Shown: positions 1 through 64,000 of the stretch, one piece after another | How the letters are laid out: every line of letters starts with the position of its first letter | How positions within the stretch are numbered: the first letter of the stretch is position 1 | Assembly (NCBI GenBank): GCA_025927475.1 | Contig: JAICLL010000005.1 | Coordinates: 21,219 to 85,218 of the forward strand | Source of the DNA: Pirellulales bacterium | Lineage (GTDB): Bacteria > Planctomycetota > Planctomycetia > Pirellulales > JAICIG01 | Length of the DNA: 64,000 nt | Reading direction: 5' to 3' | Translations under genes and position numbers: made by a program | Notes under the pieces: model-generated | Databases searched by the model: none | Told to the model about the DNA's origin: nothing | What the model saw: the letters and a program-made list of their open reading frames with translations, nothing else

Positions 1-2
1 TA

Positions 3-890
3 TTGACGCTCTGGGCGGGCGGTTATGTGTCGCTTGAGCCGCAGCCGCCGCCCAAGGGCGAGGCAAACGGTCCAGCGCAGGCTGAGAAATCTGCGACCTC
101 GCCCGGCACCGGCGGAAAGGGCTTGTTGGGATTGCCAACCCACGCCGGTCCTGCGGCGGCGCCGCCGGTTGCGCCGCCGCGTTATTCGCCGACCCTGGCC
201 AAGCCAACCGAGACGTTGCCTCGCTTATTGCCGTTCCGCAGCGTCAATCCGCTTTACGGGGCGTTCCTGATCGAGCAGTTGGGAATCGCCGATGGCACCG
301 AGCGGCTGCAAGCGCTGGAAAGCGTCTTGGGCTTGCCCGGCCCGGTGTTGCGATATGTTCGCCCGCCGCGCGACCTGGCGCCCGGCCCGTTGGCGATGAC
401 CCGGCTCGACGGCGAACTGATTCGCCGCGGGCTGATGGCCGCGCCGCTGGAAGCCGATGACGACGAAGATCGCGACGATCGCGAGCCGCCCGAGCGTCCG
501 CCGAGCCTGGCCGAAAAGCTGCGACTGCTGTTTGATTCGCTTTATCCCGGCGTGGGCGAGTTCGAGACGCAGTCGGTCTGGGTGGCGGGCGAGTTATTCT
601 TCTTCGGCGGCCACTTCAACAACTACGTAAAGACTCGCGATCTGACGAAGCAAGAAGGGCTGATCTTTCGCCATCTGCTGCGGTTGATTTTGCTGTGCGA
701 GGAATTTGCGGCGCTGACCCCGCCCGACGTTTCGCCCGGCGATTGGCAGGCCGAGCTGCGCGAGCTGTCGCAGCGCTTGGCGGCAAGCTGCCGCGAGGTC
801 GATCCGGCCAGCACCGAGGAACTCATCGCCCAGGCCCACGCCGCCGATGTGGTCGAGGGAGAAGAGTCCGCGGCGACGCGCTCTCCTTAA
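3..890 (+). CDS. C-terminal part of a larger protein (5' end outside window); resembles the DUF3516-type C-terminal region of DEAD/DEAH helicases
   Basis: The ORF is open to the left window edge (295 codons). The segment QSVWVAGELFFFGGHFNNYVKTRDLTKQEGLIFRHLLRL recalls the DUF3516 helicase C-terminus from memory only. Confidence 0.5.
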   Translation: MTLWAGGYVSLEPQPPPKGEANGPAQAEKSATSPGTGGKGLLGLPTHAGPAAAPPVAPPRYSPTLAKPTETLPRLLPFRSVNPLYGAFLIEQLGIADGTERLQALESVLGLPGPVLRYVRPPRDLAPGPLAMTRLDGELIRRGLMAAPLEADDDEDRDDREPPERPPSLAEKLRLLFDSLYPGVGEFETQSVWVAGELFFFGGHFNNYVKTRDLTKQEGLIFRHLLRLILLCEEFAALTPPDVSPGDWQAELRELSQRLAASCREVDPASTEELIAQAHAADVVEGEESAATRSP

Positions 891-1460
891 CTAGATTTTT
901 TCGAGCAGGTAATCGTCGATCTCGACCGAGACGCCCTGTTGAATCAGGTTCACCGCGACCACCAGCCGGCATTTGCGGCGGCGCGAGACGACGGTGCCCT
1001 CGACTCCTTCCAGCGAGCCGCGGATCACCCGTACCCGGTCGCCTGGTTTGAGGCGGCTTTCGAGCGTCAGCGGCGCCTTGTATTCGATTAAGCGAGAAAT
1101 CTGCAACAGGTCTCGCGCCAATTCATCGGCGTTCTTCACCAGTAGCACCTGGGCGATCCGGTTGGTCGTCAGGCTGGTGTACCGCTCAGCTTCGTCACCA
1201 TACATGAAAAGGTAACTGGTGAAGAGCGGGATAAACGAGGTTCGCTTCCGGCCGCGCACGATGGCCGTCTTTTCGACCTGTGGCAAATAAAACGGGATGC
1301 GATAGCCCAGCAGGTCACGAGCCAAGCTCTTTTCCTGTCGAGCCCTGGTGTGCACCACCCACCAACGGCGGTCGAGCGAAGCGTCCGCGAGGTCCGGTTC
1401 TTGCCAGTTGACGAGCAACCTCTCGGGGAAACAGTCGGTTTCGGCAGTTAGACTCGGCAT
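891..1460 (-). CDS. NusG/RfaH-family transcription antiterminator paralog 1 (NGN + KOW)
   Basis: NGN-like RRWWVVHTRARQEKSLARDL..IPFYLPQV and KOW-like PGDRVRVIRGSLEGVEGTVV. The ATG at 1460 is preceded by AGGAAG. The ORF track extends to 1607, but that extension is not matched in paralog 2. Confidence 0.85.
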   Translation of the reverse strand: MPSLTAETDCFPERLLVNWQEPDLADASLDRRWWVVHTRARQEKSLARDLLGYRIPFYLPQVEKTAIVRGRKRTSFIPLFTSYLFMYGDEAERYTSLTTNRIAQVLLVKNADELARDLLQISRLIEYKAPLTLESRLKPGDRVRVIRGSLEGVEGTVVSRRRKCRLVVAVNLIQQGVSVEIDDYLLEKI

Positions 1461-1663
1461 GGGTCTTCCTTTTGATTCAGTGGGTGCAAGCGTTGCTGTC
1501 ATCCTCTCCTTTTGGAAACCACCCAAACATACTAAGCTGCGACGGCCGAATTGTGAAGCAAAATCCGGCTCATTTAGAAATAAAGATGGGCCGGGGCAGG
1601 CAGGCACGGGCGCCTCGTATTAGGCGACGGGCTGCAAAACTTGACGCACTCAAGCGGTAGTCA

Positions 1664-2050
1664 TTATGACTTTTCGCCGGATCCGCCAAGCTTCTCGGTG
1701 GAATCGGCCATAAAAAACCGCGCCGATGTCTCGAAAAGGTCGCCAAACGCCTGTGACTGCGAAGCGGCGACAACGATCTCGACGATCTCCCCGGCCGGAG
1801 AAGGAATGCGCAGGGCAATCCGTTCGCTTCGAATGGGCTGGCCGTGGATAAACTGCAATTGGTAGTCGGTGATACTATGAACGATGGCCCAGATCCGCGA
1901 TTCGAGCGGAGGGGAGTCGCCATCAAGCTCGACGGCGGTAGCCAACAGGGGCTTCGAGCGAAGCACCGCGTCGGGGTTTGAGGGCGTGAGGCGGTTCATG
2001 AGTTCCACGACGTTGGTGATCCGCTTGCTGACTGACTCGGCCTGTTCCAT
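1664..2050 (-). CDS. small conserved hypothetical protein S1 (128 aa), paralog of 4080..4547
   Basis: It shares IALRI..GEIVEIV..GDLFETSARF with IAVRI..GEMIQVL..GDLYETQARF of the second copy and lies directly upstream of NusG-like paralog 1 on the same strand. Confidence 0.65.
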   Translation of the reverse strand: MEQAESVSKRITNVVELMNRLTPSNPDAVLRSKPLLATAVELDGDSPPLESRIWAIVHSITDYQLQFIHGQPIRSERIALRIPSPAGEIVEIVVAASQSQAFGDLFETSARFFMADSTEKLGGSGEKS

Positions 2051-2272
2051 GGTCGCTTTCCGTACTTTATCGCAAAACGCTGGCGCCCTACCCGCAGTTG
2101 CGGCAGCTCTGTTCTCGCCCCGTCGAAAGACGTTTGGCTTGGTCCGATGCGTCGTCCAAACGGCACATCGCTTTCAGCGCGGCAACGGGACTCGCCCAGC
2201 GGCCGACCCTGGCCCGCCGGCGCGCTTGAATCGCGCGTGGCGCACTCCGATAACGCGCGGAGCTCTTCCGCA

Positions 2273-2692
2273 CTAGGCTTGCGGAGGGCGCAAGTGATCG
2301 AAGAACGGCGAGGGAGGCAAGCGCAACGCGCGCTCCTCCCACAGGCCGGCAATCAAACCCGGCGAAGGAAGACCGCAGGTCTGCGGCAATACGGCCGTCG
2401 AACCCGCCATGCTTGATGTCGTGTTCGAGGAAGATCCAGAACTCGGTGATGAGGCACCTCGCGAAAAGTCAAGCAGATCGTTTTCGGCCGCACCTGCACG
2501 CTCGACGCGCGAACTGCCGCCCTGGCGCTGGGTCGCCGACATGCCAGCGCCGCAGACCTGGACCGAAACAATTAGGCCCCCCTGTGCCGGTTCCGCTATC
2601 GCCAAGGCGGCCACGACGAGCGCGGGCAAAGCCATCCAGCGCCCAAATGAGGCGAGAATTGGCCCCAGCCGTAGGATTAGGGAGGTAAACAT
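2273..2692 (-). CDS. small secreted Ser/Gly-rich protein, family member A (tail FFDHLRPPQA)
   Basis: Signal-peptide-like WMALPALVVAALAIAEPAQGG, an SSPSSGSSSNTTSS core, a single late Cys and a C-terminal LPPSPFFDHLRPPQA. ATG at 2692; the ORF track starts at a GTG at 2731. Confidence 0.6.
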   Translation of the reverse strand: MFTSLILRLGPILASFGRWMALPALVVAALAIAEPAQGGLIVSVQVCGAGMSATQRQGGSSRVERAGAAENDLLDFSRGASSPSSGSSSNTTSSMAGSTAVLPQTCGLPSPGLIAGLWEERALRLPPSPFFDHLRPPQA

Positions 2693-2734
2693 CTGGTTAC
2701 CCTGAGGGCGCACCGGTTCTCTCAAACGCACTAT

Positions 2735-2770
2735 ACCGTAATCGGTAATAGCCGCTTGTCAAGCGAATTC
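2735..2770 (-). promoter_or_regulatory. candidate promoter with palindromic -35 context upstream of family member A
   Basis: On the minus strand, GAATTCGCTTGACAAGCGGC (2770-2751), with TTGACA at 2762-2757, then TACGGT at 16 nt or TATAGT at 21 nt. Confidence 0.4.
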
Positions 2771-2788
2771 TCATACAATTCCCTTGCT

Positions 2789-4126
2789 TTAAGCCTTACG
2801 AATTCGCCCGCGACCTTCCCGAACATGGCGGGTGGCATTCCGCGTATCGACCACCAGGCGCGAGTGCCGTACGATCTGCTCGTAATCATAGACTGAGTGG
2901 TCCGTGGCAATCAGCACACAGTCTTGGCTGTTGAGAAACTGAGGGGTCAGCTCTTGGCTGGCCATCTCGGGCACGTTGTGATGCCGCATCTGCGGCAGGT
3001 GGGGAATGTGAGGATCATTGTAGGTGACGATCGCTCCCCGCGCCCGCAGCAGGTCGAGCAGCTCGAACGAAGGGCTTTCGCGCGGGTCATCGACGTCTTT
3101 CTTATAGGCCATGCCCAAGAGACAAATCCGGCTGCCTCGCAAAGGCTTGCTCTGCTCGTTGAGAAACTCGGCAATCCGCCCGACCACATACTCGGGCATG
3201 CGCGTGTTTACTTCGCCAGCCAGTTCAATGAAGCGCGTGGTCAGACCGTGGCGGCGGGCCAGCCAAGTGAGATAAAACGGGTCAATCGGAATGCAATGCC
3301 CGCCCAGGCCGGGACCGGGGTAAAACGCCTGAAAGCCGAAGGGCTTGGTCTTGGCCGCTTCGATCACCTCCCAAACGTCGATGCCCATTCGGTCGTAGAG
3401 CGTCTTCAACTCGTTGACCAGCGCGATGTTGACCGCTCGGTAGGTGTTTTCCAAGATTTTGCAGGCCTCGGCAACTTCCATGCTCGAGACGGAAACGACC
3501 TTGACCACGGCGTGCCCATAGAGCGCCGCCGCCAATTGCAGGCTTTCTGGATCCGCACCGCCCACCACCTTGGGAATTCGCGCGGCCGAGTAATCGGCGT
3601 TGCCCGGATCTTCGCGTTCGGGGCTGTAGGCCAGCCAAAAGTCGCTGCCCAACCCGAAGCCGCTTTTTTGCAGAATCGGCAGCACCACGTCGCGCGTCGT
3701 CGTGGGATAGGTGGTGCTTTCTAGTACGACCAACTGCCCTGGTCGTAGGGCGGCGGCGATGGCCGAGGCCGTTCCCTCGACATAAGTGAGATCGGGGTCG
3801 CGGCTTTCGGTTAGGGGCGTCGGCACGCAGATCAGCAGGGCGTCTGCCTCGGCCAGTCGCCGCATGTCGGCGGTGGCCTCGAACCTGCCGCCCGCCAGCC
3901 ATTGCGCAACGGTGGCCGAGTCGATGTGCTTGATATAGCTGCGACCGGCCTGAAGCGACTCGACCTTCCGCGGATCGACGTCGAAACCGAGACACGAGAA
4001 GCCCGACTGCGTAAAGGCGTGAATCAGCGGCAGGCCGACATAGCCTAGCCCGATCACCCCCACACGGGCCGTCTTGTTCTTAATCGCCGCTTCCAACCGA
4101 CGCAACGTAGTGACGGTCGGACTCAC
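2789..4126 (-). CDS. nucleotide-sugar 6-dehydrogenase (UDP-glucose/GDP-mannose dehydrogenase family; WbpA/TviB-like)
   Basis: N-terminal Rossmann motif VGVIGLGYVGLP and catalytic-Cys motif GLGGHCIPIDP; 445 aa, typical length. Confidence 0.9.
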   Translation of the reverse strand: MSPTVTTLRRLEAAIKNKTARVGVIGLGYVGLPLIHAFTQSGFSCLGFDVDPRKVESLQAGRSYIKHIDSATVAQWLAGGRFEATADMRRLAEADALLICVPTPLTESRDPDLTYVEGTASAIAAALRPGQLVVLESTTYPTTTRDVVLPILQKSGFGLGSDFWLAYSPEREDPGNADYSAARIPKVVGGADPESLQLAAALYGHAVVKVVSVSSMEVAEACKILENTYRAVNIALVNELKTLYDRMGIDVWEVIEAAKTKPFGFQAFYPGPGLGGHCIPIDPFYLTWLARRHGLTTRFIELAGEVNTRMPEYVVGRIAEFLNEQSKPLRGSRICLLGMAYKKDVDDPRESPSFELLDLLRARGAIVTYNDPHIPHLPQMRHHNVPEMASQELTPQFLNSQDCVLIATDHSVYDYEQIVRHSRLVVDTRNATRHVREGRGRIRKA

Positions 4127-4547
4127 TGCCAGCTCCTGGTTTGAAAGCGGAAGAAGGTGCCTTGGTTTCGTCTGGAATGAACCTAGCCTGCGTTTCGTAG
4201 AGATCGCCGGTTTTGCGCGATCGCCCGACCGAAAGCAGCACTTGGATCATCTCGCCGGTAATCAACGAAATGCGGACGGCGATTTGCTTGCTCGACATCG
4301 GTTGGGTATGGGTCAGCCGCATTCCGCGGGTGGTGACGCTGTGCAGCACCACCGAGAAGGGCGGGCCGGGCAATGAGATTCCACCGGCCAGGTTACCCGC
4401 CAACTCGCCGTGCAGTGGAACAGCCGACGCGGCCAGCGAAAGCTCACTTTGCTTTCGGGCGGCCTGGCCGGGCGCAATTCTCCGCAGCAAATCGCCAAAC
4501 GTCGTGGGACGCTCTTGCATCGAGTCGGCCTCCGTGCCCGCCTTCAT
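4080..4547 (-). CDS. small conserved hypothetical protein S2, paralog of 1664..2050
   Basis: C-terminal two thirds align with S1 (GDLYETQARF motif). The upstream part of the 316-aa ORF overlaps the plus-strand NusG gene and crosses an AT-rich tract, so the ATG at 4547 (or 4520) is preferred. Its stop overlaps the dehydrogenase start. Confidence 0.55.
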   Translation of the reverse strand: MKAGTEADSMQERPTTFGDLLRRIAPGQAARKQSELSLAASAVPLHGELAGNLAGGISLPGPPFSVVLHSVTTRGMRLTHTQPMSSKQIAVRISLITGEMIQVLLSVGRSRKTGDLYETQARFIPDETKAPSSAFKPGAGSESDRHYVASVGSGD

Positions 4548-4795
4548 GGCAGCGCCCCATGACAAAGCGGCTCTGAATATATGGCCTACCGAGAGAGGCC
4601 GCAAGCCCTGGTCAAAAAAATCGGGTTGTAACGATTCTTGCCGCGGAAACATGTTCTTGTGCCTGAAGTTGCGTTGTGACTTCCCCGCGGGGCGATCGGT
4701 CGTTACCATGGAGACATAGGTCGCTTCCCCAGTTGGAAGCTTTTTTACAGGGGGGCAGGTGCGGATGAGCGCCCTCTGCCAGGACGTGTTAGCGC

Positions 4796-5404
4796 ATGCC
4801 GATTCGCGGCCCAGAACTCCAGTGCTTTCCCCACGACCTGCTGACGTGCGGCGGGATCGACGCAGTTGCGTCTGGCTTCGTCGACCTCGCCGCAGAGGGC
4901 GTTGCAGAAACTTGCCGGGCCGGCCGCCGCTGGTGGGTCGTGCATACCAAGGCCCGCCAGGAGAAAAGCGTCGCTCGCGAGCTGCTCGATCGAGAGATTC
5001 CCTATTTCTTGCCGCAAATTCCCAAAACATCGGTCATCCGGGGTCGCCGCCGCACTTCGTACATTCCGCTGTTCACCGGCTACGTGTTCGTTTATGGCAG
5101 CGAACGCGAACGCCACGAGAGTCTGACCACGAACCGCGTGGCCAATACCCTGCCGGTTAACAACGCCGATGAGCTCACGCGCGACCTCCTCCAAGTTTGG
5201 CGTCTGATCGAGCAGAACGCTCCGCTAACCGTCGAGGCTCGATTGCGCCCTGGCGACCGCGTACGCGTGCGTGGCGGGGCCCTGGCCGGGGTGGAAGGCA
5301 CGGTGCTCGACCGCCGCGGCAAGTGCCGCGTGCTCGTGGCCGTGCGCCTCCTCCAGCAAGGCGTGTCGATGGAGATCGACGACTTTCTGCTAGAGCCAAT
5401 CTGA
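4796..5404 (+). CDS. NusG/RfaH-family transcription antiterminator paralog 2 (NGN + KOW)
   Basis: RRWWVVHTKARQEKSVARELL..IPYFLPQI and PGDRVRVRGGALAGVEGTVL. It shares the N-terminal E-x-x-CFP-x-x-LL motif with paralog 1. Confidence 0.88.
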   Translation: MPIRGPELQCFPHDLLTCGGIDAVASGFVDLAAEGVAETCRAGRRWWVVHTKARQEKSVARELLDREIPYFLPQIPKTSVIRGRRRTSYIPLFTGYVFVYGSERERHESLTTNRVANTLPVNNADELTRDLLQVWRLIEQNAPLTVEARLRPGDRVRVRGGALAGVEGTVLDRRGKCRVLVAVRLLQQGVSMEIDDFLLEPI

Positions 5405-5446
5405 CCGGGCCCGATTTGAGCGGGCCCGGTCTGAGCGGACTTTTTT
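5403..5446 (+). terminator. candidate intrinsic terminator between convergent genes
   Basis: A perfect 10-bp GC stem, GACCGGGCCC (5403-5412) / GGGCCCGGTC (5422-5431), with a TTTTTT run at 5441-5446. The T-run is 9 nt from the stem, so this is not a textbook terminator. Confidence 0.45.
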
Positions 5447-5462
5447 CGCCAAGATCTCCGGG

Positions 5463-6356
5463 CTACGTCGCCGCTAGGGCGAGGTCGTTACGCGCGGCAA
5501 GCTTGCGCCGCCGTCGGGTGACCGCGGCCAGGCCGAGAGCGCCTGCGCCCCACATGAACATGGTAGCTGGCTCTGGCGCCTGTGTGGGAATGTTGCCGTT
5601 CGAGGCGCTCAAACCCGACGTGCCGGAAAGCGATCCTGGGGCGTAGCTGGGGGCCGTGTTCGAGGTCAAGAACAAGACTGGCGAATAGGAATTTGCGGCC
5701 AGCAAGTGATTGCCGAAAAAGTTGGTCCACGAGAACGTCGCCGCGCCGCCGCTGCTGGTGCCGCCGAGCGAAAGGACGCCGGTCGGGGCGGTGGTGGCGA
5801 CTCCCGAATTCGTAAAGGGCGCCGCTGCATTCAAGCTCTGCCCGCTCACCGAGGGATAGTAATACTGTTGGTTGTCAGGCGGCGTGCCCGTCGGCTGCGT
5901 GCCGATGTACGGGTGCGCGTTGGTGACCGCCGTATCATTGAACACGTAGTTGTTCAACCACCCACCCGACGAGTAAGGGTTCGAATAGCTGTTGACATTG
6001 AAGTTGGCGATTGATCCGTTACCGGCAGCCGGTGCCGTGTTGACCACTTCATAAAAGAAAACGAACGACGCAGCGCTGTCGGCCGTATTGCCGCCGCTGG
6101 CGTCAAGCACACCAGCCAGATCGCTACTGGTGAAACCGAGTTGGCTCAGCCAGTTGCCGCCGTCTGCGCCGGTGTTTTGGTAGACGGCGAAATCGACCAC
6201 GCCGCCAGCCGAGGAACCGGCGTCGGCGAACTCAGTCCAGCCGGTAAAACCCGGCTGAAACTGGGCATTCGCCTGACCACAGAGGGCTGCCCAAGCGGCG
6301 ACGACCAGCAACGCCAGGGCGCGTAGACTCAATAGATTCGATACCACAAAACGCAT
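5463..6356 (-). CDS. PEP-CTERM sorting-domain secreted protein 1 (exosortase substrate)
   Basis: C-terminus QAPEPATMFMWGAGALGLAAVTRRRRK (PEP motif + TM helix + Arg cluster) and an N-terminal signal peptide. The ATG at 6356 is preceded by AAGGAG at 8 nt. Confidence 0.9.
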   Translation of the reverse strand: MRFVVSNLLSLRALALLVVAAWAALCGQANAQFQPGFTGWTEFADAGSSAGGVVDFAVYQNTGADGGNWLSQLGFTSSDLAGVLDASGGNTADSAASFVFFYEVVNTAPAAGNGSIANFNVNSYSNPYSSGGWLNNYVFNDTAVTNAHPYIGTQPTGTPPDNQQYYYPSVSGQSLNAAAPFTNSGVATTAPTGVLSLGGTSSGGAATFSWTNFFGNHLLAANSYSPVLFLTSNTAPSYAPGSLSGTSGLSASNGNIPTQAPEPATMFMWGAGALGLAAVTRRRRKLAARNDLALAAT

Positions 6357-6444
6357 GGAGATACTCCTTCGATACATACCCGTTCAACTTGTCGAGAAAC
6401 TTGCCGAAAAACAGCGACGCCGAAAAACAGCGCCGCCGCCGCGT

Positions 6445-6900
6445 CTAGGCAAGGCGACAAGGTGGGCGCAAAAAATCGAAGGTCGGCGGCGTGGGCAAGG
6501 CGGCATTGGCCCGCTCCAGGCATGCGCCATTCGGCTCCAACGAGCCCGACGAAACTCCCGCCGACAAGACAACCGCCAAGGTTGGGCCGCCGGACGTAGC
6601 CGATGTGCCCGCACCCGACGCGCCCGAAATCGGGCTGGCCGGTTGATCGACCTGCGAAGGATCGGCCTTCCGCGGTTCGCCATCTTGATCGGGCGAAACA
6701 TCGTCGGCGGCATCCGAGCCGATTTTGCCAGCCAGGTTCGCCGCGCGGGCCGAGGGAGAGGCCAGTTCTTCGGGCAACACGAAGCCCGCCTGGGCCTCGC
6801 TGGCAGCCAAGCCGAACAGCGCGAGCGCCAAGGCAAAGCCCGCCAGACCGCGTAGCGGTAGGCCCGAATTTCGACAGAACGTGTTAAGGTGGACAATCAT
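6445..6900 (-). CDS. small secreted Ser/Gly-rich protein, family member B (tail FDFLRPPCRLA)
   Basis: Signal peptide LAGFALALALFGLAASEAQAG, an acidic stretch, an SGASGAGTSATSGG core, a single late Cys and a C-terminal LPTPPTFDFLRPP. It lies directly upstream of PEP-CTERM gene 1. Confidence 0.65.
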   Translation of the reverse strand: MIVHLNTFCRNSGLPLRGLAGFALALALFGLAASEAQAGFVLPEELASPSARAANLAGKIGSDAADDVSPDQDGEPRKADPSQVDQPASPISGASGAGTSATSGGPTLAVVLSAGVSSGSLEPNGACLERANAALPTPPTFDFLRPPCRLA

Positions 6901-6914
6901 GACGATTGCGAGTT

Positions 6915-6943
6915 ACTTTAAGCGGCTCCGGCAGCCGTGTCAA
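6915..6943 (-). promoter_or_regulatory. candidate sigma70-type promoter for family member B / PEP-CTERM 1
   Basis: On the minus strand, TTGACA (6943-6938), a 17-nt spacer and TAAAGT (6920-6915). The ATG at 6900 would leave a very short leader. Confidence 0.4.
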
Positions 6944-7179
6944 GCGCCCGGCGGGCATTCAACGCCGTTTGCCGGTCCCCACCGTTTGCCGGTCCCGTTT
7001 GCTTGCAAAAAACAGCCCCCCATCGGCTCGCCTGCGTCGCAAGCTTGGCCGGCTCAATGGTTTGCCGCAACACCCGAAGCATCAATCTTGGCTTATGCAA
7101 GCGCTGGCTGGCATTCGGGGGTCGGCATTCGGGGGTAATGCTTCCTCGGTTTTTACTTTTTGCACGTTGAATTCCAAGT

Positions 7180-7363
7180 CCTCTCTCCGCATTGTCCCAC
7201 CAATCTGGCTTGGTGGGTTTTCCGGCTGAAAAAGGCACGATGGCACGCGTACCCATTGGCAAAATCAGACATGCCTGACTGTGCAACGTCCGCCGGGCGC
7301 CAAGGCCCTCTCTCCCCGCATTCTCTCAAGCAACTGGCTTGGTGGGTTTTCCGGCGGAAAAAC
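7180..7363. repeat. two copies of a ~56-bp direct repeat in a 600-bp spacer
   Basis: 7180-7235 and 7308-7363 share CCTCTCTCC(C)CGCATT..CTGGCTTGGTGGGTTTTCCGGC.GAAAAA. Copy 1 contains the hairpin CCCACCAA-N6-TTGGTGGG followed by TTTT. Confidence 0.7.
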
Positions 7364-7500
7364 GAGCTTTGCCAACCGCGGCGAGATGCGTAATGGGACA
7401 TGTCCCCATGTGCATAGCCCGGATGATTCGTCAGCCCGCACGAACATCCGGCATGGTCCAGCAAGAGACGGAATGGTAATGTATTCCGCTGTCCGGCGCA

Positions 7501-8757
7501 TCAGTCGTAAACCACATTCGCCGCGGGCACAGCGTCGCCCGGCTCAATCGGTGAAGGGGTTCTGCCGCGGGTGTTCTTCTCGGCGAACAGGACCGGCGCC
7601 CGAGGCGGCGCAGCGGTTGGATAGGCCACCTTTCGCCATGACCTCATCGCCCCTCCACGCAGCCAGACCCACGGTGCGATCAATGCTGCGCCGTTCAAAA
7701 TCACAAACGATGCTGCCGCCGACGTAAGTCGAAACCGACCGGGCAACGCCAACCCCACCAGGGCCGCCGCATAAAACGCGACCTCTCCCGCGAACAGTGC
7801 TCGATACAGCGGCAACCGCCACAGGCAGCCGCTGCTGATGAACATCACCAACAGCGCCCAGGGTACGACCAGCCGCAACAGCTTGTGCGAGATCACCGCC
7901 ACCCACAGGGGATTGCGCCGCGGGTCGAGCAGCTCGGGCAGGACCGACAAAAGTTGCAGGTTGCCGCTGAGCGTTCGCACCTTGCGGTGGAATTCATCGC
8001 GCGACCGCGGAGGCAGCCGATCGTAGGCTTTCGCGCGGCTGTCGAACACCACGCGGTAGCCTTGCATCGCTACTTGCAAGGGCCAATAGACGTCGTCGAG
8101 CACCAGCCCGCGCGGCATCGGGCGGAACAGCTCTTTCCGCACGGCCGAGATGGCGCCGGTCACGCCCGGCATGGCATGAACCCGACTTTCGCTGCGCCGC
8201 AGCCACTTTTCGTATCGCCAGTAAAGCCCGATGCCCGCAGCCTCGCCTGACGATCGCTCCAGCAGCAATTCGCCGCTGACCGCGCCCACCTCGGCGTCGG
8301 CGAAGTTTTCGATCAGCCGGTTCAAGGCGTCTGGTGACCATCGCTGCCGTGCGTCGGCAAAGACGACGATGTCGTGCCGCGCCATCTCGACGCCCAGATT
8401 CAAGGCGGCGGCTTTGCCCATCTTTTCGCCCAGGTCGAGCACGCGCACCGAAGCTGCCGTGCTGGCAGTGGCCGCGACGGCGGTAGTACGATCGGTCGAG
8501 CCATCGGAAACCACGATGACCTCGCCGTCAGCCCCGCCACGGGCGATCATCTCCGCCAGTTCGACCACGCGCCGTTCGATTTGGTGCTCTTCATTGTGGG
8601 CCGCCACAATGATGGAAACCGGCGCGCGATGCCCCTCGGCCGCGCGCGCCGGCCGCGCCCGCCACCGCGACCTGGCCGCCATCATCAGCGGATACAGCAG
8701 GTAGGTGTAGACGGCGGATACCGCGCCAATGCCAAAAATAATCTCAAACCACATCAT
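7501..8757 (-). CDS. family 2 glycosyltransferase with flanking TM segments
   Basis: VSIIVAAHNEE..VIVVSDGSTDRT GT-A signature, with an N-terminal TM and C-terminal multi-TM region. Confidence 0.88.
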   Translation of the reverse strand: MMWFEIIFGIGAVSAVYTYLLYPLMMAARSRWRARPARAAEGHRAPVSIIVAAHNEEHQIERRVVELAEMIARGGADGEVIVVSDGSTDRTTAVAATASTAASVRVLDLGEKMGKAAALNLGVEMARHDIVVFADARQRWSPDALNRLIENFADAEVGAVSGELLLERSSGEAAGIGLYWRYEKWLRRSESRVHAMPGVTGAISAVRKELFRPMPRGLVLDDVYWPLQVAMQGYRVVFDSRAKAYDRLPPRSRDEFHRKVRTLSGNLQLLSVLPELLDPRRNPLWVAVISHKLLRLVVPWALLVMFISSGCLWRLPLYRALFAGEVAFYAAALVGLALPGRFRLTSAAASFVILNGAALIAPWVWLRGGAMRSWRKVAYPTAAPPRAPVLFAEKNTRGRTPSPIEPGDAVPAANVVYD

Positions 8758-8763
8758 GGATAA

Positions 8764-9846
8764 TCAATGTTCTTTCGCCGTCAAGATGTCGAGGACTCGT
8801 GCGGCAGCACTGCCGTCCCAAAATTGAGGCACGCGACCAACCGCTGGTTCCCCAGCAATCGCCGCCAAGCCAGCTTCGATGATCCGCTCTGGATTCATGC
8901 CCACTAAACAGTTTGTCCCCTCGCTGACCGTCGAGGGCCGCTCGGTGTTCGCCCGCAACGTCAGGCAGGGCACGCCCAGCACCGTGGTCTCCTCTTGAAT
9001 TCCGCCCGAATCGGTCAGCACTAGCCGCGCGTGAGCCAGCAGCTTCATAAAATCGAGATAGCCCAGCGGGTCGGTTAGCCGCAGATGGGGCATTTGGGCC
9101 AAATTCCACCCGGCCAGTGCCTGGCGCGTGCGCGGGTGTACTGGAAAGACAATCGGCAGCTCGCTTTGCAGCCGGCCGACCGCGCGGGCCAGGGCTTGAA
9201 ACACCGCCGAATCGTCGACATTCGACGGCCGGTGCAGCGTGAGTACGCCGTAAGGCTGGCCTTCCAGTTCAAGCTGCCGCAACACATCGGAATGTTCGCT
9301 CCGCTCGCGGCATGCCAACAAGGTGTCGATCATCAGGTTGCCCACAAAGAACATCCGCTCTTCGGCCACGCCTTCGCGGCGTAAATTCTCCAAGCCGCTT
9401 GGCTCCGAGACAAACAGCCAGCGGCTGATGGCGTCGGTGAGGATGCGGTTAATCTCCTCGGGCATGGCGCGATCGAAGCTGCGCAAGCCCGCTTCGATAT
9501 GTGCGACTGGCACGCCCAGTTTGACGGCGGTCAGCGCGCAGGCGATGGTCGAATTCACATCGCCCACCACCACCACGGCGTCGGGCCGCTCGTCCAGCAG
9601 CACCGGTTCAAAGCGCTTCATCACTTCGGCGGTCTGCACGGCGTGCGAGCCTGAGCCGACTTCCAAATTGGCGTCGGGCCGCGGAATGCGCAGCTCGTCA
9701 AAGAAGAGCTGCGACATTTGCTGGTCGTAGTGTTGGCCGGTATGGACCAAAAGCGCCTCGACGCCTGAGCGCCGCTCGATCTCCCACATCAGCGGGGCGA
9801 TCTTCATAAAGTTCGGTCGGGCGCCGACCACGGCGAGAAGTTTCAT
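8764..9846 (-). CDS. wecB: UDP-N-acetylglucosamine 2-epimerase (non-hydrolysing)
   Basis: MKLLAVVGARPNFMKIAPL..HTGQHYD..GDVNSTIACALTAVKLGVPVAHIEAGLRSFDRAMPEEINR is the classical WecB signature. Confidence 0.93.
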   Translation of the reverse strand: MKLLAVVGARPNFMKIAPLMWEIERRSGVEALLVHTGQHYDQQMSQLFFDELRIPRPDANLEVGSGSHAVQTAEVMKRFEPVLLDERPDAVVVVGDVNSTIACALTAVKLGVPVAHIEAGLRSFDRAMPEEINRILTDAISRWLFVSEPSGLENLRREGVAEERMFFVGNLMIDTLLACRERSEHSDVLRQLELEGQPYGVLTLHRPSNVDDSAVFQALARAVGRLQSELPIVFPVHPRTRQALAGWNLAQMPHLRLTDPLGYLDFMKLLAHARLVLTDSGGIQEETTVLGVPCLTLRANTERPSTVSEGTNCLVGMNPERIIEAGLAAIAGEPAVGRVPQFWDGSAAARVLDILTAKEH

Positions 9847-10010
9847 GGGCAGGATTCAGGATTCGGGATTCGGGGAAGAAGGCAATTGCCTTCATTTTCA
9901 GCATTCATCTTTTTGCCCCACATTTTTTTGTCTATCTCTTCGTGTTCTTGGTGTTCTTTGTGGTTCAACTCAATTCCCTGGCCCCCGGCCTCTGACCTCC
10001 GATCCCTCTC
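9847..10010. repeat. composite repeat block (GATTCGGG-type, CTTTTTGCCCC..CTTTGTGGTTCAA-type and GGTCAGAGG-type units)
   Basis: 9851-9883 AGGATTCAGGATTCGGGATTCGGGGAAGAAGG recurs at 27319-27347. 9890-9969 is about 80% identical to 11380-11462. 9975-10010 is related to 11521-11560 and encodes the C-terminal tail of the adjacent GT. Confidence 0.8.
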
Positions 10011-11184
10011 TTATCACTTCCAGCAAATGTCTCTCAACTTCCGCCAGCTTGGCATCCCAGCTTTCATGGCGGATGGCGTCGCTGCGCTCGTACGAGGGGC
10101 CTGGGTCGGCCAGCGCCTCGCAAATCTCCTGTTGGAAAGCATCGACCCCGGCGGCGATGCGGCATTGCCCCAGCACCTCGACCTCGGGTATCGGCGTCGA
10201 GATCACCGGCAAGCCCGCCGCCAAATACTCGCGCACCTTGAGCGGGTTGGCGTTCAGCGTCAGCTCGTTAATGCGAAACGGCATCAACGCCACATCAAAC
10301 CCCTTGCAGTAGGCCGGCAACTCTTCATACGGCTTGCGGCCGAGCAAATGCACGTTCGGCAAGGCCGCCAGCTCCGAGACATCGGTCGTCACCTTGCCCA
10401 GCACCACCAGCGACCCGTGCGGAAACCGCCGGGCCATCTCGGCCATCAATTCGACATCGACCCAGTCGGCCACCAGCCCGAAAAAACCGATTACCGGTTT
10501 CGGCAGTCGGGCCAGCTTTTCGGGCACGCGCGTCTCGGGCAATAGCGCCTTACGAAAATGATCGAAATCGACCCCGTGCCGCACCAGATGCGTCCGCGGG
10601 TTGAACGGACTTTTGCTCTGATAGAGCCGGTCAGCCGAGACCACCACCAGGTCCGCCCGATCGAGCAACTGCCGCTCCAACTCGGCCAGGGCCGTCGCCG
10701 TCACCCCGGTGAACTCGGTGTACTCATCGACGCAGTAATACACGACGGCCTCTTCGCCAAGCTGCCCGGCGATGACGGCCGCGGCGGGATTGAACACCCA
10801 ATTCAGCGGGCGGCGAAAACGCAGCCGCCGCATGGCTCGCCGCACCTGGTGCGTCAGAAACCGCCGGTTGAACGCGCGCACCGCCCGGCTGCCGTAGGCG
10901 GGCACGGCCAGCGGATTGAGCACAAAGATATTCGGCTCCGGCTCGCGAATGGGCGACATGGCCGCCGACAGCTTTTTCAGCGCGCGTCCCAGATCGGCCT
11001 TCGACACCGTCGGCGTGCGGTTGCCGATCGAGTTGACCCACAGCACGCGGTTGTGTCGCGCCAAGAGCCTCATCAGGTGCGTCTTCGACAGCGGATCTCC
11101 GCTCCAGTCGTGGCTGAAGCATAGGATGTCGCGCCCGTGCAGTCGCTTTGCGTCCGCGGCGGTGAGTGGTTCTTCAACGAGCAT
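9970..11184 (-). CDS. glycosyltransferase (GT1/GT4 clan, TuaH-like N-terminus)
   Basis: ILCFSHDWSGDPLSKTHLMRLLAR..VLWVNSIG, similar to 50125..51333. The C-terminal GT-B half carries an E-x7-E-like region. The last ~10 codons (SEVRGRGPGN) are encoded by a repeat unit. Confidence 0.8.
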   Translation of the reverse strand: MLVEEPLTAADAKRLHGRDILCFSHDWSGDPLSKTHLMRLLARHNRVLWVNSIGNRTPTVSKADLGRALKKLSAAMSPIREPEPNIFVLNPLAVPAYGSRAVRAFNRRFLTHQVRRAMRRLRFRRPLNWVFNPAAAVIAGQLGEEAVVYYCVDEYTEFTGVTATALAELERQLLDRADLVVVSADRLYQSKSPFNPRTHLVRHGVDFDHFRKALLPETRVPEKLARLPKPVIGFFGLVADWVDVELMAEMARRFPHGSLVVLGKVTTDVSELAALPNVHLLGRKPYEELPAYCKGFDVALMPFRINELTLNANPLKVREYLAAGLPVISTPIPEVEVLGQCRIAAGVDAFQQEICEALADPGPSYERSDAIRHESWDAKLAEVERHLLEVIREGSEVRGRGPGN

Positions 11185-11565
11185 GGAGGGACTGGGGACT
11201 GGGGAACAGGAAGGGGACGGGATTCAGGGGGCGGGCGTCAGGAACGAAGCAGGATTCGGGATTCTGTAGGGAACGCCCTCTGTGGCGTTCCGCGTTCTAC
11301 GGGTTTCGTCCGCGAACAGCTTGGTCGGGGGCGGGGGAACCACAAAGGTCACGAAGAGCACGAAGAAAACGTTACTTGTTCGCGCTCATTTTTTGCTCAC
11401 ATCTTTTTGCCCCTCAATCTTTTTGCCTATCTCTTTTTGTTCTTTGTGCTCTTTGTGGTTCAATTCCCGTTTCCGGCCACGAGGGCCGGCGCTATCGATC
11501 CGGCCACAAGGGCCGGGGCTACACATCCCCCCTGACCCCCGACCTCTGAACCCCGCCCCCCTGCT
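11185..11565. repeat. composite repeat block filling a whole intergenic spacer and running into the 3' end of the next gene
   Basis: It contains GGGGAACAGGAAGGGGACGGGATTCAGGG, AGGATTCGGGATTC, CTGTAGGGAACGCCCTCTGTGGCGTTCC (11264-11293), the inverted pair GAACCACAAAGG..(11337-11372) / ..CTTTGTGGTTC (11436-11462), two CCGGCCAC(A/G)AGGGCCGG hairpins (11473-11516), and CCCCTGACCCCCGACCTCTGAACCCC. Confidence 0.8.
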
Positions 11566-12818
11566 TCGCACGCCGCGGCCAGTACTTCGGCCAGTTGCTC
11601 CGCAGATTCTCGCCAAGTGCGAATGCAACGCTGTACCAACTCGGTGTGGACGCGCGGCGGTGCGGCCAGCACTTCCGCCAGCGCCGCGGCCAGTGCCGGC
11701 GCATTGCCCGGTTCGACCAGCCGGCTGTAGGAAGGATCCGCGATCTCGGGAATGCCGCCGACGCGCGTGGCGACAAACGGCCGAGCGCAGGCAAGCGCCT
11801 CGTAGAGCACATTGGGGATTCCCTCGGAAAAGCTGGGTAAGGTCACCACGTCGCAGGCCCGGTACCAATCGGGCAGTTCCGCATGCCCGCGCGGCCCGAC
11901 CAGCTTTACGCAATCGCCCAACCCATATTTGGCGATCAGCGACCGCACTTTGCCTTCGTCGCTCCCGCCGCCAACCACGTAGCACTCTGTAGGGAACGGA
12001 CTCCGTGCCGTTCCGCCCTCGTTCGTATTCCGGCCCGCGCTGGCCTCCGGCCCCGCGGAACGCCACGGAGTGCGTTCCCTACAGACGATGCCGCGGTCTC
12101 GCAGTATCCGGCAGGCTTCGACCAGCACGCCGGTCCCCTTGCTCAGCAATACGTTGCCGACGAATAAAATGATTCGCTGCTCCGGCGGCAGACCGAGCCG
12201 CCGCCGAGCGTCTTGCTGCTCGCCGGGGCTGAAGATGTCGCGATCGATCCCTCCTAAGACAACGTCGATCCGACGCCGGTCGACTCCCAGCCGTTCGACG
12301 TGCGCGGCCAGATCGCGGCTTACGGCCACGACGCGATCGGCGCAGCTCAGCGCCTCGCCAATGTACATGCGGCGGCGCATGTCCCGCGTCGCCACGAGCA
12401 CGTCAGAACCAACGACTTTGATCACCACCGGTAGACCGGCCTGACGGGCCAGCCTGAGTGCGGCCCAGCCGTCGGGATGAGCCCAACAGGCTAAGAGCAC
12501 GTCGGGCTGAAACTGGGCGAGAGCCTGCTGCACGCACTTGCGAATGCTGTGGTAAAAAAAGTGGCCCGCGCGCGGCCGCATCATGCGCGGCGGATAGTAA
12601 AACAGGGGATGCTCGACCTCCACGCCGTCGGAATTCGTATAACGGCCGGGAGCGGGGCGACGCTGCCATTGGTCCTTAAGCGCTTGATGCCAGGGCACTG
12701 GTGCGATGACGCGAACCGCGTGGGCCTGCGCTAGCGCTCCGAATTGCTGCCGATTGAACGGAGCAATCAAGTCGTGTCCCGGCCGCGGATACAGATTGGT
12801 GATGGAGAGAATGCGCAT
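11460..12818 (-). CDS. family 4 glycosyltransferase carrying an in-frame ~33-codon palindromic-element insertion
   Basis: GT-B/GT4 features (MRILSITNLYP.., EGIPNVLYEALACARPFVATRVGGIPEI). The segment CRERTPWRSAGPEASAGRNTNEGGTARSPFPTE is encoded by the inverted repeat at 11987-12084. The C-terminal tail is also repeat-encoded. Confidence 0.85.
   Translation of the reverse strand: MRILSITNLYPRPGHDLIAPFNRQQFGALAQAHAVRVIAPVPWHQALKDQWQRRPAPGRYTNSDGVEVEHPLFYYPPRMMRPRAGHFFYHSIRKCVQQALAQFQPDVLLACWAHPDGWAALRLARQAGLPVVIKVVGSDVLVATRDMRRRMYIGEALSCADRVVAVSRDLAAHVERLGVDRRRIDVVLGGIDRDIFSPGEQQDARRRLGLPPEQRIILFVGNVLLSKGTGVLVEACRILRDRGIVCRERTPWRSAGPEASAGRNTNEGGTARSPFPTECYVVGGGSDEGKVRSLIAKYGLGDCVKLVGPRGHAELPDWYRACDVVTLPSFSEGIPNVLYEALACARPFVATRVGGIPEIADPSYSRLVEPGNAPALAAALAEVLAAPPRVHTELVQRCIRTWRESAEQLAEVLAAACEAGGRGSEVGGQGGCVAPALVAGSIAPALVAGNGN
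11987..12084. repeat. 98-bp palindromic element (two inverted CTGTAGGGAACG..CGTTCC units) inside a coding gene
   Basis: CTGTAGGGAACGGACTCCGTGCCGTTCC at 11987-12014 and its inverted partner GGAACGCCACGGAGTGCGTTCCCTACAG at 12057-12084. The same unit occurs at 14132-14160 and 11264-11293. Confidence 0.85.
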
Positions 12819-12837
12819 CCGTTTTGTCCGCTCTTCT

Positions 12838-14181
12838 CTAGGCGCGCACCAGTGCCGGCTGTCGACAGGCGGAACGTAAACTACAGTAGACCCGTTCGTA
12901 CTCCGCGGCCATCCGCGTCAAACTAAGGTCGCGCTGCACGCGGGACAGTCCGGCCTCCGCCAACCGAATGCGCAACGGCGGGTCGGCGCACAACGTCTCC
13001 AAGATCTCCGCCAACTGGGCATCGTCTCCGCTGGCAAACAGCTTTCCGGTGACACCATCTTCGATTAACTCAGGCACGCCGCCCACGGCCGAACCAACGA
13101 CGGGCAGGCCTGCCGCCCAGGCCTCCAAGATGGAAAGCGGCATTCCTTCGGAGCGGCTGGTGAGCGCGAAAACATCCATTCGCTGCAGGTACACTTCAGG
13201 CGCCGCTTGGTAACCGGCAAAGTGGGTCCGCTCGCGGATTCCTAACGCGTCGGCCAATCGCTCCAATTCGCCGCGCATCGGCCCATCACCGACCAGCAGC
13301 AGCCGCGCCTCCGGCCTGTTCGCCGCCAATCGGGCGAACGCTCGTAGCAGCACGTCTTGGCGTTTAATTTCGTTCAATCGACCAATCGTGCCAATGGTGA
13401 GACTAGGGGCTGGCGGCTGGAAGGCGAAAGAGTGGGGACGCGACAAGGCGACATCGCCTCCCTGAAGCCCGAATCCCGAATCCAGGATCCTTTCCGCTGC
13501 CTGTTCCCCGTCCCCTGTCCGCTGTCGCCTAAACCTTTCCACATCGATCCCATTGGGCACCACCACCAGCTTGGCGGCCGGAACGACCTTCATCGCACGT
13601 ACGGCCTCGCAAATGTCGTTTGACACGCAGCAGAATCGCTGGGCATAACGGCCCGCCAACCGCCCCATCCACCGCGTGCGCCGCCGCGCGTAATGCTTGC
13701 CGTGCTCGGTGTGAATGACCGCTCGGATGCCGGCCCGCCGCGCAGCCGGACCCGCGTAGAGCAGCGCGCCGATTTGATGGGTATGCACCACGTCTGTTTT
13801 CAATTCGCCAAAGATCCGCACCAACGGGGCGATGATGCCGGGGCGCAGGCCAGGCAGCTTACTGACGCACCGGACCTCGGCCCCGGCCGCACGGGCGTCG
13901 TCGGCCAACGCGCCCGGCCGCTCCAGGCAAACCACCGCGGTCCGTTGCCCGAGCCGGGCCCCCTGGCGCGCCAGGTCGATCACCAGCCGTTCCAGCCCTC
14001 CCACGTCAAGCGAAAGCACGACGTGCGCCACGCCAAGAGGCCTGGTTTCAATGGGCGCGGTCAAAGCAACCTCGGATTGGTGTTGATAATTGGTTTTGGC
14101 AATCAATATCGGTGGGTCATACACTCGACGTCTGTAGGGAACGGACTCCGTGCCGTTCCGTGACCTGTCAATTGGCCTCAT
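12838..14181 (-). CDS. family 4 glycosyltransferase with in-frame repeat-derived insertion
   Basis: VAHVVLSLDVGGLERLV.. N-terminus and SEGMPLSILEAWAAGLPVVGSAVGGVPELI E-x7-E region. The first ~40 codons of the ORF are repeat-derived, so the real start may be TTG 14064 or GTG 14031. Confidence 0.85.
   Translation of the reverse strand: MRPIDRSRNGTESVPYRRRVYDPPILIAKTNYQHQSEVALTAPIETRPLGVAHVVLSLDVGGLERLVIDLARQGARLGQRTAVVCLERPGALADDARAAGAEVRCVSKLPGLRPGIIAPLVRIFGELKTDVVHTHQIGALLYAGPAARRAGIRAVIHTEHGKHYARRRTRWMGRLAGRYAQRFCCVSNDICEAVRAMKVVPAAKLVVVPNGIDVERFRRQRTGDGEQAAERILDSGFGLQGGDVALSRPHSFAFQPPAPSLTIGTIGRLNEIKRQDVLLRAFARLAANRPEARLLLVGDGPMRGELERLADALGIRERTHFAGYQAAPEVYLQRMDVFALTSRSEGMPLSILEAWAAGLPVVGSAVGGVPELIEDGVTGKLFASGDDAQLAEILETLCADPPLRIRLAEAGLSRVQRDLSLTRMAAEYERVYCSLRSACRQPALVRA
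13400..13530. repeat. repeat-derived segment inside GT4 gene (GATTCGGG-type and GGGGACGGGGAACAG-type units, reversed)
   Basis: 13467-13490 GCCCGAATCCCGAATCCAGGATCC and 13501-13520 CTGTTCCCCGTCCCCTGTCC are reverse complements of units seen at 11190-11265. They are translated as ILDSGFGLQG.. between conserved GT4 blocks. Confidence 0.65.
14132..14160. repeat. single CTGTAGGGAACGGACTCCGTGCCGTTCCG unit
   Basis: Its first 28 nt (14132-14159) are identical to the 11987-12014 arm; the next base differs (G at 14160, C at 12015). Confidence 0.85.
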
Positions 14182-14498
14182 CCTGCCGTGGCGGCCCGCC
14201 CCCCTCGCCGACTTGCCCGGCAGGAGCGCAAGTTTGACAGGCTAAAAACGATCTCAGCGAACTGCTGTCCACTTGCCGTCTATCGCGTGCCGGCAGAGGA
14301 AAGACGGCGGACAGAACGGTGGGCAGGGCGCCACTTAGCCATCCAAACTCGTTCACCTGCCAGACCAAGCTGGCAGGGGGCGTGGCCGTTCCCGGCATTT
14401 GTGTAGAGCAACGAGCGGGCAAGCCCCCGTCGTGGCGGAACGAAAGCAGAATGTACGATCCGTTTGGGCGGCGCACCCATTTCAATACCCGCAACCGC

Positions 14499-15617
14499 TC
14501 AAATCCCATTGGCCGCCGTCGGTTCCAGCACCGCCAGCACGGGCCGATGGTCGGAGCCGACGTGCGGCCCCACCCAAGCGCGCTCGACGCGAAAACCTGC
14601 TCCTGCCAAAATATGGTCGATCCGAATGCCGTACCAGTTGCCCGATGTCGTGTAGCCATACGTATATCCATAGCCCCAGCCGGCCGCGGCAAAGGCGTCG
14701 GAAAATGCTGACCAGTCGCGGCGAAAAATCGAGCTCTCGTGGGGCAAGTTCATATCGCCCGCCACAATCACCGAGCCTTCCAGCACGTCGACCCAGCGGC
14801 GCAGCTCGGCCGATTCTCGATCACGTCGCGCGCGGTTGGCCCGCATGCCCTCGATGCCCGCCAAACGGCGGTCCTTGATGGCCTCGAGCCCCTTGCGCGG
14901 CGTATAAAGGTGGACGGCAACAAAGTCGATCGGCCCGGAGGGCGTCTCCATCCGGTAGTCGATGGCCACCGTCCTCCACGAAGCCGCTTTGCTGCCAGTA
15001 AACAGCTTGCGACGGACGATCGGAAATTGGGTGGCCACCAAAATGCCTGGCGTCACTTCGATCTGCCAATTCGGCCCCAATAGTTGCCGCATGCCCTCTT
15101 CGTCGAATTTCTCTTGGAGCGTAATGATGTCGGGCCGCTCGTCGGCGATCAAAGTCGCCAGCGCGCCCGGCGCGAGCGGCGCCAGCCCGACGTTGCAGGT
15201 GAGCACGCGCACCGGAGGATAGCCGCCTGCGTCGTCGCTTGCGACCGCGCTGGCTATCCGCTGCCAGGGGACGCAGAAGCCCATCAGCGGCCAAGCCACC
15301 CACAGCGCCGACAGGGCCACCAGCCAAGTCAACCTTCGCCGCCAAAGGAGAACCACGGGCAAGATCACCGCCAGCGGCAGCGGCCAAACCCAGCGAGGCG
15401 CGAACAGCAACACCGTGGTCCACCACCAGCGGTCGCCGCCGACGCGCAAGGCCAGCCAGGCGGTAATGACTCCCGCCGCATACGCCCAAGCGAGCCACCC
15501 CGCCAGGCGCCAGACCACGCCACGCCGCGTCGCGGCCCCGGCGGGCGCTGCCGCACGATTCATACGCTCGCCTTTGGCGGAATCAGGCCGCGCGGTCACT
15601 CTCCTTTTTTGGTCCAT
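14499..15617 (-). CDS. endonuclease/exonuclease/phosphatase (EEP) family protein with N-terminal TM segments
   Basis: RVLTCNVG..DIITLQE..GDMNL..GSDHRPVLAVLE are the EEP catalytic motifs; the N-terminus has about 3 hydrophobic helices. Confidence 0.8.
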   Translation of the reverse strand: MDQKRRVTARPDSAKGERMNRAAAPAGAATRRGVVWRLAGWLAWAYAAGVITAWLALRVGGDRWWWTTVLLFAPRWVWPLPLAVILPVVLLWRRRLTWLVALSALWVAWPLMGFCVPWQRIASAVASDDAGGYPPVRVLTCNVGLAPLAPGALATLIADERPDIITLQEKFDEEGMRQLLGPNWQIEVTPGILVATQFPIVRRKLFTGSKAASWRTVAIDYRMETPSGPIDFVAVHLYTPRKGLEAIKDRRLAGIEGMRANRARRDRESAELRRWVDVLEGSVIVAGDMNLPHESSIFRRDWSAFSDAFAAAGWGYGYTYGYTTSGNWYGIRIDHILAGAGFRVERAWVGPHVGSDHRPVLAVLEPTAANGI

Positions 15618-15717
15618 TCCGTTTACGATTTCAAAGCTCCGATAATGAGTCCATCATGGCGGTGAATCGCTAGGTGCGTTCGAAACGACCAAGCGCGAGC
15701 GTAGCTGCGCGTAGTTC

Positions 15718-16977
15718 TCAGTACCTTGCCAGTTGCACTGCCTCTGGTGCGGCGGGCAGCGATTCTTTTCGCTTGACCCGGCGCGGCTTCACAAATGCAT
15801 CGCGAAGCACAAGAAACGGATGTTCGATCAGGCAGTAAGTCACGACTGCCGCCGCGGCCGACAACGCCGCGACGATACACTCCGAAGCCAAGAGGTGCAG
15901 CGACGGCGCCGTGTCTCTACCGGGCAGATAGGCTAGGGTGAAACGAACTGCCGGCGCGTGGAGATACGAATGGTTCAGATACATGCCATACGAAAGCCGA
16001 GACAACCAATAAAACACCCGCCCCGATATCGCGCGGTTGATGAAGCCTTCGGGCGGTAAGAAGCGGTCAGTCTGCAGAGCGAGCCAAACCAAGCTACCAA
16101 GAAGAAATGTCATCCCCGTGAGGTTGAATACCTCGCGCTGCACGCCGCGGAATAGAGGCATGGCGATGCACGAGGCCAGCAACAGCACCCAGGCGGTCAG
16201 GGCGGCGCCGCCGCGCACTGAATCTCGGCCGCGCTCAACGACCAGGTTTGCGAGAATCAGGCCCATCAGCAGTCCGTCACAGTTGGAATGAATAGGTTGG
16301 TAAATGTGTCGGTTCCATAGCCCCGGGTCATGGCGCCAAAAATCGCCCGTCAGGCGACACCAGGTCAACGCACGGATGGCCGGCAGCGCCAACAAGGCAA
16401 TCCAGAGATAACGCCGGTAGCGCGCCACCGGCGTGACGAACTGCGCGGAAACAATCAGCGCCAGCGGAGCGAGCAGATAAAATTGCTCCTCCGTGCAGAG
16501 CGACCAGCTACCCATGACGACGCCGTGGTTGAGATAGTTCGTGAGAAACACGGCGTCCGACCAGCCTTGACCGCCGAGAAAATCTCCCCGGCCCAACACG
16601 CAGAGCACAAAGACCAGGAAAAAGAAGTAGAGCGGCCAGATCCGGAAGCCGCGCCGCAAAAAGAACCGCCAAAAATCGATGGTGCCTTGGGTGGCCAGCT
16701 CGCGCCAGAGCTGCAAACCGATCAAGTAGCCGCTGAGCACGAAAAAGAGGTTGACGCCGATCCAGCCCGCGCCCAAGATTCGAACCCGTCCAAGTGCGCT
16801 GTGTATTCCTCCAGCGTTCTCGTAACTTTCAAGCGTGTGGCCCCAGACCACAATGAGCACCGCGCAGGTGCGCAGCACGTCGAGCGCCGGCAGTTGGCCA
16901 CGCGGCCGATGCCGAAGATCGTTGAGAGAACCGGCAAAGAGTCGGCTCAGTTGATTCGCGGCGGCTTCGATAGTCAC
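15718..16977 (-). CDS. acyltransferase family 3 (integral membrane O-acyltransferase, OafA/YrhL-like)
   Basis: About 10 TM helices and an N-terminal LDVLRTCAVLIVVWGHT motif typical of acyltransferase_3. Confidence 0.82.
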   Translation of the reverse strand: MTIEAAANQLSRLFAGSLNDLRHRPRGQLPALDVLRTCAVLIVVWGHTLESYENAGGIHSALGRVRILGAGWIGVNLFFVLSGYLIGLQLWRELATQGTIDFWRFFLRRGFRIWPLYFFFLVFVLCVLGRGDFLGGQGWSDAVFLTNYLNHGVVMGSWSLCTEEQFYLLAPLALIVSAQFVTPVARYRRYLWIALLALPAIRALTWCRLTGDFWRHDPGLWNRHIYQPIHSNCDGLLMGLILANLVVERGRDSVRGGAALTAWVLLLASCIAMPLFRGVQREVFNLTGMTFLLGSLVWLALQTDRFLPPEGFINRAISGRVFYWLSRLSYGMYLNHSYLHAPAVRFTLAYLPGRDTAPSLHLLASECIVAALSAAAAVVTYCLIEHPFLVLRDAFVKPRRVKRKESLPAAPEAVQLARY

Positions 16978-17045
16978 GGCGCGATGATGCTTCCGATTTG
17001 AACGACCTCTGTTTCGCCTATTGCCTGCTCCGCCATCAACAGCTC

Positions 17046-17855
17046 CTAAAACGTCCAGTGAACACGATGCGGCATGAACAGAAACTTCCGCTTAAACCGC
17101 CGCATCGCCTCGCGCGCCCCAAAATAGGTGCCATACACGAAGTATTGCACGTCGGGATATTGTTCCCGGAGGTGTTTCGCCAGCGAGACGATGAGCAACG
17201 GCACGACTCCCTCGGCATGATAGGTGGCATCGCCCAAAATATGCTCGAGCATGCATGCTTTTCCTGCTACCAGGCAGCCGGCGTAGGCATAAAGATCCCC
17301 GCCGCGCAGCGTTCCCGCATAGAAGTAGTCGTGCCACGGCAGCAACGACGTGGGGTTGGAAATCGGTGTCACGTCGCCGGAGAGCAGGCCGGCGGACACT
17401 TTGCCTTGGCGATAGTCGGTCGATCGACGAATGCGCCGAATCGCTTCTAAATGATCGTTATAGTTCACTGTCGAGAACTGAAATCCGTTTCGCTGAGCTT
17501 TCTTGTAATTCCGTCGTGCGGCCGCCTCGATCGACATAAAGTAGCTGTCGAAGGTCTCGGGCAGCTTGCACACAGCCGCATACGCAAATCGGCGGACAAG
17601 CGGAAGCTTCGGATGCCGCGATACCGCGTGGGAGTAAAAGCTCCGCACGATGTCCGCATAGAAGGGGTCGTTGTTTACAGTTCGTTCGCCCATCAAATCA
17701 ATGCTTACCCGCGGCAGGCGCCACATCTCCTGGACGTCTCGCAGCAGACGCCGCGGCCGGTCGAATGCTTGCCGCCAACCTTCGCGCGAGCAGCGAGCGG
17801 CCTCGCTCGGCTGATTTGTCTCGTGAACTTTGACCACCGCCTCAGATGCTGCCAT
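17046..17855 (-). CDS. hypothetical protein, possible GNAT-fold/FemAB-like acyltransferase
   Basis: 269-aa ORF in operon context. The C-terminal half (AYAGCLVAGKACMLEHILGD..GVVPLLIVSLAKHL) looks GNAT-like, but the assignment is weak. Confidence 0.5.
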   Translation of the reverse strand: MAASEAVVKVHETNQPSEAARCSREGWRQAFDRPRRLLRDVQEMWRLPRVSIDLMGERTVNNDPFYADIVRSFYSHAVSRHPKLPLVRRFAYAAVCKLPETFDSYFMSIEAAARRNYKKAQRNGFQFSTVNYNDHLEAIRRIRRSTDYRQGKVSAGLLSGDVTPISNPTSLLPWHDYFYAGTLRGGDLYAYAGCLVAGKACMLEHILGDATYHAEGVVPLLIVSLAKHLREQYPDVQYFVYGTYFGAREAMRRFKRKFLFMPHRVHWTF

Positions 17856-17866
17856 CGTTCAATCGC

Positions 17867-18484
17867 TCAGAGTGTGTCGGGGCGCAGAAAAACCCCGACC
17901 GGTCCGTAAAAGCCGCACTTGCTGATGACCCGCAGACAGGGCTTGTTCGCCGGGCTTGTATCAATGTAGAAAATCGTAGTTCCCCGGGCGATGTGCGCGT
18001 TGACTGCGTCCTGCAGAACCGCCGCCGCCACGTTGCGGCCACGGACTTCGGCGGCGGTCCAAATCGGCCCGATCACCGCCGCCTCGTTCTCAATCCAGTA
18101 GTATCTTGATCGCCCGAGAGTGGTCCAAGTGTAGTGAGCCAACGCCCCGTCCAGGGTCGCGCAAAAGAGGGCCCGCCTGGTGGTGAGCAACTTCAACCAG
18201 CCTTTCACTGCCGACTTGAAACCGCTCGTTGCTACGAAATCCCAGAAGTACTTGCGGTACTCCCACGCCCCAACCTGCGAGATAGCGACGCCTTCGGTGG
18301 TCGGAGGTGAACCGAAGGCGCGGTCGCGTATCTGGCGGAAAACAAGTTGGGCCTTGGCAGCGCTCGGAATATAAACGAGAACTTCATTCGCTGCGCCGTA
18401 ATCGGCTGAACAAACACATTCTGCCATAGGCGGCTTACTACCTTTGATTGAGGCAAGTTCGTATCCGGCGACCTTGGGATGCAT
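17867..18484 (-). CDS. GNAT family N-acetyltransferase
   Basis: IGPIWTAAEVRGRNVAAAVLQDAVNAHIARG is an acetyl-CoA binding (motif A) like segment; 205 aa. Confidence 0.7.
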   Translation of the reverse strand: MHPKVAGYELASIKGSKPPMAECVCSADYGAANEVLVYIPSAAKAQLVFRQIRDRAFGSPPTTEGVAISQVGAWEYRKYFWDFVATSGFKSAVKGWLKLLTTRRALFCATLDGALAHYTWTTLGRSRYYWIENEAAVIGPIWTAAEVRGRNVAAAVLQDAVNAHIARGTTIFYIDTSPANKPCLRVISKCGFYGPVGVFLRPDTL

Positions 18485-19417
18485 TCAATTCGCGCGATCG
18501 CTCCGGCGATAAAGGCCGGCCAGTCGCAATACGGAGACCATCAAAAGTTTCGCGCGCGCCCCAGGGATAACCACCGACCAGCGCGGATAGGGAAGCGGCC
18601 AATACAGCAGCGAACGGGCGAGCTGCGCCAGCGCCCGCCGCGGGCAATCGTCGCAACCCGCCCAGCGATAATAGGTATGAGACCGCCAGAACAAGCTGCC
18701 CCGCAGGCCAAGCCGCTGGCGGTTGCGGTCCACCACGCGGCGCATGTTATTGATGTCGCGGGCGAGGTTCGAGCGCGAGAGCGAGCCGGCTTCGAGCACG
18801 GCTGTGGCGAGGGGTTCGGAGCAAAGATACATCGGCGTTTTGGCGATCAGCCGCACCCACAAATCGCGGTCTTCGGCCGGCTCCAAGCCCGACACGAATC
18901 GCTCATCGCCCAATGCCTCACGCCGGACCAGCACCGTGCCCGTCCAGACTTCGGCGGCTGCCCGAAAGGCCGCCGCGCCGCGCGCCCGTTGCACGCGCTC
19001 GAAACGCTCTGGCCCGCTTCTCAGGCCAGCTCGCCGCTTTACTCCGTCAGGCTGCTGCACGGAATACTGTCCGGCCACCAGCCCCAATTCTGGGTGCCGC
19101 TCGAACACCGCGAGTTGCCATTCGAGTTTTTCGGGTTCCCAGTAATCGTCCGCGTCGAGAAAAGCGATGAAATCGCCGCGGGCGCGTTCGATTCCCAAGT
19201 TGCGGGCGCTGGCGGCGCCGCCGTTGGGCTGGCGGACCAGTGTCACGCGCTTGCCGTAAGGAGCGAGGGCCGCAGCCAGGTCATCGGGACTGCCGTCATC
19301 AACCACCAGAATCTCCGCAGCCCGCACCGTCTGCGCTAGCACGCTTTCAACCGCGCGAGCGATCGTCGCGGCCGCACGATAAGCGGGAATAATGACGGAT
19401 ATGCGAGGCGACTGCAT
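18485..19417 (-). CDS. family 2 glycosyltransferase
   Basis: RISVIIPAYRAAATIARAVESVLAQT..ILVVDDGSPDD..FLDADD. The ATG at 19417 overlaps the upstream stop as TAATG. The ORF track extends to 19540. Confidence 0.88.
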   Translation of the reverse strand: MQSPRISVIIPAYRAAATIARAVESVLAQTVRAAEILVVDDGSPDDLAAALAPYGKRVTLVRQPNGGAASARNLGIERARGDFIAFLDADDYWEPEKLEWQLAVFERHPELGLVAGQYSVQQPDGVKRRAGLRSGPERFERVQRARGAAAFRAAAEVWTGTVLVRREALGDERFVSGLEPAEDRDLWVRLIAKTPMYLCSEPLATAVLEAGSLSRSNLARDINNMRRVVDRNRQRLGLRGSLFWRSHTYYRWAGCDDCPRRALAQLARSLLYWPLPYPRWSVVIPGARAKLLMVSVLRLAGLYRRSDRAN

Positions 19418-20433
19418 TACAAGTTTTCGAGCGAGGGCGCCAACGGTTCGCGGCATCCCCGCCTGTCTGCGAGGAGCCGGCCGGCGATCCCAATCGCCTT
19501 GCCGACGCTGGCAGCAATCCGCTTCGCTGCCGCAAAGCACTCAGGCGACCGGGCGCCATGCCGGAGTAGCGACGCCACGGTGGCGCACGCTGCTCTTCCG
19601 GCGTACCAATTCATGCGGGCTAAGCCGTACCAGCCGGCCTCTTCGTCTGGCATGTACCGCGCCTCGGAACGAAAGCCCCAGTAAAGGCGCGAGAAAAACC
19701 AGCGCCGCCGAAGGCGCTCCGGCGCCACTCGGTGGCCGACGACCGCCGCGGGCTCGTAGAGCAATGATCCGCCGGCCCGCTCCAAACGTTCCAGCAACTC
19801 GGTGTCGCCGCCGCTGAGCAGCAATGTTCCGACCCGATCCAGATCGGTGCGGAAGCCGCCTACGCGACGCAGCCACTCTTTGCGGAAACTGAGGTTTAAG
19901 CCGAAGAGTTCATCGGCTTTGGCCGGTCGGCGATCTGCGCCGTGATCGACCTTCGACAGCAGCCCCTCGTCACGATCGGTAATCCAGGCGGGACGCATCT
20001 GCGGATAAATCAGATACGCCTTGCCGCCAACCGCCGCATAATCACCGCACGAAAACGCGCTCGCCAGGGCCTGCAGCCAGGCGGGGTCGACCTCCACGTC
20101 GTCATCGAGAAATGCCACGATTTCGCCGCGCGCTTCTACAATGGCCCGATTTCGCGCATGGCACAATCCCTGCTTCAATTCGACCACCCGTCGCAGCCGG
20201 TCCGAGAACCGCCCCGCCGCCGACTCGACCACATCCGCGGTCGAGTCGGAGCAATGGTTGTCGATGATCAGGATTTCGTGCTCGATCTCGGCCGCCTTCA
20301 GACGCGTGAGGCTTTCTAGAGTCAATCGCAGTTCCTCGGCGCGATTATAGGTCGGGATAGCAATGCTGATCATCGGCGGCAGACCTTGCGCCGGCTGACT
20401 GTCGATGTAGCCAGCGGTTTCCATTCCGATCAT
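19417..20433 (-). CDS. family 2 glycosyltransferase
   Basis: ISIAIPTYNRAEELRLTLESL..ILIIDNHCSDST..FLDDDV. Confidence 0.88.
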   Translation of the reverse strand: MIGMETAGYIDSQPAQGLPPMISIAIPTYNRAEELRLTLESLTRLKAAEIEHEILIIDNHCSDSTADVVESAAGRFSDRLRRVVELKQGLCHARNRAIVEARGEIVAFLDDDVEVDPAWLQALASAFSCGDYAAVGGKAYLIYPQMRPAWITDRDEGLLSKVDHGADRRPAKADELFGLNLSFRKEWLRRVGGFRTDLDRVGTLLLSGGDTELLERLERAGGSLLYEPAAVVGHRVAPERLRRRWFFSRLYWGFRSEARYMPDEEAGWYGLARMNWYAGRAACATVASLLRHGARSPECFAAAKRIAASVGKAIGIAGRLLADRRGCREPLAPSLENL

Positions 20434-20434
20434 G

Positions 20435-21313
20435 CTAGAACACTATTTTAAGGCGGGAAAGTACAATCCCCGCGAGGCAGCGGAAATGTTTCCACGATAA
20501 AGGATCGTATCGGAGCGCGGCGAAGATGTGGCGAAACGCTGGACCGTGCGCCTTCGCCTCTCGAAACATAAATGCGGCGACAAAGTTTCCCTCCGCGCGG
20601 AGACGCTTCGCCATCTGAGGATTGCCGCAATGCATTGCTTGTGCCTCAAGTATGGCACATTCTTGCTTGGCTTGAAACTGTCTTGACCCCATCTTCGCAT
20701 GATGGCGGAAGAAAAATGGTGCATCGCCGGCAAGCTTGCTGATCGGGAAGCGCGTAGCGAGCCGGAGCCAGTACTCATAATCCTCCGCTGTATCGAAGCG
20801 CGAATCAAATCCGCCGATCGTCTCATACACTTCGCGGCGCCACATCACGCAGAGTCCGACTTGGTTGTAAGACTTGAGAGCGTCTTCTGGTGCCCCCGTC
20901 TCCAGACGGCCGGTGATCTGGCCATCTTCGTTGATCGTCTGCATGTCGCAATACACGAGCCCCGGCTCCCTGTGTGCCTCCAGGTGACGCACCATCAACT
21001 CTAAGGCGTCTTCACGAAATCGATCATCCTGAGCAAGCCGAGTGAGGTATGCGCCGCGAGCGGCGGAGAATCCCGTGTTGAACGCCCGCGATACACCGCC
21101 ATTTCTCGCGCGGCACACCGCACGAACACGCCCGTCCCACTTTGAATATCGTTCTGCGATCTTGGCACAAGAATCCGGACTGGCATCGTCGACGACAATC
21201 ACCTCAATACTTCGGTAGGTTTGGCTTAGACAGCTTTCGATCGCCTCAGACAAAAAGCGCTCGCCCATATAACAAGGGATCACAACGCTCACTAGTTTTT
21301 CCGCCTCGCTCAC
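20435..21313 (-). CDS. family 2 glycosyltransferase
   Basis: VSVVIPCYMGERFLSEAIESCLSQTY..VIVVDDASPDS. Confidence 0.88.
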   Translation of the reverse strand: MSEAEKLVSVVIPCYMGERFLSEAIESCLSQTYRSIEVIVVDDASPDSCAKIAERYSKWDGRVRAVCRARNGGVSRAFNTGFSAARGAYLTRLAQDDRFREDALELMVRHLEAHREPGLVYCDMQTINEDGQITGRLETGAPEDALKSYNQVGLCVMWRREVYETIGGFDSRFDTAEDYEYWLRLATRFPISKLAGDAPFFFRHHAKMGSRQFQAKQECAILEAQAMHCGNPQMAKRLRAEGNFVAAFMFREAKAHGPAFRHIFAALRYDPLSWKHFRCLAGIVLSRLKIVF

Positions 21314-21325
21314 GGTCGTGTCATC

Positions 21326-22255
21326 TCACTCCGCGTGTCTCGTCGGATTCTGCCGTGCTTGGCCGGCAACGGCAATGACATACTTCGATGATTCGCGACC
21401 TGGCGCAATGAGTCGGCGCACCAAGTACGAATTGAAGCAATTCCGCTCGCCCGGTAGTCGGCTACAAATTGCGCTTACGGGGTCGCGCCGCGTGGATTCC
21501 GTCGCGACGTCCCAGCGACTTCCGCCCAAGAGATGGCGTAGTCGCCAATATCCGCGAAGCTTGCGCCACGGACTAGAACGCGCCGCCAGCGACCGTGGCA
21601 GCCACCACGGCGCGCGTGCGACTACCTGAGAATAAAATCGCACCTGGCCAAAGTAATTCTTCAGTAAAGACCCAAATGCGTCACGCGTCATTTCCGAGCA
21701 GTGAAACGGATTCGGACCGTCCTCGTCGCTATAAAGAAGCGTATCAGGGGTTGAGATAACTAGCCGGCCGTCTGTCTTGAGAACACGAGCGCATTCAGCG
21801 ACGAACCGCTCAGGTTGGGCTAAATGTTCAATTGTCTCAAACGACACAATCCGGTCGATGGAGCGCGTGGCGAGCGGCATCGCTGCCGCATCGGCCACAC
21901 GCGCCTCAATGCCGTATTTGCGCGCGGCATGCTCGCAGGCCTCAGCCGAGACGTCGATGCCAATCACGCGCTCGGCGCCTGCGCGCAGCAGTGCGGCGCT
22001 GCCATAACCTTCACCGCAGGCGATGTCGACGACCGTCTGGTTTTGCACAAAACGGGTCGCGAAGCGATATCGAAAAATATGCTCCCAAAACGTATCGGGG
22101 ACGCTTTGCTCGGGCACCATTCGCTCACCGGTGGCTTCGAGCGGAGCGATTGTTCCAGGAAAACATGACATCAGCATCTTCGAGGGTCCAATAGGTTGTG
22201 TGTGTACCACGCCGAGGCAGTTGTGTTCAGGACACCTCGGAGCGGCATTGTTCAA
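21326..22255 (-). CDS. class I SAM-dependent methyltransferase
   Basis: VVDIACGEGYGSAALLRAGAERVIGIDVS is SAM-binding motif I. Confidence 0.85.
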   Translation of the reverse strand: MNNAAPRCPEHNCLGVVHTQPIGPSKMLMSCFPGTIAPLEATGERMVPEQSVPDTFWEHIFRYRFATRFVQNQTVVDIACGEGYGSAALLRAGAERVIGIDVSAEACEHAARKYGIEARVADAAAMPLATRSIDRIVSFETIEHLAQPERFVAECARVLKTDGRLVISTPDTLLYSDEDGPNPFHCSEMTRDAFGSLLKNYFGQVRFYSQVVARAPWWLPRSLAARSSPWRKLRGYWRLRHLLGGSRWDVATESTRRDPVSAICSRLPGERNCFNSYLVRRLIAPGRESSKYVIAVAGQARQNPTRHAE

Positions 22256-22324
22256 GGTGGAATATGGTGCGCTCCGCCGGTACTATTCTCTCGCCGGGCG
22301 AACTGACCGGTGCCTCAGCTTAGT

Positions 22325-23392
22325 TCATAACGGCCGTGCGTCGTGCTTGCGCAGGTAAAAGGTTGCAGCGCCGGCACGTGCGGTCACACTGGCGTCAGCG
22401 GCGCACCGCGCAAATTCACTCACTTCGTCCTGGGTGAAACACATATCTGGTTGTCGAAAACAGCCGCGCTGGTCGTCATATAACGTAATGCCACGGCGGT
22501 AAAGCTCGCTCCCCCAGTACGCGATTTCGGAGGTGTCCCACACAATGTGGTATACGTGTAGGCCGGCACGGAGGGCGACTTGCCGTAAGCTCTGTTCAGT
22601 GTGAAGGAATAAATGGCGCGGGGCGTCTAGGCCTACCCAATCCGTTCCGTATCTGGACCATGGATCTGAGCCGGCTACCGGTATTGCGATCGTGCAAATT
22701 CCATTGGTATGCAGGAGGGTAGCGGCGGACCGCAGCGCGGATGCTTGGTCAGGCATATGTTCGAGCGAATGATTAAACATGACGAGGTCGAACTCCCCGC
22801 GCACCGCATCAAGCTGCGTGGCAAGAATACGAACGGACCGACCGATGCTGATACTCTCGCGCAGAAATGGGTCCACGCCAAGTAAGTTTGTGAATCCGGC
22901 GTCTGCGAGCTCGCAGAGCAGATCCCCCGCGCCGCTGCCCACGTCAAGAATCCTCGCGTCTGCTCGCAGCCGGCCGACTGGTCCGAGAAGTCCTTTCAGT
23001 CGGGCGACGTCCCGGCGCGGTCGTAGCATCGCAATCAGGCGCCAAAGCGGGTTCGCCCGGTAGAGCTGTGCAAAGTTACGGTGCCGCCCTGCCCACCGTC
23101 GGACGGCGGACAGCAGCGAACCATTGGCAATCGTATACCGTGAACCGTTACGTGGATGCGTGTACGAGTAATAGTAGTCAGGGTAATAGCGACTCAGGTC
23201 AGACGGCGGAGCCAGGATTTGCAAACATCCGCAAGTGCTGCATTCAAAATAAACGAACTCGCCGCCAAAACCGAACATCTTCTCGCTGGCGTGGTGGACG
23301 AGGCCGCGAGTTCCCGCGCAGACGGTGCACGCAGGAGCGGGCGACGGAGTCGGATGGCTTAAATAGCTCTCCGATGTTTGTTCGGCCAGCAT
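22325..23392 (-). CDS. class I SAM-dependent methyltransferase with N-terminal Cys4 ribbon
   Basis: CTVCAG..CSTCGC pairs, then ILDVGSGAGDLLCELADAGF..GVDP motif I. Confidence 0.85.
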   Translation of the reverse strand: MLAEQTSESYLSHPTPSPAPACTVCAGTRGLVHHASEKMFGFGGEFVYFECSTCGCLQILAPPSDLSRYYPDYYYSYTHPRNGSRYTIANGSLLSAVRRWAGRHRNFAQLYRANPLWRLIAMLRPRRDVARLKGLLGPVGRLRADARILDVGSGAGDLLCELADAGFTNLLGVDPFLRESISIGRSVRILATQLDAVRGEFDLVMFNHSLEHMPDQASALRSAATLLHTNGICTIAIPVAGSDPWSRYGTDWVGLDAPRHLFLHTEQSLRQVALRAGLHVYHIVWDTSEIAYWGSELYRRGITLYDDQRGCFRQPDMCFTQDEVSEFARCAADASVTARAGAATFYLRKHDARPL

Positions 23393-23413
23393 GTCTGAAG
23401 AGCTCTCCTTGAA

Positions 23414-24763
23414 CTAGCGGCAGGTGTCGACAACGGCGCGCCAGGCATGTGCGCTTCGGTCGATCGAGTGCGTTGCGGTTTCGCCGGTTGGTTTCAATGC
23501 GCTCTCTGGTGAGCCGCTCAGCGCCCAAGCGTGGCGGCAAAGAAGCTGCCCGAATGAGGAAGGAGGAACTCGGCCGCTTCGAAAAAATGGACCCGGTGCC
23601 ACATTAAACTCGGCGGCGCCGGCGACAACATCAACGTCATGATTGTTCTCCTGAAGGCAGATATTCACAAGGTAGCGTCCGGTTGCGAGCGGCAGTTCCG
23701 GAATCTCGCAATGGAAAGAACCGCTCGACGGCGCCTTCGTAAAAGCGTCACCCGAGTATGTTGTGCTAAAATACGTTATCGGTGCACCAACGTCGTTGTA
23801 AAACGCCATATGAATGGAAGGATTGACTAGCGGCTCACCCCCCGTGTAGTCAATGGCCACGGTCATCGAGTCGCCACAACAAATTTCGTTGATTACACCA
23901 CCGGCGCTATTCAAGAACGACACCTGCCTGATCAGCGCGCGGCGGTTGCCTGACCTGTCTTCACGTTCAAGCAACGGCGTCGAGGACGCGCGCGATAGGG
24001 AACTCATGTATGAGCTGATCACGGTCGCGCAGTCGCCGGCTTCACGAAGAGTTCCGGCGGACAACCACACCGCACGTTCGCACAGAGAGGCCATGACTCC
24101 CATGTGATGGCTCACGAACAGCACCGTGCGGCCGCTTTTGCTGACCTCGCGCATTTTCCCAAGGCACCTCTTCTGAAACTCCGCATCGCCTACGGCGAGC
24201 ACCTCGTCGACCAGCAAGATCTCCAGATTGAGATGGGCCGCCACCGCGAATGCGAGGCGCACATGCATGCCGCTAGAATATCGCTTCACCGGCGTGTCGA
24301 GAAACGGCCCTACGCCCGCGAAATCAACGATGGTATCGAAGTTGCGTTGAATCTCACGGCGACTCATGCCGAGAATACTGCCGTTCATGTAGACGTTTTC
24401 GCGCCCACTGAGCTCTGGATGGAATCCGGTGCCGACCTCGAGCAAGCTGCCGACGCGGCCGTTGATTTGCACCTCGCCGACGGTCGGTGCCGTAATTCGC
24501 GAGAGAATCTTGAGCAATGTGCTTTTGCCTGCCCCGTTGCTGCCGATGACGCCGATCACTTCCCCGGGCTGGACCTCAAAGGTCAGGCCGTTCAACGCCC
24601 AAAACTGTTCAGTATCATTTTTCGCCTCGCCGCGCAGGCGGCGTAGCGGCGCGGTCGCGGCCCGGACCAGGCTGTCGCGCAGCGTGCGGTAGGGCGCTCG
24701 CGCAGCGGCGTGGTTCACGCTGTAGCGCTTGCCGAGGTTACGAACGGAAATGGCGGGAGACAC
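23414..24763 (-). CDS. wzt: polysaccharide ABC exporter ATP-binding protein with extended C-terminal (glycan-binding type) domain
   Basis: Walker A GSNGAGKST, signature YSSGM, Walker B ILLVDE, plus a ~200-aa C-terminal extension. The ORF track start at 24847 overlaps wzm by 68 nt, so the GTG at 24763 is proposed. Confidence 0.9.
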   Translation of the reverse strand: MSPAISVRNLGKRYSVNHAAARAPYRTLRDSLVRAATAPLRRLRGEAKNDTEQFWALNGLTFEVQPGEVIGVIGSNGAGKSTLLKILSRITAPTVGEVQINGRVGSLLEVGTGFHPELSGRENVYMNGSILGMSRREIQRNFDTIVDFAGVGPFLDTPVKRYSSGMHVRLAFAVAAHLNLEILLVDEVLAVGDAEFQKRCLGKMREVSKSGRTVLFVSHHMGVMASLCERAVWLSAGTLREAGDCATVISSYMSSLSRASSTPLLEREDRSGNRRALIRQVSFLNSAGGVINEICCGDSMTVAIDYTGGEPLVNPSIHMAFYNDVGAPITYFSTTYSGDAFTKAPSSGSFHCEIPELPLATGRYLVNICLQENNHDVDVVAGAAEFNVAPGPFFRSGRVPPSSFGQLLCRHAWALSGSPESALKPTGETATHSIDRSAHAWRAVVDTCR

Positions 24764-24779
24764 GGAACGGAATCTTGGT

Positions 24780-25919
24780 TTAGATGATATCGGCGAACGA
24801 ATCTTCGACGCGGCGAAAGTACAAACAGCCCAAGACCAGCAGGGCAACCACGCCCAAGCTCGACCAGCGGAGCATCGGCCAGGGGATCGGGCCGCCGACC
24901 ACCGCCGCGCGGAACGAAGCCACCAGACCGGTGAGGGGGTTGAGCGCGAGCAGGGAAGAAGAGAAACCGGAGGTCAGTGGCCGGGGGTCAGGGGGCGGAG
25001 AGGGGTCGGAGGTCAGTGGCCGGGGGTCAGGGGGCGGAGAGGGGTCGGAGGTCAGAGGTCGGAGGTCAGGGGACGAAGACAACGCAGATTCGGCCCTGGC
25101 CTCGGGCCGCTGGCCTCCGACGTCCGCCGGAGTGTTCATGTAAATCGAGGGCGTGGCAAACATCCAAAGCTGCACCAGAAACGGAATCACGTATCGAAAG
25201 TCGCGGTAAGCCACGTTCAAGGCCGCCAACAGCGTGCCGACGCCTAAGGCCGCCAACGCGAACAGCGCCACCAGCACGGGCACGAGCAGCAGCCCCCAGG
25301 AGGGCGGCACGCGATACCAAATCATCAAGACCAGCAGCATGCTAAAGGCGACCGCAAAATCGACCAGCGCCGCCCCCACCGACGCGAAGGGAATCGCGAG
25401 TCGAGGAAAATAAATCTTGGTGATCAGCCGTTCGGAGCCGACCACGCTGTTGCCGGCGCTGGCGATGGCGGTGGCGAAAAACGTCCAGGGCAGCAGGCCG
25501 GCGAAGACGAACAACGGATAAGGCATTCCGCCGGAATCGACGTGGGCCATGCGGCCAAAGAAAATGCTGAAGACCACCATCATCATGGCCGGCTGCAAGA
25601 CCGCCCAGGCGGCGCCCAGCACCGTTTGCTTATAGCGGACCTTCACATCGCGCCACGCCAAAAAGTAGAGCAGCTCGCGATATTGCCACAGTTCTCGCGC
25701 GTTCACAAGCTGCCAGCCGCGGGGCGGGCGGATGATGGTGCGCGGCAGCGCATCCGGCCCCACGGCTTCCGGCTGGGCATGTGGCCCAGCCGCCCCCGGC
25801 TGGGTTTCACCGCCGAGGGCGGCGGTGCCACAAGGCGCTGAGGAGGCACCATCGAGCGCGGCGCCGCCCGTAGGCGCACCGCTTACCGTTTCCATCGTCT
25901 CTTCAAGATCAGTCGACAT
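24780..25919 (-). CDS. wzm: ABC-2 type polysaccharide exporter permease with in-frame proline-rich tandem-repeat insertion
   Basis: RELLYFLAWRDVKVRYKQTVLGAAWAVLQP is the ABC-2 signature, with 6 predicted TM helices. An insertion of ..DLRPLTSDPSPPPDPRPLTSDPSPPPDPRPLTSG.. sits before the LALNPLTG motif. Confidence 0.9.
   Translation of the reverse strand: MSTDLEETMETVSGAPTGGAALDGASSAPCGTAALGGETQPGAAGPHAQPEAVGPDALPRTIIRPPRGWQLVNARELWQYRELLYFLAWRDVKVRYKQTVLGAAWAVLQPAMMMVVFSIFFGRMAHVDSGGMPYPLFVFAGLLPWTFFATAIASAGNSVVGSERLITKIYFPRLAIPFASVGAALVDFAVAFSMLLVLMIWYRVPPSWGLLLVPVLVALFALAALGVGTLLAALNVAYRDFRYVIPFLVQLWMFATPSIYMNTPADVGGQRPEARAESALSSSPDLRPLTSDPSPPPDPRPLTSDPSPPPDPRPLTSGFSSSLLALNPLTGLVASFRAAVVGGPIPWPMLRWSSLGVVALLVLGCLYFRRVEDSFADII
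24969..25072. repeat. 39-bp tandem repeat (2 identical copies + partial third) inside wzm
   Basis: GGAGGTCAGTGGCCGGGGGTCAGGGGGCGGAGAGGGGTC at 24969-25007 and 25008-25046, with a degenerate third copy to 25072. 39 bp equals 13 codons, so the repeat is in frame. Confidence 0.9.
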
Positions 25920-25947
25920 TCACTACGCCCGGTGCCGGCAAAAAAGC

Positions 25948-25985
25948 GAGAATCCAAAATCCAAAATCGAAAACCCAAAATCGCC
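25948..25985. repeat. AT-shifted variant of the GATTCGGG-type repeat in the ligase-wzm spacer
   Basis: GAGAATCCAAAATCCAAAATCGAAAACCCAAAATCG; on the mRNA strand this reads as periodic GATTTTGG units followed by a T-run. Confidence 0.6.
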
Positions 25986-27299
25986 TCACCCGCCCCAGCG
26001 GGCGAAGACGCGGACAAACAAATAGATGGCGGCCAACATCGCCAGGCTCGCGCCTGCTACATGTTTGACCAATTGCTTGCCCAGGGGTTCTTCGGCCACT
26101 CCGATCGTCGGCTGCAATTGTCCCAAAAAACTGGCGGCCAGGCCGAGCGTGAGATAGGTCGGCAACACGTAGGGCCGCGAAATGGTGAGCATGCTCGCCG
26201 CGCAGCCGCTGACGACTGCCAAGAGATACGGCCGCAGCCGTGCCGACTCGGGATCGAGCTCGGTCAGACCGTCGGCCGGCAACTGGTAGAGCGCTCGGAT
26301 GGTATAAAAAAACAGGCCCAAAAAGATTGCTCCACCGAACAGCCCCAACTCCGCGAAGCAGTGGACATACGAGTTGTGGGCCACCAGCCCGGCTTCTTCG
26401 GCGTAGCGGTTTTGACCGATGCCAAACAGCGGCGAACTGCGTAACATGCCCAATCCCTGCGACCAAAGCTTGATGCGTTCTTGCCCGGTGCCCTGCTCCA
26501 TGGCGCCGCCGATATTCGCCTGCCTGCCTTTTGCCACGAGCAGCAGGGCCGGCAAGGTGATCGCTCCCACCAAAATCGCCTTGCGCCAGCCATAGCGGGC
26601 CTGAAACAGCAGTCCCAGCGCGGCCATTAGGGCCAGCAGCCCGCCGCGTGAACGCGTCAGCAGCAGCGCGTAGCCGCAGGCCGCCAGTACCGCCACCGCC
26701 ACGAGCCGCGCCGAGCCCCCTTGCTGGTCGGTCGCCAAATACGCGGCAATGACAATGCCGGCCACGGCGATCATCGACAGGTCGTTGGGATCGTTGAAGA
26801 TGCCCGTGCTCCGCAGCCGCGAAACAACGTAGACGATGCCGGTCTCCGGATCGACGTCGTGGTCCTGCAGCGTGGTCAGCGCCGGCAGGTCGATCCAGGC
26901 GTGATATTGCAACAGCGCCAGCCCGACCGTGACGGCGATGCAGGCCAACAGCCAGAACAGAAACGTGCGCAGCCGCCCGGGCGAATCGACGTTGGCCAAC
27001 AGCAGAAAGAAGTAGATCACCGTTTTCAAGAACTGCAGCGCGTCGAAGCGGGCGCTCCAGAGATCGAAGTGCGAGGCGTGCGAAAGGAAGATGGCCGCCA
27101 GCATGCCCAGCACACCCAGCGCAATAGGCCGCTCGATCAGCCGCCGCCACGAGAGCAACTCGGTCAACGACCGCAACGAAGTCAGCAAGCAGGCCAAGAT
27201 CAGGCATTCGTAGATCGGCACGGTCGCCAGGTCGGGCACAATCTCGCCCGGGCGGACAAACAACGTCGCATTGACCAAGAGGAACAGAACGAACGACAT
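25986..27299 (-). CDS. O-antigen ligase/polymerase-like (Wzy_C family) membrane protein
   Basis: About 10-12 TM helices and an STGIFNDPNDLSMI loop motif typical of O-antigen-ligase-like proteins. The position matches exosortase-associated O-glycosylation ligase genes. Confidence 0.82.
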   Translation of the reverse strand: MSFVLFLLVNATLFVRPGEIVPDLATVPIYECLILACLLTSLRSLTELLSWRRLIERPIALGVLGMLAAIFLSHASHFDLWSARFDALQFLKTVIYFFLLLANVDSPGRLRTFLFWLLACIAVTVGLALLQYHAWIDLPALTTLQDHDVDPETGIVYVVSRLRSTGIFNDPNDLSMIAVAGIVIAAYLATDQQGGSARLVAVAVLAACGYALLLTRSRGGLLALMAALGLLFQARYGWRKAILVGAITLPALLLVAKGRQANIGGAMEQGTGQERIKLWSQGLGMLRSSPLFGIGQNRYAEEAGLVAHNSYVHCFAELGLFGGAIFLGLFFYTIRALYQLPADGLTELDPESARLRPYLLAVVSGCAASMLTISRPYVLPTYLTLGLAASFLGQLQPTIGVAEEPLGKQLVKHVAGASLAMLAAIYLFVRVFARWGG

Positions 27300-27410
27300 G
27301 TGGTAGGGCGGGCACGCTGGGATTCAGGATTCGGGATTCAGGGAAGAAAGGCCGGCCACAAGGGCCGGAGCTACCTCGTCCGCCACTCGCCACTCGTCAC
27401 CCGCCACCGT
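27300..27410. repeat. composite repeat block in the spacer between sugar transferase and ligase-like gene
   Basis: GGGATTCAGGATTCGGGATTCAGGGAAGAAAGG (27319-27351) matches 9851-9883. GCCGGCCACAAGGGCCGGAGCTAC matches 11500-11523. This is followed by GCCACTCGCCACTCGTCACCCGCCACCG. Confidence 0.8.
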
Positions 27411-28238
27411 CTATGTGGTTAGCTCCAGGGCGCACGGCGTGGACGAGTCGTCGGGAATCAGTTCAAACGGCGCGGCGCGGCGAAGATCGATCCGGGACGT
27501 GCGGCGCAGACCCAGCAGCCGCAGCAAGACCACCGTGCGGATGTGGAACAAACGCAAGAACGTCGCCAGCAGAATTCGCAGGTCGAGCAGCAGGCTGCCG
27601 CGGGCCACGTATTCCAAGTCGAGCAGCAGCTTGCGCCGCACGCTTTCGAGATCGGTATCGGGCGGCAAGTTGATTTGGGCCAAGCCCGTGATGCCAGGCC
27701 GAACCAACAGGCGGTCGGTGTAATTGGGCAACTCGCGGGCCAGCAGAGCCACAAACTCGGGGCGTTCGGGGCGAGGTCCCATCAGGGCCATTTCGCCTTT
27801 GACGACGTTGAACAACTGGGGGAACTCATCGAGGTGCAGCCGCCGCAGCACACGGCCCAGCGGCGTGACTCGCGGGTCGCGGTCTTGAGCCCAGACGGGG
27901 CCCGTGCGGGCCTCGGCGTCGAGCGACATGGTACGCAACTTGTACATCACAAACACTCGTCCGTGGCGGCCCACGCGCGTCTGCCGAAAAATGCCCGGCC
28001 CGCGTGAGGTCAGCCGCACCAGCACCACCAATAGGCCGATCAGAGGCAGCGCGGGCGCCAGCAGCACCACCCCGGCCAATCGGCAGCGCACGCCCTGCCA
28101 GGCGAAATAGGGTGCGCGCCGCGTCGTTGCGTCCTCAGACAATTGGGAAGTCGCCGCATCAAGTTGATGTTGTTGCATCGTTGACATCTTTCGCGCCGGA
28201 TTTGTTTTACCGCCCCACTTGACGTGAAACGGACTCAT
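27411..28238 (-). CDS. polyprenyl-phosphate glycosyl-1-phosphate transferase (bacterial sugar transferase, WbaP/EpsB-like priming enzyme)
   Basis: FRQTRVGRHGRVFVMYKLRTM..DEFPQLFNVVKGEMALMGPRPERPEF is the bacterial sugar transferase signature. Confidence 0.92.
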   Translation of the reverse strand: MSPFHVKWGGKTNPARKMSTMQQHQLDAATSQLSEDATTRRAPYFAWQGVRCRLAGVVLLAPALPLIGLLVVLVRLTSRGPGIFRQTRVGRHGRVFVMYKLRTMSLDAEARTGPVWAQDRDPRVTPLGRVLRRLHLDEFPQLFNVVKGEMALMGPRPERPEFVALLARELPNYTDRLLVRPGITGLAQINLPPDTDLESVRRKLLLDLEYVARGSLLLDLRILLATFLRLFHIRTVVLLRLLGLRRTSRIDLRRAAPFELIPDDSSTPCALELTT

Positions 28239-28269
28239 GCGATTTGGAAAGGAAAAACCTCGGCAGCTT

Positions 28270-28914
28270 TCACTGCCCCGCCCGTTTCAGGGCGGGCAAA
28301 AATGCCTCTAAAAAACTGCGGCATGGGTCGCCCGACTCGGGGCTAGCCAACGACGCCAGTTGCATCTTCATCAGGAACGGTCGGGTGGCGTAGGCCAGCC
28401 GCGGATAGTCGGGGGCCGACCAGCCGCCGCCGTCGCTCAGCGAATGCCAGGCGGTCAGACGCCGCGGGCCAGCGGGATCGGGCTGGTCGGGTTCGAACGA
28501 CGTTTCCCAGAACTCGGCCGACGCCTTGCCCGGCAGCTCGATCTTTTTCCGCAGCGGCGAGGATTCCACGTGATAGCCCTGGCTCGAAAAACAGATTTCC
28601 GGCGTATGCACGGCGGTGGGGCCGGGCGGGCCGACCAGCAGCGTGAGCGTCACGGTGTCGCCGGTCTCGCGGTTGCGGTAGCTGCGGTAGACCGAGCCGG
28701 CGCACTGCAACATTTCGACTAAGTGGGGTTCGAGCGACAGCTCGGCTTGCACTTGCCAGGGGCCGAACTCGGACGGCGTATGCGCCAATTGGTCGACCGC
28801 CGCCCCCATCGAGTCGCCCCCCCGCAGCCAGGCCACCGCATCGGGCAAGTAGCCCGAGCCAAGCGTCAGGGCCAGGGCGAGAATCAGCAATACGTAACGG
28901 CGCGCGGGGGACAT
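28270..28914 (-). CDS. EpsI-family exosortase-associated protein
   Basis: N-terminal TM/signal, an HTPEICF motif, ~210 aa, and placement within an exosortase operon. Confidence 0.75.
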   Translation of the reverse strand: MSPARRYVLLILALALTLGSGYLPDAVAWLRGGDSMGAAVDQLAHTPSEFGPWQVQAELSLEPHLVEMLQCAGSVYRSYRNRETGDTVTLTLLVGPPGPTAVHTPEICFSSQGYHVESSPLRKKIELPGKASAEFWETSFEPDQPDPAGPRRLTAWHSLSDGGGWSAPDYPRLAYATRPFLMKMQLASLASPESGDPCRSFLEAFLPALKRAGQ

Positions 28915-28915
28915 A

Positions 28916-31900
28916 CTAGCGTACGTTGGCTTCGAGCTTCAGCAGTTCTTGGCGTTCGGCGGGCGGCAGCAGTTCGGCTGCCAGATTGCTTTGTCGGGCT
29001 TCTTCAAACACCTGCCGCGCGTCGTCGGTCTTACCCAGGTATTGCAGGCTCAACGCCAGGTGAAATCGGTGACGCGCGCTGGTGGGCGACAGCGCCAAAG
29101 CGTCTTTGAACAATGAAGCCGCTTCGTCGGCCTCGTGCTGTTGCAAAAGCACCCAGCCCTTGGTGTCGAGCAGCTCGGCCTGCAGGCCGCCGATCTGCAG
29201 CGCCCGCTCGATGTATTCCAGCGCCTCGCGCCGGCTGTCGGCCCGCTGGCTCAACAATAGCGCCATGTTGTTCAGCGACGCCACGTTCTTCGGATCGAGC
29301 GCCAACATCTGCCGCAGCAGGCGGATGGCTTCGTCGGTGTTGCCTTGCATGGCGTACATCGCCGAAGTGCCAAACAGCAACAGCCGGTCGTCGGGATGGT
29401 TGGCCAAGGCGGCGGTGATCAGCGGCTCGGCTCGGCGGCGGTCGTCTTCATCCACGGTGCCCACCGTGATGACCGCGGCCAAGGCCACCGCCAAGCGAGC
29501 CTCGGTGTCGTCCGCGGCCAGGCACAGCTCGATGCCTTCGTGTGCCCGGCCATGTCGCGCCAGCCAAATGGCCAACGGCACATAGGCTTTCGGCTGCAGG
29601 TTGAGGGCCTGGCGATAGGCGGTTTCGGCGGGTTGGGCCAGGTCGATCGAGGCATAGAGGCGGGCCACGCGGCCCAGCAATTCGGCGTGCTGCTGCGGCG
29701 ATTGCTGCGGCTGGCCCGCCAAAAACGCGGCGACCAGCGCCGGCGCTTGCTCGGTCTCGCCCTGTTCGGCCAGCAGACGCACCCGCAAGTTCAGCGTGCG
29801 GAAATGCGTGTTCTCTGGTTCCAACGCGGCGAGCCGATCGATCAGCTCGGCGGCTTTCTTGAGCGTGGCGGGCTGCTTCCGGGCCGATCGCAACAGGTGA
29901 TCGGCGAAGGCCGCCAGGTGAGCCGGCTCGGGCTGGTCGCGCTGCACCAGCAGCTCGAGCTGTTCGCGGGCCTTGCTCCATTGGCCCTGCGCTTCGTAGA
30001 GCCGGGCCAGCAACAACCGGTCGATGGTGGCGGCGCCGTTCGCGCTGCTGACGAGCGACTCGAGTACTTGCCGGGCGCGATCGCGAAAGCTCACTCCCCC
30101 GCGCCGCAGCAACAGAATTGCCTTCAGCCGCTGATCGGCGATCTCGGGCGCGCCGCCGCCCGAGCGATCGAGCAGCGTCCAAACCTCGTCCAGTTCGCTC
30201 TCGGCGTGTGCGCGCAGCGCCAGCAGGGTGGCCAGCATGCGCTCGGCGGCGCCTCCGCCCGGCTCGAGCTCGACCACGTGCCGGAGATATTGCTCGCTCC
30301 GTTGAGGATCGGTGCGGAAGAAAAAGTGGGCGGCCTGCAAGAGCACCGCCGCGCGATGGGGATTTCGCTCCACCGCCTCGAGAAACAAGGTGCGTGCGCG
30401 GTCGGCGTCGCCGAGCAAAGCATAACCTTGGGCCAGGAAGAAGGGCCGATCCTGATCGCTCAAAAGCGCACGATCGTCGATTTGCTTCAGCAACCCGCGG
30501 CCGGCTTCGAGCTGCTCCGTTTGATGATAGAAGGCCAGCAGCGCCGACCAGGTGCGCGGGTCGGACGTGGCCAGCTCCCACGCGCGGCGCAGTTCGGCTT
30601 CCGCTTCGACCAGGCGCGGCTCGCGATCGGGCCCCTCCGCGGGCAAGTCGACCGACAGCAACTGACCCAGCCGCATGTGGGGCAGAGCGTCGTCGGGCGC
30701 GCGAGCAGTCTCGCGGCGGGCGATTTCGATGGCCCGCACCAGGTTGCCTTGCCGCAGATCGGTGGCCATGGCTAGCGCCGCCAACTCGGGCGGCACGTCG
30801 GCGGCCTGCCGCAAGCGGTCGAGATAAGCGTCGGCCTCAGCGAGGCGGTTTTGCCGCAGCAGCAAACCGATCATTTCTTGATACACCGCCACGCGCCGCT
30901 CGCCCAACCGCAGGGCCTGGCCGTAGGCCTGAATGGCGGTCTCGTCATCGGGCTTGGCTTGCATCTGCGCCACACGCGCCTTCAGCAAGTGCGACGGGGG
31001 CCAATAGGGCCGCCGCGCTTCGAGCTCGCGTTGTAGTGTCCGCGCCTCGTCGATGCGCATGCGGCGCGCCGCGGCGTCGGTCAGGCCAGCCGCCTCGCCC
31101 AGCAAACACTGCGCACGATAAAACCGCCAGCCGGCCTGGGCATCGACCCGCGACGATGCCTCGAGCTGGTCTACCCGGCGACGAGCGTCGGCCACCTTGC
31201 CCGCATCCAGATCGAGTTCGACCAGCATTTGCAGCGGCAGTACATCTTCGGGATCTTCCTCGACGAGCTTTTCCAACTCGGCGCGAGCGGGCGCTTGCTT
31301 GCCGGCGGCCAAATCCAACAACGCCAGTCGATAGCGCACCGCTCGACGCTCAGGCACAGACAAACCGGCCAGGCCGCGAGACAATGCGGCGGCGGCTTCG
31401 TCTTCGCGATCGCGCCGATAGAGCAGGTCGGCTTCGAGCAGTAAGACGGCCAGTGACTGTCCTTGCTCGGCTCGCAGGCGGTCGAGCAGTCGGTCGGCCT
31501 TGGCGGCAGATCCGGACCGTTCATAGTCGAATGCCAGCCGGCCGGCCAGTCGGGGGGCCTCGAGCACTGCCGGCTCCAGGGCCTCAAACCGTTGTGCGGC
31601 CAACTCGGTCTGACCTCGGACTAATTCATATTCGGCGGCCAGCAGTTTGAGCAATGTGCTGTCGGGCAGCCGCTGCGACGCGCCGGCCAGCGATTGCTGA
31701 AACACGTGCCAGTCGCGTTTGGCCGGAGGCAGCATCACCTGCTGCCGCAGCCGGGCATCGACCAACGATTCCCAGCCGGCGGTCGATTGCGGATCGAGCG
31801 CTAGAGCCTCTTCATAATGCCGCAGCGCTTCGTCGAGCCAGCCCGCTTGCTCCCAGGCTTGGGCGGCAGCTAAGTGGGCCGCGACCTCGCGCGGCTGCAA

Positions 31901-33379
31901 CTCGGCGGCGTTTTGATAGGCCGCCGCAGCGTGGTCCCACATCCGCAGTTGCGCGTAGCACTGACCGAGCTGCATCCAAACTCGATGGTTACCCGCCGCC
32001 CGGTTGGCGGTGATCGCTCCGCCCTGTCGCAATTCCAACACCCGCTTCAGCAGTGGCACGGCTTCGCCATACTGCGCGCGGCCGGTGGCGCTGTCTGCCC
32101 GCAGTGAGTACAGCGCGGCCAGCCACTGCGTTTGCTCCGCACCGAACAAATGCAGGATCTGCCGTTCCATCGGGTCGATCAGCGCTTGAGCCTCATCAAA
32201 CTGTCGCTCCCGCAGATAGGCCGATGCCAGTTGGGCTTGCAACCGCATGTCGTCGCCGCCGGTCGCCTTCAACCCCGACCGCCAGGCGTCCATGGCCTGA
32301 GGCAGGTCGTCCTCGGCCTCGTAGGTTTGCCCGAGCAGCGAATAGCCCTGCGGCTCGGCCGGCCTGAGGCGAATCAATCGCTGGAAGCAGTCGCGAGCGG
32401 TTTGCCATTGCTGCTGGTCTTGGGCGTGCAGACCCGCCGCCATCGCCAGCGAGGCGTTGGTGTGGTTTCGATCGGCGACCTCAGCCGAGCGCAAGTCGTC
32501 GTTGGCGCCGGGTAGATCGAACTCGTTTCGATACAGATAACGAGCCAGCAGCGCCTGCACGTTTGCCCGCCCGGCAGCCACCAGCCGGTCCATCACTTCG
32601 TCGGCCTGGAGAGCCCGCTTCTCGGGCGATGGCTGCCGCAACTCGGTGCGATAAAACCGAGCCAGGTGTGTGGCCACCTCCACGTCGGCCGGATCGGCCT
32701 CGTGGGCCGCGACCAATGCCCTGTGTACTTTTTCGTCGGAACTTTCGTTTTTGACATGATAGCGTGCGTGCAATGCCAATGCTTTTACGCGCAGGGCGTC
32801 CGTGTCCTGCGGCTGCTGGCCGAGCAGCTCATCGGCCCTTTGTAAGGCGGCTTCGTGGTCGCCCAGTTCGAGCAACAGCTTCAGGTGGCGGCGGCGCCAC
32901 TGCAGGTCGTTGGGCGCCAGCGAGATGGCGACCGCGTAAAGCTGCACCGCCCGCTGCTTATCGGCGCGCGTCGTGGCGGCTTTGCCAAAATCTTCGGCCA
33001 ACCGCAGCCGGGCTTCGGTATCATCGGGGCGTAGGCGAAGGAACTGGCGTAGCTCGTGGGCGGCTTGCTGCCAATCTTCGGCGCTCTCACGTTCGGCCGC
33101 TCGCTCGAGCAGGGCGTTGGCGTTGCGCTGCACCTGGTAGGCGTGCCAGAAATAGCCGGCCGGCGCCAAGATGACCACCAGCACGCCCGTGCGCACCAAC
33201 CGGCGCGTATTGACTTGCCAGCGCCGCCGCCGTTCGGCCACACGCCGTTTCGACTCGGTGTCACGCGCGCCGCCGACCGATGCGGTCGTGGAAGGCGAAG
33301 CGGGGTTATCGGTGGAAACCGGCATTTGTAGCAGTAATAGAACTCGTGAGAAGTCTGGCGGTAAGCGTGAGAACGGCAA
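28916..33379 (-). CDS. giant TPR-repeat protein (1487 aa) with N-terminal TM anchor
   Basis: Dozens of 34-aa A/L/Y-rich repeats (..AL..Y..A..L.P..) and one TM near residue 70 (VLVVILAPAGYFW). Functionally analogous to PrsT-type TPR proteins of PEP-CTERM loci, but much longer. Confidence 0.85.
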   Translation of the reverse strand: MPFSRLPPDFSRVLLLLQMPVSTDNPASPSTTASVGGARDTESKRRVAERRRRWQVNTRRLVRTGVLVVILAPAGYFWHAYQVQRNANALLERAAERESAEDWQQAAHELRQFLRLRPDDTEARLRLAEDFGKAATTRADKQRAVQLYAVAISLAPNDLQWRRRHLKLLLELGDHEAALQRADELLGQQPQDTDALRVKALALHARYHVKNESSDEKVHRALVAAHEADPADVEVATHLARFYRTELRQPSPEKRALQADEVMDRLVAAGRANVQALLARYLYRNEFDLPGANDDLRSAEVADRNHTNASLAMAAGLHAQDQQQWQTARDCFQRLIRLRPAEPQGYSLLGQTYEAEDDLPQAMDAWRSGLKATGGDDMRLQAQLASAYLRERQFDEAQALIDPMERQILHLFGAEQTQWLAALYSLRADSATGRAQYGEAVPLLKRVLELRQGGAITANRAAGNHRVWMQLGQCYAQLRMWDHAAAAYQNAAELQPREVAAHLAAAQAWEQAGWLDEALRHYEEALALDPQSTAGWESLVDARLRQQVMLPPAKRDWHVFQQSLAGASQRLPDSTLLKLLAAEYELVRGQTELAAQRFEALEPAVLEAPRLAGRLAFDYERSGSAAKADRLLDRLRAEQGQSLAVLLLEADLLYRRDREDEAAAALSRGLAGLSVPERRAVRYRLALLDLAAGKQAPARAELEKLVEEDPEDVLPLQMLVELDLDAGKVADARRRVDQLEASSRVDAQAGWRFYRAQCLLGEAAGLTDAAARRMRIDEARTLQRELEARRPYWPPSHLLKARVAQMQAKPDDETAIQAYGQALRLGERRVAVYQEMIGLLLRQNRLAEADAYLDRLRQAADVPPELAALAMATDLRQGNLVRAIEIARRETARAPDDALPHMRLGQLLSVDLPAEGPDREPRLVEAEAELRRAWELATSDPRTWSALLAFYHQTEQLEAGRGLLKQIDDRALLSDQDRPFFLAQGYALLGDADRARTLFLEAVERNPHRAAVLLQAAHFFFRTDPQRSEQYLRHVVELEPGGGAAERMLATLLALRAHAESELDEVWTLLDRSGGGAPEIADQRLKAILLLRRGGVSFRDRARQVLESLVSSANGAATIDRLLLARLYEAQGQWSKAREQLELLVQRDQPEPAHLAAFADHLLRSARKQPATLKKAAELIDRLAALEPENTHFRTLNLRVRLLAEQGETEQAPALVAAFLAGQPQQSPQQHAELLGRVARLYASIDLAQPAETAYRQALNLQPKAYVPLAIWLARHGRAHEGIELCLAADDTEARLAVALAAVITVGTVDEDDRRRAEPLITAALANHPDDRLLLFGTSAMYAMQGNTDEAIRLLRQMLALDPKNVASLNNMALLLSQRADSRREALEYIERALQIGGLQAELLDTKGWVLLQQHEADEAASLFKDALALSPTSARHRFHLALSLQYLGKTDDARQVFEEARQSNLAAELLPPAERQELLKLEANVR

Positions 33380-33382
33380 CGT

Positions 33383-35650
33383 CTAGAGGTCAATCACCGT
33401 GCCGTCCGGTGGCGGCAGCAAGGTCGGTGCGCTGGCGCCTGCATCGCCCGCCCCGGCTTGGGCATAGCGTTCCCATCCATAGCCGTAGCCGCCGTACTTG
33501 TAAGCCCAGGATCGCGCCGGCAGGCCGTTGATGACCGTGCCCAGCACCCGCGCGCCCGACGACATCAGCCGCTCGCAAGCCAAGCGGAATTGCGGGCCGC
33601 GGCTGACGTCGCGCATCGCGCACACCAGCGTGCCCTCGGCGGCCCCGGCCAGCACCAGCGCCTCGCTGGCCGCAAGCACAGGCGGCAAGTCGATGACGAT
33701 GTAGCGATAGTGCTGCCGCAGCTCGGCCAAGGCCGCTTGCATCGTGCCGTCCTGCAGCAGAGCATGCGGAGTGAACTTCAATTGCCCGCTCGGCAGAAAA
33801 TGCAACCAGGGACTGTCGGTGGCCACCACCGGATCGGCCACGGCGCAATGGCCTGCCAGCACATCGGTCAGGCCGGGCGAGATGTCGCGATCGAAAATCT
33901 CGTGCAGGCTGGGGCAGCGCATGTCGCCGTCGATGATCAAGGTCGGCTTGCGCGTGGCCTTTGCGAGGCTCGCCCCCAACGACGAGGCCAGGCTGCTCTT
34001 GCCCTCGCGGCTGATCGCACTGGTGATCGCCAAGGTTTGCAGATCGCGTGTTTCCGGCGACACGGTCAGCCCCACCCGCAAGGCCTCGATGCTCTCTTGA
34101 AACGTCAGTTGGTCGCGCATAAACCGCTCTTCGGAACGCTGGCCGGCCATCGCCGCCCGTGTCGGCAACGCCGTGATTTCGCCCAAGACAGGCAAATTAA
34201 CCTCTTGCACCATCTGCCGCACGTCATGAATCCGGCGTTGCCGTTGCTCCCAAAATACCGCCAGCGCGAACGGAAAAAATAAGCCCGCCACGGCCGCCGC
34301 TCCCAGCCGCTTCCAGGGAATCAACTCGCGCGGTTTGGTCGGCACCGTCGCGCGTTGCATGGGGCTGGCCCGCAGCGGCGCGCCCATTTCCGTCTGCAAC
34401 ATCACGATCCGGTCGGCGATTTTTTCGAAGACTTCCTGGGCGCGGGCCAGCTCGTCGCGGGCGAACTCAAGATCGACCGTTTTGTCGCCGAGCTTCTCGA
34501 TCCGCTCGCGCTGCGTCGCAACCCGGTCTTGCCACAGCTTCTGCATCAGCCGCTGGTTTTCGATATTGGCCTTCAGTTCCGCAATCGCCTCTTGCTGCCT
34601 GCCGCGCCGCGCCGACTGCAATTGCTCGACCAGTTGAGGCCGCAATTCGCCCGCCGTTTGCTTGATCGTCTCTTCCAAATCGTCGAGTTGCTGTTGCATG
34701 CGGACGGCCATCGAGTCGTTCTCGAGATTCGATCGCCGCCGATGATCGCGCAGCATGGCGGCCCGCATCCGCTGCTGGGCTTTCAGTCGCTGCATTTCCG
34801 GGTGAGACTCCAGGGCCGCCGTCAGCTCGCTTGGCGAAATTTCGAAGTCTTCGCTGTCCGCCGCTTCTTCGGCGACCTTCAGCCGCGCCTCGAGCACCGC
34901 GATCTCGACCTCGGCCGCGGTGCGGCGTTCTTCTAACCCCGACAGCGGATTGGCCGGCATGATGACCTGCTGGTCGTGGTGCATCAGGCTCGGGTCGTCT
35001 TCGGTGGCGTGCTTGGTGATGAGCCGCACCTTCTCCTGAAAGTGCCGAACTTCCTCGCCGCGATGCGATTTCTCCTCTTTGAGCAACTCGATGATCCGCT
35101 CCGCCTCTTTGCCGCGCATCGCCGTGTGCAGAGACAGGTAGGCGTCCATCACCGCGTTGGCCACGCTGGCCGCCGCTTGCGGATCTTGCGCCTTGAAGTT
35201 GATCTCGCAAAGCTCCGAACGACCGACATACGTGACTTTCAACCCCTGCTTGAGCCAATCCAGCGGCGCGTCGGAATGCTTGATTTCGGGCAGGCTGGCG
35301 ATTACCGGGTCGGCCACCACTTTCGAAAGGCAGATCGGGCTGCGAATGGTCTGGATTTGCGTCTCAGCGAAAACACTCGATTGATTTGCCGACTGAAACG
35401 CGACGACCGGCGCCTGATCCTTGATCTCGAGCCAGGCCGACGCTTCATAGCTCGGAACGAACAGCGCCAGCGAGGCCGCCGCGGCGATCGAACCCAGCAC
35501 TAAACCGCCCAGCGTGCATTGCCACCACCAGCGCCGATAGACGGCCCACAGATCGGCCAGGCCCATGCCCGACGCCGGCCGGTGCGGCTGCGAAGAGCCG
35601 CGCGATCCGGCGGCTGCCCCGTGCGACCCCAACGGTTCCTTGTTAGGCAT
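33383..35650 (-). CDS. polysaccharide co-polymerase / BY-tyrosine kinase fusion (Wzz domain + CpsD-like ATPase)
   Basis: Two TMs flank a long coiled-coil periplasmic region. Walker A-like ITSAISREGKSS, A' LIIDGDMR, Walker B YIVIDLPP, and a C-terminal Tyr cluster YKYGGYGYGWERY. Confidence 0.9.
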   Translation of the reverse strand: MPNKEPLGSHGAAAGSRGSSQPHRPASGMGLADLWAVYRRWWWQCTLGGLVLGSIAAAASLALFVPSYEASAWLEIKDQAPVVAFQSANQSSVFAETQIQTIRSPICLSKVVADPVIASLPEIKHSDAPLDWLKQGLKVTYVGRSELCEINFKAQDPQAAASVANAVMDAYLSLHTAMRGKEAERIIELLKEEKSHRGEEVRHFQEKVRLITKHATEDDPSLMHHDQQVIMPANPLSGLEERRTAAEVEIAVLEARLKVAEEAADSEDFEISPSELTAALESHPEMQRLKAQQRMRAAMLRDHRRRSNLENDSMAVRMQQQLDDLEETIKQTAGELRPQLVEQLQSARRGRQQEAIAELKANIENQRLMQKLWQDRVATQRERIEKLGDKTVDLEFARDELARAQEVFEKIADRIVMLQTEMGAPLRASPMQRATVPTKPRELIPWKRLGAAAVAGLFFPFALAVFWEQRQRRIHDVRQMVQEVNLPVLGEITALPTRAAMAGQRSEERFMRDQLTFQESIEALRVGLTVSPETRDLQTLAITSAISREGKSSLASSLGASLAKATRKPTLIIDGDMRCPSLHEIFDRDISPGLTDVLAGHCAVADPVVATDSPWLHFLPSGQLKFTPHALLQDGTMQAALAELRQHYRYIVIDLPPVLAASEALVLAGAAEGTLVCAMRDVSRGPQFRLACERLMSSGARVLGTVINGLPARSWAYKYGGYGYGWERYAQAGAGDAGASAPTLLPPPDGTVIDL

Positions 35651-36758
35651 TTCGTACTCCTTGATGAGAGGGGACGGGCGGCGCGATCACTTGGTGGGGC
35701 AAAAGGGCCTCGGAGGCCAGCAGCAGCCCGTCGGCGTACCAAAACACCAAATACATCAGCATCAAGGCCAACGGCAGCATGGCCCAGCCGGAAAAGTCGT
35801 GGGCAAACCGCTCGGCCAAGGTGTCGGGGCCGTGCAGCTTGAGCAGCCCGGTGACCGCGATGCGCAGCGCGTTGGCGACGACGGCCACCGGCAGTGCGCC
35901 GAGCAGTACGGCGCATCGACTCCACCATCGCCTCCAGTGCGCGCCGGCGGCGTCGTTCTCAGCGTCGGCTGACGATGCCGACGTCAACACACAAAACGCG
36001 TACGCGATGGCAAAGACCGAAATAAAGATGCGCAAGCCGCTACAGGCCTCGGCCACCAGCAGCCGCGTGTCGTGGATCATCACGACGTTGCCATCGGCGA
36101 TCGCCGGTTCACCCAGGCATTGGAGCAGCCAGCAGGTGAGTTGAGTGGCCACGCGCTGCAGCGGCAAGCTCAAGGCTCCCTCAATGCGGTAGGGCAGCGG
36201 GATCATGAAGGCCAGAAAGCCGATCGAGGGAAGTAACCATCGTAGCAAAGGCATTCCGCCCACCAGACAGGCCGTTCCGGCCGCCCAAAATGGCAGCGAC
36301 CAGCCGTCGAGCGCCCCGATAAACAGCAGGCTGTTCGCCGCGCGCAGCGCGGCAGAAAGTAGCAACAAGAGGAACCCCAGCGCGTTCCAGCGAAAAGCCA
36401 GCGGCGGACATACCGCGCGCCGGGCCCAGGCGAAATAGGCCGCGGCAGGGATGACCAAATAGCCGTGCGAGTAGTCAGGCTGAGAGCCCCAAATTCGCCA
36501 CAGTTTGACCAGCACCGGCCCATACGACCAAGCAAAGGCCGCCATGAGGGCTGCTCCGCCAACCAACAATTCGGGGCGTCGCCAGCCGGCCGGCCGTTGC
36601 CAGCCGGCACTCGGCCTTCGCGTAAAAGTGGCGGAGTTGGGCCCCAGGCCGCCGGGCATCGACGGTTTGGCCGGCTGCTTGGGCCCCTCGGAAATCAACG
36701 ACACCGACTGCGCCGCTGGGTGTCGCCGCTGTGAGGTTTTATTTCGCCCCCGTTTCAC
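35643..36758 (-). CDS. exosortase (EpsH/Xrt family transpeptidase)
   Basis: Motifs QPDYSHGYLV, VAEACSGLRIF (catalytic Cys) and VANALRIAVTG, with a multi-TM topology. Confidence 0.9.
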   Translation of the reverse strand: MKRGRNKTSQRRHPAAQSVSLISEGPKQPAKPSMPGGLGPNSATFTRRPSAGWQRPAGWRRPELLVGGAALMAAFAWSYGPVLVKLWRIWGSQPDYSHGYLVIPAAAYFAWARRAVCPPLAFRWNALGFLLLLLSAALRAANSLLFIGALDGWSLPFWAAGTACLVGGMPLLRWLLPSIGFLAFMIPLPYRIEGALSLPLQRVATQLTCWLLQCLGEPAIADGNVVMIHDTRLLVAEACSGLRIFISVFAIAYAFCVLTSASSADAENDAAGAHWRRWWSRCAVLLGALPVAVVANALRIAVTGLLKLHGPDTLAERFAHDFSGWAMLPLALMLMYLVFWYADGLLLASEALLPHQVIAPPVPSHQGVRNA

Positions 36759-37093
36759 GCGCAGTCCTTCGGCCTACTGGGCTGCGCGGTGGAACGATTG
36801 AAGACAACCGGCGCGCACTTCGTGCCCGTGGGTGGCATAACACAGCCTTCCCGAATCAATTCTCTGTTCCGTAGTTCCGGCGAGCGGCGTCGTTCCGGCA
36901 AATGGCTCTGTCGGCCGATCGCAAGGGCGTATCGCACGCCCGAGGTAGCTTCTTCGCGGCATGAGCCTGAGCGGATGCCGAAGCCGTCTTGGCACCGCCC
37001 TTACCGTATCGTGCGGCAACGGCGACGTCTGAATCCTGCCCAGGCGAGCGCCGGTCGTAGCGCTGCCTTTGCCGAGTTTGCGGCAATTAAAAC

Positions 37094-37121
37094 AGAGTAA
37101 CCAGGAATACGTGCATGTCAA
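37094..37121 (-). promoter_or_regulatory. candidate promoter for the exosortase operon
   Basis: On the minus strand, TTGACA (37121-37116), a 16-nt spacer and TACTCT (37099-37094). It would give a ~330-nt leader. Confidence 0.3.
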
Positions 37122-37180
37122 GTGAATTGTGCGCGACGGGCGCGGCGATCGGTTCCTCGTTGCGCGTCCCCATTTTTTCG

Positions 37181-37208
37181 TTGACAGCCCCGACGTCGCG
37201 CCTACTAT
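37181..37208 (+). promoter_or_regulatory. candidate near-consensus sigma70 promoter for the giant secreted protein gene
   Basis: TTGACA (37181-37186), a 16-nt spacer and TACTAT (37203-37208), preceded by a T-run. The ATG lies ~105 nt downstream. Confidence 0.5.
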
Positions 37209-37316
37209 GGGAGATTGATAAGTTTGCGGACGCTCCGCGCGAGCGAAGGACGCTCGTTGATTCACCGGCTATGATTCGCCCCGCGATTCTCTCACCCTTG
37301 AGGCAAGGCGCCTGAC

Positions 37317-40300
37317 ATGCACCCAAGACTTACTTCCCTGCCCGCTTCTTTTTTTTCTAGCCGTCGCCGAACGGCCTCGCGCCGCTCGATCAAGCGTTCC
37401 GGCTCGCTGAAAGCGCGGCGCAGCGCCCTGGCTGCCCGGTCCGTCGAGCTGCTCGAAAGCCGACGCGTGTTGGCCACGCTCTACGTCGCACCGTCGTTCA
37501 GCATCACCAGCGATGTTGCACCCGCGGGCCTCAGCAGCGGTGATACGGTTACCTGGGACGCGGGGAATCCCGACCAACAAGCCGGCCTGACCTATGGCAC
37601 GAACGCCTTCAACGACATCCAGACCGCCGTCAGCGCGGCCTCGTCGGGCGACACCATTCGCGTGGCAGCGGGGCTGTATCAACTCTCCGCCGCCGTGAAT
37701 GTCACCACGCCGTTGACAATTCTCGGCCCGCAGGCCGATGTCGATCCACGGCCCAGCGCTGGTTCGACGCGCGTCGAGGGCGGGCCGGACGAAGCGGTGC
37801 TCGATGGCGGCGGCACCGTGGCCGACACGTTTATGATCGCGGCCAACAACGTCACGATCAACGACTTCGACCTGCGCAACACGCTCGATGAGGTCATCGA
37901 CACCAATCCCGCGGCGGTCTACTCGAACGCGCAGGTTCTCGACAACTTTGTACATCACGCCCTTAATCCCTCCGGCGGCAAGGGCATTCGCTTTCAAGGA
38001 ATCACCGGCGGTGTCGTGAAAAACAACGACATTTACGACGTGCGCGACACCGGCGTCGAGATTGGCAGCGGCGCCGCTGGCAGCTCGCCCGGCGCTGTGG
38101 TCCGTGACAACGAAGTTCACGATCTGGGGTCCAACGGCACCTCGAATTCGGCGCTCTACGCGTACGCCGTTCCCTTCGCCACCGATCTCAACGTCACCTT
38201 TCAAGGCAACCTGATTTACAACTTTGGCGGCAACGACGCCATTAAGGTCGGTGCGAAGAATGGGGCGGATCGCGCTCTGACCGGCGGCTCGGTGCTCGAC
38301 AATGTGGTTCACGATGTCGTCGAAGACGGCATCACCATCGATGCCAGCAACACGCTGGTAAAGGGCAACGAAGTCTATAATTCGTCGAGCGATAACGCTG
38401 CCATTTACGTAGAGCATTCCAACGGCGGCGACACGATCGCGAACAATTACGTGCACAACAACACCGCCACGCTGGCGGCTATTCTGATCGGCGACCTCAC
38501 GACCGCGCCCACGGGCGTGGTGGTCACCGGCAACAGTATCACGAGCAACACGCACAACATGCTCGTGTTCCGCGACCTCAATTCGGGGAACACCGTCGAC
38601 GCCTCGGCCAACTGGTGGGGCTCGGCCGATTCCGCAGTGGTCGCCGCCTCGGTCATCTCGACCACGCCCGGCCAGATTGATTTCACGCCCTGGCTCAACA
38701 GTGGCGCCGACTCTTCGCCCACCACGCCGGGCTTTCAGCCCGATTTCTCGGCGCTGACGGTTGCCCCCGCTGCCATCAGCCCGCAGTTTGGCGCCACCGG
38801 GCGGATCAACGAAGGCATTCAAGACGTCGCCGCAGGCGGCACCGTGACCGTGCTCAACGGCGTCTACAACGAGGGCATCGATCTGAATACGAACGTGGTG
38901 GTCGCGGTAAGCGGCACTGTGAGCGGGCCGATCAGCGGAGTCCAAGGCACCCTTGCGGCCACGGGGCCGCTGACCCTCGGCGACGGAACGGCTGGCGCGA
39001 TCAACACCGCGAGCGCGCTAAACGTCGGGGCACAAACCGTCACCTTATCGACCTCCGACGCGGCGGTGCTGGGTGGAGTTGCCTTGGCGGGTGGCACGCT
39101 TACCGCACCCAATGGCATCAACCTGGTGCCTACGCCGGTCGTCATGCCCATTTTGAGCTCCACTCTGGCCGTGGCAAACACCGGTACTCTTTCCGGCGCG
39201 GGAGTTGTCAACGCCGCCGTGAATGCGACGGGCACAGGTGCTGGCATCGCGCCCAGCGACAGCGCGGGAACCTTGACGGTTACCTCGGCAACGTTGGACG
39301 GCAGCGGCACCTTCAACGTCGGTATCAGCGGCACAACGCCGGGAACCGGTTACAGCCAACTCGTCGCCAGCAACGGTGTGAACCTCAACGGGGCGGCGTT
39401 GACGGGCACCGATGCTTTCACACCCACCGCGGGGCAGACCTTCGAGATCATTAACAACACCAGCGCGAACCCGATTTCCGGCACGTTCGCGGGCCTGCCC
39501 GAAGGCGCTCACGTCGCCTTGGGCAACGCCCAGTTCACCATCAGCTACGCGGGCGGCGACGGCAACGACGTAGTGCTGACCGCGGTGAACGCCACGCCGG
39601 CCTTGACCAGCGTCAGCCCCTCGCGATTGGTCGAAGGAAGCCCAGATACCACGATCACGGTCAACGGCACGGGCTTTGTCAACGGCTCGACCGTGCAGTT
39701 CAACGGCCAGCCGCTGACCACCACGTTTGTAAGCGGCATCCAGCTCACCGCCGTCGTGCCCGCCGCCGCCATCAGTGAAGAGGGCACTGGCTCGATCACC
39801 GTGGTCACACCCGGCCCGGGCGGCGGAACCTCGCAGGCCTCCAGTCTGCCGATCGACGACGCGCCGCTCACCGCGACCGGCACCACGTTAAGCGTCCCAG
39901 AGGCAACCGTTCTAACACCCGCCGTGGTGGCGACGTTCACCGATGCCGATCCCAACGGCACCGTGAGCGACTATACCGCGACGATCGACTGGGGCGATGG
40001 TTCAAGCACCACAGGAGCTGTCACCGCGGGACCGCCGCCGGCAGCGTCACCCATCTCAGGGGCGCCCGCCGGCGCGTTCTATGTTTCCGGCTCGCACGCT
40101 TACGCTGAGGACGGCGCCTACACCATCACGGCCAAGATTGCCGACGCTGGCGGAGCGACCGCCACGGCCACCAGCAGCGTCACCGTCACTGAGCCGGCGC
40201 TGACGGGCGCCGCCGTCTCAATCACCGGCCAGGAGCGCGTGGCGCTCGGCACAGTAACGGGATCGGCAAACCCAGCCGCGCCCCAGGCGATCGTGGCCAC

Positions 40301-41201
40301 ATTCACGCACGGCTCGAACCTGGAAGCCACCACGGGCTTCAGCGCCCAGATTGCCTGGGGCGATGGCACGTTCTCGCCCGGCACCGTGGTCGCCGCCTCA
40401 CCGGCGGGCACGGGATACCAAGTGCTCGGCGCCCATACCTATCTCGACGAAGGTACCTTCACGGTAACCGTCACCATCACCGACGAGTCGGCTGTGCCCG
40501 CCAGCGGAGCGGCCACCGTCCACTCGACCGCCAAGATTGCGGAAGAGCCGCTGCCCGGTGGCATTCAGGGCACGGCCACGCAGCGATGGATCAGCGAAGT
40601 CTACCGCGACTTGCTGGGCCGGGGGGTGGATCCCGGCGCGTTGGCCTATTGGACCCAGCAGGCCGCGGCGGGAGAAAAGCCATCGCAAATCGTCCTGCAG
40701 ATCGAGCAAGCCGGGCCCGACCACGAGTATTATCACACCCAGGTCGAAGCGCTCTATGCCAAATACCTGCACCGCGCGGCCGATCCGCAGGGGCTCGATA
40801 ATTTCGTCTCGGCGCTAGCCGGCGGCGCAACGCTCGATCAGGTGGCGGCCACGATCGTCGCCTCGCCGGAATACTACGCCAGCCAGGGGGGTGGCACGAA
40901 CAGTGGCTTTGTCACCGCGATGTTCCGCGACGTGCTGGGACGGCCGATTGCTTCGCAGGATCTGAATTACTTCCAGCAGCAGCTCGCGCACGAGGGCCGC
41001 GTGGCGGTCGCCGACCAGGTGTTCGGCAGTGCCGAGTATCGCCACGTGCTGGTGACCGAAGATTTTGAGCTTTTATTGGACCGCCCCGCCGAAGCCCCGG
41101 CCCAGTCGTTCTACGCCGCGCAATTGGCTCACGGCACGAGCAACGACGCCGTGTTCGCCGCCATTGCGGCCACCGACGAGTACTTTGCGAAGACAGCGTA
41201 G
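37317..41201 (+). CDS. giant secreted multidomain protein: right-handed beta-helix region, autotransporter-type beta-strand repeats, IPT/TIG-like domain, WGDG-type beta-sandwich repeats, C-terminal DUF4214-like repeats
   Basis: N-terminus ..RSVELLESRRVLATLYV (a planctomycete-style secretion leader). Repeated GN.I.N / DN.VHD turns. ..FTISYAGGDGNDVVLT. PALTSVSPSRL..ITVNGTGF. IDWGDG / IAWGDG modules. Three Y..LLGR..D..G..YW repeats. Confidence 0.85.
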   Translation: MHPRLTSLPASFFSSRRRTASRRSIKRSGSLKARRSALAARSVELLESRRVLATLYVAPSFSITSDVAPAGLSSGDTVTWDAGNPDQQAGLTYGTNAFNDIQTAVSAASSGDTIRVAAGLYQLSAAVNVTTPLTILGPQADVDPRPSAGSTRVEGGPDEAVLDGGGTVADTFMIAANNVTINDFDLRNTLDEVIDTNPAAVYSNAQVLDNFVHHALNPSGGKGIRFQGITGGVVKNNDIYDVRDTGVEIGSGAAGSSPGAVVRDNEVHDLGSNGTSNSALYAYAVPFATDLNVTFQGNLIYNFGGNDAIKVGAKNGADRALTGGSVLDNVVHDVVEDGITIDASNTLVKGNEVYNSSSDNAAIYVEHSNGGDTIANNYVHNNTATLAAILIGDLTTAPTGVVVTGNSITSNTHNMLVFRDLNSGNTVDASANWWGSADSAVVAASVISTTPGQIDFTPWLNSGADSSPTTPGFQPDFSALTVAPAAISPQFGATGRINEGIQDVAAGGTVTVLNGVYNEGIDLNTNVVVAVSGTVSGPISGVQGTLAATGPLTLGDGTAGAINTASALNVGAQTVTLSTSDAAVLGGVALAGGTLTAPNGINLVPTPVVMPILSSTLAVANTGTLSGAGVVNAAVNATGTGAGIAPSDSAGTLTVTSATLDGSGTFNVGISGTTPGTGYSQLVASNGVNLNGAALTGTDAFTPTAGQTFEIINNTSANPISGTFAGLPEGAHVALGNAQFTISYAGGDGNDVVLTAVNATPALTSVSPSRLVEGSPDTTITVNGTGFVNGSTVQFNGQPLTTTFVSGIQLTAVVPAAAISEEGTGSITVVTPGPGGGTSQASSLPIDDAPLTATGTTLSVPEATVLTPAVVATFTDADPNGTVSDYTATIDWGDGSSTTGAVTAGPPPAASPISGAPAGAFYVSGSHAYAEDGAYTITAKIADAGGATATATSSVTVTEPALTGAAVSITGQERVALGTVTGSANPAAPQAIVATFTHGSNLEATTGFSAQIAWGDGTFSPGTVVAASPAGTGYQVLGAHTYLDEGTFTVTVTITDESAVPASGAATVHSTAKIAEEPLPGGIQGTATQRWISEVYRDLLGRGVDPGALAYWTQQAAAGEKPSQIVLQIEQAGPDHEYYHTQVEALYAKYLHRAADPQGLDNFVSALAGGATLDQVAATIVASPEYYASQGGGTNSGFVTAMFRDVLGRPIASQDLNYFQQQLAHEGRVAVADQVFGSAEYRHVLVTEDFELLLDRPAEAPAQSFYAAQLAHGTSNDAVFAAIAATDEYFAKTA

Positions 41202-41342
41202 GCGATTTGCCAAGCTTGAAGTTGGCAGGCCGCGTACGGTGGGCAGCGCCACCCCTATGGCCCGGCTACTGGGGCAGAGCCTTTGCCTTTGGCGGTGCCC
41301 GGGCGAAGTTGACAATTATCGGATCTTTGGTAGGACGGAACA

Positions 41343-41816
41343 GTGACTCCTGAACCAAGGAAAGCCGAAACGGGCGAGACGCCGGACATCAAAAACATGA
41401 CCGATGCCGGCAGCCGCGGGCAGCAGGGCGGAGCGGCGTGGCAGACGCCCGAAACCTCCGCCGGCCCGGCGCCGCGCCCTTCGCGCGAGCAACTCAACGA
41501 GCGCATCATGCAACACTGCGTCGACGCCTGCGGCGAGACCATCGCCCACTGCCTGGCGAATCTTGAGCAAGGCGACGAATCGTACGCCGCACTATTGCAC
41601 GCGGCGGTCGAGTGTCAGGACTCGTTTTGCGCCCACTGGTCTGAACTGACCGGTCCCGGCGGCGCGTGGCACGCCAAGGCGGTAGAAGCCTGCGCCTCCG
41701 CCTGCGAGTCGCTGGCCACAGCGTGCCAGCCGTTCCTGCCGCAAGACGCTCAAGCGCAGCAATGTGCCGAAGCCTGCCATGCGACGAGCGAGCGGTTGCG
41801 CCATGCGGGACTGTAA
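41343..41816 (+). CDS. Cys-rich four-helix-bundle protein (DUF326-like, possible metal binding)
   Basis: Repeated C-x2-AC-x6-C patterns (CVDACGETIAHC, EACASACESLATAC, CAEACHATS). The start could be GTG 41343 or ATG 41397. Confidence 0.5.
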   Translation: MTPEPRKAETGETPDIKNMTDAGSRGQQGGAAWQTPETSAGPAPRPSREQLNERIMQHCVDACGETIAHCLANLEQGDESYAALLHAAVECQDSFCAHWSELTGPGGAWHAKAVEACASACESLATACQPFLPQDAQAQQCAEACHATSERLRHAGL

Positions 41817-41883
41817 TTGCCATCGCGTCGACCGCGGGTCTCCCGCCATGCCACGCGGGGGCGGGTCCGACGTTGCGGAGATC

Positions 41884-42741
41884 TCAGATCAGCGAATCTG
41901 AAACGGTCACAAATCGTTCCACAACCGCTGGCTCGACGTACGACGCTGCTCGCTTTTTGCGGCGGGCGTAGGTGACTCCCGCCAGGCCCATCAGGCTCCA
42001 GAGGGTCAGCGAGGTTGGCTCAGGCACGGGGCTGGGGCCAGGCATTGGAGTGCCAGTGATCAATGATGTATCGCTGCCACCGGTTCCAAAAACAAACGTC
42101 ACCTTGTTGCCAAGGTCGCTCAACGAGAACGACTTGGCAATGAGCGAAAACGTAATGCTGTTCTGAGCAAGGATCGTGAAACCATTGGCTAAATCGGAAC
42201 CGTAGCTATCGGCAGCAATGCCGAAGTTCGGACCATCGAGAGGAGTTTTAGGCACCGTGGCAAAGTAGCCCGAGCGCGGGTTACCGTCGTCATCGACCCC
42301 CGTCGACGAAATGACAGTGTTCTGCGGCGCGCCAGAACTTGTTCCCTCGATCGCCCAGTTGGCACCGATGGAGGTAATTCCAGACGGATACGAGCCGAGA
42401 ATCGCCGATGCCGTTGCTGCGGATCCGCTGGCGTCGATGTCCGGGGTAAGGCTGCTCCCAAGGTTCGTATCAAACATCAGCTCGGTCACTATCTGTCCAC
42501 CGCCAGTGGTCGATGCACCGCCTGTTGGGGTAGACGTGTTCGTCACCTTGATGGTTAGAAGATCGCCGGCCAGGGTAAAAACTGCGCTGGCAGACTTGTC
42601 ACCGGAAGGTGTGGCGAAGGTTACAAAGTCCGCGCGTGCCGCGGGGCAGAACACCGCGAACAATGCCACCGCAACTGTCGCCACAATCGCCGCGGGGGCG
42701 TGGATTTTCTGGAATTGCCGTCTCAACGCGATTGATGACAT
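41884..42741 (-). CDS. PEP-CTERM sorting-domain secreted protein 2 (exosortase substrate)
   Basis: C-terminus VPEPTSLTLWSLMGLAGVTYARRKKR and an N-terminal signal peptide. The ATG at 42741 is preceded by AGGAGG. Confidence 0.9.
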   Translation of the reverse strand: MSSIALRRQFQKIHAPAAIVATVAVALFAVFCPAARADFVTFATPSGDKSASAVFTLAGDLLTIKVTNTSTPTGGASTTGGGQIVTELMFDTNLGSSLTPDIDASGSAATASAILGSYPSGITSIGANWAIEGTSSGAPQNTVISSTGVDDDGNPRSGYFATVPKTPLDGPNFGIAADSYGSDLANGFTILAQNSITFSLIAKSFSLSDLGNKVTFVFGTGGSDTSLITGTPMPGPSPVPEPTSLTLWSLMGLAGVTYARRKKRAASYVEPAVVERFVTVSDSLI

Positions 42742-42826
42742 CGAGTCATCCTCCTAGTCTAAAATAAAAAGGGAAAGCTGAACTCACAGGCCGCACGTCG
42801 AAGCGACATGCGCGCAGGAACACAGT

Positions 42827-43270
42827 TCAACTTTCGCCGCGAGGAGGATGAAAGACCGAATCCAGCGCGTCGCGCAGAACGCGCGGCTCGTCAAGCTCGG
42901 TCAGGCAGCGCCATTGGCCGCCCACCCGAGCAGCATCGTCGATCGGCGGAAGCGCGGCCGAAGATCCCTGAGGCGAGAGCGACGTCGAGGTGCCCGATTG
43001 GGGACCGCTCGACTGCTCCGCACCGGAACCATAGAGGAGGTGCTCTGCCAAGAGAGACAAGCGGCCCTCGGACGACGGAGCGCCGCCATTGGACTGCTCG
43101 GCTGCGGACAGCTCAACGGACGTCACCAGATCGGCGGCGTCGATTCTGACGATCACGCCCGCTTGCGCGGCTGACCCGAAGCCAGCCAGTAGCGCCAAAG
43201 CGATTGCCGCGGCCGCGCAGAATGGGCCGCAGGGGCGTAACTTCGCCAAGATGGTCTTTGGCGCGGGCAT
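42827..43270 (-). CDS. small secreted Ser/Gly-rich protein, family member C (tail SVFHPPRGES)
   Basis: Signal peptide AAAAIALALLAGFGSAAQAG, an SSGPQSGTSTSLSPQGSS core, a single late Cys and a C-terminal LDSVFHPPR. It lies directly upstream of PEP-CTERM gene 2. ATG 43270 is preferred over TTG 43333. Confidence 0.6.
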   Translation of the reverse strand: MPAPKTILAKLRPCGPFCAAAAIALALLAGFGSAAQAGVIVRIDAADLVTSVELSAAEQSNGGAPSSEGRLSLLAEHLLYGSGAEQSSGPQSGTSTSLSPQGSSAALPPIDDAARVGGQWRCLTELDEPRVLRDALDSVFHPPRGES

Positions 43271-43339
43271 GGATGAGGTAGCGGCAGTGCGGTTTTCATT
43301 GGCGCCCCCAACGACGTTTCCACCCCTATTCAACGAGTG

Positions 43340-43376
43340 ATCTTACCTGGGTTTCCCGGCTTGTCAAGCAAATTCT
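43340..43376 (-). promoter_or_regulatory. candidate promoter with palindromic -35 context upstream of family member C
   Basis: On the minus strand, GAATTTGCTTGACAAGCC, with TTGACA at 43367-43362, a 16-nt spacer and TAAGAT at 43345-43340. A near-identical GAATTCGCTTGACAAGCG occurs at 2770-2753. Confidence 0.45.
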
Positions 43377-43434
43377 AGACGGATTCCGTGAACTGGGCGG
43401 AATGGGCCGGCTATCCCCTATTTTTACAATCGCT

Positions 43435-44811
43435 TCACCCGGGACGGTCTTGGAAGGCCATCCTCCGATGGTTGCCAGCCAGCGAAACGCCGGACAGGGC
43501 GCCGATCGCATAAAGCAGCACGTCGGAAAAGCTCGGCGTGGAATCGGCGAGCCAGATTTGGCCGAACTCAATCGTCAGGGCGAAAGCGGCCATCACGACC
43601 AACAGCGCAGCCAGCAGCCTGCGATACCCGGCTTTCGACGCTGTCCATGAACTCGCAATTTGCGGCAGCATGGCGCCCAGCAGCCCGAACATCGCTCCCT
43701 TGCGCATCACTTGGGTGGCGGCATTCAACTCAGTGCCGCAAAACAAGTTGCTGAATGGAACTTCAAAAAAGTTCTGCCGCCGCGCTTCGATCAACCCGGC
43801 ACCCGAAATCCAATGAAACGGCGACCAGAAAAACCACAGCAGAAACGCGCCATACACCATCGCGGCCGCCGGCCAGATCCAACGTGCGGCGGCGGACTGG
43901 GGCCGGTCGGCGAGTTTTTGTACCGGGCACCGATTCAGCCAGTGCCGGGCCGCCAAGACCCCCGCGGCAACGCCCGCCGCCGCAAGTATCAACTGCGTGA
44001 CGTCGGTGTATCGACTCATGACCAAGAGCTGGCCTGCTTCGATACCACAGGCGTTCAGCATTCCCCAGGCGATGCTGCGCCACACGCCCCGCAACGGCTG
44101 GCGGCGGCTTGTACCCAACGTCGCAGCCGCCGCCCCAATAGGTATATAGAGAAGAACATCGCTGGCCAGGTCGTACCAGCCCATCGCGTCGAGGCGCACG
44201 TGTGCGAAGGGTACAAGACAGATTTTGCCTTCGCGATATTTCTGCCAGACCTCCGCCGGGCGAATCGTCAGATCGAACGGCAGCAGCGAATAAATGACGA
44301 AGCCGAGCAGATATACATGCAAGAACCGATCAAAGCGGCCGCTGGATCGGTCGGATGATTTGAACGAACGGACCCAGGTGGTGAGGGCTTGGCCGCGCGC
44401 CAGCCAAAGAATGGTTCCCAGCGCCGCGCCCAGACATTGGGCGGCGATGTCGTTGGGCGAAGGCACGCGCGGCGGAAACCAGGTCTGGGCGAATTCAATC
44501 GCGACGCTAAACCAACCGCAAGCGAGCATGACCAGCGGTGCGCCGGCCGCGGCGCGCCGCCAGCCCGGTCGGTCGCACGCGGCAGCGCCTAGCCAGCAAA
44601 ACCCGATCGGCACGAACAACAGCACGTTCGTGGCCCAATCCGTGCGCGATTCAAAGCTAAGCCGCCACAGCAGTTCTTGGAATCGCTCGACGGCGCCGGC
44701 CAGCGGCAGCGGATGCCAGGCCAGCGGCACCAACGAGCCGTAAACCGCGAGCGCCGTGAAGCCGGCGGCCAGCAACAGGTAGGGCTTTTTATACAAGGCG
44801 AAGTGCTCCAC
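43435..44811 (-). CDS. VanZ-like family membrane protein (tandem VanZ-like modules)
   Basis: Multi-TM. VYGSLVPL..TDWATNVLLFVPIGF and later ..DVLLYIPIGAAA / ..SDVLLYAIGALSG are VanZ-like motifs. GTG 44811 is proposed because longer starts overlap the upstream gene. Confidence 0.65.
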   Translation of the reverse strand: MEHFALYKKPYLLLAAGFTALAVYGSLVPLAWHPLPLAGAVERFQELLWRLSFESRTDWATNVLLFVPIGFCWLGAAACDRPGWRRAAAGAPLVMLACGWFSVAIEFAQTWFPPRVPSPNDIAAQCLGAALGTILWLARGQALTTWVRSFKSSDRSSGRFDRFLHVYLLGFVIYSLLPFDLTIRPAEVWQKYREGKICLVPFAHVRLDAMGWYDLASDVLLYIPIGAAAATLGTSRRQPLRGVWRSIAWGMLNACGIEAGQLLVMSRYTDVTQLILAAAGVAAGVLAARHWLNRCPVQKLADRPQSAAARWIWPAAAMVYGAFLLWFFWSPFHWISGAGLIEARRQNFFEVPFSNLFCGTELNAATQVMRKGAMFGLLGAMLPQIASSWTASKAGYRRLLAALLVVMAAFALTIEFGQIWLADSTPSFSDVLLYAIGALSGVSLAGNHRRMAFQDRPG

Positions 44812-44896
44812 CGCGGATTCGGTGGCTGTCGGCCGCGATAGACGCCGGCGCTTGGCGCCACGGCATCCGTCGCGCCGAAAACCTGCCCTACGAGCA

Positions 44897-46033
44897 TTAC
44901 GGAATGCCGCGGACGATTGGCGGGCCGATGAGGCGGGTGAGCCAGACGGGCAGGCGCTGCCAAACGCGCACGCGGCGGGCATAACGCGCGTTGTCGGGAC
45001 GCATGTCGCCGCCGCCGCCGCCGCGCCGCACATAGTATTGCCAGACCGCCGGGCTCGGCTCGGCCCCCCATTGCCGCTTGAAGCGAAACGTGCCGCTGTC
45101 GATCGTGCTGCGGCCGAAGTCGAAAACCTGCTGCCCGCGTTCGATTGTCCCGACCAGCAGTTGCCAGTACATCAGCATGTTGGCATTGGCCGAGTTGTAT
45201 TCGCGCAGCGAGCTGGCGCTGGGCACCTCGGTGCTGCGGTCGCCATGCACCAGCAGCGCGGCGGCGATGGGCCGCGGTCCATCGGAAACCACACACAGTT
45301 CGGCCCGCTCGGACAATTGCTGAAGGATTGCTTGGAACAAGCGGCGGCCATAGACGGGCGTGCCCAGATCACGCATGTTGCGGCTGAAGACGGCGTAAAA
45401 ATCATCGAGCCGGTCGACGCCGCCCCAGGCGACGCGGAACCCCGGCTCTTGGCCCTTGCGCACCTGGTTACGCACCTTGGCCTTGAGCTGATGCCACAGT
45501 GCGTCGGCCGAGTCGGGCAGCGGCAGGCGCATGTGGACCTTCGAGGTCAGTTCGCTGGTCAAGGCCGGATGCTCGATGCGCACTTCGTGCCGCAGTTCGA
45601 GATAGCGAACGTCGAGCTCATCGGCCAGTTGCACGGCACGGTCGACCAGCGATGTTGCCACCGTGGCGTCATCGGCCAACACCCCGGCAGAATTGAGATA
45701 CGGCAGGCTGACCAGAAACCTGCCAAAAAGCCGGCTGCTTACGAGTGCCAGCGGCAGGCACCCCGCAAGCTGGCCGCCTTGATGGGCCATGAGCCAATAC
45801 GGCCAGTGGCCGAGGCCGTCGCGCAAGATGGCTGGCCAGGCGGGAAGATGGTGAGGGCAAACCGCCGCCCCCGTCGGCGCCAGCAGCGGCCGGATTTGCT
45901 CGATCGTGGGCGCGCCATCACTGACCGTGATTTGCGGCGGGGTCGGGTTGGCACTAAGCGCGTTCGTACCCACACCCGGCGTGGCGGTAGGGCGGGACGA
46001 GCTGGCGAGTCCCAACATCGGCATCAACCGCAC
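44897..46033 (-). CDS. FemAB-like (GNAT-fold) protein of the PEP-CTERM/exosortase-associated type
   Basis: HLPAWPAILRDGLGH..LPLALVSSRLFGRFLVSLPYLNSAG..KVRNQVRKG..FRFKRQWGAEP resembles the FemAB-related family described as PEP-CTERM-system associated (recalled, not searched). Confidence 0.7.
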   Translation of the reverse strand: MRLMPMLGLASSSRPTATPGVGTNALSANPTPPQITVSDGAPTIEQIRPLLAPTGAAVCPHHLPAWPAILRDGLGHWPYWLMAHQGGQLAGCLPLALVSSRLFGRFLVSLPYLNSAGVLADDATVATSLVDRAVQLADELDVRYLELRHEVRIEHPALTSELTSKVHMRLPLPDSADALWHQLKAKVRNQVRKGQEPGFRVAWGGVDRLDDFYAVFSRNMRDLGTPVYGRRLFQAILQQLSERAELCVVSDGPRPIAAALLVHGDRSTEVPSASSLREYNSANANMLMYWQLLVGTIERGQQVFDFGRSTIDSGTFRFKRQWGAEPSPAVWQYYVRRGGGGGDMRPDNARYARRVRVWQRLPVWLTRLIGPPIVRGIP

Positions 46034-46093
46034 TTGTTGCAGTCATGGTTTTAAAGGCGAGAATTCCGGTCATGTTCTCCGCCAAGTGTTGCG

Positions 46094-47968
46094 TTACGCC
46101 TTCATCGCCACCGCTTGGCGTTCGGTGCGGATTTCGGCCAGACGGGGATGCGGCACGAGATATGAGCCGATGGCCAGGTAATCCAGCCGCCCCTGCAAAA
46201 ACGCCCGAACCGCATCAGCCGGCGTACAGACGATCGGTTCTTCGTGCATGTTGAAGCTGGTATTGATCAGCGCGGCAGTGCCCGTCATCTCGTGGTAACC
46301 GCGCAGAATGCGATGGAAGCTGGGGTTCGTGTGTTCGCTGACCAACTGGGGCCGAGCGGTGCCATCGACATGGACCGCGGCCGGGCAGGTTCGCTTCATT
46401 TCGTTCGTGCAATCGAAGGTGACCGTCATGAACTCCGACGTTTTTTCACAACCCGAAAGATTATGAAACAGCCGGTGCGCCTCGCTGGCCAACGCGGCCG
46501 GGGCAAACGGCATGAACTCAGTGCGACCCAACTGATGGTTCAGCCATTGATTGACTTCGGGATCGTGCGCTGGATAGAGAATCGAGCGGTTGCCTAGTGC
46601 GCGCGGTCCGTATTCCATTCGCCCATTAAAGCGGCCAACGATGCGGTCTTGGGCCAGCAACCGGACGATGGCGTCTTCGATGTCGTGCGAGCGCTCAAAC
46701 GCCAGCCCCGCGGCGTCGAGGGCGGCCTCGATCTCCGCGTCGGAGTAGCCGGGGCCATGGTAGACATTTTCAATCGGACCACCGCTGGGCATCGCCGGGC
46801 CAAAAGCCAGCATCGCCGCGCCTGTGCCGCAGCCGCCATCGCCCATGTTCGGGTAAATAAAAACTTCCTCGAGGCCGGGAATTTCACGAATCCGCTGGTT
46901 AAATTTGACGTTGGCGTGTACGCCACCCGACATCGCCACTTTGCTCAGCCCGGTCTGCTTCAGCCAATAGGCCACGGTTTGAGCGCCAACCTGTTCGAGC
47001 ACGCGTTGATAGGCCGCGGCGACGTCCCGTTTGGCGAAGTGCTGGGCGAGCTCCCGCGTGAAGAAATAATTCTGGCTGGCCCGCATCACGATGTCGCCGT
47101 CACGACAATCAAACCGCTCACGCAAGGCCGGGCCAAGTACCTCGGGATTGCCATAGGCCGCCAGCCCCACGATCTTTCCCTCGTGGCGTCCGGCCCTGAA
47201 CCCCAGCCCGCTGGTGACGAATTCGTAAAACATGCCCAGCGAGTTGGGAAAACGAAAGCGGTGCAGCAAGCGAATGCCCTTGTCGCTTCCGACGTAGACG
47301 CCGCCGCAGTTGCCCGAACCGTAACCGTCGAACGTGACCAGCAGCGCCTCGTCGAAGCCCGAAGCGTAGAAGGCGTTGGCGGCGTGCGTATCGTGATGGT
47401 TGAAACGCCGCAGTTTGCCGCTCAGCCCGTACTGGGCCAGCCCTTCGGCGAGTTGCCGGGTGCGCAGGCGATGATCGGCAACGGCCTCGCGCTGCCAGTT
47501 GGCCAGAAAGCGGCGATGCGTCAGGTAATCGAGCCGCGGATAAGTCGACACCATATGGTAGACCATACGCTTAGCGAGCGGCTTGGGCGGCACGAATTCG
47601 TCGGACTCGCGGTCCAGCCCGTGTACGCGCACGCTGCGATTGACGCGGTATCCCCGCCGAGCCTGCCGCATCTTGGCGAGCGAAGCGGCAGTGGATGTCG
47701 ACCGGTGCCGTTGCGTATCGCAGGAGATCGCCTCTGCGATCAGCCGGGCTTCTTCGTCGCCGTCGAAAAAGGCATAGGCTGCCACGTCGATCGAGGCGGG
47801 ATCCCAGCCGGTGCGGGCCAGTCCAAGCTGCACGGCCCGGTGTGGAAAGCCGTCTTGCAGCTTCACGCGCGACAGCCGCTCTTCCGCGCAGGCGAAGACG
47901 ACTTGGCCGTCTTCCATGAACGACGCTGTGGCGTCTTTGTCGAGTGGACTAATTCCGAGCACACGCAT
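46094..47968 (-). CDS. carbamoyltransferase (NodU/CmcH family)
   Basis: MRVLGISPLDKDATASFMEDGQVVFACAEERLSRVK..HHDTHAANAFYASGF..; ~620 aa, typical length. Confidence 0.9.
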   Translation of the reverse strand: MRVLGISPLDKDATASFMEDGQVVFACAEERLSRVKLQDGFPHRAVQLGLARTGWDPASIDVAAYAFFDGDEEARLIAEAISCDTQRHRSTSTAASLAKMRQARRGYRVNRSVRVHGLDRESDEFVPPKPLAKRMVYHMVSTYPRLDYLTHRRFLANWQREAVADHRLRTRQLAEGLAQYGLSGKLRRFNHHDTHAANAFYASGFDEALLVTFDGYGSGNCGGVYVGSDKGIRLLHRFRFPNSLGMFYEFVTSGLGFRAGRHEGKIVGLAAYGNPEVLGPALRERFDCRDGDIVMRASQNYFFTRELAQHFAKRDVAAAYQRVLEQVGAQTVAYWLKQTGLSKVAMSGGVHANVKFNQRIREIPGLEEVFIYPNMGDGGCGTGAAMLAFGPAMPSGGPIENVYHGPGYSDAEIEAALDAAGLAFERSHDIEDAIVRLLAQDRIVGRFNGRMEYGPRALGNRSILYPAHDPEVNQWLNHQLGRTEFMPFAPAALASEAHRLFHNLSGCEKTSEFMTVTFDCTNEMKRTCPAAVHVDGTARPQLVSEHTNPSFHRILRGYHEMTGTAALINTSFNMHEEPIVCTPADAVRAFLQGRLDYLAIGSYLVPHPRLAEIRTERQAVAMKA

Positions 47969-48935
47969 GATATTCGCCCTCCAATTGTTGTGCGAGTTCG
48001 GTTGTGGTAACGGGAACAAATTCGGCCGATGCCGCCAGTTTTGCGAACACGCGCTCGATGAGGCCGAAGATCCGTTGTTCGTCGCCAGCGGTGCGCGTGT
48101 ACGGTCCCTTACCGGCCATCAGAGAAGAGCTATGAACGGTAAAACAAATGTGCCGCAACGCTAAGCGCCGAGCGACTGGCAAAAAGTCGAGCATGTGCTC
48201 GCCCAGCGGCGACTCGAAGTTCATCCAAATCCGGCGGATGAGCCGCAACCGCTCGGCGATGCCGATCAGGTGCAGCTTGCCGAGCCAACTGTTTTCGACC
48301 AACTCGTAGCATCGTCGCCAAAAGCCGAGCGGCCAGCGGTTGAATGCTAGGGTCAGCGGGATTTCCCAGAGTGGCGGTCCGCCTTGTTCGTGGGAGGGCA
48401 GTCGCTTGGGCAGTAAGCCCCGCTGGCGATAATCGGGTGCGCCGTCGTCGGGCCAGGTCGTCAGCGGCAACACAGAAGCATCGGCCCAGAACGCGTGCCG
48501 CTGAAGAAAGCGGGTGACCTGCCCGCCGCTCGAGTAACGTCCGCCGCGGAAGCTGGTGGGCCGCATGCCGATCTCGCTGAAGCGTTGGTAGACGTTGGTC
48601 AGTTTTGCCGCGATGAGGTCGTCTCGAAGATTATGTAAAAAAGTGTCGCGGGCGTTTGTTGATCGAGCGTCCATGATCGGCGGGGTATTCCACGGATGGA
48701 TGTGCATGCCCAGTTCAACGCCCGGCCCGCTCGCCACTTCGAGGATCGTCTGCCTGGCCCGGCAATCGTCGAGCACTGCCAGATCGACGAAGTAGGTTGG
48801 CCGGACGCCGTATTTCGCGCAGAGATCCTGAAACCGCGGCAGCGCGTCGATATTGGTGACGCTGGGCCGCCCGGTGGGCCAACCGGAGGCCCAGTCCCAT
48901 TCTTCTTCGGTATCGACGGTTACGGTGAAGCGCAC
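47949..48935 (-). CDS. polysaccharide deacetylase-like protein (WalW-like)
   Basis: MRFTVTVDTEEEWDW.. N-terminus and GVRPTYFVD..HIHPW motifs, as in the WalW/deacetylase family. Confidence 0.7.
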   Translation of the reverse strand: MRFTVTVDTEEEWDWASGWPTGRPSVTNIDALPRFQDLCAKYGVRPTYFVDLAVLDDCRARQTILEVASGPGVELGMHIHPWNTPPIMDARSTNARDTFLHNLRDDLIAAKLTNVYQRFSEIGMRPTSFRGGRYSSGGQVTRFLQRHAFWADASVLPLTTWPDDGAPDYRQRGLLPKRLPSHEQGGPPLWEIPLTLAFNRWPLGFWRRCYELVENSWLGKLHLIGIAERLRLIRRIWMNFESPLGEHMLDFLPVARRLALRHICFTVHSSSLMAGKGPYTRTAGDEQRIFGLIERVFAKLAASAEFVPVTTTELAQQLEGEYHACARN

Positions 48936-50128
48936 GTTTCGCTCAGCAATTCGTCATACACCGCGCGGATTTTTTCCATGCGGCGGCGGAAGCTATACCG
49001 AGTATCCACCGTTTCGCGCCCGGCGGAAGCAAGCCGCTCGCGCAGCGCTGGATCGCGCAGCAATTCCGCCAGCGCTTGTGACAACGCGTTGACATCATCG
49101 GGCCGCACCAAAAGTCCGTTCTTCCGATCGTTAATGAGCCGCGGCACCCCCGCGATGTCGGTGGCGACAATGGGCACCTCCATCGCCATGGCCTCCAATA
49201 AAACATTCGGCAGTCCTTCGCGCAGGCTGCTCAACGCATAGACATCCATGGCCCCATACCAATCGAGCGTGTCGGATTGGAAGCCCGCCAGACGAACGCG
49301 ATCGCCCCGGGCAAGTTGTGCGATCTGGTGTTCGAGCCTAGTGCGCTCGCTGCCTTCGCCCACAATGCACAGTTCGGCGTCGAGGCCCGACGACAAGAGC
49401 TTATCGAAGGCCGCAATCAATCGGTCGAATGCTTTTTCGTCAGACAGTCGGCCCACCGCCCCAATCAGCAGCCGCTCGGGCGTGAAACCGAGCCGCCGCT
49501 TCAGTTCGTGACGGGGAACGCGCCGAGCAAACTGCTCTGCGTCGATCGCATTTTCAATCACGCTGCATCGCGCGGCCGGCACTCCGCTTGCAACGCAGGT
49601 TTGCCGCAAATCGTCCGACACGCAAATAATTCGGTCATAGAATCGCAAACTGAGCCGGTCGATGGCGTAATAAAGCGGGGTGCGGTGTGTAAACTGCACC
49701 CAGCCGTGGGCCGTGGTGACCAGGCGCATCGGCCAGAACCGCTTCAACAAGACGCCCAAGAGGTTACTCTTGTAATCATGCCCATGCCAAACAGCCACCT
49801 TCTCCCGGCGGCAGAGCCGTAGAAGTTGTCGCGCGACGCCGACGTCAAGTGGACCACGATCGAGAACACCGATGACCTGCGCCCGGCAGGCATCGGCCCG
49901 CTTTTGCAGTTGTGCGAAGCCGGGATCCTCGGGCGGATACATATAGGCGCAGAGGACTCGATATCCGTGCGGCTCGAGGAATCGAGAAGAGTTCAAGATC
50001 GTCTTGTCCGGTCCTCCCCCGGTGCCGCAGACCACCCGGGTATGCAGGATGACGGGCTCGGAAGCTTCGGCGCTGCGGCGAGCCTCTTGGACGGCTTGTG
50101 GCGGATATGGAAGGATAGAGCTACTCAT
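48920..50128 (-). CDS. family 4 glycosyltransferase
   Basis: GT-B fold with REGLPNVLLEAMAMEVPIVATDIAGVPRLI E-x7-E motif. Confidence 0.88.
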   Translation of the reverse strand: MSSSILPYPPQAVQEARRSAEASEPVILHTRVVCGTGGGPDKTILNSSRFLEPHGYRVLCAYMYPPEDPGFAQLQKRADACRAQVIGVLDRGPLDVGVARQLLRLCRREKVAVWHGHDYKSNLLGVLLKRFWPMRLVTTAHGWVQFTHRTPLYYAIDRLSLRFYDRIICVSDDLRQTCVASGVPAARCSVIENAIDAEQFARRVPRHELKRRLGFTPERLLIGAVGRLSDEKAFDRLIAAFDKLLSSGLDAELCIVGEGSERTRLEHQIAQLARGDRVRLAGFQSDTLDWYGAMDVYALSSLREGLPNVLLEAMAMEVPIVATDIAGVPRLINDRKNGLLVRPDDVNALSQALAELLRDPALRERLASAGRETVDTRYSFRRRMEKIRAVYDELLSETCASP

Positions 50129-51333
50129 GCCTCGGCGACAGCATGCACGTATTCGGGTGCGACGGACGCCCCACGAAGTGGCGTGCCGGCAATCAGTTCT
50201 TCGAACCGCCGCGCCTTGTCCGACCAGCTTTCATCCCTCAGCCTGACGCGAGCTCGTCGCTGTCTCTCGTCCAAACCGCCGCTTATTCGCTGAACGACCG
50301 CTGCGGCAAAGGCATCGGGTGAGGATGCCAGATCGAGTGCATCGGCCCACTCCCGCGCCGCCGGCAAATCGCGGACGACGGTCGGCTTTCCGGTGGCCAG
50401 GTACTCCTTGAGTTTTAGAGGCTGCATCGCGCGAGTCACCGGCAGCTCGGCATACGGCATCACCAACACCGCGGCTTCGTGGGCCAGTCGCGGTAGCTCG
50501 TAGAAGCCGAGGGACGGACGACGGACCAGCCGCGGAATGCCGGCCAGCTCGGGATCGGCGTTTTGCTCCGGCCCCACGAGCAGCAAGGTTCCGCGATCCA
50601 TTTCGGCAGCCGTTCGCCGCAGGATCTTTACATCGAGCCGCCGGTCGATCAAACCCCAAAAAACAACGAGCGGCCGTTCGAGGCCCGCGAGGATTGGCAA
50701 CGGGGCTGCCTCAATCGGACACAGCCAATGATCCAGATCCACGCCGTGGGACAACAATTCGGCGGCGCGGCCCATCGACGCCATTCGCTCCGCCAATACT
50801 TCGCTCACGGCGATCACGACGTCGGCCCGCTCGACGACCCGTCGCTCTTGGGCTTCCATCGTGCGTGAATCGAGGCCCGGCCACTGGCTGAAGTCGTCCA
50901 CGCAATAATAGATCCACCGCGCGACGGGCAGATCATCCATCAAATCGGCGACAATGGGCAGCGTCGTTACGCCAATAAGCGGCGCCGGCTGATTGCGGAC
51001 CAGCGGCAATAATTGCTTGCACAACAGCGATCGGTTGAGCCGGCGATCGAACGACCGGGTCAGCCACGGCCACATGAGCGGGTTGGCGACCCGCAGATTT
51101 TCGGGCAGTGCGCCCCGGGAAGCGGGCCTGCGGAGCCAACTGCCGATTTTTTGGCCACCACGGCTGAGCGTCGTCCAATCGAGCCGCGGTGGCCGCATGG
51201 CGATGGTATTTACCCAAGTCACCTGGCGACGTGGCAACAACTGGGCGATCAAGTGCTGGCAACTCGACGGGTGCCGACCCCAATCGTCGGCGAAAACCAA
51301 AAGCGGCAGACCGGAAATGGGCGGACTAATCAC
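50125..51333 (-). CDS. glycosyltransferase (GT1/GT4 clan, TuaH-like), paralog of 9970..11184
   Basis: LLVFADDWGRHPSSCQHLIAQLLPRRQVTWVNTI parallels ILCFSHDWSGDPLSKTHLMRLLARHNRVLWVNSI. A GTG at 51333 gives an 8-nt overlap with the upstream stop, whereas the ORF track start at 51486 would overlap by 161 nt. Confidence 0.8.
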   Translation of the reverse strand: MISPPISGLPLLVFADDWGRHPSSCQHLIAQLLPRRQVTWVNTIAMRPPRLDWTTLSRGGQKIGSWLRRPASRGALPENLRVANPLMWPWLTRSFDRRLNRSLLCKQLLPLVRNQPAPLIGVTTLPIVADLMDDLPVARWIYYCVDDFSQWPGLDSRTMEAQERRVVERADVVIAVSEVLAERMASMGRAAELLSHGVDLDHWLCPIEAAPLPILAGLERPLVVFWGLIDRRLDVKILRRTAAEMDRGTLLLVGPEQNADPELAGIPRLVRRPSLGFYELPRLAHEAAVLVMPYAELPVTRAMQPLKLKEYLATGKPTVVRDLPAAREWADALDLASSPDAFAAAVVQRISGGLDERQRRARVRLRDESWSDKARRFEELIAGTPLRGASVAPEYVHAVAEA

Positions 51334-52468
51334 CGAGCAGTTCCTGGTAAAGTCGATCGTACGCGCACAGCATGTGCTCGTCAGAGAATTTTTCGTTGGC
51401 GCGACGGCAGCCGGCTTCCGCCATCCGCGCACGCGCCTTCGAATCGCGCGTGATGTGCAACACGGCTGCGGCGAGGCCGGCATCATCGCCAGCCGGAACC
51501 AAAATCCCCGTCTCGTCGGCTTGCACCACTTCGGCCACGCCGCCCACGTTGGTCGAAACGACCGGCAGGCCCGCGGCCATGGCCTCGATCAAAGTCAACG
51601 GAATTCCTTCGCTGACGCTCGTCAACCAGAACAAATCGGCAGCCGCCAGAATGGTTGGGACGTCGTTTCGCAAACCTAAAAGGCGAATGTTGGCGCGACA
51701 CCGCTTGGCCGCGATTTCCGATTCAATCCTGGCGCGGTCCGGACCTTCGCCGACAAGAACTAGGAATGAATTCGGCAGGACCGCATGAACCCGCTCGAAC
51801 GCGCGAATCGCTGTCGCATGGTCCTTGAGCGGATCGAGCCGCGCGACCTGCGTGATCACCAGGCTGTCCGGCTGGCAACCCCACTCACGCCGTAGCGCCT
51901 CGCGGTGCGCTGCCGCGCCATTGCGATACGCGAGCAGATCGATACCATTATAAATCACGTCCACGCGGCGCTCGGCTAACCCTTCGTTCGCCACAAGCGC
52001 TTGACGCACCGCTTTTCCCACGCCGATTACGCGGTCGTGTCGTCCCAGCAGAAATCGATTTGCCCAGACCCGCTTCGGCCGGCGGTAGTCGGGAAACAGC
52101 CGCCCATGTTCCGTGAATACTAGTGGTACGCGACGTGAGAACCAGCGCGCCGTAGCGCCGTAAAAAAAGGGAGCGTATTGATGTGCGTGCAGCAGGTCCA
52201 CACGCTCGCGTCGCAGCACGCGCGCCAGTTGGACCGCGCAGCCCCAATCGACTCCGGGCCTGCGCCCAACCACGTGAACGGGCATGCCTTCGGCTTGCAA
52301 CGCCTCGCCCAGCGTGCCCAGTTGATCGAGGCAGACGAAGACGAACCGATACCGCGCCCCCAGCCGCCGCGCGATGTGCGCCGCCAGCACTTCGCCGCCC
52401 CCCACCACCAGGCTATGCAACAGTTGACAGATTGTAGGCGCTGCCGCCAATCGTCGTCTCGAATTCAC
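51326..52468 (-). CDS. family 4 glycosyltransferase
   Basis: ICQLLHSLVVGGGEVL.. N-terminus and SEGIPLTLIEAMAAGLPVVSTNVGGVAEVV motif. Confidence 0.88.
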   Translation of the reverse strand: MNSRRRLAAAPTICQLLHSLVVGGGEVLAAHIARRLGARYRFVFVCLDQLGTLGEALQAEGMPVHVVGRRPGVDWGCAVQLARVLRRERVDLLHAHQYAPFFYGATARWFSRRVPLVFTEHGRLFPDYRRPKRVWANRFLLGRHDRVIGVGKAVRQALVANEGLAERRVDVIYNGIDLLAYRNGAAAHREALRREWGCQPDSLVITQVARLDPLKDHATAIRAFERVHAVLPNSFLVLVGEGPDRARIESEIAAKRCRANIRLLGLRNDVPTILAAADLFWLTSVSEGIPLTLIEAMAAGLPVVSTNVGGVAEVVQADETGILVPAGDDAGLAAAVLHITRDSKARARMAEAGCRRANEKFSDEHMLCAYDRLYQELLGD

Positions 52469-55212
52469 CGTGCGCGGAACGATCGTGTGCTCAACGCAAT
52501 GGCCCTCCGCACTACTCGCGGCCGGAGCAAACAGGCGGCCGCCCGTGCGATGCCGCGGACGCTCTTGAGTTGTTCGAGCACCCTCGTGCGTTGTGGTACG
52601 AATTGTTGAGGCTTTCCGAAATCGTGTTCGTGCCGCGCCTCAGGCATGCGAGGAGCGTCTTGAACACGAAGCATGCAATCGCGCAGGCCAGCCGTCAGCA
52701 TGATGGCGATGGCCCGTGTAACCGTTCGCGACGGAAACGATTGCAAATCGCGCCAGGCAGCGTCGGCGAGTTCATGTCCGCGCGCCAGCAATTGCGACCG
52801 CCACGGCTGCTCTGCATGACTCGCCGCCAGCCGCAGGACGTTCGCCTTGTGAAACTCCTGAGCGGCCCAGGTTTCGGTCGGATATTGCAATTGCTCTGGA
52901 CGGTCGAAATACCGGCGCTCATTTTGGAACATCCACCGAGCATAATGCACCAGGCTGGCCTGGGCGTAGCAGTACATTGGGTCCAGCTCGCCGGCTTCCG
53001 CTTTCAGGTCCAGATAGCGGGCCAGAGCTACGAAAAACAGCGTATAGCTCCAGCGTCGTTCGACATTCAACAAGTCGCCCGAGGCGATTTCGTCGGCCGG
53101 ATGGACCACACGGCGGATCAGCGTTTCCGCAACATTTAGGTAGCGGCGCTCGCCGGTTGCCAGCCAGCCGTCGAGCAAGACATTGACCGAGTTACCAGCG
53201 CCTCGGCCGGGGCCATGATACCCAGGCTCGCAGGTCCATGTCGCCGCGCCCGAAGGTCCCTTGTCAACCAACCCGAAAACGTTATTGCGTCCGTCGTCCA
53301 TTCGCACCACCCAGTCCGCCAGCCCGACAACCGCCTCGCGGGCCTGTCGATCGCCCGTCAGATAAAAATAGTGCAAGAGGCCCGTAGCATAGTTTTGTTC
53401 GCAGCACGGGCCTCCGCCGTACAGGCGCTCGGACGTGGCGTTGGCGCGCGAGAAGGTTCGGTGAGTGGCGGTCGCGGCGTCGAAATAGTGGTCGGTATGC
53501 CAGAACAATCCGCCGCTGTAAACCGCGCGATCTTGCGTGGTATGGTAAATATCGACGTCAATCACGTGCTGTGCCAGAGGCTTTGCCAACTCAATCCAGG
53601 CCCGGTTCTCAGACCGCAGCCAGTGCAACAACGCGCCATAAACAAAATCGTACTGATTGTTATAGTGCGAAATGACCGGTTTGGGCCCTGAATAATAGGC
53701 GTTCTCATGATCGGCATACACGTCGCCGTAGTTTCGCCAACCGTACTCGTCGATGATTTCGCGTTTTGCCAGCAGATTTTGCTCGCCGTCGATCGCGTCC
53801 CACAGCAGAGCCGGCAACCGTTCGTCGGGATCGTCGGTGGCGGGTAAAAAAGGCGTCAGAGCTTTGGTCTCCGCGGTCCAGCGTGGATCGGGCAGGCCCA
53901 CCGCCGGCGTATGCACCCACGCCAATGCGCCGGCCGTTGCGCGTAGGTCAGGCTTTCCAGTCTGACAAAAGCCGTCGCCAAACTCCGCCGCGGCGCCGAA
54001 TCGAAACCAGACCGTGTGCGTCTTCTGTTCGCCTCCTTGCAACTCGTGCAAGTCGTCCCACTCTCGCGGCCACAGCCCGACGCGAATTTGACCTGGTTCA
54101 GCGGACATCAATTTGGGAAACTGTTGCCAGAACTCTGGGACTGCCACCGCCGCCTGGAGCTTGTCGGCCGCCAAGACCATCGTCGGACTGGAGCGCAGCC
54201 CATGACGTTCGCCGCCGGAAGTCTGTTCGCGATAGCCGCGAAAACGGCACGGCACGCGCCTCTCGCGATTTACGTGATTGTGGCTGCGCCAGTTTTCGCC
54301 GCCACTCGAATCCTGATAAACCTCGACCTGCGAGTCCGCCACTTCGCGGACGTCCTCGTCCGGCTCACTCCGCCAGACCACTCGGCTGCCGCCACCCGGC
54401 AGGTCGAGCAACAATGAGAAATCGCGAAACAGAATCGAACCCGCGTCGCCAAGATCCCACAGTCCGCCGCGATGGCGGGCGCGGTTCGGGTTGTGCAGGG
54501 TCGGTCGCACGCGGACGAGTCCGCTGTCGGCGAAAAAGCAGAGCCGGCACTTCAGCCGGAGACCCCGGCACTTGGGAAACAAGGCCTCTAGATAAACCGT
54601 CGTTCGCACGGAGCCGATGGTTTCCAACATCGACCGCTCGACGACGGCCTCATGGGCGCGGCCCCGCGCATCCGTGAGCCGGGCGCGCAGCGAACCTAAC
54701 TCACGCCCCGCCGTTGTGGGACCTTCGATTGAAAGCAGGGGCGCCGTCCGACTGCGATTGATATGGTAGTCTAGCCCGCCTGCCGCGACGACGAACTCTG
54801 CGGCCGCCTCGCTTATGATTGTCACCGGTATTTTTGGCGCCGCAGGCGGTTCGAACTCGCTGACGCCGCCCCGGTTATCGCGTAGTCGAAACACCGACTT
54901 GGAGCCGACGTCGTATGGCAACAGAAAGTCGACCAGCAGCCATTGAACGCTTCCGTCGGACCATTTGGCCAATACCTCACATTGGGATGGTACATCCCGT
55001 CCCGCCGGGTCGACCAGCGCAACGGCGGTCTGATCGCGAAGCATCCCCTTGGGATAGGGAACGCCGACGACGACGGGCTGTCGCGTGGCCGTTGCAGTCC
55101 GCGAGGGCTTCACGATGATCGGCGCACCCCACGCGCCGCTTTCAGCAGAAGGTGTCGCGGCGATCTCTGCCGCGGAGTCCAATGCGGTATTCGATTCGTT
55201 CATGAGCCGCAT
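52465..55212 (-). CDS. large (~915 aa) hypothetical protein, possibly PcRGLX-like polysaccharide lyase/hydrolase
   Basis: N-terminal VVVGVPYPKGML..VALVDPAGRDVPSQCEVLAKWSDGSVQWLLVDF recalls the N-terminal barrel of exo-rhamnogalacturonan-lyase-like proteins. The central region looks helical-barrel-like. The assignment is weak. Start at ATG 55212, or 55203 (ATGA overlap with the asnB stop). Confidence 0.45.
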   Translation of the reverse strand: MRLMNESNTALDSAAEIAATPSAESGAWGAPIIVKPSRTATATRQPVVVGVPYPKGMLRDQTAVALVDPAGRDVPSQCEVLAKWSDGSVQWLLVDFLLPYDVGSKSVFRLRDNRGGVSEFEPPAAPKIPVTIISEAAAEFVVAAGGLDYHINRSRTAPLLSIEGPTTAGRELGSLRARLTDARGRAHEAVVERSMLETIGSVRTTVYLEALFPKCRGLRLKCRLCFFADSGLVRVRPTLHNPNRARHRGGLWDLGDAGSILFRDFSLLLDLPGGGSRVVWRSEPDEDVREVADSQVEVYQDSSGGENWRSHNHVNRERRVPCRFRGYREQTSGGERHGLRSSPTMVLAADKLQAAVAVPEFWQQFPKLMSAEPGQIRVGLWPREWDDLHELQGGEQKTHTVWFRFGAAAEFGDGFCQTGKPDLRATAGALAWVHTPAVGLPDPRWTAETKALTPFLPATDDPDERLPALLWDAIDGEQNLLAKREIIDEYGWRNYGDVYADHENAYYSGPKPVISHYNNQYDFVYGALLHWLRSENRAWIELAKPLAQHVIDVDIYHTTQDRAVYSGGLFWHTDHYFDAATATHRTFSRANATSERLYGGGPCCEQNYATGLLHYFYLTGDRQAREAVVGLADWVVRMDDGRNNVFGLVDKGPSGAATWTCEPGYHGPGRGAGNSVNVLLDGWLATGERRYLNVAETLIRRVVHPADEIASGDLLNVERRWSYTLFFVALARYLDLKAEAGELDPMYCYAQASLVHYARWMFQNERRYFDRPEQLQYPTETWAAQEFHKANVLRLAASHAEQPWRSQLLARGHELADAAWRDLQSFPSRTVTRAIAIMLTAGLRDCMLRVQDAPRMPEARHEHDFGKPQQFVPQRTRVLEQLKSVRGIARAAACLLRPRVVRRAIALSTRSFRAR

Positions 55213-57128
55213 GGCTGACACACCGGCGCCGGGCAATTCCCGGCTAAATAAACATCGGACCATCGCGCCAGCATCAAGGCGGCCCACAGCACGCCGCCAT
55301 GCCGACCGGTTTTGCTCAGATGCGCCCGATACAACCGCTCGACGGCAGGCTGGTCGATCAGGTCGGCCACACGCGCGGTCCGGCTGAGAACGCTGTCTTC
55401 AAACATCTCCCTCAACGGTCCGCGCAGCCACGCATCGACGGGAATCTCAAACCCGTGCTTGGCTCGCCACACCGCGTCGCGCGGCAGTGTTTTCGCGTAG
55501 GCGCGCTTCAAAAGCCACTTGGTTTCTCCGCGATGGACCTTGAACCGCGAAGGGATGCGGGCGGCGAGTTCCAGCACCTCGTGATCGATCAGCGGCGGAC
55601 GCACCTCCAGGCTACAGGCCATGCTGGCCCGATCGACCTTGGTCAAAAAAGCATCGGGCAGCAGCGTGGCGGTGTCGGCGGCCAGCATGCCCGACAGCAC
55701 GTCGCCGCGCGGAGCGCTGCCAAACGCGCCGGCAATCAACTCCTCGGCGCAGTGGCCGTTGAGCCGGGCTGCCATTGGCCGCGGCAGCAAATCGCGCCGC
55801 AGCGGCAGGCGGCACAACGCCAGACTGTTGGCGTAGGCGCGATCGGCGTCGAGCGAAAGATTGGTCAAGCGCGTTTTCGCGCGAAGCAATTGCGGCAACC
55901 AATCGGCCTTGGGCCACGCCGCGGCCAACGGCCCCAGGGCCCGCCGGCGAAACCAGCCGGGCAACCAGGCACGCATGGCCGCCTCGCTCAGATCGTGGGC
56001 ATACCGGGCATAGCCGCCAAACGCCTCGTCGCCCCCGTCGCCCGACAGCACCACCTTGACGCTACGGGCAGCCAGTCGCGACACCAGGTAGGTCGGCAAC
56101 GCCGATGAGTCGGCGAACGGCTCGTCGTAGTAGTACGCAAGTTCTTCGACGATCGCCGCGGCGTCGGGCGTGACGGTTTCTTCGCGGTGGCGCGTGCCCA
56201 ACGCCTCGGCCACTTGCCGCGCGTAAGGCAGCTCGCTGAACGCCGCTTCGCGAAATCCCATCGAAAACGTTTGCAACGGCCCGTGCGCCTCCTCCGCGGC
56301 ACAGGCGACCACCAAGCTCGAATCGAGTCCGCCGCTGAGGAACGCACCGACCGGCACGTCGGCCAGCAAGTGTTGCCGCACCGTCTCTGCCAGCTTGGCC
56401 CGGATGGCCTCCTGCCACTCGTCGGCGGTCGGCCGCAAATCCGGCTCGAAGCGAAGTTGCCAATAACGCCGCGGCCGTGCATCCCAATGTTCTTTGTCGA
56501 TGACCAGCGTGTGCGCTGGCCGCAGTTTTTCGAGCCGCCGAAAGATCGAGCGGTGGCCCGGCACGACGCCCAGGGCAAGGTAATCTTCGAGCGCCTCGGA
56601 ATCGATGTCGCGGTCGATGCCTGGATAAGCCAGGATGGCCTTAAGCTCGGAGCCAAACAGCAACTTCTCGCCGTCACGATAGACATAGAGCGGTTTGATC
56701 CCGACACGGTCACGGGCCAGTAGCAGTCGCCGCCGGCAAGCGTCCCAAAGGGCGAAAGCGAACATCCCGCGCAACCGCCCGACCAGTCGTTCGCTATGCT
56801 CCTCATACAGGTGAACCAACACCTCGGTGTCGCTCGAGGTGCGGAAGCGATGGCCCCGCGCGGCAAGCTCATCTCGCAGCTCGGGGTAATTGTAAATCTC
56901 GCCGTTGAAGACCACTTGAATCGAGTCGTCTTCGTTGCCTAGTGGTTGCTGGCCGCCCGACGGGTCGATGATCGACAAGCGGCGGTGCGCCAGCCCCACA
57001 CCGGGCGCGCTCCAGAAGCCCTCGGCGTCGGGACCGCGATGTGCGATGGTATCAGCCATCTGCTTGAGCACGGCGCGCTCGATGGGCCGCTCCCCGTCGC
57101 GATACAAGATGCCGGCTATACCACACAT
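55200..57128 (-). CDS. asnB: asparagine synthase (glutamine-hydrolysing) family amidotransferase
   Basis: N-terminal nucleophile MCGIAG and PP-loop FLSGGLDSS; 642 aa. Confidence 0.92.
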   Translation of the reverse strand: MCGIAGILYRDGERPIERAVLKQMADTIAHRGPDAEGFWSAPGVGLAHRRLSIIDPSGGQQPLGNEDDSIQVVFNGEIYNYPELRDELAARGHRFRTSSDTEVLVHLYEEHSERLVGRLRGMFAFALWDACRRRLLLARDRVGIKPLYVYRDGEKLLFGSELKAILAYPGIDRDIDSEALEDYLALGVVPGHRSIFRRLEKLRPAHTLVIDKEHWDARPRRYWQLRFEPDLRPTADEWQEAIRAKLAETVRQHLLADVPVGAFLSGGLDSSLVVACAAEEAHGPLQTFSMGFREAAFSELPYARQVAEALGTRHREETVTPDAAAIVEELAYYYDEPFADSSALPTYLVSRLAARSVKVVLSGDGGDEAFGGYARYAHDLSEAAMRAWLPGWFRRRALGPLAAAWPKADWLPQLLRAKTRLTNLSLDADRAYANSLALCRLPLRRDLLPRPMAARLNGHCAEELIAGAFGSAPRGDVLSGMLAADTATLLPDAFLTKVDRASMACSLEVRPPLIDHEVLELAARIPSRFKVHRGETKWLLKRAYAKTLPRDAVWRAKHGFEIPVDAWLRGPLREMFEDSVLSRTARVADLIDQPAVERLYRAHLSKTGRHGGVLWAALMLARWSDVYLAGNCPAPVCQPCGS

Positions 57129-57198
57129 AGGAATACTGCAGGCATCGGTTGCATTTTAGTTCGTGTTCGGAACCGCCGTGCCCCACCCCGCCGGCTTG

Positions 57199-58269
57199 TC
57201 AGAACTCCCAAAGCGCCTTCACATCCGACGGCTTTACATTGAGACAGTCGTAGAGCACGGGCACGCGTATGAACATCAGGACCACCAGCACGGTCACACA
57301 CACCGCCAGGTAGGCCATGAGCGCCTTCTCGCGATAAAGCTTTTCGGGATTCTGCACGGGGCTGTCCGGCTTTAGCGCTACGCGCAGATACCAGCCAAAG
57401 AAGCCAGCGATCAACGGCACCGACAAGACCAGCTCTAAGTGATAATGGATGATAAAAACGCCCAGAAACAAGCCGGCCGCCGCCGTGTAAAAAAACATGC
57501 TTACCAGCAATTTGTCGTCGTCGTAATGCTTGAACGACTTGCGGTATGCCCCGGCGTCGGTGGCCCGCGCAATCGACCTGTATTCGGCAAAACGCTTGCT
57601 GGCCATGAAGAATGCGCCGATCATCCAATAGAACAATACCAGCGATAGCGGCGGCACTTCCGCCCGAGTGACGGCAAACCAGCCCAGCAGCAACCGGATC
57701 GGGTTATTGACGGATTCGGTCAACACGTCGACGTACGGCAGGTCTTTCGACCGTACGGGCGGCACGTTATACACCAGACCCATGCCGAGCAACCAGGCCG
57801 CCGAACACAAAAACGGCACGTTCACCGCCGCCGCCATGGCCAGCCCAGCCACTCCCAGCGCGATCCATTCGAGATACGCCAGCGGCAGCCACACCTGTCC
57901 CGATGGAATGGGCCGCAGCCGCTTCAAGGGATGGCTCAGATCGGTCGGCGCGTCGAGGATCTCGTTGATCACGTAATTGCTCGACGCGATCACGCATGTC
58001 GCGGCGACGGCCCAGGCCAGGTGGCCGAGCATGCCGATCGAGACTAACTCGGGGTGATAAAAAACCGCCAGCACGAAGCCCAGCAGCATGAAGACGTTTT
58101 TGAACCAATGATCGGGGCGCGCGATCGCCGCATACAGTGATGCTTGCTGCCATACCCGGACCGCCACGCTGCACCGCGGGCTGGCGGAGGACGCTGCGTC
58201 TTGGGCGCCGATCGCGAGCGCTTCGGAACGCGTCTCCGGCAGAATGACGTTGTCAATCATGCCTTTCAT
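57199..58269 (-). CDS. UbiA-family prenyltransferase resembling decaprenyl-phosphate phosphoribosyltransferase
   Basis: NYVINEILDAPTDLSHPLKRLRPIPSG matches the N(D/E)xxDxxxDxxHPxKRxRPIxxG motif of DPPR synthases; ~9 TM helices. Confidence 0.75.
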   Translation of the reverse strand: MKGMIDNVILPETRSEALAIGAQDAASSASPRCSVAVRVWQQASLYAAIARPDHWFKNVFMLLGFVLAVFYHPELVSIGMLGHLAWAVAATCVIASSNYVINEILDAPTDLSHPLKRLRPIPSGQVWLPLAYLEWIALGVAGLAMAAAVNVPFLCSAAWLLGMGLVYNVPPVRSKDLPYVDVLTESVNNPIRLLLGWFAVTRAEVPPLSLVLFYWMIGAFFMASKRFAEYRSIARATDAGAYRKSFKHYDDDKLLVSMFFYTAAAGLFLGVFIIHYHLELVLSVPLIAGFFGWYLRVALKPDSPVQNPEKLYREKALMAYLAVCVTVLVVLMFIRVPVLYDCLNVKPSDVKALWEF

Positions 58270-58272
58270 GGT

Positions 58273-58827
58273 TCAATACCTTTCTCTAGCGTGTTCGTGT
58301 GACGTGTTCATGTTGTGCCTACGATTCGGATGCGGGACGCAGTTCGCCCGTCGCAAGACCCATCGTTCGAGCGGTCGCTTCAGTCTCGTGAACCAGGGTT
58401 CGGCGGGGCTGGTCGGAACGACGAGAATGGTGAACAAGCCGGCCCAGCGCCCCGCCATGATGTCGGCGAACACCTGGTCGCCGACGACCGCGGTGCGCCG
58501 CGGGTCGAGGCCCAGGTGGGCCACCGCTCGCCGGCAGCCAAAGGGAAGCGGTTTGAATGCTTTGGCGACGAAGGGCGCGCCCATGCTCGCCGCCAAGGGA
58601 GCAATGCGGCCTGCGCGGCCGTTCGAGAGAATACACAGGGTGATCCCCTCGGCTTGCAGTCGGCGCGCCCACTCGATCACTTCGTCGCCGACGGCCGCCG
58701 CATGGTAGTCTTTGAGCGTGCAATCCATATCGAGCAGCAGATGCTCGATCTCCAACTCGCGCAACCGCTGCGAAGTGAGGTCGACAATACGCGCTAGGCG
58801 GAGGTGCGGCATAATGAATTTCAGCAT
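58273..58827 (-). CDS. HAD-IIIA phosphatase (YqeG-like)
   Basis: LLLDMDCTL (DxDxT nucleophile motif), ..LSNG.., GDQVFADIMAG motif IV. Confidence 0.8.
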   Translation of the reverse strand: MLKFIMPHLRLARIVDLTSQRLRELEIEHLLLDMDCTLKDYHAAAVGDEVIEWARRLQAEGITLCILSNGRAGRIAPLAASMGAPFVAKAFKPLPFGCRRAVAHLGLDPRRTAVVGDQVFADIMAGRWAGLFTILVVPTSPAEPWFTRLKRPLERWVLRRANCVPHPNRRHNMNTSHEHARERY

Positions 58828-59429
58828 CGCGCCGATTCCTGTAAGCGACTTCCACGAAAGCCGATGTTCCGCGCCGGTACTCCGGCGACAATCTCATAAT
58901 CACGCACCGGCTTGGTGACGACGGCGCCGGCCGCGACCACCGCGTGCCGTCCCACGTCGGCCATGATCACCGCCCGGTCGCCGATCCAGGTGTCGCGGCC
59001 GACCGTCACCCGCGGCCAATGGCCCGGCTGCTCACGCACCGGAATGTCAAGCCGCTCAATGCCGTGCTGCCGGCTACCGTTCATTACCGACACGTGTGAA
59101 CCGACGAGCACGTCGGCTTCCAGTGTCACTGCGCCTAAGACGCAATAGGCTCCTATATAAACGTCACGTCCGATGCGGGCTGTCGGGTGCGAGATCACCG
59201 TGCCGAACGTAATGCAGGCGCCTTCACCGTACTCCCCGAGCGCAAGCTTATAGAATGCTTTCCGAAGATAAACTCCCATCAAGCCCGGCACCAGCGCGAA
59301 CGCTTGCGACCAACCGGCAAACGCTTGCTGCTTTCCGAGAATCGCCGCGCCGAACTGGTACACGAGCCAAGCGGGCAACATGAAGACGCCGGCTACAAAA
59401 TCTGCCGTTGTTTTCAGGACTGCTTTCAT
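58821..59429 (-). CDS. left-handed beta-helix (hexapeptide repeat) acyltransferase
   Basis: IGRDVYIGAYCVLG..VLVGSHVSV..IGDRAVIMADVG are hexapeptide repeats. The ATG at 59429 forms an ATGA overlap with the upstream stop. The ORF track extends to 59630. Confidence 0.82.
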   Translation of the reverse strand: MKAVLKTTADFVAGVFMLPAWLVYQFGAAILGKQQAFAGWSQAFALVPGLMGVYLRKAFYKLALGEYGEGACITFGTVISHPTARIGRDVYIGAYCVLGAVTLEADVLVGSHVSVMNGSRQHGIERLDIPVREQPGHWPRVTVGRDTWIGDRAVIMADVGRHAVVAAGAVVTKPVRDYEIVAGVPARNIGFRGSRLQESARC

Positions 59430-60631
59430 GTGGGTGCAGAAACGGCTGTGTGCTTGGTGACAGCGGTGCTGGTCACCCCCGCGAAGACTTGGGCCGCCTC
59501 GCGGGCCAACTCGGTCCAGCCAAAGTGCTCGATCGCCCATCGGCGTCCCGCGCGACCCATCGACTCGCACCGAGCAGGGTCGAGCAACAGATCTCCCACG
59601 GCGGACGCCAACGTCTCGGCCCGCGTGCAATCGACAATCAACCCCGTCTCGCCCACGCGCATCGTCTCCCGCGTTCCGCCCGAATCACCCGCAATCACCG
59701 GCTTTCCACAGGCTTGCGCCTCGACCAGCACCATGCCGAAACCTTCAATGTCGCCGCCCACTTCGCGATTGGGAAGTGCGAACAGGTCGCATTGTTGGTA
59801 ACACCGTACCAACGCATCATCATTCGGCTCTCCGCGAAACTGCACCGCGTCCGCGACGTCGTGTTCTTGCACCAACCGACGCAAGTACTCACTCTCATCG
59901 CCCGCGCCGATAATTGCGTAAAACACGTTGGGCACGCGGCGGCGAATGAGGGGCAGCGCGGAGATCAATTGGTCGTGTCCCTTGCGCCGTTGCAAACGGC
60001 CCACCGTAAGGACCACGCATCGCCCGCTCCATCCGAGCGCCGCCCTGACTCGCTCGTCGCGGCCGGCGGGCACAAAACGTTGCACGTCGGCCCCTGGATG
60101 AAGGACGCATACCTTCACGTCGGGCACGCGCCACTGCCGGGCGAGAAGCTGGCGAGAGTTCTCGCTGTTGCAGATCACAACCTCTGCCCCCCGCAGTACG
60201 CGCCGCACCATCCAGCTTAGCTCGCGGCTTTGCCCGTAGCAGTTGATGTCTTCACCGTGGACGTAGACGAGGTAGCGCAAGCCGTGCCGCCGTTTGATGC
60301 GCCATGCCAGCCATCCCTCGGGCAGCACCCTACCGGCATGAACGGCGTCAATTCGCTCATGCTTCAGTACGCCGCGCAACGACTGCAGCGCTCTACGATA
60401 CCCGCGCAAGCCCGACCAGCTCCTGAGCCCGTACTGCGACTGCTCAAGTGGCAATCGACACACGCGCATCTCGTGCGTCCGGTCGAAGGCTTCTTGTCCC
60501 TCATGTTCTCCGGCCGCCACGGCGACGGTCTGCGATGGCAGGCGGCGGTACAGCTCCCAGAACCAACGGCCGCTGCCGCCGTGCCTGGGAGGAAATATCT
60601 CACTCAAAAGCAGCGCCGCACCGTCGCTCAC
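59426..60631 (-). CDS. family 4 glycosyltransferase
   Basis: LLSEIFPPRHGGSGRW.. N-terminus and GFGMVLVEAQACGKPVIAGDSGGTRETM motif. Confidence 0.88.
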   Translation of the reverse strand: MSDGAALLLSEIFPPRHGGSGRWFWELYRRLPSQTVAVAAGEHEGQEAFDRTHEMRVCRLPLEQSQYGLRSWSGLRGYRRALQSLRGVLKHERIDAVHAGRVLPEGWLAWRIKRRHGLRYLVYVHGEDINCYGQSRELSWMVRRVLRGAEVVICNSENSRQLLARQWRVPDVKVCVLHPGADVQRFVPAGRDERVRAALGWSGRCVVLTVGRLQRRKGHDQLISALPLIRRRVPNVFYAIIGAGDESEYLRRLVQEHDVADAVQFRGEPNDDALVRCYQQCDLFALPNREVGGDIEGFGMVLVEAQACGKPVIAGDSGGTRETMRVGETGLIVDCTRAETLASAVGDLLLDPARCESMGRAGRRWAIEHFGWTELAREAAQVFAGVTSTAVTKHTAVSAPT

Positions 60632-61659
60632 GCCAACGCCTCGTAAATCTGGGTGTACGCGGTGATAAAATCATTCACGCCAAAACGGCGCTCGGCCAAC
60701 TGCCGCGCACAGCGTGAAGCGGTATTCCAGTCAGCGCGCAGCCGATCGATCGCCTCGATAATCTCTTCGACGCCGCCCTCGCAACAGATACCAGCCCCGG
60801 CCTCAGCGACTATCGTCGCCAATCCAACGTGCTGCGTCATGATGCCGGGGCGCCCGCAGGCCAGCCCTTCGATCAAGGAATTTGGCGCCGGTTTGCAGCG
60901 CCGGGGGTCGTTAAAGGGCAAGAATGTCGCATGCGCTGCGTGATAGTGCGCGGCCATATTCGCGAATCGGCCGACAAGTAGATCGATATTCTGCAATCCG
61001 CGTTCGTCGATTGAGCGTCGTACAGCCGGAAGGCTGTCGCCCCAGGGCCGCCACACCAAGCGAAATCGCACGTCCGCGCGTCGCTCGGCTACGTCCAATA
61101 ACAGCGGCATCCCGCGGGCATCCAGCCAATCGGCTCGGTCGGGGCTCGACGCAAACAGCACCGTGAATTTGCTGTCGGGAGCGACCGCCGGCTGAAACCG
61201 CTCGAGGTCCACCGCCGGTGGGATAAAGCGAATTCGATCACGTGGCACACCGAGGTTCAGTAGCGCGGCTTCTGCTTGCGGCCATTCGACGACAAACTGG
61301 TCGATCTTCGCCAACAGATCCGGCCGGGCTGTCTCGCCTTCGACAGCCACTGTCAAGACGGCAGGCCATCGGCGGATCGCCCGCAGGTGGAACCAATCTC
61401 CCACGCCGCCGAATAAATGGTTCAGATCGAAAAGCCGTTGCAGGCAACCTGTCACGGCACGAAAGGCAAGCTGCGTGCGAGGTGGAAAGCCAAAACCGCG
61501 TCGCCAGGAAAACCGCGGTGGCCGCCGCGCGTTCACGCCCCACACCACGCTGCCCGGAAACATTCGCCGCAGGCACGCCACTTCGCCGGCGACCGCTTCG
61601 ACGTCGGGCTCAAACGAGCTGGTCCAGTAAGCTATTCGCGGCGGCACGTAACGATCCAC
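60628..61659 (-). CDS. glycosyltransferase (GT-B, GT1/GT4-like)
   Basis: C-terminal ..PNSLIEGLACGRPGIMTQHVGLATIV.. is GT-B donor-binding-like. Lies in operon context with a 4-nt overlap. Confidence 0.7.
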   Translation of the reverse strand: MDRYVPPRIAYWTSSFEPDVEAVAGEVACLRRMFPGSVVWGVNARRPPRFSWRRGFGFPPRTQLAFRAVTGCLQRLFDLNHLFGGVGDWFHLRAIRRWPAVLTVAVEGETARPDLLAKIDQFVVEWPQAEAALLNLGVPRDRIRFIPPAVDLERFQPAVAPDSKFTVLFASSPDRADWLDARGMPLLLDVAERRADVRFRLVWRPWGDSLPAVRRSIDERGLQNIDLLVGRFANMAAHYHAAHATFLPFNDPRRCKPAPNSLIEGLACGRPGIMTQHVGLATIVAEAGAGICCEGGVEEIIEAIDRLRADWNTASRCARQLAERRFGVNDFITAYTQIYEALA

Positions 61660-62387
61660 TCCAAGGGCTCTTTATGGCTTAGACGCTCCAGCGCCTGAAT
61701 GGCCCAACGGCAGAACGTCCGGCTGCGCGGGCCCAACACCACTTGCACTCGAAATTGCGCGGAAAACCAGCGCTGCACGGGCAACACCTCAAACACCTTA
61801 AAACCCGACGCTGTTAACTCATGGCGTAGTTCTTCCTGGTCGCGGTACAGCTTGTCGTAAATCGGATATTGTTCCGGATTGGCATCGCGTAGCGGGCCTG
61901 ACACGCGCCCGTTTACAGCATCGACGACCATCCACCCGCCCGGCCGCAGCACGCCGCGTATTTGCTCGTATAGCCGCTGCCGATCGTCTCGCTTGAAATG
62001 CCGGATGAAGCGCAAACTGTAAACGAAATCAAACTCCTGCGTGAGGGGCAACTGAAACGCATTGCCGCGTAACCACCGAGCGGAAGAAGTACACCACCGG
62101 CGTCCTTCCTGGATCATCGACTCGTTGAACTCCAGGCACACCAGTTCGCCCGCTAGCTTCACATCGCGTGTAACGCGCGCCGGGCCTGGGGCAATCTCGA
62201 GCGTACGAACTGGCCGGCATCGACGCATCACGCGGTTTACCGCGCCAACCTGTGCTTCGTGCAGAAGCCGATTCAATTCGGATTCGAAGCGCTCTGCGAC
62301 ATATGAGCCGGCCACCCGGTCGCATTGGTACGCCTCTTGAAGTTCGGTTTCGCTGGCGAGCACTGTTCCCATATGCAAGTCAATCAA
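61632..62387 (-). CDS. class I SAM-dependent methyltransferase
   Basis: TLEIAPGPARVT motif I-like, LRPGGWMVVD motif-like; 251 aa. Confidence 0.7.
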   Translation of the reverse strand: MIDLHMGTVLASETELQEAYQCDRVAGSYVAERFESELNRLLHEAQVGAVNRVMRRCRPVRTLEIAPGPARVTRDVKLAGELVCLEFNESMIQEGRRWCTSSARWLRGNAFQLPLTQEFDFVYSLRFIRHFKRDDRQRLYEQIRGVLRPGGWMVVDAVNGRVSGPLRDANPEQYPIYDKLYRDQEELRHELTASGFKVFEVLPVQRWFSAQFRVQVVLGPRSRTFCRWAIQALERLSHKEPLEWIVTCRRE

Positions 62388-62462
62388 TCAAATGAGCGTG
62401 GCACTAGCCCGCTTCAGGACGCCCCATGCGATCAATCGGCGTCATTAGTTGCTCGACGCGGT

Positions 62463-63350
62463 TCACGTCGGCCTGTCAGCCAAATCGCCATGCGGTTCAT
62501 CCGACGTGTGCGGCTGAGCCGGAGGTACCCCCAAGAAACGCCGCAGGCGTCGCCCGGCGCCCCGCGCCAACCGAATCGCTCCAACCCCATAACCGCGCAG
62601 CGTCCAGGCCAGATAATGGGCCCTCAGTCCCAGCCCCAGCTTGCCGACATAATCTTTAGCCCAGTGGCTGTTGTCGCTTTGATACGCGCCTTGGAAGCCA
62701 ATGTTCTGAACCCAACTTGGCGCCAGGCACACCACGCGCAGTCCCAAGGCGGACATTCGCAAGACATAGTCATGGTCGTACGCCAAGCCGATGTCACGAA
62801 ACGGACCGACGGCGTCATAGGTCTCGCGTGGCACGAGCCAGTTGAGCGCTGCTTGCCGCTCTTTAACCAGCACTTCGCTGGTCGGCAATCGGACTCGCCG
62901 CAGCACCGGCCGAATGTCGAAATTCAAGGCCGTGAATACACCGTGAATGCCAACAGCCTCGGCCTCACGGCGTACACCGAGCAGGCGCTGTAGCCAACCG
63001 GGATGGTAGATGACATCATCGTCGCACAAAACGAAACATTCTGCAGTGGGAAAGCGCTCCAGCAGCTTGCCGACATTGTAGACGTGTCCGCGGTTGGGTC
63101 CCTGCCGCTCGGGATTCGTCCACAACTCAACGCGTGAATCCGCCTCCGCCAAGCCGCGCAGAAATGGCTCAAGCCGCAGATCGGTGCTGCAATCGTTGAC
63201 AATCACGATGCGCGTATTGCCAGGCAAGTCGCTGGCCAAGAGGCTCGGCAGACTACGGCGGATATAGCGGAAGTCATGCCGCCCCTTGCCGGCCCAGGTC
63301 TTGACGAGAATTGGTAAGGTTACCGTGGTCGATTCGCTGATAGTCCTCAT
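62463..63350 (-). CDS. family 2 glycosyltransferase
   Basis: RIVIVNDCSTD.. and FVLCDDDVIY (DxD) motifs. Confidence 0.8.
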   Translation of the reverse strand: MRTISESTTVTLPILVKTWAGKGRHDFRYIRRSLPSLLASDLPGNTRIVIVNDCSTDLRLEPFLRGLAEADSRVELWTNPERQGPNRGHVYNVGKLLERFPTAECFVLCDDDVIYHPGWLQRLLGVRREAEAVGIHGVFTALNFDIRPVLRRVRLPTSEVLVKERQAALNWLVPRETYDAVGPFRDIGLAYDHDYVLRMSALGLRVVCLAPSWVQNIGFQGAYQSDNSHWAKDYVGKLGLGLRAHYLAWTLRGYGVGAIRLARGAGRRLRRFLGVPPAQPHTSDEPHGDLADRPT

Positions 63351-64000
63351 CGTTCCTTGGTTCCAATTAACATCAACTGATTGCCCTGCCCTAACGATTC
63401 AAGCCAACCGCGGAACTTCTCTAAGTGGTCCACTCCCTTACACCGCCTCATGGCGTCCATCGCGCTCTTATGGTCTACCCATTGTTCAAATTGGTTCTCA
63501 TTCAGCGACTTTTCAATGTTGCACAAGAAAAATTTTTGAGTTGCTTTCGTGCATAGTCGATCGACGCGAAAGCCAGCGGCGATTGCGACCTGCTCGAGTG
63601 ACGATCTCGTAAAGTGGTAGAGGTGCCGGGGCAAATCCAACGACCAGTTGCGCTCGCGGAACACCGCCGTCCAAACAGAGCCGAAGTTCGGTACGAAGAC
63701 GACGACGATTCCACCGGGAGAGAGGACCGCATGCGCCTTCCGAAGGGCGTGAAGAGGCGAAGACGTGTGTTCGAGGACATGCGACATCCAGACGACGTCG
63801 AATGAGCCGCGCGCCAGCGGCGCGTCAACGAAGTCTCCTGCCCAAGCGCCGTGTCCCTTACTCCGCGCCACTTCCATCGCGGCGGCTGAAATGTCGACTC
63901 CAAACGTCGTCCAGCCTCGCTCCTTAAACCCGTCGAGGCATGTCCCCGCACCGCAGCCAACTTCCAAAATTGAACCCACGGGCACCCAGCCAAGAAGCTG
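63347..64000 (-). CDS. class I SAM-dependent methyltransferase (5' end probably beyond window edge)
   Basis: ILEVGCGAGTCLDGFKERGWTTFGVDIS is motif I. The reading frame stays open from 63985 to the right window edge. Confidence 0.8.
   Translation of the reverse strand, partial: QLLGWVPVGSILEVGCGAGTCLDGFKERGWTTFGVDISAAAMEVARSKGHGAWAGDFVDAPLARGSFDVVWMSHVLEHTSSPLHALRKAHAVLSPGGIVVVFVPNFGSVWTAVFRERNWSLDLPRHLYHFTRSSLEQVAIAAGFRVDRLCTKATQKFFLCNIEKSLNENQFEQWVDHKSAMDAMRRCKGVDHLEKFRGWLESLGQGNQLMLIGTKER

Follow-up and report, generated by a model that had tools for sequence, protein, structure and literature searches.

Exosortase-locus NusG paralogs of a Pirellulales bacterium and their candidate PilZ-derived partner proteins

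Why should one glycan locus of a Pirellulales bacterium encode two NusG-like proteins, each beside a small protein, and could these small neighbours be partners of the NusG proteins? RfaH, UpxY and LoaP are NusG paralogs that exert anti-pausing or antitermination on their own operons. A sequence-only reading of the 64,000-nucleotide stretch analysed here (the window) had likened the arrangement to the UpxY/UpxZ pairs of Bacteroides capsule loci. All four open reading frames named in that reading were found at the positions it gave, with the start of one small protein probably lying elsewhere. We refer to the genes as NusG1, NusG2, S1 and S2.

NusG paralogs in an exosortase locus

NusG1 (891-1460, minus strand, 189 aa) and NusG2 (4796-5404, plus strand, 202 aa) were 59% identical (120/202 residues, E=2e-85). 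The NGN and KOW regions ascribed to both were recovered with Pfam, the NGN domain clearly (E=1e-8 for NusG1 and E=5e-11 for NusG2) and KOW as a weak match under the cut-off in each. Both also had the predicted N-terminal extension with the motif E-x-x-CFP-x-x-LL, which in NusG1 reads MP..E..CFP..LL and precedes NGN and KOW. The AF2 model of NusG2 (pLDDT 81) showed an NGN domain and a beta-barrel KOW domain, and in Foldseek it matched NusG, active RfaH and Spt5. The dN/dS against orthologs was about 0.1 for both genes. Curated matches ranked UpxY above RfaH, LoaP and NusG. UpxY was the top NCBIfam match at 80.9 bits for NusG1 and 83.6 bits for NusG2, below the curated cut-off of 100, and RfaH (TIGR01955) scored 53-55 bits (54.7 for NusG1) against a cut-off of 144.5. 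Judged by their sequences, NusG1 and NusG2 are specialised NusG paralogs with the UpxY subfamily as best curated match.

The family of these paralogs comprises at least 448 protein clusters and occurs widely in Planctomycetota. In a neighbourhood survey of 47 Planctomycetota genome loci, the exosortase EpsH was a recurrent neighbour (10 loci), Wzz/AAA_31 lay near the family at 13 loci, and Poly_export, epimerase and heparinase II/III recurred as well. The best explanation is that the window encodes two diverged copies of a Planctomycetota-specific NusG paralog family tied to exosortase/PEP-CTERM exopolysaccharide (EPS) loci. The window resembles PEP-CTERM/exosortase (EpsH) EPS systems in having EpsH, a DUF3485/EpsI-like protein, a Wzz-like kinase, a TPR protein, a priming transferase and PEP-CTERM substrates, but differs in its dedicated, recurrent NusG neighbour. 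The searched literature described no dedicated NusG paralog family that recurs next to exosortase operons of planctomycetes, an absence that is not proof of novelty.

The glycan setting proposed earlier was confirmed with Pfam as an exosortase/PEP-CTERM EPS locus. Of the two long glycan arrays in the window, the exosortase-led one (7501-36758, minus strand) is, from the family-wide neighbourhood, a candidate target of the NusG paralogs. It encodes EpsH, a Wzz/BY-kinase-like protein, a TPR giant, DUF3485, a priming sugar transferase, a Wzm/Wzt ABC transporter, a methyltransferase, glycosyltransferases, an acyltransferase and a 2-epimerase. The exosortase gene (35643-36758) is the first gene of this 31-kb minus-strand array. 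The NusG genes had been placed at the edge of 20-30 kb arrays; they do lie at the edge of the 31-kb array, but at its 3' (downstream) end and not at the promoter end. The exosortase operon has a long leader (36759-37128, minus strand) with a AATTCACTTGACA -35-like box at 37116-37128, which is common to sites at 2757-2769, 43362-43374 and 1551-1562. The search for ops-like recruitment elements that had been suggested for this leader found none. Within the S1-NusG1 spacer a consensus scan gave a sigma-70-like promoter candidate for NusG1 (TTCACA-17-TAGTAT; 1529-1557, minus strand), which rests on the consensus match and on conservation of the block in two relatives (L005 and L001).

Relatedness and origin of S1 and S2

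S1 (1664-2050, minus strand, 128 aa) shares its strand with NusG1 and lies upstream of it. For S2 (minus strand) the core at 4080-4547 had been reported, but the gene probably starts at ATG 4652 rather than at 4547, giving a likely 190-aa protein (4080-4652), because three relatives share the N-terminal extension 'M[FIV]PR.QSL.PDF...' in frame, each with a stop codon just 5' of it. S1 and S2 were 30% identical over 123 columns (E=9e-19) and both contained the strings IA[LV]RI, GE[IM] and GDL[FY]ET[SQ]ARF, in agreement with the earlier claim of one family; from these alignments they are true paralogs. Both are under purifying selection, with dN/dS against orthologs of 0.12-0.25 for S1 and 0.36-0.48 for S2, and the low values for the S and NusG reading frames indicate that they are real genes.

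S1 and S2 had been said to resemble no recognised family. This holds for Pfam and NCBIfam, where neither protein had a match, but not for fold and profile-profile comparison. Structure prediction, proposed for both proteins, was run with AF2 on S2 and gave a beta-barrel core with pLDDT 82-92 (whole-model mean 68). Its top Foldseek matches were PilZ domains (BcsA-PilZ, VCA0042, PA4608, XCC6012), at modest values (E about 1e-2, TM 0.4). An exhaustive HMM search yielded 106 family representatives, and 38 of the 72 aligned with S1/S2 matched Pfam PilZ. The nearest approximately 25 representatives, like S1 and S2 themselves, were without both RxxxR and [DN]xSxxG; nearly all the more distant ones keep the two motifs. 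The sister clade has both of these c-di-GMP-binding motifs and matches Pfam PilZ, and hhalign connected it with the motif-less clade at 99.2% (E=1.2e-19). Among canonical PilZ proteins the closest relatives come from planctomycetes and have the core LIH...G.(Y/F)E..(A/G).F in common with the clade. The RxxxR segment was wholly missing from every member of the motif-less clade. S1-type proteins were also without the Gly of the second motif, and S2-type proteins retain S-x-T-x-x-G where that motif would stand.

Because of the AF2 fold matches and the profile-profile match to a motif-bearing sister clade, we consider S1 and S2 to be members of a rare PilZ-derived clade in which both c-di-GMP-binding motifs were lost. 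The loss of RxxxR and [DN]xSxxG leads us to expect that S proteins act via protein-protein contacts, and c-di-GMP binding by them is probably to be discounted. Motif-less PilZ proteins elsewhere are protein-protein adaptors. Like the 'type II' PilZ proteins (Xanthomonas XC1028, P. aeruginosa PilZ), the S proteins are single small PilZ-fold proteins without the two motifs; unlike them, they form a separate lineage closest to planctomycete PilZ, and their genomic partner is a NusG paralog/EPS locus and not a type IV pilus ATPase or FimX. UpxZ had been suggested as the model for the small partners. This identity was rejected, as PF06603 gave no match to S1/S2 at E<=1 and matched none of 72 family members at E<=0.01.

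Neighbourhood of the S and NusG genes

The adjacency of S and NusG genes was conserved in relatives and survived rearrangement: nine further contigs from metagenomes or MAGs likewise carry an S gene beside a NusG gene, in four gene orders. S1-type genes stand directly upstream of N1-type NusG genes in the window, where S1 and NusG1 form a minus-strand tandem, and in L001, L002, L005 and L059. In the window, as in L004, L005 and L006, S2-type and N2-type genes diverge. L017 has one gene between S and NusG, and in L064 NusG precedes an S gene no more than 38% identical to S2; each of these two contigs has a single pair. Types were paired strictly, S1 with N1 and S2 with N2, always. The S1-NusG1 pair stayed constant while its flanks varied: L001 has a large upstream ORF and peptidase C25, L005 and L059 have PEGA, and the window has a different ORF. 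Most NusG-family members have no nearby S gene. An S-family ORF was found within 6 kb of the NusG gene in 3 of about 45 genomes only, and no S gene lay by the NusG in L061-L063. Five distant motif-less S relatives (L007-L011) had unrelated neighbours and no NusG on their short contigs. L065 has an S-like gene between carbamoyltransferase and FemAB-like genes; the surrounding array is syntenic with the second array of the window, and no NusG gene lies within 6 kb of the S-like gene.

Upstream of S1 we found a nearly invariant element (2078-2120, minus strand; GGGCGAGAACAGAGCTGCCGC ... GGCGCCAGCGTTTTG), kept in L001, L005 and L059 despite a dS of 0.5-0.95. It is taken as non-coding because the window has in-frame stops there; it is unique in the window and was found in S1-type loci only. 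The small secreted protein at 2273-2731 (minus strand, C-terminal PP..FD.LRPP) has orthologs in L005 and L017, located upstream of PEP-CTERM protein genes, and a paralog at 6445-6900 (minus strand, C-terminal PPTFDFLRPP, promoter-like site at 6915-6943) with orthologs in L005 and L006. A UDP-ManNAc/GlcNAc dehydrogenase-like nucleotide-sugar dehydrogenase (2789-4126, minus strand; TIGR03026 at 419 bits and three Pfam UDPG_MGDP_dh domains) starts 47 nt before the end of S2. This overlap was identical in L004 and L005 and suggests coupling of S2 to biosynthesis genes, not to NusG2. The divergent S2/NusG2 control region (4653-4795, 143 nt) was 80% conserved in an alignment with L005, L004 and L006. 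A scan showed a terminator-like hairpin in it, GCTTCC-N6-GGAAGC followed by a T-run (4723-4746, plus strand), which is degenerate in L006 and without covariation support. Convergent with NusG2 lies a PEP-CTERM sorting-signal protein (5463-6377, minus strand; TIGR02595; Pfam PEP-CTERM 20.8 bits, cut-off 20.7), with orthologs at the corresponding position in L004, L005 and L006.

Possible roles of the S proteins

PilZ domains are often found joined to polysaccharide synthases, BcsA and Alg44 among them. The S proteins might accordingly be accessory adaptors of EPS biosynthesis or export, binding for example a glycosyltransferase, a Wzz-type kinase or the sugar dehydrogenase, with no direct link to NusG; in that case the adjacency would simply reflect that both gene types sit in the EPS supercluster of one Pirellulales lineage. 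BcsA as top fold match, the S-like gene of L065 within a syntenic EPS array, the dehydrogenase overlap in three loci and the absence of S at most NusG-family loci are consistent with this, but the persistence of the NusG adjacency over four orders and down to 38% S identity, the constancy of S1-NusG1 between differing flanks and the strict type pairing argue against it, and we consider it rather unlikely. As functional analogs of UpxZ, each S protein would instead bind and inhibit the non-cognate NusG, so that only one of two glycan programmes is transcribed. Two type-specific pairs, two long glycan arrays, the UpxY->UpxZ-like order in L064 and UpxY as best curated match (81-84 bits, below the cut-off of 100) speak for such a circuit, and in both systems a surface-polysaccharide locus has its own NusG paralog, present more than once and each time beside a small protein of one family. 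UpxY and UpxZ, however, are by definition the first two genes of their target operon (PMC11685472). Here the genes are found at the operon 3' end or in divergent orientation, NusG1 comes with a promoter-like site of its own, invertible promoters were not observed, and S1/S2 are PilZ-derived, unrelated in sequence to UpxZ. With a single pair, L017 and L064 also show no second target of inhibition on their contigs. Cross-inhibition is therefore improbable, and the UpxY/UpxZ analogy is plausible as loose logic only.

Least of all do we expect that S1/S2 still sense c-di-GMP, through non-canonical residues or a degenerate EAL/GGDEF partner, which would put antitermination of EPS operons under second-messenger control. 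The canonical motifs of the sister clade and the S-x-T-x-x-G of S2-type proteins would fit, and a motif-less PilZ of Xanthomonas relays c-di-GMP indirectly via FimX; yet the RxxxR segment is gone in the whole clade, S1-type proteins lack the Gly as well, and no GGDEF/EAL gene was noticed beside the S/NusG pairs.

The reading we tentatively favour combines NusG paralogs of exosortase loci, proposed to act in trans, with PilZ-derived S proteins as their partners or adaptors. The NusG paralogs resemble RfaH in their NGN+KOW architecture, in being encoded outside the 5' end of their presumed targets and in probably acting in trans on long envelope or polysaccharide operons. They differ from ops-recruited RfaH in the low TIGR01955 score, the additional N-terminal extension (MPIL..E...[YF]P..LL), the predicted beta-barrel KOW in place of an autoinhibited alpha-hairpin, and the ops-like element, which was not found here. 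An S protein is a candidate PilZ-derived partner of an exosortase-locus NusG paralog, a pairing not described before. The S proteins, most likely protein-protein adaptors and not c-di-GMP binders, may modulate the neighbouring NusG, whether through sequestration, activation or a link to another signalling protein. The NusG paralogs would bind elongating RNA polymerase via the NGN domain and, by anti-pausing or antitermination in trans, may let the enzyme read through the very long EPS operons.

The exosortase locus and its NusG paralogs

The window has a G+C content of about 62% and belongs to a contig of 104 kb or more; its closest relatives are Pirellulales MAGs. Its first array is encoded on the minus strand from 36758 to 5463 and is led by an EpsH exosortase (35643-36758, minus strand; PF09721, E=1.6e-54), followed in order by a Wzz-like kinase, a 1487-aa TPR protein, a DUF3485 (EpsI-like) protein, a priming sugar transferase, Wzm/Wzt, a methyltransferase, several GT2/GT4 enzymes, an acyltransferase, a UDP-GlcNAc 2-epimerase and a GT2. 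A gap of 600 nt, in which a promoter-like site was noted, separates these genes from the last two of the array, which encode a small secreted protein and a PEP-CTERM substrate protein (5463-6377, minus strand). EpsH and a PEP-CTERM substrate are thus found together in an exopolysaccharide (EPS) locus, in agreement with the glycan locus proposed in the sequence-only reading. A second glycan array (64000 to 43435) encodes GT4s, asparagine synthase, UbiA, a carbamoyltransferase, a FemAB-like protein and VanZ. Divergent from the exosortase operon lies the gene of a 1294-aa protein with PKD and DUF4214 domains (37317-41201, plus strand), the place of which is taken by a NusG paralog in several relatives. 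An ORF at 3-890 was considered as a link by inversion to L004, one of the loci of relatives compared with the window (L001-L065), and was rejected, as the two 295-aa ORFs are unrelated; the one in L004 is a PEP-CTERM-type protein.

We also observed a family of secreted proteins of about 110-210 aa with a low-complexity Ser/Gly-rich middle and the C-terminal motif P-P-x-x-(F/D)-x-LRPP. Members are encoded at 2273-2731 and 6445-6900 in the window (both minus strand), at 1949-2416 and 5816-6454 in L005, at 18-359 in L006 and at 391-810 in L017, and none matched Pfam or NCBIfam. In most loci the gene is directly upstream of the PEP-CTERM protein gene, and its product might assist the PEP-CTERM substrate as a partner or chaperone. 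As a short tandem direct repeat, the sequence GCCGAAAAACAGCG.C occurs twice (6403-6434) immediately 3' of the stop of the secreted-protein gene and 26 nt 5' of the PEP-CTERM gene.

NusG2 (4796-5404) is alone on the plus strand and converges with the end of the first array. NusG1 (891-1460, minus strand) closes a minus-strand run consisting of S2, a nucleotide-sugar dehydrogenase, a small secreted protein, S1 (1664-2050) and NusG1 itself. The NusG genes are indeed at the edge of a long array as had been proposed, but at its 3' end; the exosortase promoter region is therefore about 30 kb upstream of them and not beside them. No third NusG paralog and no third S copy was found within the window.

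NusG1 and NusG2 share 59% identity (E=2e-85), and both have an NGN domain (PF02357, 35.9 and 43.3 bits; cut-off 22.2). The KOW domain (PF00467) scored just below threshold in each (20.0 and 18.2 bits; cut-off 22.3). The AF2 model of NusG2, based on a 41-sequence alignment (pLDDT 81), combined an NGN domain with a KOW beta-barrel of at least four strands (residues 155-195), and in full-length Foldseek alignments its closest structures were NusG, fully recruited (active) RfaH and Spt5. The NGN domain and the predicted C-terminal KOW beta-barrel place the paralogs in the NusG/Spt5 superfamily, which agrees with the domain content proposed earlier. In the model the KOW domain is beta and not the alpha-hairpin of autoinhibited RfaH; as a single predicted state this is compatible with fold switching. 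With NCBIfam, UpxY ranked above RfaH, LoaP and housekeeping NusG, and every score was below its cut-off. UpxY (NF033644) was the best-scoring family, yet with 80.9 and 83.6 bits both proteins stayed below its cut-off of 100, and RfaH-level scores were not attained (TIGR01955, 52.6-54.7 bits against 144.5; NF006534, 45-48 against 124). The suggested UpxY-like character holds as far as the best family is concerned, but not in score or in position, as neither gene is the first of its operon.

The NusG family comprises at least 448 clusters at 90% identity, the members of which are named 'NusG family protein' or 'RfaH' in databases. A pattern scan of species-representative genomes gave 47 loci, 46 of them in Planctomycetota (Pirellulales, Thermoguttaceae, Phycisphaerae) and one, a weak match, in a Pyrinomonadaceae MAG. 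Neighbour clustering of these loci returned Wzz/BY-kinase-like AAA_31 proteins (13 loci) and exosortase EpsH (10 loci), as well as TPR proteins, Poly_export, NAD-epimerases, heparinase II/III-like enzymes and sugar nucleotidyltransferases. Several Pirellulales have the NusG gene divergent from an exosortase-Wzz-TPR operon, and in some Phycisphaerae relatives it is the first gene of the EPS operon. In the N-termini compared (L014-L047, L055, L057 and the window), the motif MPIL..E...[YF]P..LL characterizes the Planctomycetia branch, where it is found across members with or without an S gene nearby, and is absent from the Phycisphaerae branch. The N-terminal extension shared by NusG1 (1410-1460) and NusG2 (4796-4846), already recognized in the sequence-only reading, is the local form of this motif. 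Because the extension was modelled at pLDDT 71-81 with a short strand, the peptide may dock onto a domain of the protein or onto RNA polymerase. No paper in the searched literature connected exosortases with NusG or NusG paralogs with Planctomycetes, and a large unnamed family of NusG paralogs tied to exosortase loci across Planctomycetota stands as a result.

S1 and S2 as a motif-less branch of PilZ

S1 and S2 are 30% identical (E=9e-19) and share the strings noted before, and all four ORFs proposed, the two NusG genes included, exist. Compared with orthologs, dN/dS was 0.12-0.25 for S1, 0.36-0.48 for S2, about 0.1 for the NusGs and 0.06 for the dehydrogenase; these values and the conservation across loci rejected S1 and S2 as spurious ORFs. 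S2, originally placed at 4080-4547, very probably starts at the ATG at 4652 (190 aa), since the in-frame upstream peptide M[FIV]PR.QSL.PDF... is kept with frame-preserving indels in L004, L005 and L006, and all three have a stop codon immediately 5' of the extension. The S2 stop and the dehydrogenase start overlap by 47 nt in different frames (4080-4126), as they do in L004 and L005, and this overlap probably accounts for the conserved S2 C-terminal tail ...ESDR.HVASVG.G.

The proteins are rare. A word-indexed search retrieved only 15 clusters, which split into S1-type and S2-type; another search of this kind returned 9 proteins only, and a JGI metagenome scan found no relatives. Searched exhaustively with an HMM of S homologs, 1.84 billion representatives yielded 106 proteins.

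Neither protein matched Pfam or NCBIfam models, and no direct match to PilZ (PF07238) was seen at E<=1. The AF2 model of S2 had a mean pLDDT of 68, with a beta core at 82-92, and its best Foldseek matches were the PilZ domains of BcsA (4hg6), VCA0042 (2rde), PA4608 (1ywu) and XCC6012 (3ph1), at probability 1.0, E about 1e-2 and TMq 0.28-0.43. Among 72 aligned sequences (70 of the 106 representatives, S1 and S2), 38 matched Pfam PilZ. A PDB search with the profile of S1, S2 and their nearest relatives, the motif-less clade, gave only spurious immunoglobulin matches. In a profile-profile comparison (hhalign), the motif-less group aligned with the motif-bearing group at 99.2% probability (E=1.2e-19), with [DN]xSxxG opposite S-x-T-x-x-(G/x) and the RxxxR segment lost in the motif-less group. 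Profile and predicted fold thus point to homology of S1 and S2 with the PilZ domain. The absence of a recognizable family claimed before holds for database models, and structure prediction together with profile comparison assigns the proteins to PilZ.

Both c-di-GMP-binding motifs, RxxxR and [DN]xSxxG, are missing in S1, S2 and about 25 nearest representatives, while among the 47 aligned representatives that are more distant, RxxxR is found in 44 and [DN]xSxxG in 41. At the position of the latter, S2-type proteins have S-x-T-x-x-G and S1-type proteins S-x-T-x-x-Q. S1 and S2 thus derive from PilZ and, with both binding motifs lost, are unlikely to bind c-di-GMP. The motif-less PilZ proteins known elsewhere are protein adaptors. 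As UpxZ (PF06603) the proteins were rejected: S1 and S2 had no match at E<=1, and none of the 72 aligned family members matched at E<=0.01.

Promoter-like and leader elements

K-mer comparison of 12 intergenic regions in the window revealed a -35-like box, AATT.GCTTGACA, as the only shared element. In its extended form, AATT(C/T)(G/A)CTTGACA, it lies on the minus strand upstream of small secreted protein 1, the exosortase, an ORF at 41884-42741 and NusG1 (2757-2769, 37116-37128, 43362-43374 and 1551-1562), with TTCACA at the NusG1 site. The sharing of the box by four genes hints at a promoter type common to the locus. The promoter-like site of NusG1, TTCACA-17-TAGTAT, is conserved in L005 and L001. 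Ops-like recruitment elements, for which a search of the leaders had been proposed, were not found by k-mer comparison of leaders and intergenic regions; 11 exosortase leaders across loci shared only the NusG start codon region. The entire window contained no Rfam RNA element at the gathering threshold and no tRNAs, and no covariation-supported leader RNA was found. Two copies of CCGTTTGCCGGTCCC, 17 nt apart, form a short tandem direct repeat (6965-6996) in the 600-nt leader that precedes small secreted protein 2.

About 50 nt before the NusG2 start, within an 80% conserved divergent region of 143 nt, lies a terminator-like hairpin (4723-4746, plus strand; GCTTCC-N6-GGAAGC and a T-run). It is kept in three of four loci (the window, L005 and L004) and degenerate in L006, and was neither selected by RNAalifold nor accompanied by covariation; it may be a leader attenuator of NusG2's own gene. 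Just upstream of the S1 start, a non-coding element (GGGCGAGAACAGAGCTGCCGC ... GGCGCCAGCGTTTTG; 2078-2120, minus strand) was nearly invariant despite a synonymous divergence of 0.5-0.95. It was found in S1-type loci only (L001 3146-3160, L005 7614-7628, L059 2294-2308), and gene callers in relatives translate it as a false N-terminal extension of S1. As a single compensatory pair was all that was observed, we claim no RNA structure; the element may be an operator or a leader RNA.

Linkage of S and NusG genes and its possible meaning

S1-type genes are directly upstream of NusG1-like (N1-type) genes in L001, L002, L005 and L059, with differing outer flanks, and S2-type genes are divergent from N2-type genes in L004, L005 and L006. 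In L017, where the NusG is 56% identical, the order is secreted protein, PEP-CTERM, S, one gene, NusG and Wzz, and in L064 an S homolog (P0017, 38% identical) is directly downstream of a NusG paralog. Linkage thus occurs in four gene orders, with strict pairing of S1 with N1 and of S2 with N2. Judged from these gene orders, the adjacency is genuine and conserved within one Pirellulales subclade. An S ORF lies within 6 kb, however, in only 3 of about 45 genomes with the NusG family.

Specialised NusG paralogs (RfaH, UpxY, LoaP, TaA) drive RNA polymerase through very long envelope, capsule or secondary-metabolite operons. Family identity, motif loss, selection and neighbourhood are established for the NusG/S pairs, and our working model, to which we give slightly less than an even chance, is that the NusG paralogs would act in trans as processivity or antitermination factors on long exosortase-type EPS operons, with the motif-less PilZ proteins as adaptors modulating them. 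Like RfaH, the paralogs are encoded away from their presumed targets, but they fall short of its score, and the one state modelled is not the autoinhibited one. More tentatively, a PilZ-derived protein that has probably lost c-di-GMP binding may have been recruited as a dedicated partner of a NusG paralog, whether as inhibitor, activator or signal coupler. The strict type pairing and the four gene orders are consistent with such a partnership. Several observations speak against it: L061-L063 have no S ORF near NusG, the outer motif-less members (L007-L011, short contigs) have unrelated neighbours and no NusG, and the overlap of S2 with the dehydrogenase recurs in three loci. In L065, from a Pirellulales MAG, an S-like gene (6001-6327) with no NusG within 6 kb lies between carbamoyltransferase and FemAB-like genes that are 78% and 73% identical to those of the second array, where the window has only a 60-nt gap (46034-46093); S is therefore mobile within the EPS supercluster. 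A shared address in EPS loci has to be taken seriously as an alternative to direct functional pairing, and S might be an adaptor of the EPS machinery itself, which we consider less probable than the working model.

In Bacteroides, UpxY is encoded by the first gene of the polysaccharide operon that it controls, and UpxZ, which binds and inhibits non-cognate NusG paralogs, by the second, directly after it (PMC11685472). The likeness of the NusG/S pairs to this system is one of logic only: S fails the UpxZ family test, and the NusGs are below the UpxY cut-off and lack its operon position. The UpxY/UpxZ gene order did not hold either, since in the window S1 precedes NusG1 and S2 is divergent from NusG2, and the UpxZ-like position directly after the NusG paralog was seen in L064 alone. 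Strict UpxZ-like cross-inhibition, for which the two type-matched pairs might speak, is improbable on these grounds. Residual or indirect sensing of c-di-GMP by S would fit its PilZ ancestry, and with both motifs lost it is the least probable reading. If the more tentative reading of S as a recruited, dedicated partner of a NusG paralog is true, S would be an evolutionarily independent and structurally unrelated counterpart of UpxZ that controls processive transcription of the exosortase/PEP-CTERM exopolysaccharide operons of Planctomycetota, and would connect the PilZ fold with the transcription elongation machinery for the first time. No functional PilZ-NusG link was found in the searched literature, and the 7 co-mentions were irrelevant by title or abstract.

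To our knowledge, a dedicated protein antagonist of a NusG paralog, UpxZ, is known in the Bacteroides system only. The NusG family and the rare PilZ clade with neither binding motif stand even without a functional link between them, and both are useful for annotation because the current names are 'NusG', 'RfaH' or 'hypothetical'. A PilZ-derived neighbour of NusG would be novel if the link is functional: should S act on the neighbouring NusG, NusG paralogs would have a second regulator of independent origin, and the PilZ fold a new role.

Follow-up and report, generated by a model that had tools for sequence, protein, structure and literature searches.

The window, i.e., the whole stretch of 64,000 nucleotides of DNA that was analysed, contains three genes for small proteins, S1, S2 and S3, for which we propose the family name LRPP-tail proteins. 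The gene for S1 (6445..6900, minus strand) encodes 151 amino acids and is preceded, 15 nt 5' of its start codon, by a candidate sigma-70-like promoter (TTGACA-17-TAAAGT, 6915..6943, minus strand) that agrees with the consensus at 10 of 12 positions in a scan for consensus matches only. Directly 3' of the S1 stop codon and ahead of the next gene lies a G+C-rich hairpin with a U-run (6407..6440, minus strand), consisting of a 13-bp stem and UUUUU. RNA folding yielded z = -2.5 over a stretch of 121 nt, and the structure, lying between S1 and the gene of its partner, may possibly act as an attenuator or stabilise the transcript. The partner gene (5463..6377, minus strand) encodes a PEP-CTERM cargo protein and probably starts with the ATG at 6356, 7 nt behind the ribosome-binding site GAAGGAG (6364-6370). 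The sorting signal of the product, APEPATMFMWGAGALGLAAVTRRRRK, is encoded at about 5502-5579 and exhibits the tripartite layout; the protein marginally passes the models PF07589 (20.8 bits, cut-off 20.7) and TIGR02595 (17.1 bits, cut-off 16), and its ortholog in locus L001 of a related MAG also passes TIGR02595 (18.3 bits).

The second family member, S2 (2273..2692, minus strand), comprises 139 amino acids from the ATG at 2692, with the tail LPPSPFFDHLRPPQA / LRLPPSPFFDHLRPPQA. S3 (42827..43270, minus strand) has 147 amino acids and the tail LDSVFHPPRGES / ..EPRVLRDALDSVFHPPRGES. Its stop codon is overlapped by a strong hairpin (42760..42835, minus strand) that is followed by CCCUUUUUAUUUU, resembles a terminator and separates S3 from its partner gene (-38.5 kcal/mol, z = -4.0, with 0 of 200 shuffles folding as well). 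In locus L002 the stem of this hairpin is kept and the U-run is not. The partner gene of S3 (41884..42741, minus strand) codes for an exosortase-dependent surface protein of the XDD4 family with the sorting signal VPEPTSLTLW..RRKKR (NF045504, 69.3 bits, cut-off 40; 86.2 bits for the L002 ortholog). Rfam models did not match anywhere in the window.

The exosortase, encoded at 35643..36758 (minus strand), resides in the same 64-kb locus as the gene pairs. It scores 137.7 bits with TIGR02602 (cut-off 105.55) and stays below the cut-offs of the XrtA and XrtD models, such that a named subtype is not assignable. In addition, the window carries genes for an EpsI-like protein (28270-28914) and a TPR protein of 1487 amino acids (28916-33379). 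In the three distant loci L005, L006 and L024 an exosortase homolog is found within ~3 kb of the LRPP/PEP-CTERM pair, and the pair is oriented divergently from an operon with UpxY-like, exosortase, Tyr-kinase and TPR genes, all of which are also present in the window. Two UpxY/RfaH-like NusG paralogs are encoded in the window, one convergent with the S1 partner gene (4796..5404, plus strand) and a second copy at 891-1607 (minus strand); with 83.6 and 79.9 bits both remain below the cut-off of NF033644 (100 bits) and lie above that of PF02357. An open reading frame with low GC3 at 25909-27393 is, judged by sequence, a wrong frame of a gene for an O-antigen-polymerase-like membrane protein (25986-27299).

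Coding potential and extent of the family

Several reading frames overlap S1, e.g., 6355-6855 (plus strand) and 6384-6896 (minus strand), as might be expected if S1, S2 and S3 were chance ORFs in G+C-rich DNA or if an antisense frame were the real one. Comparison of S1 with its L001 ortholog revealed 60 differences at third codon positions, compared with 35 at first and 30 at second positions, and the last 60 codons contain 21 synonymous vs. four non-synonymous changes. The same codon-position pattern is seen in S2 and S3, and the antisense and alternative frames of S1 contain stops in L001. Because of the codon-position test and these stops, the antisense ORF 6355-6855, which a preliminary description based on the DNA letters had named as the possible conserved frame, is ruled out in this role, and the three ORFs proposed there are confirmed as genes at their positions. 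Since the frame test is joined by the result of the profile search, which recovers the motif in about 78 protein clusters, and by conserved synteny, a chance or antisense origin is refuted and retains a negligible probability.

S1 has eight orthologs with 62-66% identity and scores 98 bits with the family HMM against a noise of at most 16 bits. In general, members reach at least 45 bits with this model and all other ORFs of the window and of the collected loci at most 16 bits. An exhaustive profile search retrieved 79 representatives at E <= 1e-3, one of them spurious; the others have 115-283 amino acids and align through to the C-terminus, which corresponds to a family size of about 78 clusters at 50% identity among 1.84 billion proteins. 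As had been anticipated, the family cannot be assigned to a named domain: among the 83 members scanned individually, no family-wide match to Pfam-A or NCBIfam models was obtained, the only stray hits being one per library with E ~0.005. A profile search of the PDB with the family returned solely artificial or engineered Ser/Gly linkers, which are artefacts, and in the source data the members are named "hypothetical protein" or not at all. The LRPP-tail proteins are a real family of small, presumably secreted planctomycete proteins that previously lacked a model; the alignments obtained here allow a new annotation model for genes that are currently "hypothetical" or uncalled in planctomycete genomes.

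Head-to-head BLASTP comparisons of S1, S2 and S3 gave weak matches only (E 0.001 to 0.4). With hhalign, S1 and S2 match at 92% over the tail and S2 and S3 at 95% over the full length, S3 being aligned to the S2 subfamily in this case. HMMs built without the respective subfamily detect S1 with 77 bits, S2 with 82 bits and S3 with 31-34 bits. When the last 45 amino acids alone are used, the scores are 35 bits for S1 and 57 bits for S2, and S3 goes undetected. On these sequence comparisons S1 and S2 can firmly be regarded as homologous. S3 is a divergent member, so called because of its score of 31-34 bits and its undetected tail, and its assignment rests on overall architecture, gene context and bridging sequences such as P0086 (..LFMPRPPTDDIFHPPR) and P0036 (..RLAEREKLP..SIFHPPR). 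The three ORFs had been expected to align once low-complexity regions are masked, and this applies to S1 and S2 over their last 45 residues, with S3 aligning at full length only.

Additional loci were collected with DNA patterns. Degenerate patterns representing the tail recovered few genuine loci because they prescribe particular codons for Leu and Arg; a search with the pattern of one subfamily gave 55 matches, four of which were confirmed by tblastn with a single sequence. Loci L009-L016, L018-L020, L022, L026 and L028-L033 are chance pattern matches in high-G+C genomes and were discarded by HMM score. The tail pattern also recovered the L001 contig a second time (as L027).

Sequence features of LRPP-tail proteins

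Family members consist of a signal peptide, an acidic variable stretch, a stretch rich in Ser, Gly and Thr and the C-terminal motif. In S1, the predicted Sec-type signal peptide covers residues 1-38 (6787..6900, minus strand) and is followed by an acidic segment (residues 61-88, 29% D/E), a core rich in Ser, Gly, Thr and Ala (residues 89-122, 71% S+G+T+A; 6535..6636, minus strand) and the conserved tail LPTPPTFDFLRPPCRLA (residues 125-151, G-A-C-L-E-R-A-N-A-A-L-P-T-P-P-T-F-D-F-L-R-P-P-C-R-L-A; 6448..6528, minus strand). Cleavage is predicted between ..EAQA and GFVLP, the signal peptide ending in ..ASEAQA ahead of G. Among 92 aligned sequences, Ala occupies position -3 in 71 and position -1 in 88 cases. 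The +1 residue following A-x-A is Gly in 70 and Ser in 17 sequences, after which come three hydrophobic residues and then Pro or Ser. Inspection and alignment columns, which show a basic n-region, a hydrophobic h-region and the A-x-A c-region, agree with export by Sec and predicted cleavage by SPase I. A lipoprotein was rejected since the L-x-x-C lipobox is missing, and a cytoplasmic regulator akin to UpxZ was rejected since a signal peptide is present.

The family-wide tail consensus reads L-P-x-P-P-x-x-D-x-L-R-P-P-R. In the numbering of S1, the columns are occupied by L135 in 70, P136 in 79, P139 in 76, D142 in 64, L144 in 75 and R145 in 72 of the 92 sequences, and P146 as well as P147 are invariant, followed by R, Q, C or K. 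The end of the motif, [RH]-P-P-[RQKC], is situated one to four residues from the terminus in most members, and this position close to a variable C-terminus argues against recognition of the free carboxylate. At most eight residues, usually two to four, follow P-P in 89 of the 92 sequences and 11-12 in the other three; none is hydrophobic.

In having a short, strongly conserved motif at the very end of the chain, the family resembles the PEP-CTERM, LPXTG, GlyGly-CTERM and MYXO-CTERM signals, which are found on secreted proteins of organisms possessing sortase-like enzymes. The PEP-CTERM signal is built of the P-E-P motif, a transmembrane helix of ~14 residues and a basic cluster (PMC1569441). 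This arrangement of motif, transmembrane helix and basic cluster is missing in LRPP-tail proteins, in contrast to the C-terminal sorting signals, and the models TIGR02595 and PF07589 did not match S1, S2 or S3 at E <= 1. The possibility that LRPP-tail proteins are themselves PEP-CTERM substrates was rejected on the absence of a transmembrane helix and a basic tail. A single late cysteine had originally been listed as a common trait. S1 possesses Cys127 and Cys148, and since Cys occurs in the respective column in only 14 of the 92 sequences, neither the trait itself nor a role of this residue in an intermolecular disulfide can be upheld for the family.

The mature parts comprise 98-130 amino acids, are composed of Ser, Gly, Thr, Ala and Pro to 52% and of aromatic residues to 3%, and are net acidic in 90% of the members. 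A window of 25 residues with at least 60% S+G+T is present in 63% of the members; in about a third it is weak. Using the 92-sequence alignment, AlphaFold2 modelled the helix of the signal peptide alone (mean pLDDT 63, range 54-73), which in S1 spans residues 16-31 as the sole helix; the S1 core exhibits a pLDDT of ~57 and is devoid of secondary structure in the model. The mature LRPP-tail protein is thus predicted to be intrinsically disordered. Conservation is family-wide for the mature N-terminus and the Pro-rich tail of ~25 amino acids and is confined to the individual subfamily for the segment preceding the tail.

Linkage to PEP-CTERM cargo genes

Among the 21 loci with sequence downstream of the small gene, the next gene on the same strand is of the PEP-CTERM type in 19 clear cases and one ambiguous case, and the small gene is located upstream in every pair. 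The proposed neighbourhood of such genes is thereby established in related as well as in distant genomes. S1-type genes are succeeded by orthologs of the S1 partner in L001, with 84% identity, and in L051, with 39% identity; in L002 and L003 the S3 ortholog precedes an ortholog of the S3 partner. The S2 ortholog in L001 has a PepA-like PEP-CTERM gene behind it; tblastn did not detect this gene in the window, where S2 is not followed by a PEP-CTERM gene. The initial count of two pairs for three small genes is correct for S1 and S3 and is an undercount for S2, whose pair is intact in the related MAG. A neighbouring cargo gene is not indispensable, as S2 stands without one in the window, and PEP-CTERM genes without such a partner exist as well, e.g., L005 16996-17985.

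The cargo cores of different subfamilies do not show BLAST similarity to each other. The S1-type protein, on the other hand, retains its cargo family at 34% identity of the small protein and 39% identity of the cargo core. As three LRPP-tail paralogs occur in this one locus, the cargo cores are unrelated and the cognate cargo is retained, a cargo-specific partner is favoured over a general one. By genomic association, i.e., a PEP-CTERM gene following in 19-20 of 21 loci and an exosortase nearby, the LRPP-tail family is classified as a new, lineage-restricted component of the exosortase system. A reverse survey that started from the exosortase returned only the MAG of L001.

Exosortase/PEP-CTERM sorting, a system predicted in 2006, occurs widely among environmental bacteria and is associated with flocs, biofilms and EPS. 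After cleavage of the signal, attachment of the cargo and its passage through the outer membrane are still open (PMC12188702). Several accessories of exosortase/EPS loci, namely EpsI-family, PrsT-type TPR and CrtB-associated proteins, are without assigned biochemical role, and it is assumed that they assist with PEP-CTERM cargo (PMC1569441; PMC12188702); for the TPR proteins of PEP-CTERM loci, a function as adaptors was proposed in the original description (PMC1569441). LRPP-tail proteins differ from these accessories in being small and disordered, in occurring as several paralogs and in being tied to cargo genes instead of the exosortase gene. A sequence relation does not exist either, as judged from the 83 members without NCBIfam or Pfam match. 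The pairing points to a missing accessory part of exosortase sorting, and with its two sharply conserved short motifs the family offers a genetic and biochemical handle on the later steps.

Possible roles of LRPP-tail proteins

From the recurrent pairing, the preliminary description had deduced a dedicated partner of exosortase cargo, either a chaperone, a glycan acceptor, a processing cofactor or an anchor. The pairing has been substantiated. Among the possible functions we tentatively favour, with a probability of roughly 40%, a dedicated partner of the downstream exosortase cargo that would serve as a cargo-specific periplasmic adaptor or holdase. For such a protein we would infer export, cleavage, physical binding, docking target and direction of effect as follows. 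Upon export through Sec, the small protein would be cut behind A-x-A, yielding an acidic, disordered mature chain of ~111 amino acids. Its subfamily-specific part, possibly together with the strand at the N-terminus, would attach to the cognate PEP-CTERM protein and fold upon binding, at a stage when the cargo is still tethered in the inner membrane. The family-wide tail would then dock the complex on a conserved component of the exosortase/EPS export machinery, for which the exosortase, its EpsI-like partner, the giant TPR protein or an outer-membrane exporter may be guessed. Some observations weigh against the adaptor. S2 lacks a cargo gene in the window and some PEP-CTERM genes lack a partner; furthermore, the terminator-like hairpins between small and cargo gene are noteworthy because they could reflect separate transcription or a large surplus of the small protein, which would agree with a structural role equally well or better.

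A precedent is provided by FapA, the accessory protein of the Pseudomonas fap operon, which is a small, secreted and largely disordered chaperone that slows or modulates fibrillation of the functional amyloid FapC (bioRxiv 10.1101/2023.03.14.530334; 10.1101/2023.07.18.549541). The likeness concerns size (mature FapA ~124 vs. 98-130 amino acids) and disorder and is of architectural and functional nature; CsgC and CsgE of the curli system may be named beside FapA as comparable. The gene fapA is the first of the fap operon, ahead of the subunit genes, and this would match the gene order found here. Unlike FapC, the cargo of LRPP-tail proteins is equipped with a sorting signal for exosortase and is not a known amyloid, and neither the L-R-P-P tail nor the N-terminal motif of Gly and hydrophobic residues has a described counterpart in FapA. 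For the mature N-terminus with Gly and three hydrophobic residues, an analogy may be seen in TapA of the Bacillus subtilis tapA-sipW-tasA operon, an accessory protein that is encoded upstream of the fibre subunit and engages it through a conserved mature N-terminal strand. TapA differs from LRPP-tail proteins in its Gram-positive, exosortase-free background, its larger size and its partly folded state.

Alternatively, the LRPP-tail protein might be a covalent partner or anchor subunit, with the cargo, once exosortase has cut its PEP-CTERM signal, being transferred in a sortase-like manner, for example onto the N-terminal Gly or Ser amine that signal peptidase exposes, or a mucin-like stalk bearing glycans that becomes part of the surface structure and is fixed to the envelope or EPS by its Pro-rich tail. 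Taken together we consider these variants unlikely. An exosortase with a sortase-like Cys/Arg/His triad has been proposed (PMC1569441), and the point of attachment of PEP-CTERM proteins is still open (PMC12188702). Gly or Ser at +1 in 70 and 17 of the 92 sequences, followed by the hydrophobic triplet, is a conservation which in our judgement seems to go beyond the needs of signal peptidase; Gly and Ser are, however, also common at +1 of ordinary signal peptidase sites. Moreover, a general acceptor should be encoded once per genome next to the exosortase and not as cargo-linked paralogs, an argument that leaves a cargo-specific covalent partner standing. The S/G/T-rich core within a locus filled with glycosyltransferase genes is in line with a stalk, but the rich window is weak in about one third of the members. 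The hairpins behind the small genes are compatible with a higher expression of the first gene, as is the case for major structural subunits. The most specific version, in which the LRPP-tail protein is the missing second substrate of the planctomycete exosortase, the cargo is transpeptidated onto the N-terminal Gly or Ser of its own disordered and probably glycosylated partner, and the Pro-rich tail of the partner takes the conjugate across the outer envelope or anchors it there, appears distinctly improbable. If true, cargo and stalk would constitute a two-gene module, and an exosortase would for the first time have a defined acceptor.

It is similarly doubtful whether LRPP-tail proteins are independent secreted matrix proteins, the tail being a new C-terminal signal for export or retention, that are merely co-expressed with PEP-CTERM proteins through a shared extracellular matrix programme. 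As with known sorting signals, conservation is highest in a short motif at the very C-terminal end, S2 stands alone in the window, and the terminator-like hairpins part the small gene from the cargo gene. The motif is, however, followed by neither a transmembrane helix nor a basic cluster, unlike PEP-CTERM and LPXTG signals, and the fixed gene order and immediate neighbourhood seen in 19-20 of 21 loci together with the retained cognate pairs exceed what co-regulation would need. A possible relative with the same tail and without a PEP-CTERM neighbour was found in a gammaproteobacterial MAG (L025, 2084-2578, 31.5 bits), but this score is biased as the match stems from a DNA pattern that imposes the motif.

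Finally, a regulatory or timing factor, i.e., a secreted inhibitor or signal that reports or gates the production of cargo and EPS, for instance by feeding back to a sensor in the periplasm and, indirectly, to the nearby UpxY-like antiterminators, is very improbable: several paralogs tied to different cargos are ill-suited to a single circuit, and a sensor partner is not conserved beside the pairs. An involvement in regulation is suggested by UpxY-like NusG paralogs that flank the pair in L001, L005, L006 and L024 as well as in the window, and by an FHA/GerE regulator upstream in L048 and a hybrid histidine kinase in L001. Yet the proximity of the UpxY-like proteins needs no link to the small protein, because UpxY-type factors, as in the capsule loci of Bacteroides, normally target the leader of the operon that encodes them.

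Small, predicted secreted proteins in an exosortase/EPS locus

The entire 64-kb window is an exosortase/EPS locus. It encodes an exosortase (35643-36758), a tyrosine autokinase (33383-35650), a TPR protein of 1487 aa (28916-33379), an EpsI-like protein (28270-28914), an XrtA-associated FemAB-family protein, numerous glycosyltransferases and an asparagine synthase akin to the XrtA/PEP-CTERM amidotransferase model, on which it scores 735 bits, under the cut-off of 817. Two UpxY/RfaH-like NusG paralogs are located at 4796-5404(+) and 891-1607(-). Each of them adjoins a copy of a second paralogous family (4083-4547(-) and 1664-2050(-); 155 and 128 aa, mutual identity ~31%) that gave no match in Pfam and NCBIfam and is also present in L001, the Pirellulales MAG locus with the same gene order (4185-4646 and 7557-8036), and after an S1-type pair in L051 (1982-2497(+)); these proteins may be partners of the antiterminators. 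A gene that appears ABC-transporter permease-like (24780-25919(-)) carries an internal tandem peptide repeat, PDPRPLTSDPSPP, in about three copies, inserted into a sequence that is otherwise membrane-protein-like.

All genes of the finding reside on the minus strand. ORF listing places the small ORFs S1 (6445-6900, 151 aa), S2 (2273-2692) and S3 (42827-43270, tail ..SVFHPPR) exactly where the preliminary description had located them, and all three are true genes. S1 matches no Pfam or NCBIfam model and has eight database relatives with 62-66% identity, either labeled 'hypothetical protein' or not labeled at all. One of these stems from a Pirellulales MAG with the same gene order as the window, i.e., GT2, S1, PEP-CTERM, NusG paralog, 153-aa protein, UDP-glucose dehydrogenase and S2. 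Compared with this ortholog, S1 differs at 35 first, 30 second and 60 third codon positions, with 21 synonymous and 4 non-synonymous changes in the final 60 codons, while antisense and shifted frames are interrupted by stops in the MAG. S2 and S3 behave like S1 in this respect. Based on this codon-position bias and the stops in the ortholog, the overlapping ORFs 6355-6855(+), which had been considered as a possible conserved frame, and 6384-6896(-) are artefacts of G+C-rich DNA, and the possibility that the small ORFs are not genes is excluded.

A sigma-70-like consensus match is found 15 nt before the S1 start. The 600-nt spacer (6901-7500) that separates S1 from the GT2 gene is missing in L001, where these genes are 17 nt apart, and it therefore has the appearance of an inserted segment or a local regulatory leader. 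It contains a 29-nt direct repeat (7205-7233 and 7334-7362, 97% identical) that includes a small hairpin (minus strand, CCCACCAA..TTGGTGGG) as well as an exact tandem duplicate of the 15-mer CCGTTTGCCGGTCCC (spacing 17 nt, 6965-6996) just upstream of the promoter-like site. The S1 stop is followed by a G+C-rich hairpin with a U-run (6407-6440) and the S3 stop by a stronger one (z = -4). Hairpins are also present, with partial conservation, in the orthologous spacers of L001 and L021. Such elements could attenuate read-through into the following cargo gene or stabilize the upstream message.

Extent and conserved motifs of the LRPP-tail family

Pairwise BLASTP similarity among S1, S2 and S3 is weak. 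When profiles of each protein and its orthologs were compared with hhalign, S1 and S2 were related via the tail (92%) and S2 and S3 over the full length (95%). With each protein's own subfamily left out of the HMM, S1 scored 77 bits and S2 82 bits over the full length and still 35 and 57 bits, respectively, over the last 45 residues, such that homology of S1 and S2 beyond signal peptide and low complexity is secure. S3 reached 31-34 bits over the full length and was not detected by its last 45 residues; it is a divergent member, bridged by intermediate sequences such as P0086 (..KLFMPRPPTDDIFHPPR) and P0036 and backed by gene context.

An exhaustive search of 1.84 billion representative proteins with a profile of the S1, S2 and S3 groups yielded 79 clusters at E <= 1e-3, which, save for one spurious repeat protein, comprise 115-283 aa and align as far as the C-terminus. 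In the alignment of 92 sequences, the signal peptide closes with A-x-A (first Ala in 71, second in 88), followed by G (70) or S (17), three hydrophobic residues and mostly P or S. Next come a variable acidic segment and one rich in S/G/T, which lead to the C-terminus, G-x-hydrophobic-x-E-x-x-x-L-x-L-P-x-(P/S)-P-x-x-D-x-L-R-P-P-(R/Q/C/K), in which P-P is invariant across the alignment and after which most members have 1-4 more residues. The mature length is notably uniform (98-130 aa, median 111), 90% of the members are net acidic, and S/G/T/A/P account for 52% and aromatics for 3% of the composition. In an AlphaFold2 model of S1 with the 92-sequence family alignment, helix was predicted for the signal peptide alone and no secondary structure for the remainder (mean pLDDT 63). 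By this model and its composition, the mature protein is predicted to be intrinsically disordered, with short conserved motifs at either end.

When 83 members were scanned against Pfam and NCBIfam models, none matched, in agreement with the absence of a named domain noted before, and a PDB profile search returned linker artefacts only. Assignment as PEP-CTERM proteins was rejected, as transmembrane helix and basic cluster are missing, and so was assignment as lipoproteins. The proteins fall outside every curated family and behave like an extra, lineage-restricted component of a known system. All confirmed members stem from Planctomycetota MAGs or unlabeled metagenome contigs. A 164-aa ORF from a Gammaproteobacteria MAG (L025, 2084-2578) with a signal peptide, a His/Cys/Met-rich middle and the end ..VDLPDSPLFDFLRPPTRA has no PEP-CTERM neighbor. 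Its 31.5 bits on the family HMM constitute weak evidence, since the DNA pattern that retrieved it itself imposes the motif; either chance produced the match or the tail may extend beyond Planctomycetota.

Pairing with exosortase cargo genes

The S1 gene is followed at a spacing of 88 nt by a gene (5463-6356, ORF reaching up to 6377) that is preceded by GAAGGAG (6364-6370) and whose product lies above the cut-offs of PF07589 (20.8 vs. 20.7) and TIGR02595 (17.1 vs. 16). S3 precedes a gene for an XDD4-family exosortase-dependent surface protein (41884-42741; 69.3 bits, cut-off 40). To survey neighborhoods, loci were gathered by exact-protein look-up, subfamily-based scanning and degenerate DNA patterns for the tail, and every ORF was scored by the family HMM (members >= 45 bits, all others <= 16 bits). 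Of the 21 loci whose sequence continues past the 3' end of the family gene, 19 feature a PEP-CTERM-type gene (P-E-[P/A/G], hydrophobic helix, Arg/Lys cluster) next on the same strand, at a distance of at most ~600 nt and mostly <200 nt, and the small gene always holds the upstream position. One locus, L052, is ambiguous: a 68-aa ORF (~930-1140) that separates the family gene from the large gene after it consists of little else than signal peptide, T-P-E-I-S-P, hydrophobic helix and RGRR and looks like a minimal PEP-CTERM-like protein. The remaining one is S2, which directly adjoins the 128-aa gene in the window. Pairing in two of the three cases, as originally reported, holds for S1 and S3, while S2 is unpaired in the window only: in L001, a PepA-like PEP-CTERM gene comes after its ortholog (window ~2050-2273 vs. 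L001 6454-7560). As tblastn found no PepA-like gene in the window, it was either lost there or gained by the MAG. The preliminary observation and its interpretation are hence upheld, with the corrections that S3 is distant, that the single late Cys is not conserved in the family and that the missing S2 partner is a local gap.

Cargo types are mixed (XDD4, choice-of-anchor-C-like, PepA-like, unnamed), and after removal of signal peptide and sorting signal BLAST revealed no similarity of cargo cores across subfamilies. Cognate pairs are stable: an S1-type protein retains the same cargo family at 34% small-protein identity, the cargo cores being 39% identical. PEP-CTERM genes without small partner exist, e.g., L005 16996-17985. 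In three distant MAG loci (L005, L006, L024) the pair diverges from an operon of UpxY-like NusG paralog, exosortase, tyrosine kinase and giant TPR protein, with the family gene within ~3 kb of the exosortase gene. In L048, a gene for an FHA-domain/GerE (LuxR-type) regulator (903-1535) is situated directly upstream of one pair.

Proposed function and sorting-signal variant

From a family with secretion signals and predicted disorder, its near-obligate position before cargo genes, the linkage to the exosortase operon and the diversity of cargo in stable cognate pairs, we infer that LRPP-tail proteins are a cargo-dedicated accessory. Ends conserved family-wide, a pre-tail segment conserved within subfamilies only and a variable linker fit an adaptor or holdase, to which we assign a probability of about 0.4: the subfamily-specific part would bind the cognate cargo, and the family-wide motifs would engage one common machine. 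A candidate reader of the tail is the TPR protein of PEP-CTERM loci, for which an adaptor role was proposed in the founding paper (PMC1569441). Precedent for such a small disordered secreted accessory is provided by FapA, the chaperone encoded in the amyloid operon fap of Pseudomonas (bioRxiv 10.1101/2023.03.14.530334; 10.1101/2023.07.18.549541). The conserved N-terminal Gly/Ser and the still open identity of the exosortase's acceptor (PMC12188702) would also be consistent with a covalent acceptor or stalk subunit, which we regard as unlikely. An independently sorted matrix protein, with the tail as a new export signal, seems just as doubtful, and a regulatory factor is improbable indeed.

Nearly all partner cargo proteins possess a Trp six residues after the motif, P-E-[P/A/G]-x5-W, as surveyed in the window (5502-5579 and ~41950-42030) and in L001, L002, L005-L008, L017, L021, L024, L039, L045, L047, L048 and L051. 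The unpaired L005 gene product is without this Trp. In several partner cargo proteins VPEA or VPEG replaces PEP, and P-E-[P/A/G]-x5-W may be the mark of a signal subtype of the exosortase clade present here.

Follow-up and report, generated by a model that had tools for sequence, protein, structure and literature searches.

Structure of the locus

Within the 64-kb window (the whole stretch of Pirellulales DNA analysed here), a gene for a GT4 glycosyltransferase carries in its reading frame a palindromic element made of two inverted REP units and a spacer, and single copies of the same unit lie on either side of this gene (Table 1). The REP unit pattern, CTGTAGGGAACG-N10-CGTTCC, has exactly four matches in the window and none in 100 dinucleotide-preserving shuffles of it. 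These matches are the two inverted units around a 42-nt core and the further units at 11264 and 14132 that had been pointed out in the initial annotation. No further REP copies were found in the 64-kb window at up to six substitutions, and all four copies sit within 3 kb, a clustering that we counted against the mobile-element reading discussed below.

Table 1 Coordinates of the GT4 gene, the REP doublet and the single REP units in the 64-kb window
Feature	Position	Strand	Size	Sequence or arrangement	Context or evidence
GT4 (GT-B) glycosyltransferase gene, P0001	11460..12818	-	452 aa		Pfam, AlphaFold model, Foldseek, EX7E
Codons C246-T277	11988..12083	-	32 codons	Element DNA only	Codon-level read-out
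REP doublet, REPIN-type	11987..12084		98 nt	Head-to-head, GTAG tags outward	In frame inside GT4 gene
Left REP unit	11987..12014	+		CT-GTAG-GGAACGG-ACTCCGTG-CCGTTCC; 5' CT, GTAG tag, 7-bp stem, 8-nt loop	Exact pattern search of window
Doublet spacer	12015..12056		42 nt	Encodes roughly AGPEASAGRNTNEG
Right REP unit	12057..12084	-		CT-GTAG-GGAACGC-ACTCCGTG-GCGTTCC	Exact pattern search of window
Single REP unit	11264..11291	+			Intergenic, GT4 gene stop to start (11184) of next GT gene; exact pattern search of window
Single REP unit	14132..14159	+			5' region of second GT4 ORF (12838-14181, minus strand); exact pattern search of window

The four copies in the window conform to CT-GTAG-GGAACGS-(8 nt)-SCGTTCC, with a stem of GGAACGS/SCGTTCC and an 8-nt loop that is either ACTCCGTG or CCTCTGTG. 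Two copies have G:C at stem position 7 and two have C:G, a compensatory change that also separates the right unit of the doublet (C:G) from the left (G:C). The left unit and the singlet at 14132, which lie about 2 kb apart, are 100% identical. The extended arms of the doublet (11986-12016 and 12055-12085) show 94% complementarity; 38 nt lie between them, whereas the 28-nt units are 42 nt apart. As sense-strand RNA, the element has a predicted folding energy of -71.1 kcal/mol, compared with -45.1 +/- 3.5 kcal/mol in shuffles (z = -7.5). An Rfam scan of positions 9000-16000 (E <= 1) gave no match at the element, no terminator-like site was found there in a search for intrinsic terminators, and a literature search with the REP string returned unrelated primer matches only.

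The two singlets had been described as lying in non-coding or N-terminal contexts. This is right for the intergenic copy at 11264, which is embedded in a mosaic of other repeat families, and probably wrong for the copy at 14132: homology of the second GT4 ORF to a 70%-identical ortholog starts at residue 49 (about nt 14037), that ortholog has a REP at the corresponding place upstream, and the singlet, judged from these alignments, most likely precedes the real start of the gene. Over 12.96 kb that contain the element, a second NCBI contig, JAICMK010000044.1 (GCA_025929325.1), agrees with the window at every position, with a 7-nt indel elsewhere as the sole difference. The frame of the GT4 gene is thus intact in two assemblies, and the frameshifted pseudogene that the initial annotation had allowed for was not seen.

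The host protein and its additional loop

The GT4 ORF passes through the element without a break and encodes ..ILRDRGIV-CRERTPWRSAGPEASAGRNTNEGGTARSPFPT-ECYVVGGG.., with the outermost C and G of the 98 nt finishing the codons of V245 and E278, so that the in-frame read-through by an intact gene proposed from the sequence is borne out. The element is stop-free in two of the three frames on each strand, and the TAG inside GTAG is the only stop that it can supply. Its length of 98 nt is not a multiple of three, and the in-frame result requires an adjustment of 1-2 nt at the junctions; likewise, a net gain of 31-33 codons is compatible with an element of 94-100 nt only after such an adjustment. 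An example of a predicted tryptic peptide across the insert junctions is SPFPTECYVVGGGSDEGK.

P0001 matches the Pfam profiles of the GT4 N- and C-domains (PF13439, PF13579, PF00534 and PF13692), and its Glycos_transf_1 match begins at profile position 49, directly after the insert. The EX7E residues E332 and E340, which are invariant in the orthogroup, are intact, and all other invariant residues are present, including K227 and G228. The tail of the protein, from about residue 424 to 452, is encoded by other repeat DNA, and the synteny of the gene cluster around the GT4 gene is conserved.

The AlphaFold model of P0001 (62 sequences; mean pLDDT 89.5, pTM 0.87) resembles MshA (3c4q, TM 0.84), BshA and SPS (sucrose-phosphate synthase) in a Foldseek search, and is confident except for the insert and the C-terminal tail, which is disordered. 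Residues 242-276 form a coil with a pLDDT of about 50-76 between helix H229-241 and strand E277-282, and the alignment with the MshA structure is broken between residues 244 and 290. The structure prediction suggested earlier as a check accordingly depicts the insert as a low-confidence coil, and the roughly 32 residues encoded by the element are predicted to be a disordered surface loop. The site is not, however, the linker before the second Rossmann half, as had been supposed; in the model, the insert is inside the C-terminal Rossmann domain, in the loop from helix 1 to strand 2. In Rossmann folds, the helix-to-strand crossover loops are found on the edge opposite the ligand-binding edge, and it is because of this position that the site would tolerate an insert.

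Expansions of the same loop in orthologs

Of 118 orthologs, 108 have a segment of 10-13 residues between A235 and C279, both of which are invariant, whereas this segment comprises 43 residues in P0001. P0004, which is the closest ortholog (65-67% identity) and groups as sister to P0001 in a neighbor-joining (NJ) tree, reads RDGGFSCY (..LRDGGFSCYLIGGG..) at this place and has no insert at the DNA level. The interpretation of the approximately 33 extra residues as an insertion holds, and orthologs do not share these residues.

REP doublets were also found at the same loop in three other orthologs. P0006 and P0105 contain the same REP family as P0001. The P0006 doublet, in the same loop and frame, has a spacer of only about 4 nt (CTGTAGGGAATGCCCTCCGTGGCATTCC gcgc GGAACGCCACAGAGGGCGTTCCC) and one further compensated stem change, and in P0105 the same junction is followed by an array, which brings the loop to a total of 117 residues, about 105 of them extra. 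P0013 contains a doublet of a different GTAG family, GTAGCGGACTTCGTGCGAAGTCCG ... CCGAACTCTCACGAGTTCGGCTAC. In addition, a clade of five orthologs (P0005, P0007, P0008, P0009 and P0011) has inserts of 21-29 residues without recognisable REP arms, and P0034 has a separate segment of 21 residues in the same loop, again without recognisable arms. Because the insert-bearing groups are separated by insert-free orthologs on the NJ tree, which carries no support values, at least four independent expansions at this one GT4 loop are implied.

The REP family in other genomes

A scan of 596 Gb, with one genome per species, yielded at least 118 loci that match the REP pattern; these loci were picked by the pattern itself, and the fractions given here are indicative. 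In 596 Gb, 16 fixed bases should be matched about 280 times at random, and chance was nevertheless rejected as the source of the matches, as the N10 segment almost always extends the stem and contains a conserved loop. Among the matches listed, 40 loci with 61 exact units belong to Planctomycetota, with related Pirellulales MAGs supplying several loci each. Of these 61 units, 50 have the 5' CT, 58 have a Watson-Crick pair at stem position 7 (48 C:G and 10 G:C), and 48 have a head-to-head partner within 150 nt, so that doublets outnumber singlets in these pattern-selected loci. The other 78 loci listed, with 104 exact units, come from other phyla, among them Clostridia, Syntrophomonas, Desulfobacterales, Anaerolineae and Ignavibacteria. 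There, stem position 7 is Watson-Crick in 93 of the 104 units (A:T, G:C or C:G), the 5' CT is present in 10, and a head-to-head partner within 150 nt in 19. The doublet spacers among the loci listed range from 8 to 78 nt and are alike only within one genome; three spacers of 39 nt in MAG LejiaD_61_23 and two of 34 nt in SMAG_U8579 are similar within each genome.

Copies within reading frames are found in other genes as well. An in-frame doublet splits the middle domain of a GH57 glucanotransferase (locus L001), in-frame singlets are present in a hydantoinase/oxoprolinase (L114, encoding RNATEGVPY) and in a 1686-aa ORF (L113), and an ortholog of the GT4 that neighbours P0001 contains an in-frame GGTPQRAFPT in its interdomain linker (L120). 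No recurrent neighbour gene was detected by all-vs-all BLAST of the ORFs within 1.2 kb of the REPs at the 118 loci listed, which is expected if the copies are dispersed and non-autonomous.

Association with RAYT-like genes

In other genomes, the REP family shows a link to genes for RAYT-like transposases. ORFs matching the NCBIfam model NF047646 (REP-associated tyrosine transposase) at E <= 1e-16 are carried by five of the 118 loci listed, with one of these five matches above the curated cut-off. At L013 and L071, the RAYT-like ORF is preceded by a REP at a distance of 16-50 nt, and a second, inverted REP is located in frame just after the HuH motif, where it encodes GTPRRAFPT or GTTRRSFPT. 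A metagenome scan for this arrangement gave eight more loci, L127-L134, and in all of these, as in L013 and L071, the same REP is found beside or in frame inside RAYT-like genes. L127-L134 also hold REP copies outside the search pattern, some of them in frame near the N-terminus (VGNAALGVP), and in L131 and L134 REPs are present at both ends of the RAYT-like gene. In a homolog from Lachnospiraceae, the HuH segment is enclosed by two perfect inverted copies, both in frame, of a GTAG REP other than this one. The RAYT-like ORFs at L088 and L012 were considered as cognate genes and rejected, as they lie 1.2-3.4 kb from doublets and are not doublet-flanked.

In-frame REP insertions between HuH and Y have been described in the transposase genes of TnpA subclass 2.4 (Quentin et al. 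2018, PMC6006769); the RAYT-like genes with in-frame REPs fit this subclass, and we accordingly discarded the idea that such insertions within RAYT genes are new. For TnpA-REP enzymes, CT is the experimentally mapped cleavage dinucleotide and GTAG serves as the guide (PMC8266576). In the 64-kb window itself, a motif scan and jackhmmer on six-frame ORFs revealed no RAYT gene.

Comparison with known repeat elements

Based on the GTAG tag, the short stem-loop, the 5' CT and the head-to-head doublet, the element can be assigned by its sequence features to the GTAG-tagged REP doublets (REPINs), in an unusual but documented position. It has the unpaired GTAG beside a short stem kept by compensatory changes that characterises GTAG-REPs, and the inverted REPs and spacer, predicted to fold as one hairpin, that characterise REPINs. 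According to the text of Di Nocera, De Gregorio & Rocco (2013, PMC3733652), GTAG-REPs have a 5' unpaired GTAG next to a stem-loop of 6-13 bp with complementary stem variants, and most commonly occur as head-to-head dimers with the GTAG outside and spacers of 20-100 nt, as here. The hosts named there include Planctomycetes and the PVC group, to which the present case conforms. These elements are described as mostly intergenic, between co-directional genes, with a minority wholly inside ORFs like the copy in P0001; intragenic dimers encode 20-30 amino acids and are stated to be most abundant in a bacterium of the PVC group. The present element differs in its loop of 8 nt, compared with the 2-4 nt given there as typical, and in its host gene, a GT4 glycosyltransferase, whereas DNA-repair genes are stressed in the same text. 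The stem GGAACG was not found in the searched text and supplementary files of PMC3733652, whose consensus sequences are given in its Figure 1.

The REPINs and RAYTs of Bertels & Rainey (2011, PMC3116915) and PMC6006769 share with our family the inverted REP doublet with a spacer, the long hairpin, the excess of doublets over singlets, and the presence of the same REP at the flanks of RAYT-like genes. This situation is different in three respects: the cognate RAYT is seen only in other genomes and not in the window; the REP skeleton is common to several phyla, in contrast to the classical REPIN-RAYT pairs, for which lineage specificity and vertical inheritance have been described; and the copy in P0001 is intragenic, whereas REPINs were defined from extragenic space.

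The initial annotation had compared the element with the Rickettsia palindromic elements (RPEs). As regards behaviour the likeness is real, because RPEs are palindromic repeats located in frame in genes that stay open, adding a peptide at tolerated positions. RPEs are, however, Rickettsia-specific sequence families. The text of PMC3733652 places RPE-4 and RPE-6 in the CGTC-tagged REP superfamily and describes RPE-1 as a longer palindrome. Membership of the present element among the RPEs was rejected: its tag is GTAG and not CGTC, it has a 5' CT, forms a head-to-head doublet, comes from Pirellulales and belongs to a family linked to RAYT-type transposases, features by which it is set apart from the RPEs as they have been described.

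MITEs such as Correia and Nezha were also considered, being likewise small, non-autonomous elements with a palindromic or inverted-repeat structure and able to land in genes. MITEs have terminal inverted repeats derived from insertion sequences (IS) and are flanked by target-site duplications. There is no flanking duplication at the present element (left ..AGCACT, right ACGATG..), its arms are self-folding GTAG hairpins, and this assignment was rejected.

Origin and persistence of the insert

Taken together, these features make it probable that the 98-nt element belongs to the non-autonomous mobile elements of the REP/REPIN class, landed in the GT4 gene in the lineage of this genome and has been tolerated as a loop. 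REP doublets would move as single-stranded DNA hairpins, and their GTAG tag with its hairpin would be recognised by a RAYT (an HUH/Y1 tyrosine transposase, TnpA-REP), which would cut at the adjacent CT; we infer that such an enzyme mobilised the element in this genome, and that the entry of one copy into the GT4 gene dates to the line of descent of this genome. Its persistence may be attributed to a net gain of a whole number of codons, to the frame used (CRE...), which avoids the TAG within GTAG that is the only possible stop, and to the site in the C-terminal Rossmann domain, namely the crossover loop from helix 1 to strand 2. Going by the general topology of Rossmann and GT-B folds, this loop faces away from the inter-domain catalytic cleft, and for this reason the GT4 protein, as modelled, probably carries the ~32 residues as a harmless, disordered loop and may well have retained its enzyme activity.

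It is improbable that the GT4 is instead functionally dead, the doublet having disrupted the enzyme and the open frame being a recent or accidental survival in stop-poor, GC-rich DNA. Such DNA does yield long spurious ORFs, many overlapping ORFs are present in the window, and the C-terminal tail is likewise repeat-derived and disordered; but both Rossmann halves are still in one frame, none of the invariant residues of the orthogroup (E332/E340 of EX7E and K227/G228 among them) has been lost, the model is confident outside the loop and the cluster synteny is conserved. Furthermore, REP inserts in the same loop occur in orthologs of several independent lineages, as expected if they are tolerated. 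We give even less weight to the explanation that REP-like arms were introduced into a native hypervariable loop through gene conversion or recombination involving the intergenic REPs at 11264 and 14132, without any transposed copy; this seems highly improbable. It would account for the identity of the left arm to the singlet at 14132, only ~2 kb off, for the clustering of the four copies, and for the inserts of 21-29 amino acids lacking recognisable REP arms in the sister clade of P0005, P0007, P0008, P0009 and P0011. However, the canonical head-to-head layout with two unit variants is found at dozens of unrelated loci, the sister P0004 has no loop extension to convert, and gene conversion alone would not make an inverted pair whose CT-GTAG ends coincide exactly with the junctions.

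The recurrence of expansions at one loop, up to 117 residues in P0105, bears on two further readings that go beyond simple tolerance. One of them, that the insert is exapted, with selection acting on the disordered loop or on the -71 kcal/mol mRNA hairpin (through partner binding, inter-domain translational pausing or mRNA stability) and the loop perhaps being a targeted landing site, has in our view little probability. The four or more independent expansions, the repeat-derived in-frame inserts that also occur in the neighbouring GT4 and its ortholog, and the REP kept at the orthologous upstream position between genomes with 70%-identical proteins are in its favour; yet the insert sequences are wholly different between lineages (in REP family, spacer and length), most orthologs, including the closest one, have no insert, the peptide is predicted to be unstructured, and the recurrence is accounted for equally well if selection has eliminated insertions at all other places. 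The other, which we regard as unlikely though slightly less so, is that the helix-1 to strand-2 loop of the GT4 orthogroup is a preferred REPIN landing site, or that REP-encoded disordered loops have been recruited there repeatedly. If this were true, REP doublets would be a recurrent source of loop innovation in the envelope glycosyltransferases of planctomycetes. The observations in line with this reading are the same expansions and the repeat-derived inserts of the neighbouring GT4. Insertion of a mobile REP doublet followed by tolerance remains the explanation that we prefer.

Implications

The GT4 gene provides a clear case of a bacterial mobile hairpin element that is translated as a segment of an enzyme. 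The novelty is smaller than the initial annotation implied, as in-frame REP dimers in genes had already been documented (Di Nocera 2013, PMC3733652; Quentin 2018, PMC6006769): the GT4 insert is a new example of a published phenomenon and leaves the current picture of REP/RAYT biology unchanged. What it adds is a clear comparison with an empty site in the sister ortholog, a structural reason for the tolerance, and the repeated occurrence of REP doublets at one loop. The recurrence at the same loop, involving two REP families and differing spacers, constitutes a natural experiment on where the GT-B fold accepts insertions, and such a map of insertion tolerance would be useful for protein engineering and for annotation. 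The REP-derived peptides RNATEGVPY, GTPRRAFPT and CRERTPWRS recur in Planctomycetota proteins, and such recurring peptides can mislead homology searches and gene calling.

Repeats within coding sequences

Among the matches listed from a pattern scan of one genome per species (L001-L118), the skeleton of the GGAACG REP family, GTAGGGAACG (7-bp stem and 8-nt loop), spans several phyla; its hosts are Planctomycetota, Clostridia, Syntrophomonadaceae, Desulfobacterota, Chloroflexi and Ignavibacteria, and each lineage has loop variants of its own. So wide a distribution is unusual compared with REP families in general, which are usually described as lineage-restricted.

Genes for RAYT-like tyrosine transposases were found to hold their cognate REPs in frame within their own ORFs. 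One REP lies past the HuH motif and often a second near the N-terminus, and together they bracket the HuH segment with their GTAG tags facing outward. In-frame REPs inside a transposase gene have previously been described for TnpA subclass 2.4 (PMC6006769); those recognized here belong to the GGAACG family, in hosts whose GC content ranges from 36% to 65%. One of these loci, L013 (JAVBUD010000158.1), is labelled as a Eubacteriales MAG, yet it has a GC content of 62% and a Planctomycetota-type REP loop, and has an ORF family in common with a Planctomycetaceae locus. This contig is probably mis-binned.

In the neighbouring GT4 gene of the window, the interdomain linker is extended in frame by about 40 residues, reading ..GDGEQAAERILDSGFGLQGGDVALSRPHSFAFQPPAPS..; this insert is made of a different repeat family, GGATTCGGGATTC / GGGGAACAGG. 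In the ortholog at locus L120, which is 70% identical in protein sequence, the linker insert is longer and different, and contains a GGAACG REP. A further REP of this family is located at a matching relative position 5' of the conserved start of both genes; in the window it is a singlet, while in L120 the remains of a partner arm, now degenerate, are still present. The position shared by two genomes whose proteins differ to this degree points to long persistence of the upstream REP at an orthologous site.

The C-terminal tails of the doublet-bearing GT4 (residues ~424-452) and of the 404-aa glycosyltransferase (GT) are both translated from repeat DNA. Two TCCGGCCACGAGGGCCGG hairpins and a family of GGGGTCRGAGGTC repeats are part of this DNA. 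The GT4 tail has a pLDDT below 50 in the structure model, and its ..VAPALVAG.. motif also forms the C-terminal end of the ortholog P0007.

Among the other GT4 orthologs, P0105 (554 aa) has a helix-1/strand-2 loop of 117 residues, in which three REPs, two of them arranged as a doublet, occur together with five tandem EPSPWPSPGGRGDA copies; the C-terminal Rossmann domain is thereby about 105 residues longer. Fusion or duplication is seen in two relatives: P0002 (787 aa) has two complete tandem GT4 copies in one ORF, and P0003 (684 aa) has an additional partial N-terminal copy.

Repeats between genes

Between the genes of the glycosyltransferase cluster, short repeats of four or more families form mosaics, an arrangement like that of BIME-type composite repeats; one of these families is a 125-nt palindrome with GAACCACAAAG.. 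arms. Across the 12.96 kb matched by a second assembly (L126), the sole difference is in how often the 7-nt sequence CCCCAGT, as read on the gene strand, is repeated, with two copies in the window versus three in L126. Because these repeats lie 3-22 nt upstream of the ATG of the 404-aa GT gene, the spacing of its translation-initiation region could be altered by their copy number.

Coordinates of repeats and associated genes (window unless a locus is named)
Feature	Position	Strand	Remark
RAYT-like genes with in-frame REPs	L013 2459-2823; L071 5551-5958; L125 1630-1858; L127-L134		
Neighbouring GT4 gene	12838-14181	(-)	insert at ~13410-13525
REP upstream of neighbouring GT4	14132-14159; L120 178-203		
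GGATTCGGGATTC / GGGGAACAGG, further copies	7111, 9852, 11220-11273, 27320		
Tail-coding repeat DNA	11460-11560; 9970-10010		GT4; 404-aa GT
GGGGTCRGAGGTC array	24967-25097		
404-aa GT gene	9970-11184	(-)	ATG at 11184
CCCCAGT repeats	11187-11206		
Intergenic mosaics	9850-10010; 11190-11560		
125-nt palindrome, arms GAACCACAAAG..	11337-11461		partial copy at 9910-9971
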